Shown: positions 1 to 64,000 of the stretch, piece by piece
How the letters are laid out: each line of letters starts with the position of its first letter
Numbering within the stretch: position 1 is the stretch's first letter
Source: Candidatus Thalassarchaeaceae archaeon
GTDB taxonomy: Archaea > Thermoplasmatota > Poseidoniia > Poseidoniales > Thalassarchaeaceae
Direction: 5' to 3'
Assembly: GCA_023700255.1 (NCBI GenBank)
Contig: JAJPRD010000005.1
Coordinates: 2,077 to 66,076 of the forward strand
Length of the DNA stretch: 64,000 nt
The notes under the pieces: model-generated
The model's database searches: none
Told to the model about the DNA's origin: nothing
What the model saw: the letters and a program-made list of their open reading frames with translations, nothing else
Position numbers and translations under genes: made by a program

Positions 1-251
1 CCGTATTGGGAAATGTTAGAGTTAATGCCGTTGCTCCGGGTTGGACATTAACTCCTAAAAAATTAAATCAAGGTATTGATAAAAATACAATTGATATTGC
101 TACTGCTACCATGGCCCTAAAAAAATTAGCAACTCCTGATGATGTTGCAAATATCATAGTATCTCTATCATCTGACAAGATATCTGGGCATGTTACAGGG
201 CAAGTGATTGAAGTTGCCGGTGGAATGGAAGGTAGACTAATTCATTCTTGA
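1..251 (+). CDS. Short-chain dehydrogenase/reductase (SDR), C-terminal fragment; the gene starts upstream of the window
   Basis: The ORF runs off the 5' edge. RVNAVAPGWTLTP and GQVIEVAGGM are typical C-terminal SDR (FabG-like) motifs. Confidence 0.8.
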   Translation, partial: VLGNVRVNAVAPGWTLTPKKLNQGIDKNTIDIATATMALKKLATPDDVANIIVSLSSDKISGHVTGQVIEVAGGMEGRLIHS

Positions 252-417
252 TTAATTTTTATATTATAATTACTAACTTTATGTATGAATATCAGATTTA
301 TTCTGGAATTATCAATTAATGGTGTGGCCAACTTGTCATATTACATTTCGTATTTGATAGTCTATACTCAAATTATGATGGGCTAGTCATTTCATCCATA
401 GATTTCAAACACACAAT

Positions 418-846
418 ATGTCACGCTTATTCATGACTTTCACATCATCTCGGAGAATCGACTTCCCAATGGTAGATCTTGCTGGCATAGCTTACTATCC
501 AAAGTTTTGGGATTTAGCACATCGATTTTTTGAAGAATCATGGCATTATACTTGTAATTTACACTATAACGAAGTTTTACAAAAACATAAAATCGGATTC
601 CCTTTAGTACATAGTGAAGCATCTTTCTTACACCCATTGAAGTATGGCGATACCGTATTTTGTAAGATAAATGTATCAAATATTGGTAATTCATCAATCA
701 CATGGTCCTATGAACTTTCAAATCAAGATGGAAAGGTATGTTGGTCAGCAATCCAAACTACTGTTTGTACAAACATGGATTCAATAACTGAAAAAACTAA
801 TGTGCCCGATTGGATAAGAGAAGGATTAGAGAAAATAATGATTTGA
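418..846 (+). CDS. Hotdog-fold acyl-CoA thioesterase (4-hydroxybenzoyl-CoA thioesterase/YbgC-like)
   Basis: 142 aa. The FPMVDLAGIAYYPKFW...GFPLVHSEASFLHPLKYGD pattern is typical of the 4HBT thioesterase family. Confidence 0.7.
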   Translation: MSRLFMTFTSSRRIDFPMVDLAGIAYYPKFWDLAHRFFEESWHYTCNLHYNEVLQKHKIGFPLVHSEASFLHPLKYGDTVFCKINVSNIGNSSITWSYELSNQDGKVCWSAIQTTVCTNMDSITEKTNVPDWIREGLEKIMI

Positions 847-1245
847 TTATTTACTATTTTTATCTCGTGGCCATTTTTTTGATAAAGCTTCACGTAAATC
901 GTCATTCATTTTTGCATCCCACCAATTTGCTTTACGCCAAATTGCATATCTACCTCTAATACCCCTCAAATCGGCTCTATCCAATTTCGTACCTTGAAAA
1001 TTTGATAGATTCATTTTAGCCTTTAAAAAAATTGCATCTCGCATATCTGCGTTATCAAAGGATGCTTTCATTAGATTTGCTTGTTTAAATGACGCTTTTC
1101 TCATATCAGCACCTGATAAATCAGCACCTTCGAGATCGGATCCATCAAAAACTGCTCTTCTTAAATCTGCACCTGATAGGTCAATACCTCGCAAATCCTT
1201 TCCTATATGGGAACTATAAGACCAATTTTCTTTTTTTTTGTCCAT
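847..1245 (-). CDS. Pentapeptide-repeat protein
   Basis: Consecutive A(D/N)LxG-type pentapeptides: GADLSGADLRRAVFDGSDLEGADLSGADMRKASFKQANLMKASFDNADMRDA. Confidence 0.9.
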   Translation of the reverse strand: MDKKKENWSYSSHIGKDLRGIDLSGADLRRAVFDGSDLEGADLSGADMRKASFKQANLMKASFDNADMRDAIFLKAKMNLSNFQGTKLDRADLRGIRGRYAIWRKANWWDAKMNDDLREALSKKWPRDKNSK

Positions 1246-1400
1246 TTTCTCTACTCTTTTTTGGATTTACAAATAAGATTTATTTAACCCTCTTTTTGAT
1301 ACCATTAGATATTAATACATAAATGTTTTATAAAAATTTATAATTTTTAAATATACAACTTACCCGTGAAATTAAAATTAGCAGGCCCCGGGCGCCACAC

Positions 1401-2162
1401 ATGGATGACAGTACAAGCGCAGGTTATCCACTAATTTTACATCAAGGAGCAGATCCTTCAAAATTAGGTGGCGTAGCAATATGTGGATTCTCAACAGTCG
1501 GCTCTGTTGGCGTAATAGCAACTTCTCATTTGATAAAATCATTTAATTTACATCCCATGGGGACAGTTATGCATCCAAAATTTCCTGCAATTGCGTTGAT
1601 TCATGACTCTGTACCTAAACACCCAGTTAGAGTTTATCAAGGAGAAAAAATTGGAGTATTTACTTCAGAAATAAAATTTCCAAATGAGAATGATGTCTAC
1701 TTTGGTCAGACAGTTTTAGAGTGGTTTACAAAAGGAGGATTCGAAAAATTGATTGTTATAGATGGTGTTGTCAGTAATGATTTAGGAATAAAAGAAGAAA
1801 GTGACCTTTGGGGAGTATCTTCAACTATTACGGGTAGAAATAATTTAGATAATTCGAACATCAAAAGAATACAACAAGGTATAGTTTCTGGAATAGCAGG
1901 CTATCTCATTGCAGAAGGAGAACGACAGGGTTTGGATATTACAGCATTACTTTCAGAATGTAATCCTATGTATCCAGATGCGAGAGCGGCCCTAGTTGCA
2001 GTAGAGGGAGTAAGTGAATTATTGGATATGGAAATTCCCGTAAATAGTCTACTTGAAGATGCTCGTAATATTGAAGAAAAAGTTCGTGAAGCATTTACTA
2101 GAGCTAATTCTATAGCATTACCAGCACCTGATTCAGATGAAGATGATGTATCAATGTACTAA
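1401..2162 (+). CDS. PAC2-family (proteasome assembly chaperone-like) protein
   Basis: 253 aa. The N-terminal GFSTVGSVGVIATSHLI motif, the overall length and the acidic C-terminus resemble archaeal PAC2/DUF75 proteins. Confidence 0.55.
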   Translation: MDDSTSAGYPLILHQGADPSKLGGVAICGFSTVGSVGVIATSHLIKSFNLHPMGTVMHPKFPAIALIHDSVPKHPVRVYQGEKIGVFTSEIKFPNENDVYFGQTVLEWFTKGGFEKLIVIDGVVSNDLGIKEESDLWGVSSTITGRNNLDNSNIKRIQQGIVSGIAGYLIAEGERQGLDITALLSECNPMYPDARAALVAVEGVSELLDMEIPVNSLLEDARNIEEKVREAFTRANSIALPAPDSDEDDVSMY

Positions 2163-2738
2163 TTAATAGAATGGATTTGTACCAGCAGTGTGATCAGTAA
2201 TATCAACAACTTCGAAAATTCCAGGAACTTTATCTTTAATCATAACTTCTACGCCTTGCTTTAACGTAACATCTACCATTCCGCATCCTTGGCATCCCCC
2301 TCCAAAAGAAATTATTGCTTTACCTTCATCTACTCCAATTAGATTTACATGACCGCCATGTGATGCAACTGCAGGGTTAACCTCTTCAGATATTATTTCA
2401 GCAACTGCTTTCGACAAATCATCCACCCATAATGGATTGGGGTTATCAAAACTAAATCCTCCTCCCATCAAGGTTTCTTTGTAATCTATAGTCGTCCCTT
2501 CGAGATATATTTTACTTTTTGCGGCAACTAATACGTCCATGCCATCTATTTTAAGAGAAATATCGTCATCTTTTCCTTCTTCTGAATTTACTAACTGCAA
2601 ATCATATTGAAATCCTTTAGGGCCCCTTCCAATAATTTCTATCCTTAGAACTAATTGTTCAGAATCATCTGAATTTATTGCAAACTGATCAAGCATTTCA
2701 CGTGCCTTTGGGCTAATCGACAGCATATCTCTCATCAT
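2163..2738 (-). CDS. nfuA: NfuA-like Fe-S cluster carrier (Cys-less A-type N-domain plus Nfu C-domain)
   Basis: 191 aa. The C-terminal Nfu domain has VASHGGHVNL...GGGCQGCGMVDVTLKQGVE (CxxC). The N-terminal HesB/IscA-like domain lacks the cluster cysteines. Confidence 0.75.
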   Translation of the reverse strand: MMRDMLSISPKAREMLDQFAINSDDSEQLVLRIEIIGRGPKGFQYDLQLVNSEEGKDDDISLKIDGMDVLVAAKSKIYLEGTTIDYKETLMGGGFSFDNPNPLWVDDLSKAVAEIISEEVNPAVASHGGHVNLIGVDEGKAIISFGGGCQGCGMVDVTLKQGVEVMIKDKVPGIFEVVDITDHTAGTNPFY

Positions 2739-2781
2739 ACCCTATCACGCGACCTCTATTCAACCTGTTCAATATTTGTAT

Positions 2782-3057
2782 TCACGACGATACAACCCTC
2801 TCTCTGACAATTCCCCATTCTAGATTAGCCCACCCTCTTTCATGTAAATAATATAAAAACACCTTAGTAACTATTTCAATTCCTCCTATTGCAATTCCTG
2901 CCCCCCAACTTCCGGTAATCAATCTTGCAATTATTACTGTATCAGTAGTCGCCAAAATTCTCCAAGTCATTGTTTTTGCAAAACTTCTTTTTCGAGTTGC
3001 GTGGTCCATGTATGATGCTATGATGATTCTGATTTTACCTTTTTTATTTAACGCCAT
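2782..3057 (-). CDS. Small membrane protein (DUF2061-like)
   Basis: 91 aa. RSFAKTMTWRILATTDTVIIA followed by a second hydrophobic helix. Confidence 0.45.
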   Translation of the reverse strand: MALNKKGKIRIIIASYMDHATRKRSFAKTMTWRILATTDTVIIARLITGSWGAGIAIGGIEIVTKVFLYYLHERGWANLEWGIVRERVVSS

Positions 3058-3112
3058 AAATATTTAAAATTTATATAATTTTTATTATTCTTAACATAAT
3101 ACTCATCATCTC

Positions 3113-4129
3113 TTGCCTACACGTATCGATATGCTGGTCGACAAACACGGTCGGCAATTGAAAGATTTACGAATATCTGTAACTGATAGATGTAATTTCA
3201 GATGTAGATATTGTATGCCTAGAGAAAAATTTGGCTCTAACCACGCATTTATGCCCCGAAGAGCTTTTCTTTCTTTTGAAGAAATAGAAAAAGTTGTCGT
3301 CTCTTGTAAAGAATTAGGATTAGAGAAGGTAAGAATAACTGGAGGAGAGCCATTACTAAGGCCAAAACTTCATGAATTAATAAAAAAACTTTCTAAATTA
3401 AATCTAGATATTGCCTTAACTACTAATGGCTCTTTATTACGTAAGCATGCCAAAGACCTAGCCGCAGCGGGACTAAATAGAGTTACAATAAGCTTAGATG
3501 CATTGAGCCAGGAAATACATACTAAAATGACAGACAGTCAAACATCTATTGAAACAATTCTTGATGGTATAGATGCAGCAATTGAGTTTGGATTAACTCC
3601 GGTTAAGGTAAATTGCGTAGTTCAAAAAGGAGTCAATGAAGCAGAAGTCAAAAAATTAGTATCACACTTTCAAGGTACTGATGTCATAGTCCGATTCATT
3701 GAATATATGGATGTAGGATGTACAAATGATTGGATGCTTGGACAAGTCATCCCATCAAAAGATTTATTGAAATATCTTCAAAAAGATTTTGACTTAATTC
3801 CAATAAACTCAATTTCTTCAAGCGATGTAGCAAAACGATGGATGCATTCTGATAATTCGGGAGAAATTGGAGTTATTTCTTCAGTTTCTAAACCATTTTG
3901 TGGTGATTGTGTTCGTGCTAGGCTTTCAGCAAATGGTTATCTGCATACTTGTTTATTTGCCTCTGGTGGCCATGATTTAAGGGCCATAATTCATAACTCC
4001 GAAGATATAACAACTTTGACAAATGCAATCAGGGCCATCTGGGCAAGAAGAGATGATAGATACAGTGAACAAAGATCAACTGGAACTTCTGCATTACCTA
4101 GAATTGAAATGTCCTATATAGGCGGATGA
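3113..4129 (+). CDS. moaA: GTP 3',8-cyclase MoaA (molybdenum cofactor biosynthesis, radical SAM)
   Basis: Motifs: LRISVTDRCNFRCRYCMP (CxxxCxxC), ITGGEPLLR, and C-terminal CGDCVRARLSANG. The listed start is TTG; an in-frame ATG (MLVDKHG) lies 6 codons downstream. Confidence 0.9.
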   Translation: MPTRIDMLVDKHGRQLKDLRISVTDRCNFRCRYCMPREKFGSNHAFMPRRAFLSFEEIEKVVVSCKELGLEKVRITGGEPLLRPKLHELIKKLSKLNLDIALTTNGSLLRKHAKDLAAAGLNRVTISLDALSQEIHTKMTDSQTSIETILDGIDAAIEFGLTPVKVNCVVQKGVNEAEVKKLVSHFQGTDVIVRFIEYMDVGCTNDWMLGQVIPSKDLLKYLQKDFDLIPINSISSSDVAKRWMHSDNSGEIGVISSVSKPFCGDCVRARLSANGYLHTCLFASGGHDLRAIIHNSEDITTLTNAIRAIWARRDDRYSEQRSTGTSALPRIEMSYIGG

Positions 4130-5448
4130 ACTTCTAAAGCCAATTTCACAATTACATCCCAAGGGGCATCTGTTCTTATCGATGGTTTTTTCCCATAATT
4201 AGCCAAACCTGCCGCATAACCATTATTTCTCAATAAATCTACTAGTTTTTTAGGACTAGGAGGTGATCCAATTTCCAACCAACTGGATAAGTAATCGACT
4301 AGAATATGATGCGGAGTTTCAATTCCATTGGCTTCATCGGATAAATTTTTAACACTCTTTACAATTCTTCTTCTTTCATATTCAAAATCTTTCTCCGACC
4401 ATCCAAGATAATCATCTTTAGAATCGATTGGTGCACACATTTCAATAGCCCGTTCCTCAGTCATAAAAGCTAAAACATCTTTTTTCCCCATTTTTCCAAT
4501 CCATAAAGGTCCTGATATTCTTTTATCATTTCTTTCAACCGGATGAGAAAGGGGCAGAAAACAATCCATTGGCAAGATTTCTAGTGAGGTATCTGGTTGA
4601 AGTCCGGTCTTTATAGAGGCCTTAACTTCCTCAATTGTGGGTGAATAAATCCTCCATCCAATTGACTCCTCAACTCTATTTGCATTTTCAATACTCCTAA
4701 TTACTCTTACAGAAACTCTTAGATGATGTGAATCCCAAACTGACATCAAAGGCTCAATCGATCTTTCATGCCTCGCAGCACTCCTTCCAACATTGGCTAA
4801 TAAAACTCTAAGGGCAGAATCATGGGCCAAACCATCATTTCTTACTCTAGCTCCATAACGCCTTAATAGGGCATTTTTTGATGATCCTGTTAGTGCGGCG
4901 GTATCAGTTGCACTTACTTCTAAAATTCCTCTACGAGCTATTGATTGTATTGCTGTATCTATGAAAGGTACTGGAGATCCATATGGATCTATATCTACCC
5001 AATGCCAACCTTGTTCTAATACTGAAGCACGTAAATCGCCTCTTATGGTTTTTAATTTTCCACCTTTATTGTTAGGAGGAAACTCTTCATGATTCCTCAG
5101 AGCTAATTTTAATGCTTCCGGATCCATATCGATAATAGTAGCATTTATTCTTTTAGATGACTCTGGTGGTAATTCATTTAACCACCTTCTTGCTCTTAAT
5201 CCTGTAGCAGAAAGCCCATCTAAAGCATATATTTCACCATTTCCTAACAAATTATTTTCAATTGCATATTGCATTAACAATACACTTCTAGTTCTACTTC
5301 TGTTCATTGCCGGGTTGTAGAAAACTAATGATTCACCTTTAATTGCTGGCCCCACTCTAGTTTCATTCGGTTTAACATCTAACTTCATTAGAGTTTTACC
5401 TTCTCTATGTACAAACGTATCCAACGTCTCGGAGGTATGCACAACCAT
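4114..5448 (-). CDS. trm1: tRNA (guanine26-N2)-dimethyltransferase Trm1
   Basis: Motifs FYNPAMNRSRTRSVLL and VDIDPYGSPVPFIDTA are typical of the Trm1 family. The 3' end overlaps convergent moaA by 16 nt. Confidence 0.8.
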   Translation of the reverse strand: MVVHTSETLDTFVHREGKTLMKLDVKPNETRVGPAIKGESLVFYNPAMNRSRTRSVLLMQYAIENNLLGNGEIYALDGLSATGLRARRWLNELPPESSKRINATIIDMDPEALKLALRNHEEFPPNNKGGKLKTIRGDLRASVLEQGWHWVDIDPYGSPVPFIDTAIQSIARRGILEVSATDTAALTGSSKNALLRRYGARVRNDGLAHDSALRVLLANVGRSAARHERSIEPLMSVWDSHHLRVSVRVIRSIENANRVEESIGWRIYSPTIEEVKASIKTGLQPDTSLEILPMDCFLPLSHPVERNDKRISGPLWIGKMGKKDVLAFMTEERAIEMCAPIDSKDDYLGWSEKDFEYERRRIVKSVKNLSDEANGIETPHHILVDYLSSWLEIGSPPSPKKLVDLLRNNGYAAGLANYGKKPSIRTDAPWDVIVKLALEVHPPI

Positions 5449-5495
5449 GCCTCCCGGAACTACTACTCACAAAAGGTTCTGACGATTAGCATTAT

Positions 5496-6647
5496 TCAAT
5501 AGTGCTCAAAAATAACTTTAGGATCAATATGCGTGACTCTGTGACCATTATCATTTACGATACCTATAATTTTACATCCAGATAACCTATTATTTAACCA
5601 ATTTAGAACTTCTTGAGCATAATTAGGAGATACAGCGAGTACCATCCCAAGACCCATATTAAATGTTCTATGCATTTCTTTATTACTAATTGATCCAACT
5701 TCTGATATCCATTTGAATTCTGGATGAATAGGCATGGGCTGAGTGATATCCCAGCCTAATGAGCCATGTAATCTTAGTAAATTAGACAGGCCGCCTCCTG
5801 TGATATGTGCCAATGCTTTCAAATTAGTTGAATTACATGGGCCGTCTCCGCCCCTACATGATAATATTAGATCAATTATCGGATCTACATAAATTCTAGT
5901 GGGATTAAGTAATACTTCTCCAATGCATAAATCACCTGTTGAATCAGGAAATCTTTCAATTTCTCTACCTTCATGTGAAGTATCAAATGGAGAATTATCA
6001 TTAAGTTGTAAACCAGATCTTTCCAATACTGCTCTTACTAAGGTGTAACCGTTAGAATGAATACCACTACTTGGTAAACCAATTAAAACATCATCGACTT
6101 TCAGATTTTCACCAGTTATTGCCGCCCCTTTGGGAAACCATCCTAGTGCCGTCCCGGACATATCTAGTTCATTTACAATCCCAGGTAATGTTGCAGTTTC
6201 TCCTCCAGCAAGAGTTATTCTTGACCTTCTACAAGCTTCTGATAATGAGGCACCTAGAATTGCATGAACTTCCGGATCGGTTTTTGGAACGGCTATGTAG
6301 TCAACAAATGCAAGCGGTTCAGCCCCTACACACAGCAAATCGTTGACATTCATAGCTACACAATCTATGCCTACTCCCTCCCATCTTCTAATTTCATTAG
6401 CTAGTTGAAGTTTAGAACCAACTCCATCGGTTGCGAGCGCAAGTCGCGAATCTCCAAATTCTATAATGCCTCCAAATCCACCAGGTAAATCTACTGGAGC
6501 ACCTTTTTGTCCACTTTTTCTTGTGGATGAACTTAGTGCTGAAATTAAACTAGAAACGGCCAGGCCTTCTGCATCTATGTCTACTCCGCTCGATGCATAA
6601 TCCATTGGCTTAGACGATTTCACGCCCTGCCGAGCGACTGACATCAT
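5496..6647 (-). CDS. purM: Phosphoribosylformylglycinamidine cyclo-ligase (AIR synthetase) PurM
   Basis: YASSGVDIDAEG, GGFGG, ATDGVGSKL, DCVAMNVNDLLCVGAEPL, LAGGETA, GIHSNGYTL. Confidence 0.9.
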   Translation of the reverse strand: MMSVARQGVKSSKPMDYASSGVDIDAEGLAVSSLISALSSSTRKSGQKGAPVDLPGGFGGIIEFGDSRLALATDGVGSKLQLANEIRRWEGVGIDCVAMNVNDLLCVGAEPLAFVDYIAVPKTDPEVHAILGASLSEACRRSRITLAGGETATLPGIVNELDMSGTALGWFPKGAAITGENLKVDDVLIGLPSSGIHSNGYTLVRAVLERSGLQLNDNSPFDTSHEGREIERFPDSTGDLCIGEVLLNPTRIYVDPIIDLILSCRGGDGPCNSTNLKALAHITGGGLSNLLRLHGSLGWDITQPMPIHPEFKWISEVGSISNKEMHRTFNMGLGMVLAVSPNYAQEVLNWLNNRLSGCKIIGIVNDNGHRVTHIDPKVIFEHY

Positions 6648-6797
6648 ATCATATTCTCGGATTCAGATATCAACTCAAAAAAAGTTAGATTTTATATGCT
6701 ATTTCTAACTTAATTTATTATAGTATATAAAAGATTTAGATGATAGAGTCTATAAGTGTTACACATTCTCGGCCGGCCACGGAGTGTGTTTAACACA

Positions 6798-9700
6798 ATG
6801 AATAATAATAAAATAATTGCAATGATGATGACATTGAGTATGCTTGCAGCAGCGTTTGCAGGATGTCTCGGTGGAGATGATGAAGAAGATGTTGAAGATT
6901 GGACATTAATGGTCGCTAGCGACGTTAATGCTGAATTTGTAACATCTGATTGGGATCCAATAATTCCCAATTTGAACGCCGCGACTGGAATGTGTGATGC
7001 AATTCTTTCGTCTATGACAATAACTGACGCAAGGGAAGAAGTTGTCGATTTCACACGTGCTTACTATACAAGTGCGCAAGGAGTCATCGGAGCTACTGGA
7101 TCAGTTGCTATTACTGATGTTTCTGAGTTGAATATGGCTGGTACTACAATAGCAGTACAATCAGGAACAACTTCTGATCTGTATGCTGCAGATAATCTAG
7201 CAGCAGCTACAATCCAAGCATATGCAGATTGGCCATCAGTTATGGCTGCTGTTGCAGATGGAACAGCGCACTATGCTATTGGTGATGCACCTGTTGTAGC
7301 TCTTCAAGGAACTTTGTTAACTACTTTCTCACCTGAGAACTTTGGTATAGCAGTTCGTGATGATATGGATAATGAATTAGAAGATGCTCTTAACGTTGCT
7401 ATTACTGCTTTAGTTGCAAATGGTGAAGAGGCTGCTATCTTTGATGCTTGGTTCCCAGGCGATCCAAATACATTAGTGGATACTTCAACTGCTAGCACAG
7501 CAACTGCTTATCCAACTCCTACTGAAGGAAGCACACTAACTATGATTCTAGAATCTGGATCATTAAAATTCTGCTCAGATACAACATACCCTCCGTTTGA
7601 GAGTTTAGACGCTAGTGGAAATGCTGTTGGTTTTAGTGTAGACATGGGTCATGCAATCGTTGACGAAATAGCTGAACACTATGCTAATGTAGCAGATACA
7701 ACTGTTCTAGGATGTACTGATATGGATGCTTCAAACTATGATGCAGCCGCTAACCTAGATGACGGAAGTTGTGTTGAAGATACTATAGTCAAAATTGGTT
7801 TCTTGAATCCTATTACGGGAGCAATATCCCAATTCGCTCCTGCATTTACATATGCAGCAGCAGCAGCAGCTACTGACTTGAATACAAATAACAACGGATA
7901 TACTTTTGAAATTGTTACAGCCGATTCAGGATGCGATGGTACAGTTGCAGCAGCAGCAGCTCAAACACTAATTGATGCTGGTGTAGTTGCAGTAGCCGGA
8001 GCAGCATGTTCCGGTGCTTCAATGGCAGCAAATGCAGTACTTTCTGCAGCTGGAGTTCCAATGATCTCCTATGCAAGTACAAGCCCGTCATTAACTGACT
8101 CAACTGCATACCCGCACTTCTATCGTGTAGTTCCTAGTGATGCAATCCAAGGCCAAGCAATGAACGCTATGGTTACATCAACAGGTGTTACAAATCCTGC
8201 TTTAATCCATATGACTAACTCCTACGGAGCAGGTCTGGCTGATTCATTTGAATCAAATTGGGGTACAGAAAATCTATGTACAAAGATAGGATATGATGAA
8301 ACTGCAACTTCTGATTTCTCAGCAGCAGTTCAATCAGTTGTTGACGCTGGATGCGATTCAGTAGTTCTAGCATCTTATTCTACAGATGGTGCAATGATTA
8401 TCGAAACTATGGCAGTTATGGGAGCAACTCTTCCTATATTTGGTGCTGATGGTATTGCTGGTGAAGCAGCATTAGGTGATTATACAGAATCTGCAGTAGC
8501 TAACGGCGTTATGGCAACTAAGCCAAAAGCAGCAGTTGGCGCAGGTACTTTCTCTGCAGATTGTGCAGCCGATACAGTATGCTCAGGCGGTATATACCAA
8601 TCTGAAGTATACGATTCAGTTATGATGATTGGAGCAGCTGCCTTGATGGAAGATGGTGCAAACATGGGTATGCATATTCCTATGGTTGCAACTGCTACAA
8701 GTCCATATGCTGGTGCAAGTGGATCTCATCAATTCTTAGATAATGGTGATGTTGCTGGTGCAGGTTACGACGTGTGTATGTTTGCTCACGTACCAACATA
8801 TGGTGATTACTTCAATTGCCAAATGGTATGGACTGCAACTGGTGGTCTTGAAGCAGCAACATTCATGGGAGCAACCGTTAAGATTGGTTTCTTGAATGAT
8901 GCAACTGGACCTATCGCAGTGTATGCAGATGGTTTCGTAGCAGCATCTCAAATTGCTCTTCAAATTGCTAATACTATCGGATGGAACAGCATGGTTCAAT
9001 TCGAACTAGTTTACGCTGACTCAGGTTGTGATGGAACAGCAGGCGGTGTTGCAGCTCAAACATTAATTGACGCAGGTGTAGTTGGTGTAGTTGGAGCAGC
9101 ATGCTCTGGTGCAACAATGGGTGCTAATGCAGTATTATCTGCAGTAGGAATCCCAATGATCTCCTATGCAAGTACAAGCCCAGCATTAACTGATGCTACT
9201 GCTTACCCTGATTTCTTCCGTGTTGTGCCAAGCGATGCCCTACAAGGCCAAGCTCTCAATGCAGTAGTTGCAGCTGATATGCCAGCAGATGGAACAGTAG
9301 CTCTAGTCCACATGACTAACAGCTATGGTTCCGGATTAGCTGATTCTTTTGCTGCTGCTTATACAGCATCTAACAACACACTATGTACGCAAATCGGATA
9401 TGAAGAAACTGCTACTGATTTCGCTGCAGCTGTAACAGCTGTTATGGATGCCGGATGTACTTCAGTTGTATTAGTATCATATGCTGCTGATGGTGCAATG
9501 ATAGTTGATGAGATGGCTTCACAAGAATTCTCCGGCCAAATTTATGGTGGAGATGGAGTTGCTGAAGAAGGACTAGCAACAGATGCAACATCTACTGTTA
9601 ACGGAATTATCGCTACTAAACCATCATCAGGAACTATGGGTACTGTTGGATATGTATTCGCAAGTCTATGTGGTGCAAATGAAGCATGCGCTGGCGGTAT

Positions 9701-9971
9701 CTATACTGCTGAAGCATTCGATTCAGTTGTTATAATGGCTCTATCAGCTTTCGCACAGATGGCATCACCAGGTGCATCTCTAAGCCAAGTTATTATGGCT
9801 ACAGGGCAAGGCGTCGCAGGTGCTAGTGGAGATATTTCTTTCCTAGCAAACGGGGATGTGCCAGGAGCAGGATACTGTGTAGGTGTTTTCACTGAATCTG
9901 CAGATGCAGTTTCATTTGATTGTACACGTACATGGGACCCAGCAAATGGTCTAGTGGATGTTACAGCTTAA
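6798..9971 (+). CDS. Exported, lipobox-bearing multi-domain ABC substrate-binding protein: one PBP2 (SBP_bac_3-like) domain plus two tandem LivJ-like PBP1 domains
   Basis: Signal peptide with AAAFAGCLGG. The SBP_bac_3 motif is MTITDAREEVVDFTRAYY...VQSGTTS...FGIAVR. Two copies of VKIGFLN...ADSGCDG...AQTLIDAGVV.V.GAACSGA.M.ANAVLSA.G.PMISYASTSP.LTD.TAYP.F.RVVPSD occur. Start taken at ATG 6798 (MNNNK) rather than the 6756 ORF start. Confidence 0.85.
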   Translation: MNNNKIIAMMMTLSMLAAAFAGCLGGDDEEDVEDWTLMVASDVNAEFVTSDWDPIIPNLNAATGMCDAILSSMTITDAREEVVDFTRAYYTSAQGVIGATGSVAITDVSELNMAGTTIAVQSGTTSDLYAADNLAAATIQAYADWPSVMAAVADGTAHYAIGDAPVVALQGTLLTTFSPENFGIAVRDDMDNELEDALNVAITALVANGEEAAIFDAWFPGDPNTLVDTSTASTATAYPTPTEGSTLTMILESGSLKFCSDTTYPPFESLDASGNAVGFSVDMGHAIVDEIAEHYANVADTTVLGCTDMDASNYDAAANLDDGSCVEDTIVKIGFLNPITGAISQFAPAFTYAAAAAATDLNTNNNGYTFEIVTADSGCDGTVAAAAAQTLIDAGVVAVAGAACSGASMAANAVLSAAGVPMISYASTSPSLTDSTAYPHFYRVVPSDAIQGQAMNAMVTSTGVTNPALIHMTNSYGAGLADSFESNWGTENLCTKIGYDETATSDFSAAVQSVVDAGCDSVVLASYSTDGAMIIETMAVMGATLPIFGADGIAGEAALGDYTESAVANGVMATKPKAAVGAGTFSADCAADTVCSGGIYQSEVYDSVMMIGAAALMEDGANMGMHIPMVATATSPYAGASGSHQFLDNGDVAGAGYDVCMFAHVPTYGDYFNCQMVWTATGGLEAATFMGATVKIGFLNDATGPIAVYADGFVAASQIALQIANTIGWNSMVQFELVYADSGCDGTAGGVAAQTLIDAGVVGVVGAACSGATMGANAVLSAVGIPMISYASTSPALTDATAYPDFFRVVPSDALQGQALNAVVAADMPADGTVALVHMTNSYGSGLADSFAAAYTASNNTLCTQIGYEETATDFAAAVTAVMDAGCTSVVLVSYAADGAMIVDEMASQEFSGQIYGGDGVAEEGLATDATSTVNGIIATKPSSGTMGTVGYVFASLCGANEACAGGIYTAEAFDSVVIMALSAFAQMASPGASLSQVIMATGQGVAGASGDISFLANGDVPGAGYCVGVFTESADAVSFDCTRTWDPANGLVDVTA
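7785..9971 (+). repeat. Tandem intragenic duplication of about 1.09 kb (units about 7785-8873 and 8874-9971), each encoding one LivJ-like domain
   Basis: Long stretches are also similar at nucleotide level, e.g. gatctcctatgcaagtacaagccc appears in both units. Confidence 0.8.
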
Positions 9972-9990
9972 TTAAGAAATATTTTCTTAA
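9972..9990 (+). promoter_or_regulatory. AT-rich hairpin starting at the second base of the SBP TAA stop codon (9969-9971 read as t-a-a with 9972 following; 8-bp stem, 3-nt loop)
   Basis: ttaagaaa-tat-tttcttaa. Confidence 0.35.
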
Positions 9991-10008
9991 ATATTCTGTA
10001 TACGTAAA

Positions 10009-10037
10009 GCAGTATGGCGGTTTTTCCGCCATACTGC
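10009..10037 (+). terminator. Strong intercistronic hairpin (12-bp perfect stem, TTTTT loop) between the SBP and permease genes
   Basis: gcagtatggcgg-ttttt-ccgccatactgc, read directly from the sequence. Confidence 0.55.
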
Positions 10038-10076
10038 CCTAATCTTTTTCTAAGTTATATATTGGTGCACCAATTG

Positions 10077-13000
10077 ATGGATGCACGCCTCGACTCCATT
10101 CTTTCAAAGTTCGAGTCTTCTAAAAATAATTTCATTTCACCTCGTGGATCAAAAAGAGTATTAATTGCTTTAATATTATTTTTTGATGCAATTGTTCTTG
10201 GACTAATATTTCAGTGGGGATTTCTTAATATAATTGACAAATTACTTGTAAATAAATTACCTAACGATTTTGTGTGGTTAATGCAATTATTAGAATCATT
10301 ATCAGCAGGTTTTCTAGTAATAAAAATATTCTTTGATGATTTAGAGCCAAATATTTTAAGAAATATATTAATATTTACTTCACCTTTATTTATGTTGTTC
10401 GTGATTGGAATCACACTCGATTCTTTGCTCAAAGGGCTGGACACTAGGGCAACAGTCACTTTAGACTTAATTTCTATTAGTACAGGAACTTTGACATGGG
10501 CTTCTACTTATCTAGCAATCGCAATTGGGTTAACGTTAACTTACAAAGTCCAAAGATATGGAAATTTTGCACAATCTGAATTCTTTATGATTGGTATGTA
10601 TCTAGCAATGATTATGGTTTGGAGTGATTATTATTATCCATTATACGATGCCCCAAGAGATGGTGTATTAGTCTATTCATTACTCTTCTGGACACTGATA
10701 GGGGCATTCGTATTAACAGGAATTGCGGGTATAATTATTGATCGCGTGGTTTATCGAGGTTTTCGAAAAGAAAAAGCTTCACCACAAGTGATGATGATTG
10801 CCTCATTAGGCGTAGCATTAATTTTAAGGGCCCTAACATATCTTCGCTTTGGCGCATCCAGGAATATGTTTGAACCCGATGCAGATTGGAGAGTATCTAC
10901 TTTAAGATGGAAATTACCTACCACTAAATTTCGTTTTAATCTTGGGGATCGCAACTTAACTGATGGTAAAACATATACTCATTTTACCTGTGAAGAGACT
11001 GGTATAGATACTACGACCGGAGAGCCAATATTAACACGAATAATAAGTGAAATATCAAGGCCATTATTCGAAATATACAATAAAAATACTGATTGTATCA
11101 CAGGTGCAACAACAAATTATGCTTATTTCAAAGGAATAGTACCTCTAGTAATATTTGCTAGTGTTATATTACTATTTTTATTCTTGAACAAATCAAGATT
11201 AGGTAGGCGTATGAGGGCTGTAGCCGATAATCCTGAATTAGCAGCTAGTAGTGGAATAAATGTAGAACGAATTCAACTAACAAGCGCATTCCTTTCGGCT
11301 GGAATCTCTGGATTAGGAGGGGCAATATTTGCAATTACTTTAAGATTCAACCCCGAAACAGCATTCACTCTCCTGCTTCCTTCATTTGCAGTAATTGTTC
11401 TAGGTACAATAGGTTCAATCTCAGGTGCAATAATAGCTTCTTTAATTGTTGGATTTGTACGTGCACTTTCATCACCAATTTTGATTGGTATTGGGCTACC
11501 ATTAGGGCGCTCAAACTATACTGCATTAGATGGAGTAATGCCATTTATTTTCTTGGTTGCAGTACTAATGATACTTCCAGAAGGCATTGGAGATGCTTAT
11601 GAGAAGTGGAAAATAGATAGATTGAGAGCAAGAAGAGAAAAAAATATAAAACCTTCTAAAACAATCTATACATTATTAGCTCTATTTCCATTAACAGGAA
11701 TTTTTGGTATCCATCACTGGTATAACAATCGATTTGATAAAACTCAAATTGTAGCATCTATAACCTTAGGTGCATTCATGTACCATAAAATTGCAGGGTT
11801 TGTTGGCAAACAATCGTTTGCAAACGGTTCATGCTCTGATGCATGTTTAAACGACCCAAATATAGAAACAAACTTAGATGTTATAGCCGGTACTGATGGC
11901 GTACTTCAGGCCTCAGATTCTCCTTACTTTATTGACAACGTATCGGATGTTGATTTATCTTGGTTCGAACTAATGCAAACAGAGTTATGGTTTGTTGATA
12001 CTATTATGAATATAGATAACTTCATTTGGCCATTTATTCCAATAATTATGTCTATTATAGCTATATATCAGGGTATTAATTTATATTTAGATAGTAAAAT
12101 ATCGAATTTTATATCACTTAAACTCTCTTCATTTTCAAATCCTCTAACATCAATAAGTGGTAATAATTTAGAAAATAATCAATCACTTCAGAAAATAAAA
12201 TTTGTGTTTACTAATGCCAAATTACGTTGGAGAGAGTTAAACCGTCAACATGAAACAATTCTTAAGAATCTTACAGTAAAAATAAAATCTTTCATATCCT
12301 CTGAAAAAATGCCCTCAATTAAAGATTATATTCCTAAATCCATAACGCCGATCTATGGCAGAGAAAGTCCAAAAGGTTCTTGGATGGCATTCGCAATTTT
12401 AATGATTATATTATTGTCATTTTTATATTGGTTACCTATTGCAGATAATCCAAATTTTTCCTGGAATTATCTTAAAATTGGCCAAGTATCTAATTCATTA
12501 ATTATTGCTTCTATATTTATTTTAATGGCCTTTTCACTTAACCTTCACACTGGAATAACTGGAATGACTAATTTTGGAGTTATTTTCTTTGTTGCTGTTG
12601 GTGCAATAAGCGTGGGAATTCTAACTGCACCAACTGAAGTACATGGCTACGGATGGGGCATATTGCCTGCTACAGTCATGGGGATGTTACTTGCTGCTGC
12701 TTTTGGCTGGGCATTAGCATATCCCACCGCCCGACTGAGAATGGATTATTTCGCTATTGTAACCATTTCTCTTGGGGAAATACTACGTGTATTACTAGCG
12801 GGAGAACCATTACTAAGAGTTGGAACTGTAGGATCTGCAATAGGAATAAATCACTATCCTTTACCATTTAAACAATTATGGTTTTGCGGCCGTGGAGTTG
12901 ATATTGGAACAAATACTAATTATATTAGTGCAGATGCTTGTAGAAATGATGCCACTCTTTTGGGGCCAGCAGATAAAATAGGTGAAATATTAAATCTTGG

Positions 13001-13769
13001 AGAACCCGCTCCATATTCATTTTTATTAGCAATGATGAGCATTATTTCCGTGATACTGGTATGGCGCTTGCTTGAAACTATCTTATCATCACCTTGGGGT
13101 AGAATTTTGAAATCAATAAGGGAAGATGAGGATGTTGCACAACATCATGGTCATGATGTACTAACTCACAAAGCCGCAAGCCTTGCATTGGGAGCTGCGA
13201 TTGCCGGATTGGCAGGTGCTCTCTGGGCATGGAAACTTACAGGTTTTGAACCATCATTCATGTCTCCTGCTAGATCGACATTCTTGGTTTGGGCAGCATT
13301 CATAATTGGAGGTGCTGCAAATAATAAAGGAATGATAATTGGTGCACTAATGTATGCTTTAATGGAATCTGTATTCAACGTTTTAGTTGCGGGTCAAGGC
13401 TCACCAGATTTACCTCTTTACGCTACCGCAGGTAGAATAGACAGATTATTTGAATGGCTAGTAGTAAATCAATGGGATGCAGCTCAAATATTCTTGATAA
13501 TAACACTGTTAGGTTTCATAATCCGTAGTAGAAATATTTCTGAAATAGGTCTTTCTGGTACATTTATTTTTATTATGACATTCGTATTATTTGGACAGAG
13601 GTCTATTGATGAGTCATTCAGTACAGGAATTATTCAAGCAAATATGGCATATGTTAAGTTATTATTAATCGGATTAGTAATGTTACTATCATTGAAATTA
13701 AATCCAAAAGGATTACTTCCTGAAGTTCCATTTAGACCTGATAGAGAATCTAAGGAGGACATTCAATGA
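10077..13769 (+). CDS. Fused branched-chain amino acid-type ABC permease (LivH-like N-half, LivM-like C-half) with a long central insert
   Basis: The N-half has a LivH-like TM core (LTYKVQRYGNFAQSEFFMIGMY; RRMRAVADNPELAASSGINV). The C-half is LivM-like (NLHTGITGMTNFGVIFFVAVGA; GRILKSIREDEDVAQHHGHDV; GAANNKGMIIGA). The ORF start at 10014 lies inside the hairpin, so the ATG at 10077 is preferred. Confidence 0.85.
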   Translation: MDARLDSILSKFESSKNNFISPRGSKRVLIALILFFDAIVLGLIFQWGFLNIIDKLLVNKLPNDFVWLMQLLESLSAGFLVIKIFFDDLEPNILRNILIFTSPLFMLFVIGITLDSLLKGLDTRATVTLDLISISTGTLTWASTYLAIAIGLTLTYKVQRYGNFAQSEFFMIGMYLAMIMVWSDYYYPLYDAPRDGVLVYSLLFWTLIGAFVLTGIAGIIIDRVVYRGFRKEKASPQVMMIASLGVALILRALTYLRFGASRNMFEPDADWRVSTLRWKLPTTKFRFNLGDRNLTDGKTYTHFTCEETGIDTTTGEPILTRIISEISRPLFEIYNKNTDCITGATTNYAYFKGIVPLVIFASVILLFLFLNKSRLGRRMRAVADNPELAASSGINVERIQLTSAFLSAGISGLGGAIFAITLRFNPETAFTLLLPSFAVIVLGTIGSISGAIIASLIVGFVRALSSPILIGIGLPLGRSNYTALDGVMPFIFLVAVLMILPEGIGDAYEKWKIDRLRARREKNIKPSKTIYTLLALFPLTGIFGIHHWYNNRFDKTQIVASITLGAFMYHKIAGFVGKQSFANGSCSDACLNDPNIETNLDVIAGTDGVLQASDSPYFIDNVSDVDLSWFELMQTELWFVDTIMNIDNFIWPFIPIIMSIIAIYQGINLYLDSKISNFISLKLSSFSNPLTSISGNNLENNQSLQKIKFVFTNAKLRWRELNRQHETILKNLTVKIKSFISSEKMPSIKDYIPKSITPIYGRESPKGSWMAFAILMIILLSFLYWLPIADNPNFSWNYLKIGQVSNSLIIASIFILMAFSLNLHTGITGMTNFGVIFFVAVGAISVGILTAPTEVHGYGWGILPATVMGMLLAAAFGWALAYPTARLRMDYFAIVTISLGEILRVLLAGEPLLRVGTVGSAIGINHYPLPFKQLWFCGRGVDIGTNTNYISADACRNDATLLGPADKIGEILNLGEPAPYSFLLAMMSIISVILVWRLLETILSSPWGRILKSIREDEDVAQHHGHDVLTHKAASLALGAAIAGLAGALWAWKLTGFEPSFMSPARSTFLVWAAFIIGGAANNKGMIIGALMYALMESVFNVLVAGQGSPDLPLYATAGRIDRLFEWLVVNQWDAAQIFLIITLLGFIIRSRNISEIGLSGTFIFIMTFVLFGQRSIDESFSTGIIQANMAYVKLLLIGLVMLLSLKLNPKGLLPEVPFRPDRESKEDIQ

Positions 13770-14560
13770 ATTCAGAATCTCATGATAATACTGTTTTGAA
13801 AGTAACAAATCTTCGTAAAGAATTCGGAGGCCTCATTGCTGTTAAAGACGTATCCTTTGAAATTAATAAAGGTGAATTTATAGGTTTGATAGGTCCCAAT
13901 GGTTGTGGTAAATCTACAACCTTTAATTGTATTAGTGGTCTTCTTAATCAGACCTCAGGAAAAGTAGAAATTTATGGCACCGATGCCTCAAAAATGAGGC
14001 CAGATCAAATACATGGATTAGGTATGACTAGGACTTTCCAACATACTAGGTTATGGCGTAAGATGACCGTACTTGAAAATCTATTAGTTCCACCCCGTAA
14101 ACAATTTTCTCCAAATATATTCAAATCTCTATTGATGCCAAATAAAAGCAAAGAAGAGCAAGAAAGATTAAATCAAGCATATGAAATCTTAGATGAATTA
14201 GAGGTCCCCCATATGGCACATAATTTGGCAAGTGAACTTTCAGGCGGCCAATCAAAACTAGTCGATATTGGACGGTCAAGAATGGGCTCACCAAGCCTGT
14301 TATTACTTGATGAGCCAGTAGCAGGAGTAGCTGGACCATTAGCTATGAAGATATTTAATAACCTTAGAAAGACAGTTAATGAAACTGGTATTTCGGTATT
14401 AATAATCGAACATAATATGGATTTTATTTTACGTCAAGGCGTTGATAGGATAATAGTAATGAATGAAGGAGAAGTATTGATGATCGGGACTCCTGATGAA
14501 GTCAAATCAAATAAAGCAGTTATTGCAGCATATCTCGGTGCTGCAGGGGAGGAAGAATAA
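13766..14560 (+). CDS. livG: ABC transporter ATP-binding protein, LivG-like
   Basis: Walker [10 protein letters not shown], signature LSGGQSKL, Walker B LLLLDEP. The start overlaps the permease stop (ATGA). Confidence 0.9.
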
Positions 14561-14561
14561 T

Positions 14562-15281
14562 ATGACTAGATTATTAGATGTGAAAGGACTCAACGGAGGA
14601 TATGGTAGTGTACAAATTCTTTATGATATAAACATCCACGTTGATGAAGGAGAATTTGTAACTATTATAGGGCCAAATGGATGTGGAAAATCAACTTTTA
14701 TCAAAATTATATTTGGAATTGCTACTCATTATTCTGGGAATATAGAACACGATGGGGACGATGTATCGGGATGGAGGACCGATCAATTAGTAAATAGGGG
14801 AATTGCATATGTTCCACAAGTTGACAATGTATTTCCTTCTTTGACAATATATGAGAATTTACAGATGGGTGGAAATAACTTATCTACCAAAATCCTGAAT
14901 GAAAGAATAGAACGTGCATTAAATATGTTTCCAGATTTAAAAGAAAGGGTCCATGATTTAGCAGCATCACTTTCTGGAGGGGAGCGTCAAATGTTAGCAA
15001 TATCTAGGGCGCTAATCTCTAACCCCAAATTCCTTTTACTCGATGAGCCAACTGCTGCTCTGAGCCCATTATATCAACAACAAATAATAGAAAAGATTGA
15101 TTCTCTTAGGAATGAGGGGATAACAGTGTTAATCGTCGAGCAAAATGCAAGACTTTCACTTGCTCGTTCAGACCGAGGTTATATCTTCGCTGGCGGCAAA
15201 GTAGTTCATACAGGAGACGCTCAAAGTATCTTAAATGATCCAGAAATTGGTGAATATTTCCTTGGAAATAAATCTGAGTAA
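14562..15281 (+). CDS. livF: ABC transporter ATP-binding protein, LivF-like
   Basis: Walker [10 protein letters not shown], signature LSGGERQML, Walker B LLLLDEP. ATG 14562 (MTRLLDVKG) is preferred to the overlapping 14496 start. Confidence 0.9.
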   Translation: MTRLLDVKGLNGGYGSVQILYDINIHVDEGEFVTIIGPNGCGKSTFIKIIFGIATHYSGNIEHDGDDVSGWRTDQLVNRGIAYVPQVDNVFPSLTIYENLQMGGNNLSTKILNERIERALNMFPDLKERVHDLAASLSGGERQMLAISRALISNPKFLLLDEPTAALSPLYQQQIIEKIDSLRNEGITVLIVEQNARLSLARSDRGYIFAGGKVVHTGDAQSILNDPEIGEYFLGNKSE

Positions 15282-15286
15282 TAATT

Positions 15287-16312
15287 TCACTTTGTCAATG
15301 CATCATACATAAATGGAAATGAAATATCCATCCTATAATCTATTGATGAATGGTTATCATCGAATTCTTCATGAATGTGGGAAATTCCCAATTTATTGAG
15401 TTTATCCGATAATTGTCTTGCACCAAAATGAAGATTATATTGGTCCCTAAATCCGCAGTCAATAAATATCCCTTTCAAACTTTTCAAACTCTCTTGAACA
15501 TCCATCCGATCTACCATAAATACAGGATCATGCTTCAACCACGCACTCCATCTCTCTTCATCAAGGACACACGTTCTCAAGTCAACTGGTAGCCTAATTC
15601 CCATTGGAGCATTAGGATCAGGGTCATAAAAAGCACCCATTGCAGTCATCATTAGAACATGAAAATCTTCACCACTCATTTTCTTAACATTCTTTATGTG
15701 ATCAAGAAAATTTTGAATTCCTCCATGTTTTTCTAGATGGGTTACAGATTTAGGAAAATCCCCCAAAAATAATGAATCAAATCCCATATCTCCAGAATGA
15801 CAAGCCAAAGCACCCCAGTGGTCACCATATAACATTCCATGTACGATTGCACCGTATCCTCCACTAGACTTTCCAAACACTCCTCGATTATTTTTACCCT
15901 TTTTTACAGGAAATTGTTTTTCTATTTCGGGAATCATTTCTTCAATTAAAAAATCAGCCCAATTTCCCACTGCAATACTATTGATATATTGATTACCTCC
16001 TAACGTTGTAAAACAATCTGGAAGTGCTATGATGACTTCACCCATTTTACCTTCAGAAATTAGTCTTTCAACCCTTTGAGGTACTGATTCTGCAAATGGT
16101 TTCCAATTAATATGAGCAAGTCCACTGCCTGTAAATCCTACCAAATCTACAAATAAAGGATACTCTTTATCATTTTTATTCCAATTTTCTGGCAAATAGA
16201 CCGCCACTTGTCTACTAGTTGGATCTCCTAGCATATTCCCTTGAAGAGCATCAGATTCTATTGTTATTATTATTATTTCACCATTCAAAGATCCGAATGC
16301 ATGTTTGGGCAA
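15287..16312 (-). CDS. Alpha/beta-hydrolase esterase (esterase D/enterochelin esterase-like family)
   Basis: GxSxG nucleophile elbow in FGKSSGGYGA, plus distal D and H candidates (HEEFDDNHS). Confidence 0.65.
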   Translation of the reverse strand: MPKHAFGSLNGEIIIITIESDALQGNMLGDPTSRQVAVYLPENWNKNDKEYPLFVDLVGFTGSGLAHINWKPFAESVPQRVERLISEGKMGEVIIALPDCFTTLGGNQYINSIAVGNWADFLIEEMIPEIEKQFPVKKGKNNRGVFGKSSGGYGAIVHGMLYGDHWGALACHSGDMGFDSLFLGDFPKSVTHLEKHGGIQNFLDHIKNVKKMSGEDFHVLMMTAMGAFYDPDPNAPMGIRLPVDLRTCVLDEERWSAWLKHDPVFMVDRMDVQESLKSLKGIFIDCGFRDQYNLHFGARQLSDKLNKLGISHIHEEFDDNHSSIDYRMDISFPFMYDALTK

Positions 16313-16313
16313 A

Positions 16314-16751
16314 CTATTCTCTCCTTAATTCTAATTTGACAAAATCGCCATCTCCAGCAACTCTACACATCATATTAGGTCTAATTTCATCATCAAGAAT
16401 TCTTAGATGAATTTCAGCAGTTACTGTGACTACTGCTTTAAATAAATGACCTCCAAGTACTGTATGATTGTCATCACACATTACTATGTGTATGTGAGTA
16501 AAAGTGCCATCTGGACCTGGGCAAAGATTTCCTTGAGTAGATAATAGTTCAACAGGGCCTGTGTAAGTAGTTTTGCGGTATATTCCATCTGAGTCTAAAA
16601 AACCAACTTCTGCATCCTCTATTCTTCCTATTCCACTTGTTATTGCTGCACTAACTATGCCTTCTTTAGCAAGACTTTGTAATGACTGATGAATTTCTTC
16701 TCCGGGATCTAGTCTGACAAAAACGTCTCTATCTGATACAATGTGTTCCAT
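16314..16751 (-). CDS. PPC-domain (DUF296) protein
   Basis: 145 aa. VFVRLDPGEEIHQSLQSLAKEGIVSAAITSGIGRIEDAEVGF...THIHIVMCD is typical of the PPC/DUF296 family. Confidence 0.6.
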   Translation of the reverse strand: MEHIVSDRDVFVRLDPGEEIHQSLQSLAKEGIVSAAITSGIGRIEDAEVGFLDSDGIYRKTTYTGPVELLSTQGNLCPGPDGTFTHIHIVMCDDNHTVLGGHLFKAVVTVTAEIHLRILDDEIRPNMMCRVAGDGDFVKLELRRE

Positions 16752-16963
16752 AATTCGGGATTACCCTCCCTGCTTTGAAGGTCTCGTTGTATTCTTGTAA
16801 TATCGCTGGCAAATTTTAATTTTATCTGCACTAGAACAATTTTAATACCTAACTTTAGTTTACTGTATCGTTTTTATTTTCCAGTGGAAATGAAGGGGTT
16901 GAGGACACATCCAATTTGATTATGTACCCCGCCCATTCTTCGACAAAGCCGGGGAGTGAAATC

Positions 16964-19120
16964 ATGACAATGCAAATACAAGATTCAAGTGCACGATGGA
17001 AAACTTTTCTCACTGCTGCCAAAGAAGATGAAATTCTTTTAATCCTATCAAAACAATCCTCAACTCCTGTTTTAAACACATCATTTCATGAATTACAATC
17101 TTTTGATTCTGAATTTGCGGATTGGGTATTAGAAAATCCTCGCACTATTCTTGATACTGGTTCAAAAGTACTTAATGATATTTGTATGGAAAGAGGGGGA
17201 TCATCTATTGATTGCTTGATTCGTATTGGGGAACTACCAGGCGATGCTTGTATCCCATTAAGAGAAATAGGCAGTGAATCAATTGGTAAATTTTGTAGTA
17301 TAGATGTAGTAGTAAACAAGGTTTCAGATATCAAACCTCGATTATATATGGCGACTTTTAAGTGTGAAACATGTGGTTTTGAATTAGATGTTGAACAAAA
17401 AGATGAGAGAGAATTGAAAGAGCCATTAAGATGCCCAGAAGTTAAAGGGGGATGTGGCTCTTTTGTACGTAAAGGAGAAACTACATTTATGTTGATGATG
17501 CAAGCATCTAGAATGGTAAATAATCAATTAATTGAGGTATCAGAACTTCCTGAAAACGTTCCAGGTGGGTCTCAACCAACAAGAGGAATACTATTTTTAG
17601 AAAGGGACCTTGTGTTGACTTTGACTCCCGGAGATAGAGTATCCGCAAATGTAATACCACAAGTTAGACCAGAATATAAGAGAAATAAAAAAACTCCAAT
17701 GTTTGAAATATACTACGATTTAGTTAGTGCAGAACAAGAATCAACTCCTTTCACTGAAATTATCATTGAAGATGAAGATAAAGAAAAAATAATAGAAATA
17801 TCTCAGAAAAAGGATTTATTGAATTATTTGTATAAATCAATCGCACCATCTATATTTGCTGCAAATGAGAAACTAGCATATGTTAAACGAACCCTTGCAT
17901 TACAATTATTCGGAGGAGTTTCTAGAATCAATGAAGACGGAACAAGGACAAGAGGCGATATCCACATTCTTTTGATGGGCGATCCTGGTGTTGCCAAATC
18001 TCAATTATTAAGATATATGTCTAATCTCTCTCCTAGGGGAAAATATGCATCAGGAGGAGGAGTTTCAGCAGCAGGACTTACTGCTGCAGCAATAAAAGAT
18101 GCATTTGGAGATGGAAGATTTGCACTTGAAGCAGGGATATTACCTTTATCAGATCAAGGGCTGGCAGCTATTGACGAATTTGATAAGATATCAGCCTCCG
18201 ATCAAGGATCTATGCATGAGGCAATGGAACAACAAAGTATCCATATAGCAAAAGGAGGATTAACTGCCAGACTTCCAACACGATGTGCCGTATTAGCCGC
18301 TGCTAACCCTACGGGTGGCCGGTTTAGTGATAGACATCCAAACGCATCGGTGATGTATTCCTTTGAAGAAACAGGACTACCTGCCCCATTAGCATCAAGG
18401 TTCGATGTCATATGGCTTTTAAGGGATGAAATTGTATTAGAAAACGATGAGCGAATCGCCGGTCACATACTAGCTACTCGTTCTAAAGGAGTTGCTGAAA
18501 CACAATTAGAAAGGGGTTTTGTTTCTGATAAATCCGACGATGATAGTGTTACTAGAGTCGGAGTAGATGGTGTTGAACATCTGACAACTTCATTTTTAAG
18601 AAAATATGTTGCATATGCAAAATTGAATTTCCATCCACAGTTGAATGATGGTGCAAAAGTAGTTTTACAAGAATTTTATAGAGATACTAGGCAAAACTTT
18701 GCCAAAGAAGATCAAGGAAGTCCAGCATCTCAAACACTCGTACCAATCACAGCAAGAGCACTTGAGGCCCTAAGCAGGCTTTCCGAGGCACATGCACGTA
18801 TGCATCTTAGAAATATAGCCACTGAAGACGATGCAAAGGTCGCTTTAGCAGTATTCAAACATTGGAGATCAGAGAATAATGTTAATGATGAAACAGCATT
18901 CCATTCCAAAGTTCCTCAGCAAAAAATGATTATTGATAGGGAAATAAGAAAAATTATCACAAGTATTTGTTATGAAAAAGGCCAAGCAATGATAGAAGAG
19001 ATTTATGATCAAGCAAATAAAAAAGGAATTACTCCAAATGCTGTTGATGATATAGTTGGAAAATTAAGACAAGGTGGAATTTTATTCAGCCCTAGTAATG
19101 ATGTATACTCTTTCGCCTGA
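16964..19120 (+). CDS. mcm: MCM replicative DNA helicase
   Basis: Zn motif CETCG...CPEVKGGCG, Walker A GDPGVAKSQ, Walker B AIDEFDK, Arg finger SRFD. Start chosen at ATG 16964, preceded by ggggagtga; the ORF opens at 16916. Confidence 0.95.
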   Translation: MTMQIQDSSARWKTFLTAAKEDEILLILSKQSSTPVLNTSFHELQSFDSEFADWVLENPRTILDTGSKVLNDICMERGGSSIDCLIRIGELPGDACIPLREIGSESIGKFCSIDVVVNKVSDIKPRLYMATFKCETCGFELDVEQKDERELKEPLRCPEVKGGCGSFVRKGETTFMLMMQASRMVNNQLIEVSELPENVPGGSQPTRGILFLERDLVLTLTPGDRVSANVIPQVRPEYKRNKKTPMFEIYYDLVSAEQESTPFTEIIIEDEDKEKIIEISQKKDLLNYLYKSIAPSIFAANEKLAYVKRTLALQLFGGVSRINEDGTRTRGDIHILLMGDPGVAKSQLLRYMSNLSPRGKYASGGGVSAAGLTAAAIKDAFGDGRFALEAGILPLSDQGLAAIDEFDKISASDQGSMHEAMEQQSIHIAKGGLTARLPTRCAVLAAANPTGGRFSDRHPNASVMYSFEETGLPAPLASRFDVIWLLRDEIVLENDERIAGHILATRSKGVAETQLERGFVSDKSDDDSVTRVGVDGVEHLTTSFLRKYVAYAKLNFHPQLNDGAKVVLQEFYRDTRQNFAKEDQGSPASQTLVPITARALEALSRLSEAHARMHLRNIATEDDAKVALAVFKHWRSENNVNDETAFHSKVPQQKMIIDREIRKIITSICYEKGQAMIEEIYDQANKKGITPNAVDDIVGKLRQGGILFSPSNDVYSFA

Positions 19121-19177
19121 TATCAACAACACATCCTAGTGATATATGAAAGGTAACCGTCTCCCGAAAGTGATAAT

Positions 19178-21229
19178 ATGGAGCCGATAGGAGAAGTTTC
19201 GGATCCTGAAAGTTTGAATCCTACGGCTTTAGGTTTCATGTGTGGCTTAGAAATCCATCAACAATTGGATACTGGAAAACTTCATTCGAGAATGCCAAGT
19301 GAATTATTTGATTTCAAATTTGAAGAAATACCAAAGAATTGGAACAGATTTGAAAGAAAATTGAGAGCAGCCAGAGGGGAAAGTGGAAAAATCGATGTTG
19401 CTGCAAGATTTGAACAACGCAGAAATAGATCATTTGTATATTTTCAGTCACCAAATGCAAGTCTAATAGAATTGGATGAAGCGCCGCCCGATATTCATGA
19501 TGAAAATGCAGTAGATATCGTTCTTACTATGTCTGCAATGATGAATGCAAAACCAATTAATTCACTACAAGCAATGCGTAAAACTGTAGTAGATGGTTCA
19601 AATACAAGTGGATTTCAAAGAACAACTCTTGTTGCAACTCATGGTATTCTAGATACTAAATCTGGAGATGTGGGCATAGATGTAGTATGCCTAGAAGAAG
19701 ACTCTGCTAGAAAACTAAATTCAGAAACAACTCCAGAGGGAGAAAAAGTATACTATACTCTAGATAGATTAGGAATACCACTTGTCGAAGTTGCAACCGC
19801 CCCTGATATTCAATCTCCTGAACATGCAAAGGAGACTGCAATTAGGTTGGGTTCTCTACTTAGAGATACACGAAGGGTTCGTAGAGGATTAGGATCAATT
19901 CGTCAAGACCTCAATGTAAGTATTGCATGTGGCGATAGAGTAGAAATTAAAGGCTGTCAAGATCTTGATTGGATTCCAAAAATAATTAGATTAGAAATGG
20001 CTCGTCAAATCCACATGTATAAATTAGCAAATCAATTACGTGTAGATGCAAATTTACCACTACTTCCCCCAGATAGGTCAAATGATAATATTCCAGTTGA
20101 AAATAGAGTGGCAGCATCTGCAAAATCTCGATTACCAATAAATATATTAGATGTAACTGAAATATTTTCAACTTCTGAATCAAGTATGATACAAAAATCA
20201 TTATCAAACAATGAATTAGTTTTAGCAGTTATTTTACCAGGTTTTGCTGGAAAATTGGGAGTAAATGCATTAGATTCCCAAGGATCTCAATTGCCACGTT
20301 TAGGTAGGGAATTAGCAAGTGCTGCTAAGTTAGCAGGTGTTGCAGGTATTTTTCACTCTGATGAATTGCCGGCATATGGAATTACAGAGCATGATAAAAA
20401 ATCCGTTATGGACAAACTTTCATTATCAAATTCTGATGCATTCATACTTTGTGTGGCTCCTGAATGGCAGGCAAATTTAGCCTTAGAATCAGTGATTAAT
20501 AGAGCTAGACTCGCATATCATAGAATAATCCAAGAAGTTAGAAATGTTGTTATTAAGAAAGGTCAACCAGATGATGGAACTACAACTGCAATGAGGCCTC
20601 TTCCGGGAGGGGCGCGAATGTATCCCGAAACCGATGTCCCTATTCTTCACATCACTCATGAAAGATGGCTTGCGATAGAACAAAATTTACCACTTAATCA
20701 AGAACAAAGATACTCACTTTTTTCAGAAGTAGAGATATCAGAAAATCAAATTGATGCATTGATAAGGGCCGAATTAGATGATATCTTTCTTTCAGGAATT
20801 TCTGGTAAGCTTAACAAATCTGTACCTCCTTTACCTTCAAAGGCATGGGCATCAGGACTTTTAGAAAATACTGAATCAATTTCAAATGAATCATTAGCAG
20901 CAGCCATACATCTTCGTGAAACAAATCTGTTAACTCGGGAGGGAGTTATGCCACTTAGTAAATTGGCAGATAAATCTAATATATCACATTCTGACTTAGT
21001 TTCATGGATGTCAAGTAAAATTAAAGATTTAGGATTTGAACCAGCGGACACAAGCTCTGTAGAAGGTGCTGTAGATGAGGCAATGGAAGAAATGAGGGGA
21101 ATGATTGAAGCAAAAGGCATGGGGGCAATCGGGCCATTAATGGGTATAGTTATGAAAAAATTGGGAGGTTCTGCTGATGGTAAGGTAGTAAACTCAATAC
21201 TACGGTCCAAAATTCAAAAATTTCAATAA
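19178..21229 (+). CDS. gatE: Glutamyl-tRNA(Gln) amidotransferase subunit E (archaeal GatE)
   Basis: GLEIHQQL, NRSFVYF, VVDGSNTSGFQRT, CLEEDSARK, RQDLNVSI and a C-terminal GatB/YqeY-like tail. Confidence 0.9.
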   Translation: MEPIGEVSDPESLNPTALGFMCGLEIHQQLDTGKLHSRMPSELFDFKFEEIPKNWNRFERKLRAARGESGKIDVAARFEQRRNRSFVYFQSPNASLIELDEAPPDIHDENAVDIVLTMSAMMNAKPINSLQAMRKTVVDGSNTSGFQRTTLVATHGILDTKSGDVGIDVVCLEEDSARKLNSETTPEGEKVYYTLDRLGIPLVEVATAPDIQSPEHAKETAIRLGSLLRDTRRVRRGLGSIRQDLNVSIACGDRVEIKGCQDLDWIPKIIRLEMARQIHMYKLANQLRVDANLPLLPPDRSNDNIPVENRVAASAKSRLPINILDVTEIFSTSESSMIQKSLSNNELVLAVILPGFAGKLGVNALDSQGSQLPRLGRELASAAKLAGVAGIFHSDELPAYGITEHDKKSVMDKLSLSNSDAFILCVAPEWQANLALESVINRARLAYHRIIQEVRNVVIKKGQPDDGTTTAMRPLPGGARMYPETDVPILHITHERWLAIEQNLPLNQEQRYSLFSEVEISENQIDALIRAELDDIFLSGISGKLNKSVPPLPSKAWASGLLENTESISNESLAAAIHLRETNLLTREGVMPLSKLADKSNISHSDLVSWMSSKIKDLGFEPADTSSVEGAVDEAMEEMRGMIEAKGMGAIGPLMGIVMKKLGGSADGKVVNSILRSKIQKFQ

Positions 21230-21288
21230 TATTTATGTTGCATTTTTTCAATAATGTTTAAGTTCCTTATTTCAGGCCATTCAGTTCC

Positions 21289-21921
21289 ATGAATCCATTA
21301 ATAACTTACGGCCTATCTTTCACACTAATCTCATTATTTATCTATACGACTGTAAACAAGGAAAATCTTGCAAAAGCCATTGGTACGTTTTCATTAGTAT
21401 TTCTAATAATTTCTTTTTCTTCTATGTCTACTGACTATTACAGATGGACGTCTGAATTCATTGATGAAGTTGACAATCCTCATTATGGACTTCCAGATTT
21501 GTGGGATGACAAACAGGCTGTTTGCTTTCATTTCCCTGCAGGATATGCACCGTCCGGTTTAGATGATGGTAGACATCATTTTGATTTTGATGGTACTGAT
21601 TTCAAGACAGATAAAGATTGGAACTCATCAGGTGCATGTGTTGGAGGATTTGAAGATTTTGATAATGGTTTGGAACTATTTAATGCTGCTGTAGAGGCCA
21701 CTGGAAGTACTTTTTCTTACAACTCAACTCAATTTTCATTTGGATTACAGATTGACAGTATTGCTGGAGTCTCACCATGTGCGGCATATACTTGTGCAGC
21801 AGATTTTTCATCTGGGGCATATTGGGAACTTTTGAATAATGGGGCATATTCAATGGTTGGAATTTCAGATCTTATCCTTGATCCTGATAGTGTGATAACA
21901 TGGCAAATCACGTCTTATTAA
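21289..21921 (+). CDS. Membrane-anchored DUF4430-like (transcobalamin-like fold) protein
   Basis: N-terminal TM helices. The C-terminus GAYWELLNNGAYSMVGISDLILDPDSVITWQ matches the characteristic DUF4430 ending. Confidence 0.5.
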   Translation: MNPLITYGLSFTLISLFIYTTVNKENLAKAIGTFSLVFLIISFSSMSTDYYRWTSEFIDEVDNPHYGLPDLWDDKQAVCFHFPAGYAPSGLDDGRHHFDFDGTDFKTDKDWNSSGACVGGFEDFDNGLELFNAAVEATGSTFSYNSTQFSFGLQIDSIAGVSPCAAYTCAADFSSGAYWELLNNGAYSMVGISDLILDPDSVITWQITSY

Positions 21922-21940
21922 TTAAATAATTAACACAAGC

Positions 21941-22636
21941 ATGAATAACATCCTAGGGGACGAGCAGGATGCGATTACCATGATTGATGCACATGCTATT
22001 AATTTAGGCCCCAATGGTATACTCTTTGTTAATGTAGCATTACTTACAATGATAGGTTGGGCTTTATGGAGGGCAGAGAAGAGTATTACTACTCAAAGTG
22101 AGATGATTACACTATTTCTCTTAGGTATATTTGCTATTTCAGGTAGAATATTACTCGACCCTATTCCCAATATTCAGCCAGTAACAGTTATTGTATTATT
22201 GGCCGGTATTCATTTTGGAGCCGCCAGGTCAATAATTTTAGCTACTTCAATTGCATTAATTTCTAATTTATATTTGGGCCATGGACTTTGGACAATCTAT
22301 CAAGCATTAGGCTGGTCCTTGATTGGCGTATTTGGTGCAATGATATCTAGTAAAATTTATTCAAATAATAAATTATCAGTGAATCCACTAATGGGAGTTG
22401 CAGCAGTATCTGGTTTTGTATTCGATTGGATAGTATCAATAAGCGCATTACATGTCTTAAGTCCAGATATTTTCTTCTTATACATCCTAAATGGAATTCC
22501 ATTTGACCTCTTACATGCAACAGGTAATATGTTCTTTGTCGCATGGTTTGCAGTACCTTTGAGTGAAATAATGACTAGAAATATAGCATTTAAACAACCA
22601 TCGGTGGTGGATAATTTTGCCAAGACCAGAGTATGA
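21941..22636 (+). CDS. Polytopic membrane protein, possibly an ECF-type S component
   Basis: About 6 TM helices. Placement directly after a DUF4430 gene is a common arrangement for ECF S components. The functional assignment is inference only. Confidence 0.4.
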   Translation: MNNILGDEQDAITMIDAHAINLGPNGILFVNVALLTMIGWALWRAEKSITTQSEMITLFLLGIFAISGRILLDPIPNIQPVTVIVLLAGIHFGAARSIILATSIALISNLYLGHGLWTIYQALGWSLIGVFGAMISSKIYSNNKLSVNPLMGVAAVSGFVFDWIVSISALHVLSPDIFFLYILNGIPFDLLHATGNMFFVAWFAVPLSEIMTRNIAFKQPSVVDNFAKTRV

Positions 22637-22643
22637 AACTACT

Positions 22644-22988
22644 ATGGTATTGGTCACTAGAAGTGATCTAAATTTATCTAAAGGAAAACTTGCTGCACAA
22701 TGTAGCCATGCTACTGCAGAGTGTGTTTTAAAAGCAAAAAGACAATCTCCAACAATCCTAGAAAAATATCTAAAAAGTGGTGCTAGAAAAATAGTCTGTT
22801 CAGCTCCTTCTTTGGATGCACTAAAAAGAATCTATGGCCAAGCAAAAGAGGCCGGACTTATTTGTTACATGGTAAACGATGCAGGGCATACTGAGATACC
22901 TGCTGGGACTACTACAGTAGTTGGTATTGGGCCAGGAATTCGTAGCTCAATTGATAAAATTACAAGCAGCTTACCTTTACTTAAGTGA
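22644..22988 (+). CDS. pth2: Peptidyl-tRNA hydrolase, archaeal type (Pth2)
   Basis: MVLVTRSDLNLSKGKLAAQCSHA...VNDAGHTEIPAGTTTVVGIGP. ATG 22644 is preferred to the TTG at 22617, which overlaps the upstream gene. Confidence 0.85.
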   Translation: MVLVTRSDLNLSKGKLAAQCSHATAECVLKAKRQSPTILEKYLKSGARKIVCSAPSLDALKRIYGQAKEAGLICYMVNDAGHTEIPAGTTTVVGIGPGIRSSIDKITSSLPLLK

Positions 22989-23033
22989 TATTTCTACACA
23001 ATAGTCATGAATAATGTTCATCTCTGAACTAAT

Positions 23034-23561
23034 ATGCCTCCACAGGTAGTACTGACTTCCGAGGCTCGGGAATCACTACTCTCACTGTGTCCAGCAGTAT
23101 CAAATTTAGTAGATTGGTTAGATTCAATTGATAGGCGCCCAGGACTTGATGAATTAGCAGAAAAACTGTCAATTATGAAGCCAAATATCAATGCCGTCAG
23201 CGAGTGTGTTGATTTTTCAGAAGAGGAATATCAGAGGCATGTGGTAAAGAAAAATGATTTTTATGAATTGGCGGCAATATGTTGGAAGCCGGGACAATAT
23301 ACTCCAATTCATGATCACATAGGAAGTGACTGTGCTTTCTTAGTAGTATCGGGAACTTCTACTGAGACAATTTATCAAATTAACTCCGAAGGACGCGCTT
23401 TTCCAATTTCTTCTAGAAATTATGCGGCTGGAGAGATTTGTTCAGCAGATGAGCCAGATATTCACCGAGTATCCAATGAAGGAGATGTTGGGTTAATTGA
23501 AATCCATGTTTATACTCCTCCTCTTGGAGATTACAATATTTATTCTCCTGCTGAAATATAA
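23034..23561 (+). CDS. Cysteine dioxygenase type I-like cupin
   Basis: CWKPGQYTPIHDHIGSDCAFLVVSG ... DIHRVSNEG (HxH...H cupin metal site). Confidence 0.65.
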   Translation: MPPQVVLTSEARESLLSLCPAVSNLVDWLDSIDRRPGLDELAEKLSIMKPNINAVSECVDFSEEEYQRHVVKKNDFYELAAICWKPGQYTPIHDHIGSDCAFLVVSGTSTETIYQINSEGRAFPISSRNYAAGEICSADEPDIHRVSNEGDVGLIEIHVYTPPLGDYNIYSPAEI

Positions 23562-23562
23562 T

Positions 23563-23979
23563 CTATAATGATAAATTATTCGCCTTTTCTATCCAATCTT
23601 GTTTTAGTATCCTATCAGGAGGAAATTCAATGGCATCATTGATTACTTTCATATTTATATCGTCCATTCTAGATATTTGTTCATATGTTTTTATCTCCAA
23701 AGCATTAAGCTTCTTCTCAACAAAACTATCTATTCCTTCAATTTTGGTTAAATCATCTTCTATTTCATCAAAATCTGTATGGCCTATTACTGCCCAATCT
23801 ATTTGGTTTATTCTAAGAGCTACTCTTTCTAATACTAATTCTTCTCTATCTATAAGACTCGCTTTTAATTTCAATTGAACCTCTGCATCTTCTCGTTCTG
23901 ACTTTTGAGATTGTGTTTCAAGTCCAACAACTTCTTCTTCCGAAGGCAAATCTTCTTCCGATAATTCTTCATCGGACAC
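23563..23979 (-). CDS. Hypothetical acidic protein with a C-terminal helix-hairpin-helix-like motif
   Basis: 138 aa. Acidic N-terminus; LTKIEGIDSFVEKKLNALEIKTYEQISRM resembles an HhH motif. Confidence 0.4.
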   Translation of the reverse strand: MSDEELSEEDLPSEEEVVGLETQSQKSEREDAEVQLKLKASLIDREELVLERVALRINQIDWAVIGHTDFDEIEDDLTKIEGIDSFVEKKLNALEIKTYEQISRMDDINMKVINDAIEFPPDRILKQDWIEKANNLSL

Positions 23980-24050
23980 GAACGTTGGTTAAATAGTTCA
24001 GATATAATATTTTCACCTATAAAAAAATAATACCAAATAAATTATTGATA

Positions 24051-25286
24051 TTAATTTACTTCTTCCATCATTTCTTCTAGTCTTGATAATCCTAAATCTA
24101 CGTTATCATATGACGGACCAAATGAAAAGCGAACCCATTGATCAAATTGTTGTTCTTTACGACCTGGTTGCGGATTAACATCAAAAAATGTTCCAGGGAC
24201 CGTCATTACTTGTTTATCTAAAGCCTTCCAGAAGAAATCAATCCCAGTATTATATCCTTCAGGCAAATCCTCTACACATGCCCAAATATAAAATGTCGAC
24301 TCACTTTCTAAACATCTAATTCCCATATTTGTTAATCTATCTACCATCATATTCTTTTTCTTCGAAAACATTACTCTCAATGCACTAGTTTCTTGATCTG
24401 CATAATCAGGTTCTAAAGCTCTTAATGCTAATCTTTGACTTACTCTACTGGGTCCTCCATCAATTGCACTTGCAGCACGGCCCAATGTTTCGATAATGTG
24501 AGAAGGTCCTAGTACCCATCCCATTCTCCATCCAGGATATCTAAACGACTTTGTCAATCCATCAATAACAAGAATTGGATCAGTTTCAGGATCATCTACA
24601 TATTCAGCACTAGAAACAGGCCCACAACCAGGGTTTCTTCCTTCATAGATGAAGTGAGAATAAAACTCATCCATTAACAAAACACAACCGGTTTCTCTAG
24701 CGGTTTCACAATATGATGCTAATTCACCTCCTTGAATTACATGCCCTGTAGGATTACATGGATTAGAAACTAAGTAACTATCTAAATTCTTGGCAACTTC
24801 TTTGAACTCACTAGAAGGTATTGAAAAATTATTCTCTTCAGTTGTTGAAATTAATACAGGTTCTAATCTTGGTGTTGCATAATCCATCATGTCTTGGTAA
24901 GCAGTATAGTCAGGAATTTGATATCCCATTTTACCTTGTACTGCACCAAAAATACGACTAAGCATTAATCTGCCACCTTGAGCGATTCCTACATTGGCTG
25001 CAGTATAGGGTTTTTTACCACGGCGAAAATATCTATTGTAATGATTAGCAACAGCCTCTCTCATCTCATCTGTTCCATTAATTGGGCCATAGGCTTGATC
25101 TTCAGGCTCAATTAATACGTTCCTTAGTCTGTCAGGAGCGCCCTCCATTTCTCCTATTTCAGGCTGACCTTGGCCCAAATTACACCAGTCAGGATTACCA
25201 TTCCAAAAACCTCTCTTCACTGCTTCAGAAACTACCCAAATAACACCCATATAAGGTACTTCTCGGAACGCGCCACTACTTGCCAT
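24051..25286 (-). CDS. Class I/II PLP-dependent aminotransferase
   Basis: NLGQGQPE, SNPCNPTG, DEFYSHF, and GLTKSFRYPGWRMGW (PLP lysine). Confidence 0.85.
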   Translation of the reverse strand: MASSGAFREVPYMGVIWVVSEAVKRGFWNGNPDWCNLGQGQPEIGEMEGAPDRLRNVLIEPEDQAYGPINGTDEMREAVANHYNRYFRRGKKPYTAANVGIAQGGRLMLSRIFGAVQGKMGYQIPDYTAYQDMMDYATPRLEPVLISTTEENNFSIPSSEFKEVAKNLDSYLVSNPCNPTGHVIQGGELASYCETARETGCVLLMDEFYSHFIYEGRNPGCGPVSSAEYVDDPETDPILVIDGLTKSFRYPGWRMGWVLGPSHIIETLGRAASAIDGGPSRVSQRLALRALEPDYADQETSALRVMFSKKKNMMVDRLTNMGIRCLESESTFYIWACVEDLPEGYNTGIDFFWKALDKQVMTVPGTFFDVNPQPGRKEQQFDQWVRFSFGPSYDNVDLGLSRLEEMMEEVN

Positions 25287-25452
25287 GGTTGTCGGTATTT
25301 CTGTATCATATCAATATTATTGATTCTTATTTGAGTTTAGATTAATGTTAGAGAATACAATGGATTAAATTGTAGTTTAAGTAATATATTTTTGAATTAA
25401 ATAATATAAATATCATCATAATAATAATATGCTTTCTGCCTTTAGGATTATC

Positions 25453-28400
25453 ATGAAAATCTCGCAAACCATTAAAATGTTAGTAACTATATCTTTGTGT
25501 TTAGTACTTCTTTTGGCTCCAATGTCTGGTTATAATGACAATTCAAATAATAATTTAGAAGAAATATCGGAGGAATATTACACCTTAGCATCTATGAATA
25601 TGCCAGGATTCCAATCAGGCTCAATTTATTCATATGATACTATCTCTATGTATCAAACAGGATGTGCAGTTTTAGCAAATGGAGAAATTGAATGTTGGGG
25701 AGATAGTTTCTTTGGTCAAGCAGGAGTTATTACAACGCCCGGTCAGGGACTTAGCACAAATAATCTTAATTTTCCTACAAATGTAAACTCTCTTCAAAAT
25801 AGCATGGGTCATTTTGTTGAGGTAGCAGCTGGCCAATTCTCTACTTGTGCATTGAATTCTATTGGTGAAGTATATTGTTGGGGCACTGAACTAGTTGGTC
25901 AATTAGGAAATGGAATCGAACCAACAACAGATTATACTAATTATTCAATTCATTCTCCTAGTTTAGTTCAATTACCCGATAACACGTCTGCAGTCTCTAT
26001 TTCTGCTAGTACAGGCAATAATCATAGATGTGCAATCTTAAATAATTCAGATACAGTTTGTTGGGGAGTAAACAACTGGGGACAACTGGGAGATGGAACT
26101 TCTTGCTATGTAACTGGAGGTGAAGGATATGAATTGCCTGGATATAACACCGGAATTTGCTCTGACTCACCTGAGGATGGAGATGACTCAGGAAAATTTA
26201 CTCCAGTAATTGTTCAATTTCCAGATAATAAAAGTGCAATCTCAATCTCAACCGGAAATCAATTTACCTGCGCTGTTATGACGGATAACTCTCTTTATTG
26301 TTGGGGTAAAAATGATGTACTTCAATTAGGGCAAGGAAATTCTAATACTGTTAATGGAATTCCTACACTAGTTTCACTACCAGGGGATCGAACAGTTGCT
26401 TCCGTTGCGGCTGGAGGAGATAGTACATGTGCATTATCTATGGATCATAATGTATATTGTTGGGGTGCGGGAGGAGATGGTCAACTTGGTGATGGTAGTA
26501 ATGATTCTAATTCTGTACCAGGGTTAGTTACATTAGAAGAAGGCGAAATCCCTACATCTATAACTGCCGGTAACGCATTCTATTGTATATTATTGGATAC
26601 AGGAGCCGCTAAATGCTGGGGAAGTAATTGGCATGGCGGACTGGGCGATGGTGGTGATTTAGATGAGGCTGGCAATGCAATCAACAAGCTATTACCCACA
26701 AATGTTTCAGGAAATCACTCATTCATAGGAATCGAAGCAGGTCTTCAAAATACATGTGCGATAAAAGCCAATGGTTCTGCATATTGCTGGGGAAATCCAT
26801 CTTATGGCTCTCTTGGTAATGGTATGTCAGGAATCACGGTACAGATAAATTATCCTGTAAGAGTAGGAGAAATGGCAAATTGGCTAACTACTTATGCGTC
26901 TGAACAGGATCCAGATGGCGATGGAATTCTTACTATCTTCGACTCAAATCCATATCCTTGTAATTCAGGCTATCAACAAATAGATAACGTATGCGTGGAA
27001 GTTTCTCCTGGATCGTATTCTATTAACGGTGTTGCTAATGTCTGTGATTATGGAACTTATCAACCCTTAGCAGGACAATCTTACTGTTTATTTGCATCTC
27101 CAGGTAATTACGTAAATAATACTAATTCTACCGAACAAATGCCTTGTGTTGCGGGAACTTATCAGAATAACTCAGGACAAATAAGTTGTATAGAAAACTC
27201 ACCCGGATATTATACAGATACTGAATCATCTGAAAATCAAGAGAAATGCCCAACAGGAACCTATCAGCCTAATTCAGGTAGTCAAGATTGTATTTTCACA
27301 GATGCTGGATACTTTACCAGTAATAGGAAATCAGTATCTCAAACACCATGTCCTGTTGGAACATATCAACCATTAACAGGCCAAAATAATTGTTTATCTG
27401 CTGATATTGGATATCATGTATCATCATCGGCCTCCATATCTCAAGATATTTGCGATGTTGGAACATATTCTGATACGTTAGGGCAAATAGAATGCAACAA
27501 TGCTTCTGCAGGAAACTATGTTCTAGATACTGGCCAAAGTTCTGAAATATCTTGTTCTTATGGAACATATCAACCAGGTACTGGCCAAACATCTTGTATT
27601 CCTGCATCTATTGGACATTATGTAGGACTTGAAGGTGCGAAGTTCCAAATTCCGTGTTCTGTAGGAACATATCAACCAGATACTGGTCAAACATCTTGTA
27701 TTCTAGCAACACCCGGTTCCGTCGTTACTGAGCAAGGGGCTACTGGACAATCATCTTGTCCAGAAGGATCTTATTCATCAGAAGAAGGACAAAATGAATG
27801 TACTCAAGCAGAACCTGGTACATTTGTAGATTCAATTGGTGCCACTGAACCAACTCCTTGCCCCTCAGGTCAGTTTCAAGAAATTGAAGGATCATTAAAT
27901 TGTGTAGAATCTCCTCCCGGATATTTCACAGAATCAGATGGTTCATCAGAAGCCTCACCATGTCAACCTGGAACTTATGCAGCAGAAGGGCAATCTTCCT
28001 GCGTAGATGCAGATCCGGGATTCTTTGTTGCTAGTGAAGCACAATCAAATCAAGAAATGTGCCTTCAAGGAACATTCCAGCCTGATTCAGGAGCATCATC
28101 ATGCCTCAAATCAACTCCTGGAAATTATGTTTCAAAATTTGCTCAATCCGAGCAAACACCCTGTGAACTAGGGACTTTCCAACCATCTCAAGAAAATACA
28201 GAATGCATACCCGCATACGCTGGCCAGCATGTTCCAGAACCGGGCAGTATGTCTCAAAGCCCTTGTCAAAGAGGAACCTACCAACCTGAAACAAGTCAAT
28301 CCGAATGTTTAGATGCAGACCCTGGAAACTTTGTTTCTTCATCAGCAGCTAGTTCACAATTCCCTTGTTCAATAGGTAAATATCAACCAGATGTAGGTCA

Positions 28401-28692
28401 ATTTGATTGTAAATCAGCCGATGTTGACAATTTTGTTTCAGAAGAAGGAGCTAGTGAACAAACTCCATGTAAATCTGGAGATACACAACCAGCAACCGGG
28501 CAGATTAAATGCATCCCAGGAAAAGACTCAATTCCAATACTTCCTATATTGGTTATACCATTAATAGTCATTGTAGCAGCATATGCTTACAAATATCGAA
28601 TCAGTGAAGGCGGTAAATCTTCTAGTGGCAAAGATTCCAAAGAGTGGGATGAAAAAACTATAGATTATGTCCCAGAGTCATTAAAAAGGTAA
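25453..28692 (+). CDS. Giant cell-surface protein: signal peptide, RCC1-like beta-propeller repeats, about 17 ephrin-receptor-like Cys repeats, C-terminal TM anchor
   Basis: Repeated CWGxNxxGQLGDG-type motifs in roughly aa 80-460. A reiterated C-x-x-GTYQP-x-x-GQ-x-x-C-x-x-A-x-x-G-x-(Y/F)V unit follows. The C-terminal helix is IPILPILVIPLIVIVAAYAY. Confidence 0.85.
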   Translation: MKISQTIKMLVTISLCLVLLLAPMSGYNDNSNNNLEEISEEYYTLASMNMPGFQSGSIYSYDTISMYQTGCAVLANGEIECWGDSFFGQAGVITTPGQGLSTNNLNFPTNVNSLQNSMGHFVEVAAGQFSTCALNSIGEVYCWGTELVGQLGNGIEPTTDYTNYSIHSPSLVQLPDNTSAVSISASTGNNHRCAILNNSDTVCWGVNNWGQLGDGTSCYVTGGEGYELPGYNTGICSDSPEDGDDSGKFTPVIVQFPDNKSAISISTGNQFTCAVMTDNSLYCWGKNDVLQLGQGNSNTVNGIPTLVSLPGDRTVASVAAGGDSTCALSMDHNVYCWGAGGDGQLGDGSNDSNSVPGLVTLEEGEIPTSITAGNAFYCILLDTGAAKCWGSNWHGGLGDGGDLDEAGNAINKLLPTNVSGNHSFIGIEAGLQNTCAIKANGSAYCWGNPSYGSLGNGMSGITVQINYPVRVGEMANWLTTYASEQDPDGDGILTIFDSNPYPCNSGYQQIDNVCVEVSPGSYSINGVANVCDYGTYQPLAGQSYCLFASPGNYVNNTNSTEQMPCVAGTYQNNSGQISCIENSPGYYTDTESSENQEKCPTGTYQPNSGSQDCIFTDAGYFTSNRKSVSQTPCPVGTYQPLTGQNNCLSADIGYHVSSSASISQDICDVGTYSDTLGQIECNNASAGNYVLDTGQSSEISCSYGTYQPGTGQTSCIPASIGHYVGLEGAKFQIPCSVGTYQPDTGQTSCILATPGSVVTEQGATGQSSCPEGSYSSEEGQNECTQAEPGTFVDSIGATEPTPCPSGQFQEIEGSLNCVESPPGYFTESDGSSEASPCQPGTYAAEGQSSCVDADPGFFVASEAQSNQEMCLQGTFQPDSGASSCLKSTPGNYVSKFAQSEQTPCELGTFQPSQENTECIPAYAGQHVPEPGSMSQSPCQRGTYQPETSQSECLDADPGNFVSSSAASSQFPCSIGKYQPDVGQFDCKSADVDNFVSEEGASEQTPCKSGDTQPATGQIKCIPGKDSIPILPILVIPLIVIVAAYAYKYRISEGGKSSSGKDSKEWDEKTIDYVPESLKR
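26958..28518 (+). repeat. Array of about 17 tandem units of about 30 codons each (GCC2_GCC3/ephrin-receptor-like Cys repeats)
   Basis: The periodic CxxGTYQPxxGQxxC motif is read directly from the translation. Confidence 0.8.
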
Positions 28693-28735
28693 ATAATTCC
28701 GTATTAGTTAATTCCTCTAGCCTTGTGGGATAAAC

Positions 28736-29782
28736 ATGCGCGACTATCCTGGTGGCAGAATCGATCTACGTAGTGATACAGTCACTCAACCTGTTCCTGC
28801 AATGAGAGAAGTAATGGCAAATGCAATTGTTGGCGATGATGTACTGGGTGATGATCCAACAGTAATAGAATTGCAAAATAGAATTGCAAAAATGCTTGGT
28901 AAAGAAGCAGCATTATTTGTTCCTTCAGGCACCATGTCAAACGCTATTGCAATTAAATCTCAAACAAGACCAGGTGATGAGATTATTACTCATAAGAAAA
29001 GTCATATATATCTTTACGAAGGTGGAGGCTATGCGGTTTTAGCAGGGTGCTCTGTAGCATTGGTAGATGGAGAATATGGAATAATGTCGCCATTAGATGT
29101 TAAAAAATCAATTAGAAAAGTTGAAGGTAGCAATTCACATTATCCAAATTGTTCGTTAATATGTGTAGAAAATACTGCAAATATTGGGGGCGGCTCCATA
29201 TATTCCCAAGAAATACTCGATGAAATTTGCGACATTGCTCATGCAAATAACTGCAGAGCCCATCTTGATGGTGCAAGAATTTTCAATGCCGTAATAGGAA
29301 GTGGAATTTCTGCTGCAAGAATGGTTGAAAAGTTTGATACGATTTCTGTTTGCTTGTCCAAAGGTCTTGGAACTCCTGTAGGCTCATTATTGGTTGGAGA
29401 CTCAGATACAATAAATGAAGCACATAGGTGGAGAAAGATGTTCGGAGGAGGAATGAGACAATCAGGTATACTCGCTGCTGCAGGACTATATGCCTTAGAA
29501 AATAATATACAACGTTTGTCAGAGGACCATTCCAGAGCTCGTTTATTGGCTGAAGTAATCAATGAAATGGAATCATATGATGTAGATCTGGAAGCGGTAC
29601 AATCTAACATGGTATTTATTTCCTGTAAAGAAGGACAAGCTCAAAATCTTGTGGAAAGTGTTGCAAAACATGGAGTAGATGTTTTGACAATAGGTGATTC
29701 AATTGTGAGAGCGGTCGTGCATTTACATATCACTGATGAAGATATTCAAAATACAATATTTGCATTTCAAAATGCTCAATAA
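28736..29782 (+). CDS. ltaE: Low-specificity L-threonine aldolase
   Basis: DLRSDTVTQP, GDDVLGDDPT, SGTMSNAIA, HLDGARIFNA, and CLSKGLGTPVGS (PLP lysine). Confidence 0.85.
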   Translation: MRDYPGGRIDLRSDTVTQPVPAMREVMANAIVGDDVLGDDPTVIELQNRIAKMLGKEAALFVPSGTMSNAIAIKSQTRPGDEIITHKKSHIYLYEGGGYAVLAGCSVALVDGEYGIMSPLDVKKSIRKVEGSNSHYPNCSLICVENTANIGGGSIYSQEILDEICDIAHANNCRAHLDGARIFNAVIGSGISAARMVEKFDTISVCLSKGLGTPVGSLLVGDSDTINEAHRWRKMFGGGMRQSGILAAAGLYALENNIQRLSEDHSRARLLAEVINEMESYDVDLEAVQSNMVFISCKEGQAQNLVESVAKHGVDVLTIGDSIVRAVVHLHITDEDIQNTIFAFQNAQ

Positions 29783-29821
29783 GCCGGAAGCATTCAATAT
29801 GAAAGTTCATACGATATACTA

Positions 29822-30766
29822 ATGAGGTCTATTGTAGCGATATTTATGGTTTCATTAATTCTTCTTCCAATCACTATTTCAACTGCAGATATTGTAACTG
29901 TAGAAACATGGGATAAGGCAAGGGGCGAATCAAATGCTGGCACAATCGGAGGAGTTACAATTAATCTCAATGATTCCACAATTAGCGAATCTATGAATAT
30001 TCAGGATTTTCCAGTTATTATTGAAACATATACTGCCACATGGTGTGAAAATTGTGTCGATGTTGAAGAAATTAGAGATGAAGCAATAGGGGACAATAAT
30101 GTATCAATAATTCATTATCATAGGCACTTTTTTGAATCTAGTGACCCCTTCGGCAGCAATAGTACCGAACTTCGCTGGGAGTCTAGTTATGGTTCTGCAT
30201 CTATAGATGCCATTGGATTGTCAAGAGGTGCTCCAACTACAATTATAGATGGCGAAAGGATGCATGCAGGTAAGGTAGCAAAATCTAATTCCTTGAAGAA
30301 TGATTTTACTAATTCTATAGAATTTGGTACTAGTGCACCATTGATTGGCTCAATTAGCTTATCTGTAGAATCAAGTACAAATCAAACAACTGGCTTATTT
30401 TCATGGAATACATCTCAACTTTCTTATTCATGTATTGATGATTGTTCAAATCAACTCTCAACTATTGCTTGGCTAATGTTCGTAGAAGATGTAGCCTATT
30501 TCCCAGAAGGGTCTAATGGGCTAGAATATTATCATCATGTCTTGCATGAAGCAATTTATCTTGAAGAATCTGATGGTTCAAAATCTTTCGATATACCTGA
30601 CGCATGGGATGGAAATGATATGTCTGCTATTCTGATTGTCGATTGGGCCGAAGTTGAAACGAAAAATAATTCTATACCTGCACCAAGTATTGTTTTGACT
30701 CTAATTTGCTTTCTAGTTTCTTCAGTGGCTTATGGTAAAAAGAACCATTTTTCTCAAATTAAATAG
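29822..30766 (+). CDS. Hypothetical exported protein with a CxxC motif and a C-terminal TM anchor
   Basis: N-terminal signal/TM, TATWCENCVDVEE (thioredoxin-like CxxC), C-terminal IVLTLICFLVSSVAY. Confidence 0.5.
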   Translation: MRSIVAIFMVSLILLPITISTADIVTVETWDKARGESNAGTIGGVTINLNDSTISESMNIQDFPVIIETYTATWCENCVDVEEIRDEAIGDNNVSIIHYHRHFFESSDPFGSNSTELRWESSYGSASIDAIGLSRGAPTTIIDGERMHAGKVAKSNSLKNDFTNSIEFGTSAPLIGSISLSVESSTNQTTGLFSWNTSQLSYSCIDDCSNQLSTIAWLMFVEDVAYFPEGSNGLEYYHHVLHEAIYLEESDGSKSFDIPDAWDGNDMSAILIVDWAEVETKNNSIPAPSIVLTLICFLVSSVAYGKKNHFSQIK

Positions 30767-30819
30767 AAACTCTTAGTTGGGTTCAATAACCCCGTCCTTT
30801 ATGGCGTACGCTCGGTGAT

Positions 30820-33800
30820 GTGATGTTGCAAACAGAGAGGTATTCTATTACGAATGAATTAGTCTCTGAGGGGACTATCCCATCATGGCTTCAAGAGCAT
30901 ATAGAATGGCAAGCACTTAGTCCAATTTCAATTCCCGAAAAGAGAAAAAATAAGTTAATGATAATATATCCAAATGAAGAGTCCCGTAAAGAAAATCTCT
31001 CAAAATTAGGTTCCAAAGGGTTTGCTTTTGATAGGAAGCTACACCAGACAATAGAATCTTTACATATTTCACTACTTGCAGATTTAAGACTTCCAAGGTT
31101 ATTACCAGTTCAAGAATCCTTCAATATTATACTACATCAAGAATGTATTATTGAAGCTAAAAAATTGGCATTCCCAATAATTAATCCTATTCCCGATATG
31201 GATTGGGGAAGGGGCAAGACTTCACAATTAGTAAAATTACATGCATATTTATCAAAAGAAGGAGTAGTAAAATCTTGGACAGGTCCCGGCATTCATTCTT
31301 TCAATCGAATTCTACAGAATCTTGAAAAGAAATTAGGAGGAACTCATCCAGATATGGCGTATTCACGAATTACAGAGAAATTATCAGACTCAAATAAACC
31401 GTTCACCTTTATTGATATTGATGGAATTATAATGCTAAATCATGCTCCATGTTTACCCAAATCACAAAAGAAAATGTTACATGCCATCTCCAATCATTGC
31501 CCTATTCATCAACTAACTTATCCTGGTAATTTCAGGCTCGGGCATCATGGTTACTTATTGATGGATCAATATCCGGTTGAATCCAAAAAAGATTTACCAG
31601 AATTTATGCCAATTCATGAAATTGAATCAGAAAGTAGTGAAATCAGTGCTACAATTTACCAACTTAAAAGAGAAACCCATTCCTTTAGAATTACTTCCTC
31701 AATTGTTCGTGATTACTTAGATCTAAATCCTGATTCAAGTGTAATAATTGTAGATCCTTCTTTAGAATCAAATAATTATCGTTGGAAAAATATGGCAAAT
31801 AATCTAGGAATTCCAATAAATAACTCTGAAATTAATTTAACAAGTAATTCTCTTGGACATTGGCTCAATCAACTAGTTACTTTGGGACATGGAGAAAATA
31901 GTTTTTCACTTGAAAACTTGAGAGTAATATCTCTTCAAACCATGATATCTCCATTTGAATTTTCTCTCACTCACCCTATGGATTCAGAGATTAATATTAT
32001 TCCTGATCAACAATTACTGACTAATTTAGCACGAAGTGAACATGTTCTAGGTGGACCAGGAGCACTAAGAAGATGGCTTGAATCTCTTTCTAGATCACCT
32101 AGCGATAATTCTGAATCAATCAAAAAAGAATCTACTCAATGGTGGTTACTAAATCTTGCCTATTCTTTAGAACCTTTACTCAGGGACGAAGATAAACTTG
32201 CATTGAAAGAAAGCGAATTTAGAATTGGATGCCATACAGGGGCTAAATTACCAATAATAAAGCCATTTAATAATGCAGATAAATGGTTATTAGAAATATT
32301 AAAAACAGTAAATTTGGAATTAATTTCCGACAATATAGATACCGAATCGCTATCTATACCTGCAGTAATTCAATCAATTATTAAAAATTATAAGTCATTA
32401 AGGAATATGCAGTTTTCATTGAATCATAGGCCAGCAGCCAATGGTCCCGATTGGGTTGACGAATATCTAAATCTGATCAATTCAATTACGCATTCTGACT
32501 CCAATTCAATGAATATGTCTAGGTTGAGGTTTTTGACTCCTGAACAGGCTTTAGGCTGTTCTGCAGATTTAATAATTCTTGCAAATTTATCCAGCTCATC
32601 ATGGGATATGAAAGTCCAAAAAATTCCATTTTTAGGCGATGAAGAACGTTACCGCTTTGACCTTTTGAGGCCCGATGGCCCGATAAGAAAAGCAAGACAC
32701 TCTTTACAACATTTATTATTTGCAGGAAAAAGAACTATCATTTTGGACCCCAGTCTTGATGATACGTCACCCCCCAGTGCCCCAATTAGAGAATGGATAT
32801 CACTAAATAATCATTTAATTGAAGAATATGATGATTCAAAACCCACTAATCCTCGTGATATCCGTCAATTAGATGGAATTAATTTACAACATGGGCAAAA
32901 ATTAACTTATCCTCCACTGAATGTTGATTCAATTACCATACCTATTGATGTTAAACTACAACGTGAACGTGAGAGGAGACAACCAGATCGAGTTGGTAGT
33001 GACCATTATTTGCCAGAAAAATCAAGAAATCATATATTTTCTATAAATCATACCGACCTTTCAAGAAAAGTTCCAAGCGGTAATACTAGTCCTAGGGATT
33101 TTGATACATGGCCAGTTATTGGAGGTCATACCAATTCAGGTAAAAGGACACCAACAATAGATCCCAGACCATTCAGTATCTCTCCAACAGAAATATCTGT
33201 CAGTGATAATCGTCATGGGCATTCACAAGGTGCTGAGCAAAGAAAACAAATATGGTCCCCAAGTAGATTGCATGATTGGTTAAAATGCCCTCGTAGCGGC
33301 TGGCTATCGAGGGGACTTAGAGCAAAACAAGAAGAATTACAGTCTGAAGATTTAGATGCCCGAGTCCATGGTGAACTAATTCACTTAATCCATCATGATG
33401 TATTATGCCATATATTGGGTCTTGAAATTGGTGTAGAATCTTATGATAAAAATAAACAAAATAAACCTATTAATTTGTTTAAGTCAGGCCTTACAAAGGA
33501 GGAAGTTATGCAAATAGCTTTCGAATCTTTAGATTCGAGGGCACCATGGCTCGATAGAACAGATGCCGTATCGGCTAACCGCTTACAAATTTTAACTGGC
33601 ATGAATCGAAACCAATGGAATGATTGGCTAGCAAATCCTATTCCAATCAAACCTTCAGGTAGAATTGGAACCATTGTAGAGGCTGAATTTACTATTGAAG
33701 ATAGTATGCCAATTAGCATAGAATGGAATATAAAAAATTACAATAGTAAAGGTATTGAAATTAGCATACCTTCAGAATTAACTAGCCCAGATATGCAGAA

Positions 33801-34395
33801 GTTACCCTCTATAATGGTACAAGGACACATAGATAGAGTTGGGCAATTACCATTTGATAAACAAGGAGAAATATGGATTAATGAAAATGGAAATAATTCA
33901 ATTGCACCATTGAAATTTCATTCAGAAGAATGGATTCCTCGTAGATTAATAGTAATCAGGGATCTTAAGACAACAGAATCTAAGTCTGCAAAAGATAGGC
34001 AATCTATGGGCCTTCTTGAAGAACTCCAACTAGCAATATATGCTAGAGCATGGGAAATGGCCCATCCCGGAGATTTAGTGGTCGGTGCTGGAATATCAAT
34101 ATTTAGTCATAATACTATACATTTGGTTGAAATGTCTCCTAATGAACATATAATTCCAGGATTAAAAATAGGTGAAAGATCTAATCTCACTCCAGATTTA
34201 TTTAGATTTACTGATGATCCCCCAAGTCCCAATAGTGACCCATTTAGAGCATGGTTAACTCAGAGACTCTCTGTTGCTTTAGGTGTTGCCAATGGGGCAA
34301 TGCTTGGTAAGGTACACCCAACTCCTTCAAAAGACTCATGCGGATTTTGTTCAGTAAGAGATATTTGCGATGTTAGAATGGAGGATGGATTCTAA
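30820..34395 (+). CDS. addB: AddB-like subunit: large protein with a C-terminal PD-(D/E)XK (RecB-family) nuclease carrying an AddB-type Cys4 pattern
   Basis: LKCPRSGW ... HGELIH ... IDRVGQ ... VIRDLKT ... QLAIYARA ... CGFCSVRDIC (C-x2-C-x5-C). No canonical N-terminal Walker A; only a degenerate GRGKT near aa 130. Its stop overlaps the next gene's start (TAATG). Confidence 0.65.
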   Translation: MMLQTERYSITNELVSEGTIPSWLQEHIEWQALSPISIPEKRKNKLMIIYPNEESRKENLSKLGSKGFAFDRKLHQTIESLHISLLADLRLPRLLPVQESFNIILHQECIIEAKKLAFPIINPIPDMDWGRGKTSQLVKLHAYLSKEGVVKSWTGPGIHSFNRILQNLEKKLGGTHPDMAYSRITEKLSDSNKPFTFIDIDGIIMLNHAPCLPKSQKKMLHAISNHCPIHQLTYPGNFRLGHHGYLLMDQYPVESKKDLPEFMPIHEIESESSEISATIYQLKRETHSFRITSSIVRDYLDLNPDSSVIIVDPSLESNNYRWKNMANNLGIPINNSEINLTSNSLGHWLNQLVTLGHGENSFSLENLRVISLQTMISPFEFSLTHPMDSEINIIPDQQLLTNLARSEHVLGGPGALRRWLESLSRSPSDNSESIKKESTQWWLLNLAYSLEPLLRDEDKLALKESEFRIGCHTGAKLPIIKPFNNADKWLLEILKTVNLELISDNIDTESLSIPAVIQSIIKNYKSLRNMQFSLNHRPAANGPDWVDEYLNLINSITHSDSNSMNMSRLRFLTPEQALGCSADLIILANLSSSSWDMKVQKIPFLGDEERYRFDLLRPDGPIRKARHSLQHLLFAGKRTIILDPSLDDTSPPSAPIREWISLNNHLIEEYDDSKPTNPRDIRQLDGINLQHGQKLTYPPLNVDSITIPIDVKLQRERERRQPDRVGSDHYLPEKSRNHIFSINHTDLSRKVPSGNTSPRDFDTWPVIGGHTNSGKRTPTIDPRPFSISPTEISVSDNRHGHSQGAEQRKQIWSPSRLHDWLKCPRSGWLSRGLRAKQEELQSEDLDARVHGELIHLIHHDVLCHILGLEIGVESYDKNKQNKPINLFKSGLTKEEVMQIAFESLDSRAPWLDRTDAVSANRLQILTGMNRNQWNDWLANPIPIKPSGRIGTIVEAEFTIEDSMPISIEWNIKNYNSKGIEISIPSELTSPDMQKLPSIMVQGHIDRVGQLPFDKQGEIWINENGNNSIAPLKFHSEEWIPRRLIVIRDLKTTESKSAKDRQSMGLLEELQLAIYARAWEMAHPGDLVVGAGISIFSHNTIHLVEMSPNEHIIPGLKIGERSNLTPDLFRFTDDPPSPNSDPFRAWLTQRLSVALGVANGAMLGKVHPTPSKDSCGFCSVRDICDVRMEDGF

Positions 34396-37300
34396 TGAAT
34401 TTGAATACAGCCCAAAGGCTGGCATTAAATTTAGACTCACATATTGTAATAGATGCAGGGGCGGGAACTGGAAAAACTAGCACTATAATAGACAGAGTAA
34501 TTGAGCATTATCTCACTGAAGATCAAAGAGCAACTAGGATTCTCCCAGCTCCAGAAAGACCCTCTAGATTAGATGGAGGTTTACTCCTGTCTCCAGTTTC
34601 CGAAACAATAGATTTACGAAAATGGGGGGGCTTACTTCCGGGAGAAGTTGTACTCTTGACATTCACTAATCGTGCTTCAGATGAGATGAGGGACCGATTA
34701 AGAAATAGAATTTCAAGATTAAAACCAGGCCCAATTGGTGATGATGGGATAAATCGTACAGATCCTAGGATTAGGCATCAAGGATTTAATGAGCAGTTAC
34801 TTACACTTTTAGAAGATGCTCCAATAGGTACCATAGACTCATTCTTCAACCAATTAATATCTCCTTACAAAGGTTATTTGGGAGATTCTTTTAGCAAAGA
34901 AGTAGTTTCCGACTCTAGTCGAATTTTACTTATAGAATCAGCTCTCAACACGCTTTGGAGATTACCTAACTCATTGAATTTAATTGGCGATGCAGTAGAT
35001 TCCGGAATACCTTCAGAAATCGCATCTCAAGTCCTAAATGCTAGAGATAATATCGCCAGACACTATTCTGGAAGACGAACGGCCGCAAATATTCTAAGAA
35101 GTTTAGTTTACAAATCTATTTTTATTCAAGAAGGCTCTAGATTACTGATAGATAAAGATGGCAAAATAGATCCAAATTTACTATGTGGAAGAATAATTGA
35201 ATCAATAGATATTTCTGAAGTTACTCAATTTACTGATCAAATCTATTCTGAAATATCGAACTATTGTAATCTTATCAAAGATCATGCCGCAGTCCTTGCC
35301 CCAGAGGGTGTATTTTCCGATACTAGGATTGCTACTTTAGATAAATTATGTGAACTTGGCATACCTTCAGATAAGTGGAATAAACTCATCTGGCTTAGTC
35401 ATATTTTACTGTGTATATCTAGCGAATCATCAATATTATCAGAAAAGCCAACTTTATTCCCTAGTTCTAAATTACCATCAAATGATTGGGAAAGTGGTGT
35501 TTTAAGTTATGCTAAAATTTCAAATAAAACTACAAAGGAACTAGTAAGAGATGAAATGAAAGATATAATTAGTAATATAAAAGATATTTGGGGCTCGAAA
35601 TTAGGGAAATTAATACTACACTATACTCAAATTACTTTAATTTTTGATAATTCAAATCCTCCATCTGCTCCAGAAGATTGGCAACATCCTCTCTCGGCCC
35701 TTCCATTTCCATTACCTGAAAGATTGAAATCAGGAGAGAAAGTTAACAAATATCATTTCACTTTAGATGCAGAAGTACAAAATTTAAATGATTTACGTTT
35801 AATGCATGATGGATTTTTAGGAATTTTAAATAATTTAAAGGAAAATGAGGAAACACACGACTACGAGGACGTACAAAGGTTAACCGGTGACTTATTACTT
35901 GCAAACTGTCCAGATATTTGTAGGTATTTTTATCCATCTCCAATTCAGGATGCCCTTGACTCATTAAGTACAGAAACTTGGAGGGATGATCATATTTCAA
36001 GAGCCTTTGAAGTATTAGAAAATATGGAAAAAAACCCAGATTTAGCAGGAAACAACTCTCATAATTTATCTGCCATTCGAATGGATATAACACAACGCTA
36101 TGAGTTGTTAAAGAGAATCAGGAGAAGATATAGGGCATTTATTATTGATGAAGCACAAGATAATTCTCCATTACAATGGCGCCTACTTTCCAGACTTTGG
36201 GGTGAAAGACATATTGAGGACGGCGAAATAACTGTTCCAGATACGCCATGGCAACCAACAGTTTGCTATGTTGGAGATGTAAAACAAAGTATCTACGCAT
36301 TCCGCCAAGCAGAAGTTACTGGCTTTCTAGAATATGCAAAAATTCTAAGAACCATAAATTCTCATGAATTTTCAAGTATCAAAGCATTAACTCGTGCCCC
36401 TCCACTTCGTAGAGAAAACGCAAGTAGAGATCCTAGGAACTCATATAATCTGAGTATAGCAAAAGCAAATTTAGTAGCAAAAGATGGAGGTAGAAATCTA
36501 ATTCCATGGATTCCTTTTGATTTATCTGATGTTCATTTGCCAATACCGTCACCTGAAGAAATAGAGGCTAGAAAAGAAGGTTTGATTAGATTACAAGTCA
36601 ATTATCGAACAGATGGTGGTTTACTCAAAGTAATGAATAACTGGTGGAATGATATATTCCATGTCAAACATAGAAATATTCCAAATGGTAATTTTTATGC
36701 TCAACCCCAACCACTTTTTCCAAGTAGAGAGAAGATTAACTCAAATGGCTCTTTAGAGTGGATTTGCCCTATAAATACAGGTGAAAATGTAAATCCAGTT
36801 ACTGATCTAAAAATACCATTAGACCCATTTGGACCAGGTAAACCGGATTCAATAGAAAGACAAAGTATGATGATAGCCATGAGAGTTAAAAATCTTATAG
36901 AAGGTAAATCGGTCAAAGTCAAATCCCCAAATGGTGAATGGACTGAGTTACCTGCAGAAGATTCCATTGAACCTAGTGAAATAATGATATTATTGCCAAG
37001 TAGATCAAAAATTAGAGATGTTATAATTAGATATCTTCACGATCTTGGCATACCTGCGCAAGCTGATAGAGAAGGAGGGTTATTAGATCGTCCTGCAGCA
37101 CACACAATAGAAGGATTATTACAATTCATTGCAAGACCATTTTCTAGACATCATGCAGCATGGGTTGCACGTTCAAGTTTGATAGGATTTGATGATGATA
37201 GATTACAGGAATTTATTTACAATTCTTCAAAAGATGAAAACTTATTAATTAGGTTGAGTAATTTTACTGTCAATGGAAGGCAAAAAGAGTTAGTTCAAAG

Positions 37301-39269
37301 GTGGATTGACCTATCCTCTTCAGGTAGAATAATTGATTTATTAGAAGAAACAATAGATAGATCAGATATTTTAATCTCATATCCAGATGTTGTTTCTAGA
37401 CAAGATATTGAACAAATTATAGACATAATAAGATCTCTTTCTAGAGAAGTAGGTGGAGATCCAATAATTATTGCCGATACGATTAGGAATCTCAGGGAAA
37501 GTAGTGGTAATGCATTAGAAGCGGTCACTATCCCTCCTAGTGATGCGGTTAGGGTGATGACTATACACGGATCCAAAGGACTTCAATCGAAGGTTGTTAT
37601 ATTAGCAGATATATTCAGTGGAAGGCAAACCAATATGACTATGGAAGATAGAGATAGATTAATTGTTGGACCAGAAATATTTGCTGGAAATCCAAGGCCA
37701 TGGGCAAATCAACTTTCTCCAGTTTCAGCATTATGGAAACATGCTAGGAAAATTCACAAAGCTCGTAAAAATGCAGAGTCCAGACGCTTACTGTATGTAG
37801 GTGCAACTCGTGCAGAAAATAAACTAATAATAGTTGGATCTACTAAAGAAACTTCATGGGCGTTCGATGAAGGAATTATTTTCCCTTGGACATATAATGA
37901 AACTCTTCCCCAACTGGGAGAGATGTGGATTGAATCTCTACGCCAAGGATCTGGAAATAGGGGGGAAGATACATCTCCCTGGTTAGATTCTTCAGATATA
38001 GTATTACAAGATATACCAGTTAAAAGTAAGGGAAGCCGTATTTTCGACCCTTCGATGATGATTAATAACGGATATCTGGGAGACTTAGAAGGATTACGGG
38101 GATTATCTATTTTCCACCATCCTGAGTGTTTTAACACTACAGTAGATCTTCAATATCAAATCTCAACACCATTAGTCAGAATCGAAGAAATACATAAAAA
38201 TGCGATAGAATCTATACAACAAGAAATTCCAGATTTCAAACCTCCTCGAAACGATTCTTTAATGAGGATGAAAATAGCTCCAAGTAAAATCTCAATTTTA
38301 GAAAAATGCGCTAGAAGATATTGGTTTGAGACAAAGGGAGGACTGTCTTCATTACCGGTTATTCCATTAGATGATAAGTCTAATTTGGGAGGCTTACCCA
38401 GAGGAATAGACGCAGCACTTTTCGGAACTATTGTTCATAGAATAATAGAAATTGGTATAGGAAATCCAGGACCGATTGGTGAGCACCCCACAACTCCATT
38501 GCCTAAATCTTGGGTTCAAAAAACAGATGACTTAATCCATAGTCATGACATTCATAAAATTGTATTTGACGAATTGCTGTCTCCAAATGCCGATAAAAAG
38601 AATATTGGTCTTTTGGTTGATAGTATGATCAAAAGATTACAATCTGGTCCACTTGGTATTCTCACATCAGGCCAATCTTTTGATGGACATAGAGTAGAAG
38701 GCCTTAGGACAGAAATGCCATTTAATCTAACAAAGAAAATAAAATTGAATGATTTTATACGTTCTAGATGGACTCCTGACGGTGCTGAACCTTTATCTAA
38801 AATTGAATATGCAGAATTTGAAATGGATGGACTAATTGATTTGGTATTATGCACAACGTCTGATACAGAATCATACATACGTCCTGTAGACTTGAAAACT
38901 GAAGAAGCAAGAAAACTAATCAATGGAGACAATACTGGTTTATTGGAAACACTGGGCGATATGGGAACTAAACCTAATTGCGATGCCGAATTAGTAGTTC
39001 TAATGCAGCATAGGATGCAACAAGCCCTATATTTTAGGGCATTAGAAAGTATCGAGGAAGAGAGATACAAATATGGATATCTTCCAAGAAAGGTATTACC
39101 TCCTGCTATTTTGATTGGAGTTACTGGGCGCTTTGTAGAATATCCTGAAGAAATGTTAAATGATGCATTAAATGATTTGGATAATAATTTAATTTTAGCA
39201 TCAGAGATTGCTTTTAGTTCTGAAATGAAACTTTCTGATTATCCATGTAGTTGTAATGAATGCCCATAA
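34395..39269 (+). CDS. addA: AddA-like UvrD/Rep superfamily-1 helicase with a C-terminal RecB-family nuclease domain (1624 aa)
   Basis: Motif I IDAGAGTGKTS, II FIIDEAQDNSP, III VGDVKQSIYAFRQA, IV VNYRT, V MTIHGSKGLQ, VI LLYVGATRAENKLIIVG. Nuclease motifs: FGTIVHRIIE, GLIDLV, VDLKT, QQALYFRAL. Confidence 0.8.
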   Translation: MNLNTAQRLALNLDSHIVIDAGAGTGKTSTIIDRVIEHYLTEDQRATRILPAPERPSRLDGGLLLSPVSETIDLRKWGGLLPGEVVLLTFTNRASDEMRDRLRNRISRLKPGPIGDDGINRTDPRIRHQGFNEQLLTLLEDAPIGTIDSFFNQLISPYKGYLGDSFSKEVVSDSSRILLIESALNTLWRLPNSLNLIGDAVDSGIPSEIASQVLNARDNIARHYSGRRTAANILRSLVYKSIFIQEGSRLLIDKDGKIDPNLLCGRIIESIDISEVTQFTDQIYSEISNYCNLIKDHAAVLAPEGVFSDTRIATLDKLCELGIPSDKWNKLIWLSHILLCISSESSILSEKPTLFPSSKLPSNDWESGVLSYAKISNKTTKELVRDEMKDIISNIKDIWGSKLGKLILHYTQITLIFDNSNPPSAPEDWQHPLSALPFPLPERLKSGEKVNKYHFTLDAEVQNLNDLRLMHDGFLGILNNLKENEETHDYEDVQRLTGDLLLANCPDICRYFYPSPIQDALDSLSTETWRDDHISRAFEVLENMEKNPDLAGNNSHNLSAIRMDITQRYELLKRIRRRYRAFIIDEAQDNSPLQWRLLSRLWGERHIEDGEITVPDTPWQPTVCYVGDVKQSIYAFRQAEVTGFLEYAKILRTINSHEFSSIKALTRAPPLRRENASRDPRNSYNLSIAKANLVAKDGGRNLIPWIPFDLSDVHLPIPSPEEIEARKEGLIRLQVNYRTDGGLLKVMNNWWNDIFHVKHRNIPNGNFYAQPQPLFPSREKINSNGSLEWICPINTGENVNPVTDLKIPLDPFGPGKPDSIERQSMMIAMRVKNLIEGKSVKVKSPNGEWTELPAEDSIEPSEIMILLPSRSKIRDVIIRYLHDLGIPAQADREGGLLDRPAAHTIEGLLQFIARPFSRHHAAWVARSSLIGFDDDRLQEFIYNSSKDENLLIRLSNFTVNGRQKELVQRWIDLSSSGRIIDLLEETIDRSDILISYPDVVSRQDIEQIIDIIRSLSREVGGDPIIIADTIRNLRESSGNALEAVTIPPSDAVRVMTIHGSKGLQSKVVILADIFSGRQTNMTMEDRDRLIVGPEIFAGNPRPWANQLSPVSALWKHARKIHKARKNAESRRLLYVGATRAENKLIIVGSTKETSWAFDEGIIFPWTYNETLPQLGEMWIESLRQGSGNRGEDTSPWLDSSDIVLQDIPVKSKGSRIFDPSMMINNGYLGDLEGLRGLSIFHHPECFNTTVDLQYQISTPLVRIEEIHKNAIESIQQEIPDFKPPRNDSLMRMKIAPSKISILEKCARRYWFETKGGLSSLPVIPLDDKSNLGGLPRGIDAALFGTIVHRIIEIGIGNPGPIGEHPTTPLPKSWVQKTDDLIHSHDIHKIVFDELLSPNADKKNIGLLVDSMIKRLQSGPLGILTSGQSFDGHRVEGLRTEMPFNLTKKIKLNDFIRSRWTPDGAEPLSKIEYAEFEMDGLIDLVLCTTSDTESYIRPVDLKTEEARKLINGDNTGLLETLGDMGTKPNCDAELVVLMQHRMQQALYFRALESIEEERYKYGYLPRKVLPPAILIGVTGRFVEYPEEMLNDALNDLDNNLILASEIAFSSEMKLSDYPCSCNECP

Positions 39270-39363
39270 AGCCATATATAATTTGTTAATTGATAATATC
39301 TGATTATCTAAATTGATACTTTGCTAGGGAAGAATACATTTGCTACCTTGCGTACACAGCATC

Positions 39364-40776
39364 ATGGCCCCGGACCTCGACGCTTTGATGAAACGTAGTG
39401 ATGAATTATGGGAGGACTCTATTCTTCCTAGTTTAGGTGAATTTATAGAAATAGCAGCTCTCTCTCCTGCTTTTGAACCAAATTGGGCAGAAAAAGGAGA
39501 TTTATCTGCTACTTTAGATCTTTTCTGTGCATGGCTAGATGATCAAAAACTATCGGGAATGTCATATGAAATCCATCAAATGGACGGTTTAACTCCAGTC
39601 CTTCTAGTAACAGTCGAAGGAACTGGTGCAGGTGAAGTTATTTTCTATTCTCACTTAGACAAACAACCGTCAAAACCAGAATTATGGTCAGAAGGACTCC
39701 ACCCTTTGAAAGCAGTACGTAAAGATCCATGGTTATTTGGTAGGGGGGCATTAGATGATGGTTATGGCGGATATTTATGCGTTACCGCCCTAAGGATGCT
39801 ACAAGAATTGAATACGCCACATCCAACATGCAAATTCTTGATAGAGACATGTGAAGAGTCAGGTTCATTCGACCTTCCTCCATATTTAGATTTATTAACT
39901 GAAAAACTGGGAGATCCAGATCTAATAGTAGTTTTAGACAGCGGAGGGCCTGATTATGATCATATTTGGACTACTGAAGCATTGAGGGGCCTTGTTTCAG
40001 GAACTCTTTCTGTACAAGTATCGCATGAAGGAGTTCATTCGGGTATGGCCGGCGGTACTATTCCATCGTCTTTTAGGGCTCAAAGAATTCTTCTAGATAG
40101 AATTGAAGATTCTTCAACAGGAGAGATTTTAATTCCAGAAATGCATGTTCCTATTTCAGATAAAATTAAGAATCAAGCTTCAGAATTAGCCAAGGTAATA
40201 GGAAATTCCATTTGGGAAGGATTACCTGTAGTGGATACTTTGATTTCTCAATCCAGCTCAGTAGAAGAAAGTCTTCTCGATATAAACTGGAGGCCTGCTT
40301 TGGGAATTATTGGGGCTGATGGAATGCCATCAGTACAATCCGCAGGAAACGTATTAAGAACAAATACAGATTTAAAACTGAGTTTTAGAATACCACCGGG
40401 AGTTAATGCAGAATCCGTAGAAAAAATCGTAAAAGAAAAATTAGAAGACAATCCTCCATTTGGAGCGAAGGTAATATTCCATCTTGATCCATCTGCAGAT
40501 GGATTTCATGCACCTCCTCTTGATGGTCCACTTCTAGAATCATTAAATGAGGCTTCAATGCACATAACTGGACTACCTCCATTAGCTATATGGGTAGGAG
40601 GGACAATACCCTTCATGGCAATGATGCAGAATAAATATCCAAGTGCAAAATTTTTGTGTACAGGTACCGGTGGTCCGGGAAATAATGCCCATGGCCCTGA
40701 TGAAAAATTACATATCCCATCTTCCAAGAGACTTACTGCAGTACTTTCAGCCACAATTGCTGCATTATCGAGATGA
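39364..40776 (+). CDS. M20-family metallopeptidase (dipeptidase-like)
   Basis: FYSHLDKQP, GRGALDDGYG, ETCEESGS and a C-terminal HGPDE. ATG 39364 is preferred to the TTG at 39340. Confidence 0.8.
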   Translation: MAPDLDALMKRSDELWEDSILPSLGEFIEIAALSPAFEPNWAEKGDLSATLDLFCAWLDDQKLSGMSYEIHQMDGLTPVLLVTVEGTGAGEVIFYSHLDKQPSKPELWSEGLHPLKAVRKDPWLFGRGALDDGYGGYLCVTALRMLQELNTPHPTCKFLIETCEESGSFDLPPYLDLLTEKLGDPDLIVVLDSGGPDYDHIWTTEALRGLVSGTLSVQVSHEGVHSGMAGGTIPSSFRAQRILLDRIEDSSTGEILIPEMHVPISDKIKNQASELAKVIGNSIWEGLPVVDTLISQSSSVEESLLDINWRPALGIIGADGMPSVQSAGNVLRTNTDLKLSFRIPPGVNAESVEKIVKEKLEDNPPFGAKVIFHLDPSADGFHAPPLDGPLLESLNEASMHITGLPPLAIWVGGTIPFMAMMQNKYPSAKFLCTGTGGPGNNAHGPDEKLHIPSSKRLTAVLSATIAALSR

Positions 40777-40857
40777 ACATGTATTTTTTGACTCAGAGAT
40801 GACATTAATTCCGCCGATGTTAAATCAGATGCTTCAGTCGAACATAGTGAGATAACC

Positions 40858-41475
40858 ATGAACGAAGGCGATAATGGAATCGGTTTTCCTGAACCAAACC
40901 CTCCCTCTATAGCAAATTTAGAAGAAGAGTTGAGAATAGCAAATGATCGCTTAGAAAAATTATATGCAGCATATAATGAATCTTCAAAGATGAATGAAGA
41001 GCTACAAGCTATAGTCGAAGTACTAGAAAAAGAAGCAATAGAAAGCGAAATCGAAAAAGAAGGAATCCAATCTCTTCTGAATGAGAAGGATGATAGATTG
41101 AGAACTATGGAATTAGATCGTGCAAAAGCAAACAAAACAATTGAACATCTTCAACCAAAATTAGAAAAAACTGAAGAAATGTATTCGAGAGAAAAAGCAA
41201 GACTAGGGCGTGTTTTTGAAGTTGCTGAGGAATTAGATGAGGCTTTACAAACTGCAACCACTGAAATGTCTGCACGTGATGATTGGTATGTTCAACATAT
41301 GCAATTATTTGAAAATCTAAATCAAGCAATCCAAACTAGGTATGAAATGATAGACAGTGCTGTTCAAGCAATGTCCGAATTCCGTCAAAAACAAGATACT
41401 TTCAAAGAACGTATGGACGAAGCACTCGATGCAGTAAAAGATAAAATCGGTGATGAAGAACAAGACGAATCTTGA
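40858..41475 (+). CDS. Hypothetical coiled-coil protein
   Basis: 205 aa, heptad-rich and Glu/Lys/Leu-rich, with no recognisable catalytic motif. Confidence 0.5.
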   Translation: MNEGDNGIGFPEPNPPSIANLEEELRIANDRLEKLYAAYNESSKMNEELQAIVEVLEKEAIESEIEKEGIQSLLNEKDDRLRTMELDRAKANKTIEHLQPKLEKTEEMYSREKARLGRVFEVAEELDEALQTATTEMSARDDWYVQHMQLFENLNQAIQTRYEMIDSAVQAMSEFRQKQDTFKERMDEALDAVKDKIGDEEQDES

Positions 41476-42258
41476 TTATACGGGTTTAGACCCATCCGCT
41501 AATCTAATACATTTAGCAGGCAATCCGCCCCAAACTTCTCCTGCAGGGACATTAGTCCATTTTGGTAAAACAGCCCTAGAAGCAATGACCGCACCTTCCC
41601 CAATTGTACAACCAGGCTGAATAATTGATTCCGTCCCAATAAGGGCATCATTCCCAATAACAACCGGGGCCATGACTAACTCCCCCTTCTCAGTTAAATG
41701 AGCATTAATAACTGCCTTTCCGCCTATCACGACCCTTTTACCAATTGTAACAGATCCGCAATCATTGATATTGGGTGAATTTATTTGGGCCCCCTTTCCA
41801 ATTTTAGCTCCTGATAATCTATAATATGTATTGCCAATAAATGAGGGTACCAAATGAGGTAGGAAAAATAAAGCCACTTTATGAAAAATCATTGACCATG
41901 CCCATTGAATTGTAACAAAAGATTGTAATGGATATCTTCCGGGTTCTATTCGTGGCCTTAATAATCCAGCCATGATTCCACTAACAAAAACTAAACTTAT
42001 TCCCCAGGTCATTACAAACAATCCCAATGATACCCCAATTCCAGTTAATTCAATGATATAACCTCCCGTAGTTGATGCAGATAATGATAATGGCAATTCT
42101 TGTCCATGCCAATAATAAAACAGGGCTATTGCAGGAATTGCAGTAAGTCCAATTATTACACCAAATATTGGCAATACTATAGCTGTTAATAAATTTTGAA
42201 CTAATATAAATGACTTCATTGGCTCACCAGTTATCATATCGCAGACGTGTTGTAACAA
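41476..42258 (-). CDS. Membrane-anchored hexapeptide-repeat (left-handed beta-helix) acyltransferase
   Basis: About 4 N-terminal TM helices, then hexapeptide repeats: GAQINSPNINDCGSVTIGKRVVIGGKAVINAH...VIGNDALIGTESIIQPGCTIGEGAVIASRAVL. Confidence 0.65.
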   Translation of the reverse strand: MLQHVCDMITGEPMKSFILVQNLLTAIVLPIFGVIIGLTAIPAIALFYYWHGQELPLSLSASTTGGYIIELTGIGVSLGLFVMTWGISLVFVSGIMAGLLRPRIEPGRYPLQSFVTIQWAWSMIFHKVALFFLPHLVPSFIGNTYYRLSGAKIGKGAQINSPNINDCGSVTIGKRVVIGGKAVINAHLTEKGELVMAPVVIGNDALIGTESIIQPGCTIGEGAVIASRAVLPKWTNVPAGEVWGGLPAKCIRLADGSKPV

Positions 42259-42372
42259 GATGTTTCGGGCTATATTCTAAAAATTTAAATCAATACGGTA
42301 GATTAATTAGAAGCAGGCACATGTATATGCCTATCCATTTCGAAATTTTAGAAGCATAAGGGGAAAAGTAAA

Positions 42373-43353
42373 ATGTTCAATACAAAATTAACCATTGATG
42401 CCGACATAAAATATCCTATCATTTGTGGTGCAATGTATCCATGTTCAAATCCTGAATTAATTGCGGCAGCTTCCAAAGGAGGCGGAATCGGCATAATACA
42501 GCCTGTTTCCTTGACTATGGTCCATGGATATGATAAGCCAAATAGAAAAGAAGGACTAAGATCGGGAATTAAAAAAATACAATCACTTACTGATAAACCA
42601 ATTGGATTTAATGCATTAATAGAAAAAGGTAGCCAGAAATACCTACAACAGATGTCAGAATGGATTGATGTTGCGCTTGAAGAAGGAATCAGATTTTTTG
42701 TGACATCTCTAGGAAAACCAGATTGGGTATGTGAAAAAGTTCACTCATATGGTGGAGTAGTTTATCACGATGTTACTAATCTAAAATGGGCAAAAAAAGG
42801 TAAAGAATGTGGTGTTGATGGTTTAATTTGTGTGAATGACAGAGCAGGTGGGCACTTAGGTCAATTATCTATGAAACAGATGTATGAACAACTTTCTAAT
42901 TTAGGATTACCATTAATCTGTGCAGGAGGAATAGGAAGTGAAATAGAATTGAAAGAAGCTATGGAAGTTGGATACGATGGAGTTCAAATCGGTACAAGAT
43001 TTATTGCAACAGATGAGTGTACGACCCCTGAGGATTATAAATCTGCAATATTGAAGGCCAATGAAGAAGATATAACTTGGACGACCAAATTAACAGGTAT
43101 CCCAATCTCAGTAATCAATTCAAATAAATTCAAGAAACGGAACTCATGGATTGTAAGAAAACTTTTACAAAGTAGGTTCAAACATAGAATTAGAGCATTA
43201 ATCACCGTGGTATCATTTTACAGAATGAAGTCCTTTACGAAGGGTAAAAATAGTTCTCCCAAGGATCTTTGGTCAGCTGGAAAAAGTGTCCATACAATAG
43301 ATAGTATAGAATCTGCTACAATAATTATGGAGCGTCTAGGGGAATCGTTGTAA
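42373..43353 (+). CDS. Nitronate monooxygenase / enoyl-ACP reductase II-like FMN oxidoreductase (NMO family)
   Basis: YPIICGAMYPCSNPELIAAASKGGGIGIIQP ... AGGHLG ... ICAGGIGS ... GYDGVQIGTRF. Confidence 0.8.
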   Translation: MFNTKLTIDADIKYPIICGAMYPCSNPELIAAASKGGGIGIIQPVSLTMVHGYDKPNRKEGLRSGIKKIQSLTDKPIGFNALIEKGSQKYLQQMSEWIDVALEEGIRFFVTSLGKPDWVCEKVHSYGGVVYHDVTNLKWAKKGKECGVDGLICVNDRAGGHLGQLSMKQMYEQLSNLGLPLICAGGIGSEIELKEAMEVGYDGVQIGTRFIATDECTTPEDYKSAILKANEEDITWTTKLTGIPISVINSNKFKKRNSWIVRKLLQSRFKHRIRALITVVSFYRMKSFTKGKNSSPKDLWSAGKSVHTIDSIESATIIMERLGESL

Positions 43354-43391
43354 TTTAGATAGATTAAATTAGTTTGAATAATTACTAAATT

Positions 43392-43566
43392 ATGTCATTA
43401 ATGGTACTGCTGCCATCACTGTCATGGTAAAAGATACGTATCCTAAAATTAAGAAAGTCAATATATGTCCTGAGTTCATATTTCGTTCTTACCGTTATCC
43501 CATTAATATAAGGGTGTTTAAAATTACTAATTTACCATATATACTGTTGTATTCATTCAATCATAA
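43392..43566 (+). repeat. 175-bp direct repeat, copy 1 (100% identical to 46620-46794)
   Basis: Base-by-base comparison of both copies found no mismatch. The flanks diverge immediately on both sides. Confidence 0.95.
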
Positions 43567-43849
43567 TCACAGCATAAAATTTCATATTTTGACGTTATGA
43601 AGTAAATATACACCATTGAGTCATATTGAAATGGACTTGGTACCAGTATCTTCCAGTGAAGGATGTAGTCTGGCTTAAGCAGATGTTCCGTCAAGAATTG
43701 GATTTGCGCCCACCCTCACTTACGAAAATAGATATCTACTAAATTATAAATTATTCATTAGGCCATAATTAACTCAGCCTTGAATCTACGTAGTATGTCC
43801 TCTCCTGCTCTAGAGTCGGGACTGAGTTTATGGTGTGGTATGCATATCG

Positions 43850-44452
43850 ATGGGCATGAAGCCGGTAGCTATACTGATGACGCTACTGATGATATCGACA
43901 ACTCTTGTAGGTTGCGTGGGAATTGATAGACTCTTGAAGGAACCAACCGACACTGCATTCTGGGATTGTAGGATTGAGGTATCATTAGACGGTCTAGATG
44001 TGGAGACTTACCGAGAAGCTGTGGAACAGCACCCAGGTTACCCTGAGTGGTGCGGAGCGCCGGTCCCAAAGGAAATGCTCGTGGATGACCCGGGTCCTGG
44101 CTTCCTTGATGGCAGCAATTCCTCCCTCCCTCCCTCCGACGAGTCTTACGGTTCGGCTAATGAAGGAGGAGTATGGGGAAGGAATGCGACACACTTCATT
44201 GGCTCATGGCCGGGACCGGAAGAATGTTCCACGATGACTATCTACGATATCTTCGATTGGATTGACTGGCCAAGCGATTACTCAGATGGTGAGGTGGGGC
44301 AATGGGACGAGGAGATTTCCCTGTGTTCTACTCCGGTACCATGCGAGAGTTTGACCGACTCCGAACTCATCTACGAGAGGTGCTGGCCCACTCCTTACGC
44401 CCGGTACTACTGGACTGGAGAATATCTTTACATCGGCCAGGCAAGTGTATGA
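43850..44452 (+). CDS. Hypothetical lipoprotein-like exported protein (G+C-rich gene)
   Basis: Signal peptide with MISTTLVGCVG. The mature part is Trp/Cys/Pro/acidic-rich. Start taken at ATG 43850; the ORF opens with GTG at 43835. Confidence 0.55.
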   Translation: MGMKPVAILMTLLMISTTLVGCVGIDRLLKEPTDTAFWDCRIEVSLDGLDVETYREAVEQHPGYPEWCGAPVPKEMLVDDPGPGFLDGSNSSLPPSDESYGSANEGGVWGRNATHFIGSWPGPEECSTMTIYDIFDWIDWPSDYSDGEVGQWDEEISLCSTPVPCESLTDSELIYERCWPTPYARYYWTGEYLYIGQASV

Positions 44453-44669
44453 ATAGTGTTAATGCTGAAAGGATGGGTTACAATCAGTCCTTCAGGAGTC
44501 ACCGTTCCAAACATCGCCTTGATAAGATAAATCACTTTTCAGTCAATATGGCTGCAGTTGTAAATGATTCAGAAAAACTTGTACGATCTGTATCCGGGTT
44601 TAGATTGACGTTAGGAGATGAAGGTAATGAGCATCTTTGATTTTACAATTTTAGGGAGAAAGAGTCTAG

Positions 44670-45260
44670 ATGACAGAGATTAAAATAAGAAAGAGTGACA
44701 AGGAACTAACCTCTTATGAGGTGTTCATGAAAGTAGGTAATATGTTAGTTGGCTTTTTGGCATTTATTGGGGTGTCGATTGGAATTGGAGTATCTGAAGG
44801 AACCATAATTCCTGTGATTATTTGTGGTTTACCTCTTACATTAATTGTTATAATGTTACTTTACCAGGTGATGATGCATTTTCTCGGCTATGGTAAAATG
44901 GTGATAACATCTAAAAATGAAATCGTTCTTAGAACACCAAAGTCAGGTCGAAAGAAAACTAGTAGAAAGAAAACTAGTATATTTACATCTCTAAGCAAGA
45001 TGATAACAAATCCAATAGCTAAAATGATGATGAGGGAAGCGGATAAAGATGGTGACGGTAGGATTTCTTTTGATGAATGGATTGATGCTTCAACCATAAA
45101 TGAATCTGAATCAAATGAGCTTAGAATAGAATTCGATAAATGTGATGTTGATGGAGATGGTTACCTATCTTTGGAAGAATTAAGAACATTTATATCATCT
45201 AGTAATCAAGAGAATTGGGGAGAAGAAAAGACCAATAATTGGTGGGAAAAATCGAACTAG
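44670..45260 (+). CDS. Membrane protein with two canonical EF-hand Ca2+-binding loops
   Basis: Two N-terminal TM helices. EF loops are DKDGDGRISFDE and DVDGDGYLSLEE. The tail is NNWWEKSN. Confidence 0.75.
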   Translation: MTEIKIRKSDKELTSYEVFMKVGNMLVGFLAFIGVSIGIGVSEGTIIPVIICGLPLTLIVIMLLYQVMMHFLGYGKMVITSKNEIVLRTPKSGRKKTSRKKTSIFTSLSKMITNPIAKMMMREADKDGDGRISFDEWIDASTINESESNELRIEFDKCDVDGDGYLSLEELRTFISSSNQENWGEEKTNNWWEKSN

Positions 45261-45365
45261 TCTTCACCTATTAATGTATGAGGCAAATAGGAACTTAAAA
45301 GTCATGATAATTTTTCCAATCAGATACTCAATCATATTATTTAATATCCTTAACTACGACTAATC

Positions 45366-46427
45366 ATGAAAAGTCAGACTGCAATCACATTATGCCTAAT
45401 TTTTATGTTTGCGCCATTATCGGGATGTATTGAATCCAGTGATGATGATAAAGATTCAGAAGAAAATCCTGTAAATCCAAATCAAATAATATGCCCAGAT
45501 GGAACCAATGGAACAATTGAATGGGGTGTCATTACTTGTGCAGAACCAGAGGTTTTTCGAACTTCAGATGTCAGCAATCAAACTCAAAGTTTAACCTTTG
45601 AGTGGTATAATATTGCTGCTACAGAATGGGGCAATTTTGGTCCAGTTGAGATTTATATTATTGGAAGCGATATCGATGCTGCTAAGCAATTAGAAGATGA
45701 ATATTGTGAAAGACATAAGGCGCTTGATTCCAACTGGAATGAAGAGTGGGATTGTGCAAATGATAACTATCAGATCTTCACGAGATATGTCGAAGAAGGA
45801 GGCGCTGCAATTAGCACTTTCAAGCGAACTTACATCGAATATGACTTCATGATGATGATCATGTCTGCTAAGTACCCAGGGCCCTCAGAAGAGGATTACA
45901 AACCAGTAGTTCTTCACGAATACTTCCATATTTTCCAACATTCACAGATTAGTGACGAGTGCAGCGGTGATAGTAGGGATACCTGTGAAAGAGATTCTAA
46001 AATGGGCGGAGAGCAGAATCCTTGGTTTGCCGAAGGCGGAGCAGAGTATATGGCCCAAACACTATACTCTAAACAAGAAGGTGTGAGGGATAATTATCTT
46101 AGAGAAGTTATGCAAAATAAGTTAGATTATTCCAAGGATGATTATCTTGGTCAAAATATTTCTTTAGACCAATTAACCTACTCCTCAGAAATTAATGTCT
46201 ATGGAGTCAGTACTTGGTTTACAGCTTATCTAATTCATAATGAAGGTATTGATGCATACCTGAATGGCTTTTACGGTGACCTCGATGAATTAGGATTCAA
46301 TGGAGCATTCGAGAAGCATTTCGAAAAGACAAAGGTAGAGTACATTGCCGAATTTGAAGGCTTCCTAAATCAAAGCAATGAAGAAATAATGTCGATTATT
46401 CCACTAAGTCCAACTAATACTGAATGA
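45366..46427 (+). CDS. Exported lipoprotein-like putative gluzincin metallopeptidase
   Basis: Signal peptide with APLSGCIESSDDD. HEYFH (HExxH) is followed 35 residues later by WFAEGGAEYM, a candidate third ligand Glu. Confidence 0.6.
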   Translation: MKSQTAITLCLIFMFAPLSGCIESSDDDKDSEENPVNPNQIICPDGTNGTIEWGVITCAEPEVFRTSDVSNQTQSLTFEWYNIAATEWGNFGPVEIYIIGSDIDAAKQLEDEYCERHKALDSNWNEEWDCANDNYQIFTRYVEEGGAAISTFKRTYIEYDFMMMIMSAKYPGPSEEDYKPVVLHEYFHIFQHSQISDECSGDSRDTCERDSKMGGEQNPWFAEGGAEYMAQTLYSKQEGVRDNYLREVMQNKLDYSKDDYLGQNISLDQLTYSSEINVYGVSTWFTAYLIHNEGIDAYLNGFYGDLDELGFNGAFEKHFEKTKVEYIAEFEGFLNQSNEEIMSIIPLSPTNTE

Positions 46428-46619
46428 GATTATTTCAGATTTATCAACTTTAAACATTATTCCAAAGTTACTGAGAATTAAGCGTAATCTTCTATTTAAA
46501 CTATTGAATTTTACAAAATACTCTATTAAGAAGTTAACTGGGTAAAGTTAAGAATTTATTAGGTAAATTCAATGATAATTTTTATTTTATTTTTCTATAG
46601 TGTAGTACACGTACTTCTC

Positions 46620-46794
46620 ATGTCATTAATGGTACTGCTGCCATCACTGTCATGGTAAAAGATACGTATCCTAAAATTAAGAAAGTCAATATATGTCCTG
46701 AGTTCATATTTCGTTCTTACCGTTATCCCATTAATATAAGGGTGTTTAAAATTACTAATTTACCATATATACTGTTGTATTCATTCAATCATAA
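46620..46794 (+). repeat. 175-bp direct repeat, copy 2 (100% identical to 43392-43566)
   Basis: See copy 1. The spacing between copies is 3228 bp. Confidence 0.95.
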
Positions 46795-46832
46795 AAATCA
46801 AACTTTATTAAAATCTAAGATTATATCTTTAC

Positions 46833-48134
46833 TTATTCTTCTTCATTAGAACTCCACCAAGGAGGGGGTGCGTTTTCAGATTCTAACTTATTTGCATAAT
46901 TTTCCATATTAAAGAAGAATTCAATGATACTGTCTGCTTCTATAAAACCGTCTTTATCTTTATCTAATAATTTAAAAATTTCATTTTCATTACCTTTTAT
47001 TTGCTCAGCGAGTAATTCTTCATAATGTGAGGAAGCGGCTAAAAAATCTTTTGATAGTATTTTAATAAAACTATCTTCAGAAATTCTGCCCTCCTCATCC
47101 AATTCATACTCTTTCATAGATTCCTTAATTCCTTTACGATAACTTCTTTCGGTAATTTTTGACCATAGTCCTTTGCCAAATGGTGCCCCCTGTATTATCC
47201 TCTCTCTAGTATCAATTCCACCATGTTTCGGCCTAACATAAATTCTTTTACCTGTCCATACATCTAACATAGATCCAATAAATATAATTATTACAGATCC
47301 ACCACAAAGTAATGACAATCCCTCTTGGAGTAAACTATCTTGCTTCTGTAGGGATACAATAACTATCGCTACAACTCCACTAACGATTACAGCAATTTGG
47401 TTATATAATATGGCAAAAAACTTTGATTTTATTTCATCACCAGATATCAAATTATATTTATTTCCAGGATAACCAGGATGACTAAAATCGTCTATTTTCT
47501 TTTTTATAATATTATCTGACACCGTAATATCATCTTCAAAATTGACTCCGAAATATTTGGATATCTCCAATGCAACATTCTCACCTCGGTCTCTTCCTTC
47601 TACAAACAAGACTGGTATCCACCCTGTAGATGCTAGCAAAAATATCTCTTTTACCAAGTGAGTAGTGGTGCGGGAACTTGATGACTCACTAGCAGGATGA
47701 CGAATTTTTCTTTCTGCATCTCTAATTCCAACACCAAAAAAATCTTCTAAATTATACACTCTTGGTTTTCCTATTGATATTGGAGATTTCTTAATACTCA
47801 TTAAGAGATTTTTTCTATCAATTTCAATTATTTCAGGCCCATTTATCATTTTTATGCCACTAAAGAAAACTAAAATCCCGAAGAGCCCATATAATAGAAT
47901 ACCTCCAAATGTTTCATTAACAACAGTTTCTTTTCCAATAATAATATCAATTAGTTCATATATTACGAAAATCATCATCATTAATGAAAAACCTATAAGG
48001 CCAATCCCGCCAATTGTTTCTTTGAAAATAGATTTGTTTTGTTTTATAGTAAGAATATTATTACTCATCAAAGCTTCTATTTTATTAGGGCCAAAATAAC
48101 CAAAATGAGGTTTTGCATTAAATTCCACTTCCAT
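46833..48134 (-). CDS. Polytopic membrane protein with a C-terminal EF-hand-like loop
   Basis: Two pairs of TM helices. The C-terminal loop DKDKDGFIEADS has position 12 as Ser, so it is non-canonical. The tail is PPPWWSSNEEE. Confidence 0.6.
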   Translation of the reverse strand: MEVEFNAKPHFGYFGPNKIEALMSNNILTIKQNKSIFKETIGGIGLIGFSLMMMIFVIYELIDIIIGKETVVNETFGGILLYGLFGILVFFSGIKMINGPEIIEIDRKNLLMSIKKSPISIGKPRVYNLEDFFGVGIRDAERKIRHPASESSSSRTTTHLVKEIFLLASTGWIPVLFVEGRDRGENVALEISKYFGVNFEDDITVSDNIIKKKIDDFSHPGYPGNKYNLISGDEIKSKFFAILYNQIAVIVSGVVAIVIVSLQKQDSLLQEGLSLLCGGSVIIIFIGSMLDVWTGKRIYVRPKHGGIDTRERIIQGAPFGKGLWSKITERSYRKGIKESMKEYELDEEGRISEDSFIKILSKDFLAASSHYEELLAEQIKGNENEIFKLLDKDKDGFIEADSIIEFFFNMENYANKLESENAPPPWWSSNEEE

Positions 48135-48274
48135 ATATTTCTTGTTTTAGAATACTTTATATTTTAACTTATATCTACGTCGAAACTTCTACTCAAATTA
48201 CATATTACAATATAAAAAATTCAAAATAAATAATTTTTTAATATTATGTTAATATTCGGCAGTCTCAATACTGT

Positions 48275-49426
48275 ATGTCTTACCCATCAAACATGGCATC
48301 TACTTCCGGATTACTCGGAGATGGTAAAAAAGCCAAGAAAATTCATCATTTAATCAAAGCACCTGAGAATACACCATTCTCAGTTTCCAGAAGAGAATCA
48401 TGGGATGCAGATAAGCCTGCAGTAGTCTATATAACTCCTGAAAACCTTCCTGACGGTACTCCATGTACTGCTGCAACCGTAATTCTTAGGACAAAAGGAT
48501 GCGTATGGTGGTGGAAGTCTGGGTGTACCTTTTGTGGATATTTTAATGATGTAAGGGATGATGTTACATCTGCTAATCTATTTGCACAGTGGGAAGAAGC
48601 AAAACGACAAACGAAAGATTTTGCAGGGTGTACTATGATTAAGGTTTATACTTCAGGAACATTTTTTGAGGATAGAGAAATTCCTGTAGACTTTCAAGAA
48701 GCAGTTCTTGTCGAAACACATGAAAGAGGGATGCACTTAGTTGTAGAAGCACAAGCACAACTTTGTTATCCCGATAAGCTTGCTTGGTTAGCAGAAAAAC
48801 ATCCTGGATGTACCGTAGCACTTGGTTTAGAAGCATATGATGATATTGTACTTAGATTTCACGTGAACAAAGGTTTCTCGGTAAAACAATGGCATAAAGC
48901 TGTTGATTTGTTAAGGGAAAATAATCTTAGAGTAAAAACATATTTAATTTTTAAACCACCATTTATGTCAGAAGGTGATGCACTAAATCTGACTACTAAA
49001 TGGGTGAAACAAGTTGCACCACATTCTGATGAAGTTTCAATAAATCCAATGAATATCCAAAGAGGTACGATTGTAGATAGATTATTTAGAAATAGGGAAT
49101 TTAGGCCTCCATGGCTTTGGTCATTAGTTGATATGATTGAAAATACTCATGAAGAGATATCCAAACTAGAATGCCGCACTATTGTTCATCCAACGGCCGG
49201 TGGAAGGATAAGGGGTGCACATAATTGTGGATCATGTGATGAAGATATTGTTGCGGCCATAGAAAGATATTCAGTTTCAAGTAACTTAGATGAATTCTCC
49301 GATATAGATTGTGAATGCAAAAAAGTTTGGAAATCTGAAATTGAAAATGATAATATGTTACCGACAATTCTAGGTTCTGGTGTTGAAAGAAGAGTTTCTC
49401 GAGTAGACACAGTTCGTGCTCCTTGA
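48275..49426 (+). CDS. Radical-SAM-like protein, possibly the archaeosine-pathway RaSEA/TIGR01210 family
   Basis: Cys cluster TKGCVWWWKSGCTFCGYF in a TIM-barrel-length protein, plus a second cluster HNCGSCDED. The family assignment is from memory of the motif, not from a search. Confidence 0.5.
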   Translation: MSYPSNMASTSGLLGDGKKAKKIHHLIKAPENTPFSVSRRESWDADKPAVVYITPENLPDGTPCTAATVILRTKGCVWWWKSGCTFCGYFNDVRDDVTSANLFAQWEEAKRQTKDFAGCTMIKVYTSGTFFEDREIPVDFQEAVLVETHERGMHLVVEAQAQLCYPDKLAWLAEKHPGCTVALGLEAYDDIVLRFHVNKGFSVKQWHKAVDLLRENNLRVKTYLIFKPPFMSEGDALNLTTKWVKQVAPHSDEVSINPMNIQRGTIVDRLFRNREFRPPWLWSLVDMIENTHEEISKLECRTIVHPTAGGRIRGAHNCGSCDEDIVAAIERYSVSSNLDEFSDIDCECKKVWKSEIENDNMLPTILGSGVERRVSRVDTVRAP

Positions 49427-49516
49427 GTGAGAGTATGAACTTCATCCGCCTAATGCTTAAGGGTCAATCTTGACTGGTTATGGGTATCTCACACGTGGGG
49501 ATGTTAGGGTATCGAT

Positions 49517-49795
49517 ATGACAGATAATACTTCAGATAAAATAGGTCAGTTCCTACAAGGCGAGAAAGAACCTTCTTCCTCATGGGTAATACTAGTTATT
49601 GGAATAGCAGCAGCACTTTCATTTTTAGTAATTTATAATATACTTTATCCCGGGCAAGATCTCCCAGTCATATCATCAGTCTTACCCATGTTCGAAGGAG
49701 TATTTGACTCAGGCATATGGTTCTTCATATTAGGCGCAATGATAGGCGCTTTTGCGATTATAGGAACTATTTTGACCGAGGCAACAATTGAGTGA
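49517..49795 (+). CDS. Small membrane protein (2 TM), overlapping the start of the next gene
   Basis: 92 aa with two hydrophobic helices. It overlaps the downstream ORF by 8 nt. Confidence 0.45.
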   Translation: MTDNTSDKIGQFLQGEKEPSSSWVILVIGIAAALSFLVIYNILYPGQDLPVISSVLPMFEGVFDSGIWFFILGAMIGAFAIIGTILTEATIE

Positions 49796-51485
49796 GGTGT
49801 TAGTTATGGATACAATATTATCAGTTTTAGCAGTTTTTTGGGTTTTAATTATAGTTTCATATCTATTAATGGAGAAGGGATTGGGAATATTCGGCCAAGT
49901 TACTCGTGGATTAACCATGTTCCTTCTCGAGAAAGTATTGGGCCCAGGTTCTGATCTTGTAGAAGGTAGAAAAGGCTCGGGATCAATGGTTTGGATAATA
50001 CAAGGTGTCGTTTGGTTATTTATTTCTTCAACACTAACTTTCATCGGACTTTGGCTTGCTCACGATCCAGTTGCATTGCACAGTCTCGAAGCATGGGGAT
50101 ATCATCCTGTTTCATCTGAATTATTCTATGCAGGAAAATTTGCTGCACTCTTTGGATGTGTTGGAATGTTCATCATAGGTACAGGATTACATATTTTACC
50201 CAATTTATTGGAAGTAAATCTAGCAAGTGAGAAGAATGCAGTATTGACATCCTTTGCTTGGACATTATCTGTTATAATTTTAGTAATAGGTTCACAAAAT
50301 AATGAAATCGGTCCTGTTAATGTGATATTATTGGGAACTGGCTTGAACTTAGTAGTAACAATCGCAATAATTGCTAATCAATTATTGACAAAAGCATCAT
50401 CAACTGTTGAATTAGCAACTCCAGGATGGTTAATTATATTCGGATTAATTGGTAACCCAATTGCTGTAATTTCAGTATTTTTATCTGGCGAATATGATTC
50501 TGGACTTGGGCAATGGCTAGTTTACCATCTAAGCGGTGCAACTTTCTTCTTTTCTTCAATTGCTGGAATCTCCTTATATTCAGCTAGTTTTGGTTCCGGA
50601 AATCCACTTTGGTCACGAACTGTTGCTGGAGTAGTTATATTTGGAACAATATTCACCATAAATCCATTTGGTAATTCAGATCCAAGTATGGCAATAGATA
50701 TGTTGGGACTTACTTCAGCAGAATTAATCCTCTCTCATCAGGATAATGTTGCTGGTTCTTTCCTGATGGCATTAGCAATAATTCCAATAATTGCACTTTC
50801 TTCAAATATTCTAATTACTCTTCGAGGAACTGATATATTTGTTGAGAATCCAGATTCAGCAGGAATTCCAGAAATAAATTTCGGTGCTTGGATGTTATTA
50901 CCACTGGGAGTAGCTTCATTATTCATACAAACAGACACTTTAAGTGGAACAAATGAGTTAGTTGGAATTTCTAATATTTTGCATCTAATGGTTATTTGGA
51001 CAATTCTTATTCCTCTATCTATGGGGGCTGCTATACAGGTTTTACCTTCAGTAAGTGGAAGATATCCACTTTCTCAAAATAGAGCCAGACTAGCATTTTG
51101 GATGATATCTGCCGGCGCTCTATTTGGACTAACTTTGACAATGATGTCAGATATTGCGGATGTTGTTTTGATTGAAGCATCCATTGAAGGACAAAATGCT
51201 TTGTCTCATACTTTGAGAAAGGCTGGTTCAGTAATATTTTATGGTACAGTATTGGGATCAATATTCCACTCCACAAATTTATTCAGTGGACTTTACAGAG
51301 GTTCCAAAGTAAGCTCAACTAAATCTCCTTCAGAAACCACATTTACGATTGATTCGTTTCCATTAACATCAACAACTACTATTCGTAAAATTTTAGCAAC
51401 TGGTGCAGTTTTGGATACAAAAATCGTTCCAACATTTGAGAGTAATGATCATGGAAATCCTACTCCATTACATGAAGAAGAATAA
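49788..51485 (+). CDS. Large polytopic membrane protein (about 12-14 TM), function unknown
   Basis: 565 aa, almost entirely hydrophobic helices. See the rejected heme-copper-oxidase comparison. Confidence 0.6.
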   Translation: MSEVLVMDTILSVLAVFWVLIIVSYLLMEKGLGIFGQVTRGLTMFLLEKVLGPGSDLVEGRKGSGSMVWIIQGVVWLFISSTLTFIGLWLAHDPVALHSLEAWGYHPVSSELFYAGKFAALFGCVGMFIIGTGLHILPNLLEVNLASEKNAVLTSFAWTLSVIILVIGSQNNEIGPVNVILLGTGLNLVVTIAIIANQLLTKASSTVELATPGWLIIFGLIGNPIAVISVFLSGEYDSGLGQWLVYHLSGATFFFSSIAGISLYSASFGSGNPLWSRTVAGVVIFGTIFTINPFGNSDPSMAIDMLGLTSAELILSHQDNVAGSFLMALAIIPIIALSSNILITLRGTDIFVENPDSAGIPEINFGAWMLLPLGVASLFIQTDTLSGTNELVGISNILHLMVIWTILIPLSMGAAIQVLPSVSGRYPLSQNRARLAFWMISAGALFGLTLTMMSDIADVVLIEASIEGQNALSHTLRKAGSVIFYGTVLGSIFHSTNLFSGLYRGSKVSSTKSPSETTFTIDSFPLTSTTTIRKILATGAVLDTKIVPTFESNDHGNPTPLHEEE

Positions 51486-51512
51486 CTTCAATATTGATTT
51501 AATGGTTATAGT

Positions 51513-52796
51513 ATGAGAATAGGTTTAGTCGGAAAACCTAATGTTGGTAAATCTACTGCTTTTTCTGCATTAACCGAAAATCCCGTTGAAATAGCAAATT
51601 ACCCATTTACTACTATAGAACCCAATGTAGGAATAGCTTGGCTCCCTTTAAGGGAAGATTGTGCATGCTCAAAACTCCGCATTAGAAAAGAAAATGAAGG
51701 CCGAATGGAAAATAACGATAATGATCCAAGAAAAGGTAGCATATGTAATCCAAATACTGGATCATGTACTGGTTTTAAGCGGTTAGTTCCTATAACATTG
51801 ATAGACGTTGCAGGTCTTGTTCCTGGGGCCCATGAAGGAAGAGGTCGTGGTAATCAATTTCTTTCAGATCTAGCAAGATGTGATGCCCTAATACAGGTTG
51901 TAGATACATCAGGATCAACAGATATAGAGGGTAATCCAATCGGCTCAGATGGCTCAACACCAATTGAAGAATATAATTTTCTTTTAAGAGAATTAGACTC
52001 TTGGATTAAGGGAATTATCAGTTCAGGTTGGCAAAGAGGGGCAAGACGAGTTCAATCTGAAGGTGAAAAAGCACTTCCACTATACCTTTTGGATCAATTA
52101 ACCGGAATAGGAGCAAAAGAAATACACGTAATGGCAGGAATCAATGCCGTAAATGAAAAATTCCCTGATGCAGGAGTCCCTTGGAATTGGGGTGATGAGG
52201 AATTGTATACTATCTCCTCATCAATAAGGGCTGCATTATTTCCAATATCTATAGCAGCAAACAAGGCAGATAGGGCATCTCCTGAGGCTTGGTTAGATCT
52301 TACAAAATTGGTAAATGAAAATGGAGGAGTCTTGGTTCCAACTAGTGCAGAGGCTGAATTAGCACTTCGTAGGGCTTCTAGAGCAGGTTTAATATCACAC
52401 AGTCCAGGAAATTCTAATTTTGAGATAACAGAACAAGGTAATGCCAAGCTATCAAGCCCTCAAAGAAAGGGTTTGGAAAATATTAGTAATTCACTAAATT
52501 CTTGGGAAGGAGGGGGACTAATTGGTTTATTATCCGAGATAGTTTTTGATATTCTAGAGCGTAGAGTTTCTTATCCTGTTCAAGATGAAACTCATTGGAT
52601 TGACGGTGAAGGAAATATATTACCTGACGCTATATTAGTTCCAGAAGGAACCACTGCCAAAGGTCTAGCTTATGCCGTACATAGCGATTTGGGTGATGGT
52701 TTTATCAGAGCAATAGATGCAATTTCATCAAGAGTAATTGGTGCTGATTATGAGATTAAAAACGGTGATATAATTCGTATCCATGCCAAATCATAG
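51513..52796 (+). CDS. OBG/YchF-class GTP-binding protein with a C-terminal TGS domain
   Basis: G1 GKPNVGKST, G2 YPFTT, G3 DVAGLV, G4 NKAD. TGS-like end: GTTAKGLAYAVHSDLGDGFIRA...IKNGDIIRI. Confidence 0.85.
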   Translation: MRIGLVGKPNVGKSTAFSALTENPVEIANYPFTTIEPNVGIAWLPLREDCACSKLRIRKENEGRMENNDNDPRKGSICNPNTGSCTGFKRLVPITLIDVAGLVPGAHEGRGRGNQFLSDLARCDALIQVVDTSGSTDIEGNPIGSDGSTPIEEYNFLLRELDSWIKGIISSGWQRGARRVQSEGEKALPLYLLDQLTGIGAKEIHVMAGINAVNEKFPDAGVPWNWGDEELYTISSSIRAALFPISIAANKADRASPEAWLDLTKLVNENGGVLVPTSAEAELALRRASRAGLISHSPGNSNFEITEQGNAKLSSPQRKGLENISNSLNSWEGGGLIGLLSEIVFDILERRVSYPVQDETHWIDGEGNILPDAILVPEGTTAKGLAYAVHSDLGDGFIRAIDAISSRVIGADYEIKNGDIIRIHAKS

Positions 52797-52805
52797 AACA
52801 ATCTA

Positions 52806-53522
52806 CTAAATTTGTATTACTGTTACCGGTTCGATAACCAAAATATATGAGACCATTGTCCATTCAATTTCATAATCTTCATCAGAATCAACTATTTCTC
52901 CTACAATTGGCGCTGGAGGGGCGCTAATATCTGCAGTTATTGTGGCACTCCAAGTTCCTCTTCCAAATCCCATATCATTCCATTGTTCTCTGATTTCTTG
53001 TTCAGTAACATCACCTTGGGTAATATTATCTCCAGTATAATTTTCTGTTACATCCCACCTCATTGTAAACCCTGATCCTCCTCCACCCGTGCAAGTTCCT
53101 TGTTCAGTTAAATCTTCAAAATCTCCTTCAACTCCACTCAAATCACTAGTTCCATCCACACTATCAGAAAATCCTGGTCCTGGATCATCGTTATCCATAC
53201 AACTAATTGATAATTCAACATAGCCAATATTCATCTCACTAGTTATATCAAAAAATGAATCATATGACTCTTCATCTGCTAGGTTTATAGTTTCAGATAG
53301 AACTTCAGTAGTCTCTTCGAAACTAATGCTCCACTCACCATTAATTCCACTAGAGTCACCTACCATTTTATCATCAATTAATGAAGGCATTACTGCAAAA
53401 TAAGATGGAAATGCAATCATAAATACTACAGTCCACATCAGCATTGTTCTCTTACGAGAAGTATTGACCAGATCTTCAAAGTCCATGGAAACTATCTTTC
53501 GGTCACACTGATGACATTTCAA
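52806..53522 (-). CDS. Hypothetical single-pass membrane protein with an acidic extracytoplasmic domain
   Basis: N-terminal CHQC, one TM (MLMWTVVFMIAFPSYFAVM), then an acidic domain of about 190 aa related to the symporter C-terminus (see findings). Confidence 0.55.
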   Translation of the reverse strand: MKCHQCDRKIVSMDFEDLVNTSRKRTMLMWTVVFMIAFPSYFAVMPSLIDDKMVGDSSGINGEWSISFEETTEVLSETINLADEESYDSFFDITSEMNIGYVELSISCMDNDDPGPGFSDSVDGTSDLSGVEGDFEDLTEQGTCTGGGGSGFTMRWDVTENYTGDNITQGDVTEQEIREQWNDMGFGRGTWSATITADISAPPAPIVGEIVDSDEDYEIEWTMVSYILVIEPVTVIQI

Positions 53523-53544
53523 CTACTCTGTTTTAGGTGTAAAA

Positions 53545-54051
53545 TTATTCTTCGGAAAAATCAATATTAGACCATCTATTGATATCTATTCCTTCTTTCT
53601 TAAACTGTGATTTAGATTTATAAAACTCAGGTTGAAAATAACCAATCATCGAACGCTCTCCAAATTTCCATTTCCAAGGGCATCTTTTCAATCTAGAACA
53701 CCATTCATTTAGTAGATTAGTCCAAACCTTTCCTTCTATCTCAGCAGGTACTTCAAAAGATAAAATGGTTATTTTTCCAGCTGAACCAGGTGTGTGCGAC
53801 CATGTCCTCATCGATAGTCCAATTGAGTCCCCTTCATCAACAACTAATCCCAACACTCTAACTATTCTGCTGAGGGGCATAACTACTGCCCATCTGCTGA
53901 CCATCTTAGTTTCTTCAACTCTATGCATTTTCCAGTTACGATGTTCTCCAATTTCTCTCAATGCCCTTATTGCATCAGTAGGTGTGACACTGACAGGTAT
54001 TTCGATCAATCGACTGGACATCATGTAGAGTTCCTCTAGGCCCTCGCCCAT
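53545..54051 (-). CDS. Hypothetical protein
   Basis: 168-aa ORF in the same orientation as its neighbours. No recognisable motif. Confidence 0.45.
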   Translation of the reverse strand: MGEGLEELYMMSSRLIEIPVSVTPTDAIRALREIGEHRNWKMHRVEETKMVSRWAVVMPLSRIVRVLGLVVDEGDSIGLSMRTWSHTPGSAGKITILSFEVPAEIEGKVWTNLLNEWCSRLKRCPWKWKFGERSMIGYFQPEFYKSKSQFKKEGIDINRWSNIDFSEE

Positions 54052-54085
54052 AGCGTGTTCGCGTATTGTTAATTATCGCTGTTAC

Positions 54086-54394
54086 TTATCCAAAGAGAGA
54101 ACCTAGTCCGTCGAAGCCACCGGCTTCTTCTTCAGGTTCTTCTTCTACAACTGCTTCAGCAGGTGCACTATCGCCACCGCCGCCAGAAGCAGCAGGAGCA
54201 GATGATGCAGCCGGTGCAGCCATAGCAGTAGCCATAGCTTCACTAATATCAACAGATCCAAGTGATGTGATTAAAGCCTTAATTCGGCCTTTATCCGCAT
54301 CTACGCCAGCAGCAGTTAATACTCCGCTAACACTTTTTTCGTCAATCTCTTTCTCAGCAGAGTGCAGTAACATTGCAGCATATACATATTCCAT
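54086..54394 (-). CDS. rpl12: Ribosomal stalk protein P1 (aP1/L12e)
   Basis: MEYVYAAMLLHSAEKEI..., an Ala-rich hinge, and the acidic tail EEEAGGFDGLGSLFG. ATG 54394 is preceded by aaggtga. Confidence 0.9.
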   Translation of the reverse strand: MEYVYAAMLLHSAEKEIDEKSVSGVLTAAGVDADKGRIKALITSLGSVDISEAMATAMAAPAASSAPAASGGGGDSAPAEAVVEEEPEEEAGGFDGLGSLFG

Positions 54395-54411
54395 TTTTTT
54401 CACCTTTATTT

Positions 54412-55431
54412 TTAACCGAAGAGATCGCCAAGTCCACCGAACCCAGCATCTTCTTCTTCCTCTTCTTCCACTTCGGCAGCAGGAGCCGAAGCACCTGCAT
54501 CCGATCCTACCGTTTCAGAGGATACGGTAGCAGCACTAGAAGCAGCACCAAGTGCTGCTGTTAGTTCTTCATCAAGTGCTGAGGAATCTAGTTGGCTGGC
54601 TAATGCCAGCATTCGTGCATTTGCACGCATTACAAAGTATTCAGCAGTCTTGTCGTTGACAATACCTGCTTCGACGGCAACTGCGAGTGCTTCGCTGCTA
54701 GCCTTTGATAGTAATATTGGAGTCGTTTCATTAGAGAACCAACGAGCATTACATGCCAGATTGAAAGCACGAGATGTTGCAATAACTACATCATCTCTGA
54801 ATTCATCTAGGTCCAAATCTAAATCGTCTGCTGGCATTAATAAACCATCTTCAATAACGCCAATTAGCATTAATCCAATTTCTATTGGATTAATCCCTAG
54901 TTTCGCTAACATCATACCAAGATCTGCTGACATAGGTTCTCCAGCATTTACTACAGTGGTATCTTTTGGAATAGCTATTTTTCCTCTTTCAATTTTAGCA
55001 GGAATTCCAACAGCATTGAATTCACCAACTAATGGCCCAGGTGCGAACTCCGTTGGGCCAGCTGGAACTACAATATCGATTGGAGCCAATTCTCCTTCTT
55101 TAGCTGCACGTCCCTGACGTGTTTTCTTTAACTCATTGAATAATTCGTAAGAATTTAATTTATCACTGTGCACTAAACAAGGTTGTGTTGCACCTTCGAA
55201 AATAACTTCTAACTCTTCTGCAACACGTCCAGTTTGTAACCATGCTAATCTAATAAGCGTCTTTTTTGCCATTGTCATAGTAAGAACGTCTCTGAGAGAG
55301 CTTCGCATATCTAACATATTTTTTGCTGGTACTCCACCGATGTCAACTATGCCTACTACTCCGTTACCACTGATAATTTCAACCAGTTCATTAACACGGC
55401 CTTCTTTCCAAGTAGCTATCTTTGGGATCAT
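54412..55431 (-). CDS. rpl10: Ribosomal protein uL10 (acidic stalk protein P0)
   Basis: Length, position, and the C-terminal EEEEEEDAGFGGLGDLFG tail. Overlaps rpl1 by 4 nt (ATGA). Confidence 0.9.
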   Translation of the reverse strand: MIPKIATWKEGRVNELVEIISGNGVVGIVDIGGVPAKNMLDMRSSLRDVLTMTMAKKTLIRLAWLQTGRVAEELEVIFEGATQPCLVHSDKLNSYELFNELKKTRQGRAAKEGELAPIDIVVPAGPTEFAPGPLVGEFNAVGIPAKIERGKIAIPKDTTVVNAGEPMSADLGMMLAKLGINPIEIGLMLIGVIEDGLLMPADDLDLDLDEFRDDVVIATSRAFNLACNARWFSNETTPILLSKASSEALAVAVEAGIVNDKTAEYFVMRANARMLALASQLDSSALDEELTAALGAASSAATVSSETVGSDAGASAPAAEVEEEEEEDAGFGGLGDLFG

Positions 55432-56075
55432 GAGTTAGCAACCTCCACTTTAATTGCTGGTCCCATTGAAGTTTTTATGTAGCAAGATCTGATGTTGCTA
55501 GGGCCACGATCTAATTTACCCATCACTCTTTTCCAAATGGCTAATGCATTAGCAGTCAACTCTTCTATTGTTTGACTTCGTGTACCTATTGCAATGTGAA
55601 AAGTGACCTTATCTCTAGAACGTACGATTGCAGTATCCTTTAGTCCACCTGCTATCATTGCAGGATCTACCGGTGGAGGAACTGGACGTGGCATTTTTCC
55701 ACGAGGACCTAGAACTACTCCGAGGAATCTTCCCACGGTTCCCATATGAGGTATCTCAGATAAGAAGAAATCAAAATTATTTGCCATCTTCCTAGCAGTT
55801 TGACGATTTCCACCCAAGTCTTCGATTGTAGATGGATCAATGATTTCTAAACCAGCTTTTCTAGCCTTAGCTGCCATTTCTCCACCAGCAAACATTGCTA
55901 TTTTTACTTCCTTTCCTCTTCCTGAAGGAAGTCTTACTTCTTCTTGGATACGATTTGATGGGTTTTTAAGATCAACATCTTTCAATGTGATGGACATTTC
56001 TAATGATTCAATGAACTTACGTTCAGGAGATTCATCAAGAGCTGTTTGAATTGCGTTTTGTAAACTTTTTTCCAT
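55428..56075 (-). CDS. rpl1: Ribosomal protein uL1
   Basis: 215 aa. FIESLEMSITLKDVDLK, GKEVKIAMFA and GPRGKMP, plus its position in the conserved cluster. Confidence 0.9.
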   Translation of the reverse strand: MEKSLQNAIQTALDESPERKFIESLEMSITLKDVDLKNPSNRIQEEVRLPSGRGKEVKIAMFAGGEMAAKARKAGLEIIDPSTIEDLGGNRQTARKMANNFDFFLSEIPHMGTVGRFLGVVLGPRGKMPRPVPPPVDPAMIAGGLKDTAIVRSRDKVTFHIAIGTRSQTIEELTANALAIWKRVMGKLDRGPSNIRSCYIKTSMGPAIKVEVANS

Positions 56076-56130
56076 TTTCTTTCACCCCTGCGGTTAACGA
56101 AGTTTCCTTCTCCCGTAACTCGTGTCTGAC

Positions 56131-56409
56131 TTAACTAAAATGCTCGCTAAATCTCCCTTCACTCATTGCACTCAATGCTTCCTTAGGAACCATTCCTTCT
56201 ACACTGACTCTCATAGATACACAAGTCCCCATTACTTCACGGCATCTTGCATACAAAGTACTACCAGTCAAACGGTCTTTTTGTGTTTCTGCAATCTCTT
56301 TAACTTGATCCATTGTCAAGTTCTCAGTTGCAGCTTCCCAAGACCCATTACAAGATTTAATTCCCAGTTTCTGATTGACCAAATGTGGTGTTTCATTTCT
56401 ATCTGACAT
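56131..56409 (-). CDS. rpl11: Ribosomal protein uL11, C-terminal (rRNA-binding) domain only; the N-terminal domain is absent from the locus
   Basis: 92 aa that align by eye to residues about 70-160 of archaeal L11 (LGIK...NLTMDQVKEIAE...REVMGTCVSMRVSVEG). The ATG is preceded by AGGAGGT at 6-nt spacing. Confidence 0.8.
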   Translation of the reverse strand: MSDRNETPHLVNQKLGIKSCNGSWEAATENLTMDQVKEIAETQKDRLTGSTLYARCREVMGTCVSMRVSVEGMVPKEALSAMSEGRFSEHFS

Positions 56410-56494
56410 TGTGTAACCTCCTGTAATTGTGTCTCGCCGACCTACTCGCCCTATTTCATATTGATGTAAAAACTAATTTCCTTGATTCTCCAAA

Positions 56495-57361
56495 TCACTC
56501 TACTCTTTGAGTAACTCTTACTTGGTCTGCTCGCACAGTCAAAGCAACCGGTACAGCCGCTTCGAATAATTCAACCGTAACTTCTTCTTTTGATTCAGTG
56601 ACACGTATTACACGAGCATTTTGACCTCTAAACGCTCCTCCAACTATTTCACAAAGACTTCCTTCTTCTATACCAGAAGTTGCAGCTTTTGGTTCTAGAT
56701 AAGGTAGAACATCTTCTAATGGAGATTCACCGGGCAAAACCTTTCTACAATTTTTTAACGGAGTAACTCCAATTCCAACTCTCCCTATTAATTTCTCAAC
56801 ATGATGTAATGCGGACGCTTCAACGAAAATATATCCTCTCATAAAGTGAGGATTCAAAACTCCAAAAATCTCATCTTGGATATCTAGTAGGGAACCTGTT
56901 CCAGATAACCTCGCACGAATTTCTTTTGCGACATTTTGCTCTTGTCCAATTGATGTCTTGAGAATGTATAGATATGAAGCAACGTCTCCATACATTTCTG
57001 TCAACTTTGGAGTTGAATATTCTTTATCCTTAATTCTACCTGGGTCTACCCATTCACAATTTTTGTATAGAGTGGTTGGCTTGATGTCATCCGAACTACA
57101 AATACATAGAATTGGTGTAACATCATTTAATCTATTTCCATATTCTAATCCACGTGCAGCCCCAGTTCTAACAAATTCAAAACTTTCTTCAGATAAGCCC
57201 GTACATTCAGATACTCTTTTTGCTACAATTTCTAAATCACTTGGATCACCTAATCCATAGATTCCATCCCATGCACCAGGGAAGTCAGAGATTCCATCCG
57301 CTCTTTGCATTAGCAAAACTTTTTCTTCATTTCTTAGATAAACTGTGAATGCTTCAGACAT
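56495..57361 (-). CDS. spt5: Transcription elongation factor Spt5 (NusG; NGN+KOW) with an N-terminal Nudix-like extension of about 128 aa
   Basis: C-terminal half: YILKTSIGQEQNVAKEI...GYIFVEA... (NGN) and EGSLCEIVGGAFRGQNARVIRV (KOW). The N-terminal half is Nudix-fold-like: KVLLMQRADGISDFPGAWDGIYG. Confidence 0.85.
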   Translation of the reverse strand: MSEAFTVYLRNEEKVLLMQRADGISDFPGAWDGIYGLGDPSDLEIVAKRVSECTGLSEESFEFVRTGAARGLEYGNRLNDVTPILCICSSDDIKPTTLYKNCEWVDPGRIKDKEYSTPKLTEMYGDVASYLYILKTSIGQEQNVAKEIRARLSGTGSLLDIQDEIFGVLNPHFMRGYIFVEASALHHVEKLIGRVGIGVTPLKNCRKVLPGESPLEDVLPYLEPKAATSGIEEGSLCEIVGGAFRGQNARVIRVTESKEEVTVELFEAAVPVALTVRADQVRVTQRVE

Positions 57362-57371
57362 ATTTTACACC

Positions 57372-57638
57372 TCATGATCCTGTTAACCAATCTAAAAACG
57401 ATGGAATTACGTTATTCATCATTGCCTGAACGCCGAAGCCGAACAAACCTAGAATGAACATTCCAATGCCACAAACTATCATAGTTTGCCTAAATTGAAC
57501 CTTTGTTGGCTTACGTGCCATTTTCAAAATTCTTGCATAGGAACCAGTTTGTAGACTTCTTACGCGACTCTCAATATCATCTTGCCAGTCTTGGAATTTC
57601 TCCTCAACTTTGTTAACTTTGGAATCCTCGACACTCAT
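57372..57638 (-). CDS. secE: Protein translocase subunit SecE/Sec61-gamma
   Basis: ARKPTKVQFRQTMIVCGIGMFILGLFGFGV, a single C-terminal TM, and its position upstream of spt5. Confidence 0.75.
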   Translation of the reverse strand: MSVEDSKVNKVEEKFQDWQDDIESRVRSLQTGSYARILKMARKPTKVQFRQTMIVCGIGMFILGLFGFGVQAMMNNVIPSFLDWLTGS

Positions 57639-57730
57639 CGTTCTCCCTCAAATCTGTCCAAGCGTCCGGCCAATTCCATTTAAGGGCGACGGGGAACAAC
57701 GTCCTCAAGACAATATGGAGAATATCTAAA

Positions 57731-58840
57731 TTAAGAGATAAATTCCACTGTTCTACTTCTTAAATTTCTCATCTGAGTGTGCATTGAAGCACCATGAATT
57801 TGCTCGCTCTTTACTCCTGTAAGTACTAATAACACTCTAATATTATTACCTAGTGTTTCATCTGTTGTTACTCCCCAGATTATTTTAGCATAATTATTTA
57901 TTTTTCCTCTAATTATTTTTGCACAATTCTCGGCTTCTCCTAGTGACAAACTAGGACCTCCAACTACATTGATTAGCGCACCTCTAGCATCTGAAATATC
58001 CATATCTAACAATGGATTTTCTAAGGCTTCATTTGTTGCAATTTCAGCGGTTTCACCTTCCCCAAGTCCTATGACTCCTATTCCGCCTCCATTACTAAGG
58101 ACGGATTTCAGATCTTGAAAATCAAGGTTCACAATACCTTCTTTAGATATCATTTCTGAAACTCCAGATATGCTTCTGACTAATAGCTCATCAGCAACAC
58201 GGAACGCCGCATCAAGAGGTAATTGCTTAACAGCCTCAATTTCTAATAACCTCTCATTTGGTAGGACAATAACTGTATCTGCAGTTTCTTTTAGCCTTTC
58301 CAAGCCCCAATCAGCGTTTTGTTTTCTTAAAGATCCTTCTGATATAAACGGATAACTTACAACAGCTATTGTCAAAGCACCTGCTTGCTTTGCCAATCGG
58401 GATATTACAGGGGCGGAACCTGTTCCTGATCCGCCCCCTAACCCTGCTGTGATGAAAGCAAGGTCACAATCCTCAACTTCAGTCTTCAATATTCTTTCAG
58501 ACTCATATGCGGCTTGTTCTCCTTTTTCTGGGTCGCCACCTGCCCCCCTGCCTCGGGCTGTGCGACCAATTAGGATTTTATTTTCTACTGCAACTTTTAG
58601 TAAGTGTTGCGCATCAGTATTAATTGCCATTCCTCTTACATATTCATCATCAAATAATGATTCAGCTTGTAATCTTGCAACAGCATTACTACCTGCACCT
58701 CCACAACCAAATACTCTTATTTTGGGTTGTAATGACTTTAGTAGCTCATGTAAATTTAAATCTTCAACAGGTTCAGTCTTATGTTGAGCAGCAATTTCAT
58801 CTTCTTGAAGCTCCAGAACTCTGTCTATTAGATGCTTCAC
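57731..58840 (-). CDS. ftsZ: Cell division GTPase FtsZ
   Basis: FGCGGAGSNAV, the tubulin signature GLGGGSGTGSAPV, and NTDAQHL. Confidence 0.95.
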   Translation of the reverse strand: MKHLIDRVLELQEDEIAAQHKTEPVEDLNLHELLKSLQPKIRVFGCGGAGSNAVARLQAESLFDDEYVRGMAINTDAQHLLKVAVENKILIGRTARGRGAGGDPEKGEQAAYESERILKTEVEDCDLAFITAGLGGGSGTGSAPVISRLAKQAGALTIAVVSYPFISEGSLRKQNADWGLERLKETADTVIVLPNERLLEIEAVKQLPLDAAFRVADELLVRSISGVSEMISKEGIVNLDFQDLKSVLSNGGGIGVIGLGEGETAEIATNEALENPLLDMDISDARGALINVVGGPSLSLGEAENCAKIIRGKINNYAKIIWGVTTDETLGNNIRVLLVLTGVKSEQIHGASMHTQMRNLRSRTVEFIS

Positions 58841-58930
58841 GGAGTGACAGGCGTATTAGGAAGAGGATAACTATTCCCCCAATCTATAACTCTAAGAACC
58901 CTGTTTTATCAGTAATTAACAATTGCCAAA

Positions 58931-59608
58931 TTATCCCAATAGTCCTTTTCTAGTTTTAATGAATCTGATTAAGAATGTGTAAATTCCTCCCCATGCAGAA
59001 ACTGCTATTGCAAACGTTATTCCGTTTAATTCAGAATTGCCTAAAATTAACCAATCAAAATACTCATGGATACTATCACTTGCAATCCCTTTTGTATTGG
59101 TAAATGCTTGAATTGCGGCTACTAACAATCCAGCCAATGTCCAACATAACCTATCTGCCCTTGAGAATCCCTCATACATTCTTCCAAGTCCAACAGATTG
59201 TGCTTGTGTCCCCATGTATGATCCAAGCAACGAAAATAGAGCCGCCATTGATCCAGAACTCATGTCATCAACAAATGCCACATTCATTCCCAATGCAACA
59301 AGAAGTCCTACATCCACAATCCGATCTATTGTATGATCTAAGAAATCTCCATATGGGCCATCAGTTCCTTGATGCCGGGCTAATGCACCATCCAATGCAT
59401 CAAAAATACCTGCTATTATTATTAGGATAATACCTCCTATTATCATCATAGAACCTGTTACATCAAACTCTGCTACGGCAAGAAGTACGAATGCGATTAT
59501 TGCAATGACTAAACTAGTCCATGTCAGGATATTAGGATCCAGATCACCCATTCTAATTATTATGGGTTCAGTTGCCTTTGTCCACGTTTCCCTAAATTTT
59601 TCAAACAT
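58931..59608 (-). CDS. CDP-alcohol phosphatidyltransferase family protein (archaeal polar-lipid headgroup synthase)
   Basis: DALDGALARHQGTDGPYGDFLDHTIDRIVD matches D-G-x2-A-R-x8-G-x3-D-x3-D. ATG 59608 is preceded by ggagga and preferred to 59638. Confidence 0.85.
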   Translation of the reverse strand: MFEKFRETWTKATEPIIIRMGDLDPNILTWTSLVIAIIAFVLLAVAEFDVTGSMMIIGGIILIIIAGIFDALDGALARHQGTDGPYGDFLDHTIDRIVDVGLLVALGMNVAFVDDMSSGSMAALFSLLGSYMGTQAQSVGLGRMYEGFSRADRLCWTLAGLLVAAIQAFTNTKGIASDSIHEYFDWLILGNSELNGITFAIAVSAWGGIYTFLIRFIKTRKGLLG

Positions 59609-59609
59609 A

Positions 59610-60206
59610 CTATTCCTCCATTTCTGATACCCAGTCAATTACTGACGAAGGCCTATCGGGCTTGAATCCATCTGATATCCACAAAGATAAATTCATAACA
59701 ATGCTATGAACATCATTTTTCGTAGTGTCATATTCATTCCAAGGAACTTCACTATCTTTCTCATTCCAAGAACTTCCCAAGAGTTCCCAGTCGCAATTTC
59801 CAAGTATTTTATTTTCCGAATATTTTCTCTTCTTCAACCGTTCCTCAAGAACTTTGGGTGAACATCGAAGAACGACAACTGCATCAGTTGGTAAATGATG
59901 AGAAAGATGACCATCGATAATTAGTGGCTCTAAGGGAGGAGTGCTCCAATCTTTTTCTATAGCATCAATCAATGCATCCAAGTCAATTGGGCGTGCGTGA
60001 TCTATGGGGTCTATTCCTCCAATACAATTGTGTTCTACTGCCAACTCCTCAACAGATATCACATGAAACCCAAGATTTTCAAATTCTTTTGCAAGTGTAC
60101 TTTTACCACTTCCTGGAGAGCCCGTAATGGAGAGACGGTAAGGCACTATCACAAACGTCACGACAACGTGATATCTCATGAATACTCTGTGTTCCAAGCG
60201 CAACAT
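59610..60206 (-). CDS. Fap7/AK6-like adenylate kinase (ribosome biogenesis NTPase)
   Basis: P-loop ITGSPGSGKST; VVLRCSPKVLEERLKKRKYSENKILGNCDWELLG is typical of the AK6/Fap7 family. The true start is probably internal. Confidence 0.7.
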   Translation of the reverse strand: MLRLEHRVFMRYHVVVTFVIVPYRLSITGSPGSGKSTLAKEFENLGFHVISVEELAVEHNCIGGIDPIDHARPIDLDALIDAIEKDWSTPPLEPLIIDGHLSHHLPTDAVVVLRCSPKVLEERLKKRKYSENKILGNCDWELLGSSWNEKDSEVPWNEYDTTKNDVHSIVMNLSLWISDGFKPDRPSSVIDWVSEMEE

Positions 60207-60245
60207 TGACTTCTAATCGTATGCACCAGCACGATAGGGAACTAC

Positions 60246-61379
60246 ATGAGTACATCATATCAAGGGCTAATTAAAGCCATAAATCCAATCGAATCGAAAC
60301 TCAATTTTTTACTATTAGCGATACCAATTTGCTGCTATTTTGCTTATGTTTCACATAATGAAACAAATGCCTTTTTTACTTCAATGGTAGCTATAATGCC
60401 CCTTGCTTTCTTAATGGGCCATGCCACAGAAGAAATTGCACTACGTACATCAGATTCTATTGGGGGGTTACTAAATGCAACTTTTGGTAATGCAGCAGAG
60501 ATAATAATCTGTGTATTAGCACTTTGGTCTGCGTACAAAGCAGGAGCAGATTCAGAAACAGCAGTAATTATGATTAAAATCGTACAAGCAAGTTTGATTG
60601 GCAGTATTCTTGGAAATTTATTACTTGTTATGGGGCTAGCATTTGTTTGGGGAGGAATACATCATAAAGTTCAGTCATTCAACGAGACGCAATTTGGATC
60701 CAATAATTCATTATTATTACTCGCCGTGATCACATTAGTTATACCGACTGTATATCATTCAACTGTTTCGGGAATTGAAGGAGATACTGGAGTTGAAGAC
60801 CTTTCAAGGGCTGCAGCAGTAATATTACTTGGTTTATACATGCTATTCTTATTATTCCAATTAAAGACACATTCCGATTTATTTGCAACTGATGGTACTC
60901 ACGAGCATGAAGAGCCTAAAATGACTATGAATGAAGCAATTGCCCTTCTTGTCATATCTACTATTCTTGTTTCATGGATGGCAGAAATTTTAGTTCACTC
61001 TTTAGAATCTGCAGCAGAAGAAGTAAGTATGTCTCACTTATTCATAGGAGTAATTCTTTTGCCAATGTTCGGAAATGCAGCTGAGCATTTCACAGCAGTA
61101 TCCGTAGCTGCAAAAAACAAGATGGACCTCTCCTTTGCAATAGCTATCGGTTCAAGTACCCAGATAGCTGTTTTTGTAGCTCCTTTGATGGTTTTAGTTG
61201 CTTGGATGCTTGGATTACCATTAACATTTGAATTTGGATTATTAGAAACAGTTGCTGCTTTTCTTGCGGTTATGATAGTAAATACAATTGCTTCTGATGG
61301 TAAATCTAATTGGCTGGAAGGGTCTATGTTATTGGGAACTTATGCAGTTTTAGCATTGGCATTCTGGTTCCACCCATAA
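60246..61379 (+). CDS. Ca2+/H+ antiporter (CaCA/CAX family)
   Basis: Two alpha-repeats, GNAAEIIICV and GNAAEHFTAV, and about 11 TM helices. Confidence 0.9.
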   Translation: MSTSYQGLIKAINPIESKLNFLLLAIPICCYFAYVSHNETNAFFTSMVAIMPLAFLMGHATEEIALRTSDSIGGLLNATFGNAAEIIICVLALWSAYKAGADSETAVIMIKIVQASLIGSILGNLLLVMGLAFVWGGIHHKVQSFNETQFGSNNSLLLLAVITLVIPTVYHSTVSGIEGDTGVEDLSRAAAVILLGLYMLFLLFQLKTHSDLFATDGTHEHEEPKMTMNEAIALLVISTILVSWMAEILVHSLESAAEEVSMSHLFIGVILLPMFGNAAEHFTAVSVAAKNKMDLSFAIAIGSSTQIAVFVAPLMVLVAWMLGLPLTFEFGLLETVAAFLAVMIVNTIASDGKSNWLEGSMLLGTYAVLALAFWFHP

Positions 61380-61426
61380 GTAACAATTAACTCTAATCGT
61401 ATCAAAGCCGTCTAAAGGTTGAATAC

Positions 61427-61448
61427 TAATTTCCTATTTAGGAAATTA
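61427..61448. terminator. Small hairpin between convergent genes (9-bp stem, 4-nt loop)
   Basis: taatttcct-attt-aggaaatta. Confidence 0.3.
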
Positions 61449-61558
61449 TATTAGACGAATTCCATCAACTCTCTCCGTTTACGACCGTAAAATCTCATTT
61501 AAATAAATAAATCTATTATGAAATATCCTTGTGAATATCAAATGTCTGTAATGCCAAT

Positions 61559-63757
61559 TTAGACAACTGGAGGTACTAATACTTCACAATCTGAGCACCA
61601 CTCGATATTATAATCCCAAGTGATAAGTTGGATTTCATAGTCGACCTGTTCTCCATCATCGTTGTGCTGACATTGGAAGCTTCCGCCTTCTTCAGAATCA
61701 ACAGTAATGTCAAGGAAATAATCTCCAAGACCTTCTTCACCGAGATCGATAGAATTTTGAATTTCAGATTTCGAATAATTCGACTGAGTATCATTATTAC
61801 CTATTGCAAGTCCTTCATTTGCAGTGAACCATATCCAAAAAGGAGACTGACCTAATAAAAATCCTGGATAACCTTCATCAAATTCTCCTAATTTAATGCC
61901 ATTATTACCTTGTTGATTAGTGAAGGAATCAGTATCATTCCAATCAGGTAATCTAAGCAAATTATGCCGTACAGTGCCGGTAATTGTATCAGGTTCAGAA
62001 TTACCTCCTACTGCGCAACCTAGTCCACTACTAGTTTCGTCTTCATCGAACGATAGATAAACCAAAGCCCCTACCACATTGGTTCCATTTGGCCATGATT
62101 CAATTGAGTCAGAATTGAATGAAAGGGACAAGGTTTCTCCATCATTTATGTATTCAGAGCCTGAAGTAAAAATAACATTGTCTTGAGTATATGTTACTAG
62201 ATAGCCCCCTTTAGAATTAGATACATTTGAAGAATCAGGTGCGGAGACATAATACACGGCCTCACTCATAACTAGACCTAGTGCGATTACTATAGCAAAA
62301 GTTGCCAATTTTTCTTGAGTTGGTATCTCAAATCTTCCAAGAGAAGATATTTCTGGTGTTCGAATTTGATTCATTACAAAGTGAGCTATGAATGCAGCCC
62401 CCATGCCAGGTACAGAAGGAAATATTCCATCTGAATCTCCAAATTTCAGTAGACTCCATCCTATAACTCCAACAAAAGCTGATACCATCATCACAATAGA
62501 ATGTGTGGTGTCAGGTTTGTATCCCATCCATCGTATAATCAGTAACGGAATAAAAATTCCACCAAGACCGTAAACGGCAAGAATAACTAGCGTGAATACT
62601 GAGTCACCACCAGGAATGTATAGTCCACCTATTGAAATCATAGTTGCAAATGCTGCAACCACTAAAGTTACTTTCTTTGTGGTTTTGTGATCTTGTCTCC
62701 ATTCGGGTTTAATGTCATCTGTTATGGCAGCAGTACATGCTAGAACTTGACTGTCTGCTGTAGACATAGTTGCAGCAAAAATGGATGCAAGAATCATGCC
62801 AACACCAATCTGTGGCATTGTTTCCATTGCGAGCATTGGTAAGCCGAGTTCTGGATCGAAATCACTGGCTGTAAATAGAATACGACTAGCTAGGCCAATA
62901 ATTAACATCAATACTGTGAATGGAATTTGCCAAATAAAGAACCACACCATTGCTTGTTTACGATCTGATTCAGATCCAAGAGTCATTATTCTAGATACTA
63001 CTTGTGGTTGTCCTGCAATACCTAAACCGCCTAAAAAGAAGGCAAATGCCCACATTGAGAACCCAAATCTCAAATCAGGAGGTAATAACTTAGTTAGTGT
63101 TGGATCTTGAGCCTCGAGGCCTTCGGTAAGACCTCCAAAACCTCCAACTTCTTGTAATGCAATCCAGCAAAGAATGGTTGAGCCAAAAATCATCACACAA
63201 GACTGGACTGCATCCGTCCAAATTGAGGCCCTAATTCCTCCAGCATAGCAGTAAGCCACTACTAGAACAAAGCCAATCAGAATTCCAATTGTCTCATTCC
63301 ACCCCATCATAACGTAGAGTGCCTTTCCTCCAGAAGTGAGTTGAGCAGCTGCATATATACTAAGGAAAAGTACAGACAATATGGCGGCTAACTTTGCTTC
63401 TGGTGCACCAGCCTTATCGGCAACAAGAGACGAAAGTGAACGGACATTCCTTTCTTGGGCTTGTTCCTGAATAAATTTAAACAACCATACCCAAGCAACA
63501 ATTTGCCCGATTGTAGATAATAAGGCCAGCCAAATGACGTTGAAACCAAGCAGGTAAGTAAATCCAATAAATCCAATAAACATGAAACCGGAATTCCAAG
63601 TACTAACTGCAGATAATGCAGCTAATGCTGGGTGCATCCCTCTTCCAGCTACGAGGTAATCATCGGTTGTATCTTCTTTGACCAATGTAGATGCAAGACC
63701 TACTGCTGCAAATATAGACATAAAAAATAGAAATGAGAGAACTAATATCAAATCCAT
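61559..63757 (-). CDS. Sodium:solute symporter (SSF, PutP/PanF-like) with a C-terminal extracytoplasmic extension of about 230 aa
   Basis: About 13-14 TM helices with SSF-like motifs (DYLVAGRGMHP, GGIRASIWTDAVQ). After the last TM comes an acidic, Asn/Ser/Asp-rich domain. Confidence 0.85.
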   Translation of the reverse strand: MDLILVLSFLFFMSIFAAVGLASTLVKEDTTDDYLVAGRGMHPALAALSAVSTWNSGFMFIGFIGFTYLLGFNVIWLALLSTIGQIVAWVWLFKFIQEQAQERNVRSLSSLVADKAGAPEAKLAAILSVLFLSIYAAAQLTSGGKALYVMMGWNETIGILIGFVLVVAYCYAGGIRASIWTDAVQSCVMIFGSTILCWIALQEVGGFGGLTEGLEAQDPTLTKLLPPDLRFGFSMWAFAFFLGGLGIAGQPQVVSRIMTLGSESDRKQAMVWFFIWQIPFTVLMLIIGLASRILFTASDFDPELGLPMLAMETMPQIGVGMILASIFAATMSTADSQVLACTAAITDDIKPEWRQDHKTTKKVTLVVAAFATMISIGGLYIPGGDSVFTLVILAVYGLGGIFIPLLIIRWMGYKPDTTHSIVMMVSAFVGVIGWSLLKFGDSDGIFPSVPGMGAAFIAHFVMNQIRTPEISSLGRFEIPTQEKLATFAIVIALGLVMSEAVYYVSAPDSSNVSNSKGGYLVTYTQDNVIFTSGSEYINDGETLSLSFNSDSIESWPNGTNVVGALVYLSFDEDETSSGLGCAVGGNSEPDTITGTVRHNLLRLPDWNDTDSFTNQQGNNGIKLGEFDEGYPGFLLGQSPFWIWFTANEGLAIGNNDTQSNYSKSEIQNSIDLGEEGLGDYFLDITVDSEEGGSFQCQHNDDGEQVDYEIQLITWDYNIEWCSDCEVLVPPVV

Positions 63758-64000
63758 TAGTCCGTATCCATGAGGGTTTACTATTTGTCTATTTCTAAGT
63801 AATAATAAATTGATTAAGTATTTATTTTAGACATTATTAGGTTTGAATTAGATTATCAAATGGCCTGAGATATGAATTTTCTGATTAAAAAAGATAGTGA
63901 ATCTTCTTAATTAGATTTCATGATGAATTGAATATTTTATTAGGGCAAATTATGTTCTGGTGGTCCTTACTATTGCACTTGATAATCTTCTCTAATCTAA

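What the first reader, a model, noticed from the sequence alone, without database searches (positions are those of the whole stretch)
43392..46794. Perfect 175-bp direct repeats bracket a 3-gene islet
The segments 43392-43566 and 46620-46794 are identical at all 175 positions, and the flanking sequence diverges immediately on both sides. They lie in intergenic DNA, 3228 bp apart. They enclose three genes for exported or membrane proteins: a lipoprotein-like protein, an EF-hand membrane protein and an HExxH lipoprotein-like protein. No integrase, transposase or tRNA gene is visible, and the repeat has no obvious terminal inverted repeats. Zero divergence over 175 bp of AT-rich non-coding DNA implies a recent event or ongoing gene conversion. 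The architecture is what remains when a circular element carrying one repeat copy recombines into a chromosomal copy, and it allows precise loop-out of the cassette. This could be an integrase-independent or trans-mobilised surface-protein cassette, or a copy of a dispersed repeat family.
Basis: partly seen in the sequence, partly recalled or inferred. Interest (0 to 1): 0.7.

Follow-up and report, generated by a model that had tools for sequence, protein, structure and literature searches.

The report
Duplicated micro-gene brackets a swappable gene cassette
In an uncultured marine archaeon, two identical copies of a tiny 29-codon membrane-protein gene flank a 3-kb cassette of surface-protein genes that some sister strains lack, a real but fairly ordinary case of a gene-exchange hotspot, unusual only in that the anchor is a micro-gene and not a tRNA gene.

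Summary
Window 43392-43566 and 46620-46794 are identical at 175/175 positions, with sharp edges and only two copies in the window. The host is a Marine Group IIb archaeon (Thalassarchaeaceae).

The repeat is not non-coding DNA. On the minus strand each copy is a complete small gene: conserved promoter-like blocks plus a 29-codon ORF (MNSGHILTFLILGYVSFTMTVMAAVPLMT). That ORF is conserved and under purifying selection in related genomes.

The cassette is a true insertion/deletion polymorphism.
- A 98%-identical metagenomic contig joins 43391 to 46795 through one identical copy (the empty site).
- Two independent assemblies carry the filled site.
- A lineage whose backbone is only 75-80% identical carries the same repeat plus cassette at 93-96% identity.
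- One cassette gene has GC3 of 0.55 against about 0.22 for the genome.
- A second gene, EF433, is bracketed by two such modules in other strains.

No integrase, transposase, tRNA gene, terminal inverted repeats or RNA structure were found.

Best reading: an additive genomic-island hotspot where cassettes are gained and lost by homologous recombination between copies of a conserved micro-gene. Perfect identity does not require a very recent event, because orthologous copies in strains about 2% apart are also identical.

The parts
43392..43566 (-). Repeat copy R1: a complete sORF module (promoter-like region plus 29 codons)
   Evidence: 175/175 identical to R2. Identical in L098, L108 and L004.
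46620..46794 (-). Repeat copy R2: a complete sORF module
   Evidence: Intact with both flanks in the independent scaffold L001.
43390..43479 (-). sORF copy 1: 29 codons plus a TAA stop, MNSGHILTFLILGYVSFTMTVMAAVPLMT, predicted single transmembrane helix
   Evidence: Homologues of 29 codons in L007 and L091-L100. It is the only frame open in all variants. Variable sites at codon positions 1/2/3 = 10/6/16, and dN/dS is 0.02-0.12 within clades.
46618..46707 (-). sORF copy 2: the same 29 codons with a TGA stop. The repeat ends at the first base of the stop codon.
43480..43566 (-). Promoter-like upstream region of sORF copy 1 (same sequence at 46708-46794). Conserved blocks are ATACAACAGTATATATG, AAACAC and TTATATTAAT, the last centred about 28 nt before the ATG.
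   Evidence: Blocks are invariant or near-invariant across 12 module copies, including distant lineages (alignment A1). The BRE/TATA reading is inference.
43626..43768 (+). Remnant of a GNAT-like acetyltransferase gene with a ~335-bp internal deletion
   Evidence: tblastn against the intact 159-aa gene in L100: residues 1-36 at 86% and residues 143-159 at 65%. L100 carries 335 extra bases here.
43835..44452 (+). Cassette gene 1 (g205): lipobox protein of unknown function with foreign base composition
   Evidence: GC 0.523 and GC3 0.549 against about 0.22 for other genes. Only 4 homologues were found. The 65%-identical ones sit in ~50% GC contigs L115-L119.
44449..44640 (+). 63-codon ORF called by gene finders in related contigs
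   Evidence: Called in L001, L100, L108 and L111. Not tested further.
44670..45260 (+). Cassette gene 2 (EF196): membrane protein with two EF-hand calcium-binding motifs
   Evidence: Pfam EF-hand_1 E = 1.3e-15.
45366..46427 (+). Cassette gene 3 (HExxH353): lipobox protein, probable MA-clan zinc metallopeptidase (M61/M1-like)
   Evidence: Invariant H184, E185, H188 and E223 in 43 homologues. Pfam M61 matches 28 of 43 members and M9 matches 18 of 43. AlphaFold model pLDDT 88. Weak fold matches to M61 and M1 peptidases, E = 3e-3.
46428..46619 (.). Spacer 'x' between the cassette and R2, GC 0.23, origin unknown
   Evidence: Matches only L001 among all 127 loci fetched. L100 diverges from the window at 46436.
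46833..48134 (-). EF433: hypervariable membrane protein with a C-terminal EF-hand. It is itself a cassette in this locus.
   Evidence: 71-95% aa identity among strains whose neighbouring genes are 96-100% identical. Absent in L099 and L090. Bracketed by two sORF modules in L097 and L120-L126.
48248..48274 (-). Single 27-nt site next to the RaSEA start codon, where strains L120-L126 and L097 carry a further sORF module (R')
   Evidence: Alignment A4. In L120, R' is flanked by imperfect 20-nt direct repeats (15/20). The window has one hybrid copy.
42373..43353 (+). Left core flank: NMO/FabK-like oxidoreductase gene, followed by the 38-bp spacer 'sp' (43354-43391)
   Evidence: Pfam NMO E = 6e-35. 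The spacer is shared with L098, L094, L097 and L120.
48275..49426 (+). Right core flank: archaeosine radical SAM gene RaSEA
   Evidence: TIGR01210, 280 bits against a cut-off of 212.

Best explanation
The 175-bp repeat is a whole small gene. It comprises conserved promoter-like blocks plus a 29-codon ORF for a single-helix membrane micro-protein that is conserved in Thalassarchaeaceae (Marine Group IIb). The gene sits in a hypervariable stretch between the core genes NMO and RaSEA and acts as a block of portable homology. DNA carrying a copy of the module next to other genes recombines with the resident copy through the host's homologous recombination system. A circle with one module copy integrating Campbell-style gives exactly 'flank-R-cassette-R-flank'. 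Recombination between the two copies loops the cassette out again and leaves one copy. The 3.05-kb cassette holds an acetyltransferase remnant, a foreign-GC lipoprotein gene, a small ORF, an EF-hand membrane protein gene and a putative lipid-anchored zinc peptidase gene. This cassette was added that way in the window's lineage.

Shown: the repeat, the conserved coding micro-gene, the empty and filled alleles, sharing of the cassette across lineages, and a second gene bracketed by modules.
Inferred: the recombination pathway, a circular intermediate, the direction of transfer, and the promoter reading.
For: Repeat and sharp edges.

Micro-gene. A 29-codon ORF lies in both copies. Homologues with the same length and frame occur in at least 9 sequence variants from other contigs. 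Synonymous changes dominate: variable sites at codon positions 1/2/3 are 10/6/16, and dN/dS is 0.02-0.12 within clades. It is the only frame open in all variants. Upstream blocks are conserved even where dS exceeds 1.

Empty site. In L098, window 38000-43566 (98.1%) and 46620-49254 (92.9%) overlap on one 175/175 copy. The junction spacer|R|EF433 is also contiguous in L094, L097 and L120-L126, so the empty state is the common one.

Filled site in independent assemblies: L001 and L108.

Horizontal sharing. In L100/L101 the backbone is 75-80% identical, but R is 92.6% and the cassette 96.0% identical. Homology starts at the sORF stop codon. g205 has GC3 of 0.55, and its nearest relatives outside this cassette sit in 50% GC contigs.

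Recurrence. EF433 is bracketed by R and R' in L097 and L120-L126. The L120/L124 synteny break falls at the 5' edge of R'.

Variable tract ends. R and R' are 87/90 identical in the coding part but only about 60% identical upstream. In the window the whole 175 bp is identical. This fits homologous recombination or gene conversion, not a fixed att core.

No recombinase gene, tRNA gene, inverted repeats or hairpin.
Against: No read-level data, so neither a circular junction nor mixed alleles within one sample were seen. The origin of the right end of the cassette (spacer x, 46437-46619) is unknown. The only cross-lineage copy (L100) has a module on the left side only, so the first formation of R-cassette-R still needs an unexplained, probably illegitimate, joining event. 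Break points hug the stop codon within 0-10 nt in several independent contexts, which could also hint at a site-specific process. L098 comes from a short-read metagenome assembly, and a wrong path through the repeat node cannot be fully excluded for that one contig. Expression and translation of the 29-codon ORF are untested.
Confidence: 0.6

Rival explanations
1. Site-specific integration in trans. The module, or its 3' end at the stop codon, is an attachment site for a recombinase encoded elsewhere in the genome or by a virus. The cassette is a non-autonomous integrative element, and its target-gene copy recreates the micro-gene on insertion, as tRNA-targeting islands do.
For: The edges are sharp. 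Break points lie within 0-10 nt of the stop codon in several contexts: window R2, L100, L127 and R' in L120. R' in L120 is flanked by 20-nt imperfect direct repeats that overlap the stop codon. The cassette is shared between distant lineages.
Against: No integrase or recombinase gene appears in the window or in the cassette-bearing loci. There is no match in viral contigs, phage records or plasmid records. The extent of identity differs between cases: 175 bp in the window, about 90 bp of coding sequence only in L097 and L120. No common core motif was seen at the cassette ends. The duplicated segment is the whole gene with its promoter, much longer than usual att cores.
Confidence: 0.15
2. An older local duplication of the micro-gene, kept identical by gene conversion. 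The cassette was inserted between the two copies by unrelated, illegitimate events, so the repeats would be by-products rather than the means of insertion.
For: Two-module arrangements exist in other strains: R ... R' around EF433. The mosaic R', with a converted coding part and a divergent promoter, shows conversion between copies.
Against: The empty allele equals the filled allele minus exactly one repeat plus the cassette. L100 shows the left module and the cassette travelling together, with homology running through the repeat edge. No lineage was found with two adjacent modules and nothing between them.
Confidence: 0.15
3. Assembly artefact: a collapsed or mis-joined repeat, or one copy pasted twice.
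For: A 175-bp repeat is longer than usual k-mers. Scaffold L001 has an N-gap inside R1. Graph assemblers can make near-identical copies look identical.
Against: R1 with both flanks is contiguous in L108. R2 with both flanks is contiguous in L001. These come from different samples and different strains: EF433 is 97.5% identical and the cassette 98%. Logan contigs from several runs break at the repeat edges.
Confidence: 0.03
4. A transposable element or MITE family.
For: None beyond the presence of a repeat.
Against: No terminal inverted repeats, no transposase and no short target duplication. There are one or two copies per locus, always in the same genomic neighbourhood in close relatives. The module encodes a conserved protein.
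Confidence: 0.02

Closest known systems
Additive flexible genomic islands, i.e. integration hotspots of marine bacteria (Alteromonas; PMC4898812)
   Same: The same chromosomal site carries different cassettes in closely related strains. Cassettes are nearly identical in distantly related backgrounds. An inserted cassette is marked by a direct repeat of the gene at the insertion site.
   Different: There the anchor is usually a tRNA or tmRNA gene, only part of it is repeated, and integrases are often nearby. Here the anchor is a 29-codon protein gene repeated whole with its promoter, the host is an archaeon, and no integrase is seen.
Tycheposons and tRNA-anchored islands of Prochlorococcus (bioRxiv 10.1101/2020.12.28.424599; features from my own knowledge of the work, paper not read here)
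   Same: Cargo-carrying segments sit in hypervariable islands of streamlined marine plankton. They are flanked by repeats of the target gene and some lack their own recombinase.
   Different: Tycheposons are defined by a tyrosine recombinase and mostly target tRNA genes. Neither feature is present here.
Campbell-type integration and loop-out by homologous recombination between direct repeats (textbook mechanism; for example plasmid integration at shared IS or rRNA copies, and amplifiable units)
   Same: One shared segment on the incoming DNA and on the chromosome gives two direct copies around the insert. Recombination between them restores a single copy. The edges of identity equal the edges of shared homology.
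   Different: The shared segment here is a functional micro-gene with only 175 bp of homology. The circular form has not been observed.
Integron gene cassettes
   Same: Promoter-proximal arrays of short cassettes, each bounded by a repeated element, often encoding accessory or surface functions.
   Different: There is no IntI integrase and no attC-type hairpin (fold z-score 0.42). The repeat encodes a protein, and the cassette genes face away from or against the module.

Membership tests
Additive flexible genomic island / integration hotspot | The same locus holds different gene content in closely related strains | tested here: met
   At least six arrangements between NMO and RaSEA or around the module: window, L098, L099, L100, L120, L124 and L127.
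Additive flexible genomic island / integration hotspot | Cassettes are shared across lineages independently of core phylogeny | tested here: met
   Cassette 96.0% identical against NMO 74.7% and M20 80.4% in L100. g205 has GC3 of 0.55.
Additive flexible genomic island / integration hotspot | Direct repeat of the target gene flanks the inserted cassette | tested here: met
   The whole sORF module is repeated, 175/175. The empty site has one copy.
Additive flexible genomic island / integration hotspot | tRNA or tmRNA gene at the hotspot (usual, not obligatory) | tested here: not met
   ARAGORN finds 0 genes in the window. No Rfam hits.
Integrase-borne integrative element (genomic island, tycheposon, provirus) | Tyrosine or serine recombinase encoded in or next to the element | tested here: not met
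   No such Pfam or NCBIfam domain in the cassette, in the scanned window ORFs, or in the called genes of related loci.
Integrase-borne integrative element (genomic island, tycheposon, provirus) | Short att core of fixed extent at both ends | tested here: inconclusive
   The extent of identity varies: 175 bp in the window against about 90 bp in L097 and L120. A 20-nt imperfect repeat flanks R' in L120. No shared core was identified.
Insertion sequence / MITE | Terminal inverted repeats and a short target-site duplication | tested here: not met
   Best terminal pairing is 20 nt at 75%, lying partly outside the repeat. The flanks are unrelated.
Insertion sequence / MITE | Many dispersed copies | tested here: not met
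   Two copies in 64 kb. A profile search of 1.65 Mb of related loci finds modules only at this neighbourhood, plus one distant gene start in L039. Whole genomes were not available.
Integron | IntI integrase with attI and hairpin-forming attC sites | tested here: not met
   No integrase. The repeat has no folding signal, z = 0.42.
Known small-protein or RNA family for the repeat | Match to a curated Pfam, NCBIfam or Rfam model | tested here: not met
   Pfam and NCBIfam give nothing at E < 0.05. Rfam gives nothing on the repeat, even at E <= 1.

The most novel reading that the evidence does not exclude
The 29-codon module is more than passive homology. It could be a dedicated landing pad of a cassette-exchange system in Marine Group II archaea. 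It would be a functional counterpart of integron attC/attI sites or of tRNA att sites, served by an unrecognised trans-acting recombinase or carried between cells by vesicles or viruses. Cassettes would be cut and joined at the stop codon and at the 5' edge of the promoter. In this reading the micro-gene, whose product resembles a bare signal peptide (see the fasciclin gene start in L039), spreads by duplicating itself with each cassette.
Probability: 0.12. Interest if true: 0.75.

Novelty: new variant of a known kind. Interest (0 to 1): 0.45.

Why it matters
Marine Group II archaea are among the most abundant archaea of the surface ocean. They are uncultured, and I know of no described plasmids or integrative elements for them, so how their accessory genes move is an open question. 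This locus gives a concrete, checkable example. It shows a defined empty/filled pair. It shows a cassette shared at 96% identity between lineages only about 75-80% identical in their core. It shows a recurring anchor that is a previously unannotated, conserved 29-codon gene. It also flags a conserved micro-protein family that gene callers almost always miss, which is useful for annotating these genomes. It does not reveal a new principle, because hotspots with target-gene repeats are well known in marine bacteria.

Tried and rejected
RNA gene or structured RNA element for the repeat: no Rfam hit at gathering score or at E <= 1, and fold z-score 0.42.

Known family for the 29-aa product: none in Pfam or NCBIfam.

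Viral or plasmid origin: the degenerate sORF pattern gives 0 hits in viral contigs. The whole repeat-cassette-repeat segment gives no match in phage or plasmid records.

Opposite-strand ORF (58 or 65 aa, plus strand): interrupted by stops in five relatives.

Residual homology beyond the repeat edges, which would indicate an older and longer duplication: none.

Terminal inverted repeats: none meaningful.

Origin of spacer x (46437-46619): no match in any fetched locus except the same arrangement in L001.

NMO synteny in GTDB representative genomes: not conserved beyond close relatives, so it was uninformative.

Link to the abundant Thalassoarchaea ncRNA 'Tan1' (PMC5069720): could not be checked because no sequence is given in the text or the held supplements.

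HExxH protein against solved structures by sequence: no hit. Only weak fold matches.

Relation between the two EF-hand proteins: only the EF-hand region aligns, E = 8e-4.
Full report
1. OBSERVATION

Window 43392-43566 and 46620-46794 are identical at 175/175 positions. They lie 3228 bp apart and are the only two copies in the window. The 30 and 60 nt outside each edge show no similarity above shuffled controls (p = 0.38-0.94). The window has no tRNA gene and no Rfam family at gathering score. Composition and neighbouring genes place it in a Marine Group IIb archaeon (Thalassarchaeaceae). The best match among GTDB representative genomes is 79% aa identity for the NMO gene.

2. THE REPEAT IS REAL, NOT AN ASSEMBLY PRODUCT

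- The ENA scaffold L001 (ERZ23498602) has the same arrangement. R2 is intact with both flanks. R1 is split by a 100-N gap with 55 nt on each side.
- A MEGAHIT k119 contig from another sample (L108, ERZ27286437) runs NMO - R1 - cassette without a break, at 98.2% identity.
- Logan contigs from several runs end 30 nt into R1, end exactly at its last base, or start exactly at its first base or 30 nt before its end. This is the expected behaviour at a two-copy node of a k = 31 graph.
- L001 and L108 are different strains from the window. EF433 is 97.5% identical in L001, and the cassette is 98.0% identical in L108.

3. WHAT THE REPEAT IS

On the minus strand each copy holds an ATG-started 29-codon ORF, MNSGHILTFLILGYVSFTMTVMAAVPLMT (43479..43390 and 46707..46618). 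The identity between the copies stops at the first base of the stop codon, which is TAA in copy 1 and TGA in copy 2.

Homologous ORFs were found with a degenerate DNA pattern in 11 metagenome contigs and by proximity in others.
- Apart from the variant in L099 and L090, which reads 38 codons because its stop codon is AAA, every complete copy has exactly 29 codons.
- In codons 12-29, which were not part of the search pattern, variable sites fall 10/6/16 at codon positions 1/2/3.
- Within-clade dN/dS is 0.02-0.12 while dS reaches 1 or more. One close pair, window against L100, gives 0.8 on only seven changes.
- This is the only frame open in all variants. The opposite-strand 58/65-aa ORF carries stops in five relatives.
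- Residues 6-28 are strongly hydrophobic, with a mean Kyte-Doolittle score of 1.98. This fits one transmembrane helix.

The 87 nt upstream of the ATG carry blocks conserved in all lineages: ATACAAmrGTAywTATG, AAACAC and TTArT within TTATATTAAT. I read AAACAC plus TTATATTAAT, centred about 28 nt before the ATG, as a BRE/TATA promoter for a leaderless or short-leader mRNA. That reading is inference.

The repeat starts about 14 nt upstream of the first conserved block and ends at the stop codon. It is therefore exactly one functional gene unit. It has no RNA-fold signal (z = 0.42). Its product matches no Pfam or NCBIfam family. In a distant MGIIb genome (L039) the same promoter blocks and start codon open a 303-aa fasciclin-repeat protein, whose N-terminal signal/anchor segment aligns with the micro-protein.

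4. THE CASSETTE IS AN INSERTION/DELETION POLYMORPHISM

In metagenome contig L098 (MDSY01090606.1), window 38000-43566 aligns at 98.1% and window 46620-49254 aligns at 92.9%. The two alignments overlap on a single 175/175-identical module, and the cassette is absent.

One short-read contig could in principle be a wrong path through a repeat node. However, the same junction (NMO-side spacer | R | EF433) is contiguous in L094, L097 and L120-L126. These come from many samples and include contigs of 83 and 164 kb. The single-copy state is therefore common and probably ancestral, and the filled state is derived in the window/L001/L108 lineage.

5. THE CASSETTE MOVES BETWEEN LINEAGES

L100 and L101 have a backbone far from the window: M20 80.4% and NMO 74.7% nt identity. 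Yet they carry the module at 92.6% and the cassette at 96.0%.

Homology begins at the sORF stop codon (window 43390). It runs through the right edge of R1 into the cassette and ends 9 nt after the HExxH gene (46436). In L100 a 711-aa gene follows, not a second module.

L100 has an intact 159-aa GNAT-like gene where the window keeps only its first 36 and last 17 codons around a 335-bp deletion. The window's copy is therefore the decayed one.

g205 has GC 0.523 and GC3 0.549, against about 0.22 for the other 47 ORFs. Outside this cassette its only relatives (65% aa) lie in ~50% GC contigs. L100's gene next to the module (266 aa) is homologous to the 231-aa gene next to the module in L099 (50% identity). 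The module is thus resident at the NMO side in all these lineages.

6. THE PATTERN RECURS

- L099 and L090 (about 82% backbone identity) have NMO - 231aa - R - RaSEA, with neither EF433 nor the cassette.
- L097 and L120-L126 have spacer - R - EF433' - R' - RaSEA. EF433 is therefore itself bracketed by two modules.
- L124 is 99.96% identical to L120 to the right of a point about 43 nt upstream of R'. To the left it has quite different genes (kinase, 273 aa), so a synteny break coincides with a module edge.
- R and R' are 87/90 identical in the coding part but only about 60% identical upstream. The R' promoter resembles the more distant L007 type. This mosaic points to recombination or gene conversion with end points inside the module.
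- The window, L098 and L127 lack R'. At that place (48248-48274) they have one 27-nt sequence. It equals the left member joined to the right flank of an imperfect 20-nt direct repeat that flanks R' in L120.

7. MECHANISM

No integrase, transposase or other recombinase domain occurs in the cassette, among the larger ORFs of the window that were scanned, or among the called genes of the related loci. There are no terminal inverted repeats and no viral, phage or plasmid matches.

Four observations bear on the mechanism:
- two copies whose identity spans exactly the homology shared by different genomic contexts;
- an empty allele that equals the filled allele minus one copy plus the cassette;
- outer flanks that are always the resident ones;
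- variable conversion-tract ends.

These fit homologous recombination between module copies best. Gain would come from integration of module-bearing DNA, most simply a circle. Loss would come from loop-out. I put this at about 0.6.

A trans-acting site-specific recombinase remains possible, at about 0.15. Break points cluster within 0-10 nt of the stop codon in several contexts. How the first R-cassette-x-R arrangement arose is also unexplained: spacer x matches nothing else.

8. THE 'ZERO DIVERGENCE' ARGUMENT

Orthologous modules in L098, L108, L004 and L001 are all 175/175 identical to the window. In L108 the adjacent NMO end, the R1-g205 spacer and the HExxH gene differ by 0.9%, 0.75% and 1.1%. 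About 1.4 differences would then be expected in 175 bp, so seeing none is unremarkable. Perfect identity of R1 and R2 therefore does not by itself show a very recent event or conversion.

A T99G variant of R1 occurs in two samples (L003 and L112). Conversion is independently suggested by the R/R' mosaic.

9. CARGO

All three main products look exported or membrane-bound.
- g205 has the lipobox LVGC.
- EF196 has transmembrane segments plus two EF-hands.
- HExxH353 has the lipobox LSGC and invariant H184, E185, H188 and E223. Pfam gives M61 and M9 hits in homologues. The model is confident (pLDDT 88) and weakly resembles M61 and M1 zinc aminopeptidases.

A surface zinc peptidase fits the protein-degrading lifestyle proposed for MGII. 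That link is background knowledge, not tested here.

10. COMPARISON AND VERDICT

The closest described phenomenon is the additive flexible genomic island of marine bacteria. It is a site-directed hotspot where cassettes come and go, with a tell-tale direct repeat of the target gene and near-identical cassettes in distant relatives (PMC4898812).

The defining features of variable content, cross-lineage sharing and target-gene repeat are all met here. The usual tRNA anchor and integrase are not. It is therefore a new variant of a known kind: an archaeal hotspot anchored on an unannotated 29-codon gene that is duplicated whole.

Interest is moderate at 0.45. This is a clean, testable case of gene exchange in an uncultured, abundant archaeal group, together with a conserved micro-protein family. 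It is not a new principle.

Noticed in passing
window 43835-44452: Cassette gene g205 has GC 0.52 and GC3 0.55 in a genome whose genes have GC3 of about 0.22. Its only non-local relatives (65% aa) lie in ~50% GC contigs (L115-L119).
   Followed up: yes
L039 13979-14137 (minus strand): In a distant MGIIb genome the same promoter blocks and ATG open a 303-aa fasciclin-repeat protein. Its N-terminal signal/anchor segment aligns with the 29-aa product. The micro-gene may be a truncated or detachable 'signal-peptide head'.
   Followed up: partly
window 48248-48274; L120 8634-8900: Strains L120-L126 and L097 carry an extra module R' next to the RaSEA start, flanked by imperfect 20-nt direct repeats (15/20), one overlapping the sORF stop codon. 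The window has a single hybrid copy, as if R' had been deleted between the repeats or inserted with a duplication.
   Followed up: partly
window 46833-48134: The EF433 membrane protein is hypervariable: 71-95% aa identity among strains whose adjacent RaSEA and downstream genes are 96-100% identical. Its family is tiny, with 11 proteins in 5.8 billion.
   Followed up: partly
L120 10515-10584; L094 1405-1454: In the L120/L094 lineage the NMO gene and everything to its left are replaced by other genes (312 aa, 716-aa ELWxxDGT-type lipoprotein, PolB and others). A 33-nt remnant of the NMO 3' end plus the spacer is left next to the module.
   Followed up: partly
L122 and L123 (both ends of ENA ERZ16273740 contig_2214): The same ~3.5-kb segment (R'-EF433'-R-312aa-716aa) sits in inverted orientation at both ends of one 34.6-kb contig, with different inner neighbours. 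This is either a fold-back assembly error or a real inverted duplication.
   Followed up: no
window 30820-39269: Two very large adjacent genes (1191 aa with a C-terminal PD-(D/E)XK nuclease domain; 1624 aa UvrD/AddA-like helicase) resemble a bacterial AddAB/RecBCD-type end-processing pair. I found this notable in an archaeon; it might bear on recombination capacity.
   Followed up: no
window 25429-28692: A 1087-aa protein combines RCC1-like repeats with ephrin-receptor-like Cys-rich repeats. Its DNA shows 102-nt periodic repeats (families D1, D4 and D6).
   Followed up: no
window 6756-13769: A 1071-aa fusion of solute-binding domains (SBP_bac_3 plus two ANF_receptor/Peripla_BP_6 units) has an internal duplication (7905-8177 against 9000-9272, 76%) and raised GC (0.43). 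It is followed by a 1251-aa double branched-chain amino-acid permease.
   Followed up: no
L003 6427-6601 and L112 1-175: The same single variant (T to G at repeat position 99, 11 nt upstream of the ATG) occurs in copy R1 in two unrelated sequencing runs. R1 is therefore not identical to the window's repeat in every population.
   Followed up: partly

Follow-up and report, generated by a model that had tools for sequence, protein, structure and literature searches.

A one-domain form of ribosomal protein uL11, comprising the C-terminal rRNA-binding domain, in Marine Group II archaea

Introduction

Ribosomal protein uL11 occurs universally and is built of two domains. Textbooks describe the N-terminal one as the site contacted by the elongation, release and initiation GTPases of translation; it is also the protein wall, and thereby half, of the pocket for thiostrepton and micrococcin. 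The C-terminal domain suffices by itself to bind and stabilize the helix 43/44 rRNA domain. The DNA analyzed here (the whole 64-kb stretch, hereafter the window) has, at the place in the stalk gene cluster where uL11 belongs, a gene of 92 codons. This raises the question of where the N-terminal domain has gone: whether it is encoded elsewhere, has been replaced by another protein, is missing through error or decay, or is genuinely dispensed with.

Results

The 92-codon rpl11 encodes a C-terminal domain

The genes in this region lie on the same strand in the order ftsZ, secE, spt5, rpl11, rpl1, rpl10 (P0) and rpl12. The relevant features are:

56495..57361, minus strand: spt5, 288 aa; NGN and KOW domains after a lineage-specific N-terminal extension of ~125 aa
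56410..56494, minus strand: spt5–rpl11 spacer, 85 nt; Shine-Dalgarno sequence at 56422-56416, in-frame TAG at 56475-56473
56435..56456, minus strand: core of a conserved spacer block of ~35 nt, GCATCA..TCAAATAGGGAGAGCAGGTCGGCG; block region 56430-56470
56131..56409, minus strand: rpl11 (uL11), 92 codons and a stop codon; only the rRNA-binding C-terminal domain with the archaeal C-terminal helix
55428..56075, minus strand: rpl1 (uL1), 215 aa; PF00687, 3.8e-44
54412..55431, minus strand: rpl10/P0 (uL10), 339 aa; PF00466 and PF17777, archaeal insertion domain kept
54086..54403, minus strand: rpl12/P1 stalk protein, 105 aa; PF00428, 7.5e-13

A preliminary description of this DNA had placed a 92-codon rpl11 between spt5 and rpl1 and had read its product as the C-terminal rRNA-binding domain alone. 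Both statements hold: the ORF and its neighbors were confirmed, and the sole Pfam match of the product is PF00298 (39.8 bits, cut-off 21.4, residues 8–68), with no Pfam match to PF03946, the N-terminal factor-contacting domain with the GPPLGP loop. A phmmer search against PDB sequences aligned residues 7–91 to residues 73–158 of the L11 proteins of P. furiosus (4V6U) and M. jannaschii (5COL). The protein starts at the inter-domain hinge, where its MSDRNE-TPH-LVNQKLG is equivalent to ..G-TPPT-SALIKKELG of canonical L11. The start codon is an ATG and, as described earlier, the strong Shine-Dalgarno sequence AGGAGGT ends 6 nt before it. Equally, the 85 nt that separate the gene from the spt5 stop codon are, as had been argued, too short for the missing domain, and encode no N-terminal domain in any frame.

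The product covers only positions 73–158 of the 164 positions of NF002232, the NCBIfam equivalog model for archaeal L11. Its score, 61.9 bits, falls short of the cut-off (162), which is why NCBI records label the 92-aa product 'hypothetical protein'. Two defining features of the uL11 family as curated, PF03946 and the equivalog score, are therefore lacking. By its position in the orthologous slot between spt5 and rpl1, and by the homology of its C-terminal domain, the 92-codon gene is nevertheless the uL11 orthologue.

Search for an N-terminal domain encoded elsewhere

Split genes occur in archaea, and the N-terminal domain could be the product of a relocated gene, or be fused to another protein, and join the ribosome in trans. 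A domain HMM was built from seven archaeal N-terminal domains and used in six-frame searches. The best value in the window was E 0.99, which is noise and agrees with the earlier statement that no other ORF in the window carries the domain. Among 87 Marine Group II loci (3–5 kb flanks) nothing was found at E ≤ 1, as against 1e-30 to 4e-32 with the same HMM in control loci (Marine Group III, Methanomassiliicoccales-like and frameshifted).

Two database searches extended the scope. A profile search of a 5.8-billion-protein collection for stand-alone domains of 38–122 aa gave 1346 matches, the best 120 of which comprised only singletons, contig-end fragments or frameshifted canonical genes; none of these 120 had the many-contig marine signature typical of the short C-terminal-domain clusters, which sit on up to 571 contigs. 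In the other search, residues 1–68 of Marine Group III L11 were scored against candidates of 86–273 aa. The matches listed were from Marine Group III (69–96% identity), followed by Methanomassiliicoccales, methanogens and DPANN, the ultra-small archaea; none of the N-terminal domains among them was labelled Marine Group II, and the nearest ones to those of Marine Group III were thus from other orders. Likewise, there was no full-length L11 labelled Marine Group II among the matches listed in two protein searches. Both of the searches for the N-terminal domain covered the best 120 matches and needed shared 5-residue words, so that a very divergent domain, stand-alone or fused, could escape them.

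Several candidates were set aside. The apparently stand-alone N-terminal domains found on long contigs (P0289, P0290, P0358, P0385 and P0575) were frameshifted canonical genes. A full-length L11 beside a long Spt5 (P0571) came from Methanomassiliicoccales-like organisms, in which the Spt5 extension is of an unrelated kind. The extension of the adjoining Spt5 was rejected as a relocated L11 N-terminal domain because hhalign gave a probability of 0.3% against the N-terminal-domain profile.

One further locus deserves mention for its own sake. On a 1.86-Mb contig (L094, 2645-3478), L11 appears as two ORFs, a 94-aa N-terminal and a 66-aa C-terminal one, and spt5 is interrupted too. Indel errors are the apparent cause; they imitate a split gene, and counsel caution in stand-alone-domain searches.

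The in trans arrangement thus draws on the precedent of split genes and on the limit of 120 matches to each database search. It is made improbable by the clean negatives beside controls near 1e-30, by the want of an abundant marine stand-alone cluster among the matches listed, by the frameshifted nature of the long-contig candidates, by the Spt5 result, and by general knowledge that an untethered L11 N-terminal domain binds rRNA only weakly by itself. Taken over the whole genome, the N-terminal domain is likely absent.

Neighboring genes and the spt5–rpl11 spacer

Alternatively, the N-terminal domain may have been lost and its place taken by an unrelated, lineage-specific protein. The example considered was a 168-aa protein encoded directly after rpl12 (53545-54051, minus strand), which has no Pfam or NCBIfam match and so belongs to no known family, and which is well conserved among the 70 Marine Group II loci that have it (27 invariant columns). 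Against such a role, the link of this protein to uL11 is through gene position alone; its AF2 model (pLDDT 78) gave only weak START/Bet v 1-like fold matches (TM ~0.3, not significant) and is nothing like the L11 N-terminal domain; and the C-terminal-only loci of Woesearchaeota and Aenigmarchaeota described below have no such neighbor. With neither a family match nor a significant fold match, the 168-aa protein was rejected as an N-terminal-domain analogue, and replacement in general seems about as improbable as a domain supplied in trans.

Beyond the 168-aa gene lies an ORF (52806-53522, minus strand) for a very acidic protein of 238 aa with a TTG start, one N-terminal hydrophobic segment and no family match. 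An ORF of similar size comes after the 168-aa gene in related loci.

Spt5 also differs between the groups compared. That of Marine Group II is 288–300 aa long with a conserved extension, that of Marine Group III is 175 aa without it, and the Spt5 of the Woesearchaeota and Aenigmarchaeota loci is 149 aa and lacks an extension of the Marine Group II type. In the window the extension corresponds to 56987-57361 (minus strand), and has a weak NUDIX match (E 0.009) with a degenerate Nudix box.

The ~35-nt block in the spacer consists of a TATA-like box and a conserved downstream block, is unique within the window, and is kept across Marine Group II loci that range from 37% to 62% G+C, whatever the reading frame. 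Because it is conserved as nucleotides across differing frames, it was rejected as a relic of N-terminal-domain coding. A structured RNA leader was likewise rejected, as RNAalifold predicted no pairs in a consensus structure of the block and the spacer had no Rfam match. The TATA-like box and the downstream block point to a probable internal promoter or operator, possibly autoregulatory, of rpl11-rpl1-rpl10-rpl12; the ends of two RNA contigs, at 56442 and 56417, fit such an element weakly.

Conservation, transcription and selection

The sequence of the locus was recovered repeatedly. DNA contigs (Logan) from three independent studies are identical over 55900-56900, with no gap, and five metatranscriptome runs, drawn from four studies, yielded contigs that cover rpl11 with no indel, insertion or junction, some of them extending from rpl1 into spt5. 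The ~200 nt that reads might have restored between spt5 and rpl11, a check proposed in the preliminary description, is therefore found in neither the DNA nor the RNA contigs that cross the locus. The RNA contigs show that rpl11 is transcribed, with the proviso that metatranscriptome contigs can carry DNA contamination.

The short form is also widespread. At least 120 protein clusters among the matches listed have it, almost all of exactly 92 aa and with 57–96% identity; their sources are named Poseidoniales, Thalassarchaeaceae or Thermoplasmatota, and their contigs reach 794 kb, with further members on single contigs of 1.2 and 1.6 Mb. When one genome per GTDB species was scanned, 361 stretches proved to encode it. 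Each of the best 80 of these 361 bears the label Marine Group II, Poseidoniales or Thalassarchaeaceae or a broader archaeal name, and they include the single-cell genomes AG-422-I22 and AG-457-A01 as well as assemblies whose isolate names suggest long reads. Comparison of related loci, another check proposed, showed the short form to be conserved: all 86 short-form genes examined are 92 codons long and begin with ATG, with a stop codon in frame 3–105 nt upstream. In related loci the order ftsZ-secE-spt5-rpl11-rpl1-rpl10-rpl12 is identical. The median pairwise dN/dS (Nei-Gojobori) of short-form rpl11 is 0.055, which indicates strong purifying selection.

Thus, the short uL11 is conserved, expressed biology across the sampled order, and the truncation, which had been judged genuine from the one sequence, is so on the strength of the identical contigs, the 361 stretches and the dN/dS ratio. 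An origin in artefact or decay, to which the short length and the 'hypothetical protein' label might point, is scarcely credible. Deletion or misassembly, listed earlier as an explanation, is refuted by independent identical contigs and order-wide conservation in species representatives. A pseudogene or degenerate paralogue beside a full-length rpl11 finds no support, given the orthologous slot at every locus, the lack of any listed full-length match labelled Marine Group II, and the transcription, invariant length and start codon, and low dN/dS of the gene.

Timing and recurrence of the loss

In Marine Group III, the sister order in the class Poseidoniia, the gene that immediately follows spt5, again in the ftsZ-secE-spt5 context, encodes an L11 of 156 aa with both domains, which passes NF002232 with 174.6 bits. 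The loss is accordingly placed on the Marine Group II stem. In a maximum-likelihood tree made from C-terminal domains only, the short forms of Marine Group II were monophyletic (99/96), and the clade took in divergent variants of 91, 93 and 101 aa that share the signature CNGSWE. One loss, later than the divergence of Marine Group II from Marine Group III, would account for this distribution.

C-terminal-only uL11 was also found in two DPANN lineages:

L088/L089, 5001-5270: Woesearchaeota C-terminal-only uL11, directly after spt5, its start overlapping the spt5 stop codon
L095/L096, 3001-3417: Aenigmarchaeota C-terminal-only uL11 of 138 aa, directly after spt5, with a tail rich in Lys and Glu

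The first (P0443), from marine Woesearchaeota, is 89 aa long and occurs on 141 contigs of up to 448 kb. The second (P0148) groups with a full-length Aenigmarchaeota L11 at 97/92 in the C-terminal-domain tree. Judged from their sequences, both have origins independent of that in Marine Group II; with two further lineages having a C-terminal-only uL11, loss of the N-terminal domain appears to be recurrent.

Structure and proposed function

The AF2 model of the 92-aa uL11 has a pLDDT of 83.8. Its top Foldseek match is 5d8h_C, M. jannaschii L11 in the P-stalk base crystal structure 5D8H (TM 0.86, rmsd 1.4 Å over 87 columns), and all the significant fold matches are L11 C-terminal domains. Among Marine Group II short forms the motif MGTCVSM of the RNA-contact helix shows little or no variation. 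The modelled fold and the retained GTC.SM helix point to binding of helix 43/44 in the assembled large subunit.

In two-domain uL11, rRNA binding falls to the C-terminal domain and contact with factors to the N-terminal one, and mutations of the N-terminal GPLG motif in yeast bring poly-Phe synthesis down to 9–32% (PMC9122527). Against the reading favored here, translation without the N-terminal domain would call for some compensation. The following scheme is proposed. On the Poseidoniales stem, once Marine Group III had branched off, ~70 codons at the start of the gene, which specified the N-terminal domain, would have been lost, and a new ATG would have become fixed at the inter-domain hinge. 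The resulting stand-alone C-terminal domain of 92 residues would dock on helices 43/44 of 23S rRNA beside P0 and stabilize the fold of the GTPase-associated center, as engineered C-terminal L11 fragments do in vitro. Factor recruitment and GTPase activation would then rest on the P0–P1 stalk tails, the sarcin-ricin loop and rRNA alone, and the pocket for thiopeptides (thiostrepton) would lack its protein side. Incorporation of the 92-aa protein into ribosomes, its consequences for function and insensitivity to thiopeptides are what this scheme would lead one to expect.

Discussion

The evidence favors a natural GTPase-associated center without a uL11 N-terminal domain. Of the explanations offered in the preliminary description, this is the best supported, by the fold, by conservation and by the negative domain searches. 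We consider it likely that the 92-codon gene encodes the orthologous and probably only uL11 of this organism, that its first ~70 codons were lost on the Poseidoniales stem, and that its GTPase-associated center does naturally without the N-terminal domain. The broader proposition, that all Poseidoniales ribosomes work without this domain and that it was lost independently in at least two DPANN lineages, seems to us fairly probable, though less so. No description of a natural uL11 without an N-terminal domain, in Marine Group II or any archaeon, was found in full-text searches of the literature.

An order-wide and strongly selected one-domain uL11 in archaea that rank among the most abundant of the surface ocean would mean that the N-terminal domain can be dispensed with in nature. 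If so, a near-universal 'switch' of the GTPase-associated center is dispensable where the archaeal P-stalk is present, and abundant ocean archaea live without the protein half of a thiopeptide-binding pocket; altered thiopeptide sensitivity is predicted for Marine Group II. These archaea could serve as a natural system for asking what the N-terminal domain of uL11 contributes, and the independent DPANN losses suggest that the evolutionary route is a recurrent one. There is a practical side as well: PF03946 and the L11 equivalog model will count as missing in Marine Group II genomes, which affects completeness estimates and annotation.

Comparison with known forms of uL11

The Marine Group II protein shares with canonical archaeal uL11 (NF002232; PF03946 plus PF00298) its gene position after spt5 and the GTC.SM motif. 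Like the L11 proteins of M. jannaschii (5D8H/5COL) and P. furiosus (4V6U), it has the three-helix rRNA-binding domain and the archaeal C-terminal helix, with 38% identity to 5d8h_C. It differs in that canonical residues 1 to ~72, the GPPLGP-loop domain, are entirely absent, and in that the canonical GSGEP loop is replaced by the lineage-specific motif CNGSWE. The uL11 of Marine Group III (P0399, locus L091), from the same class and in the same ftsZ-secE-spt5-rpl11 context, has a homologous C-terminal domain (36% identity) but, unlike the Marine Group II form, keeps both domains. The Woesearchaeota and Aenigmarchaeota forms (P0443 and P0148) likewise follow spt5, match PF00298 only and occur on many contigs, but are without the CNGSWE signature.

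The C-terminal domain of L11 alone folds and binds the 58-nt rRNA domain, and PDB entries 1HC8 and 1Y39 are examples of RNA-complex structures with engineered C-terminal fragments of bacterial L11. Cells without L11 or its N-terminal domain are viable, as L11-deficient E. coli and uL11-null yeast illustrate. Phenotypes of the yeast uL11 knock-out are cited in PMC9122527. Those fragments and strains are constructs from the laboratory, or mutants whose growth or fidelity is impaired, whereas in Marine Group II the one-domain uL11 is the wild-type state of an entire and very abundant order.
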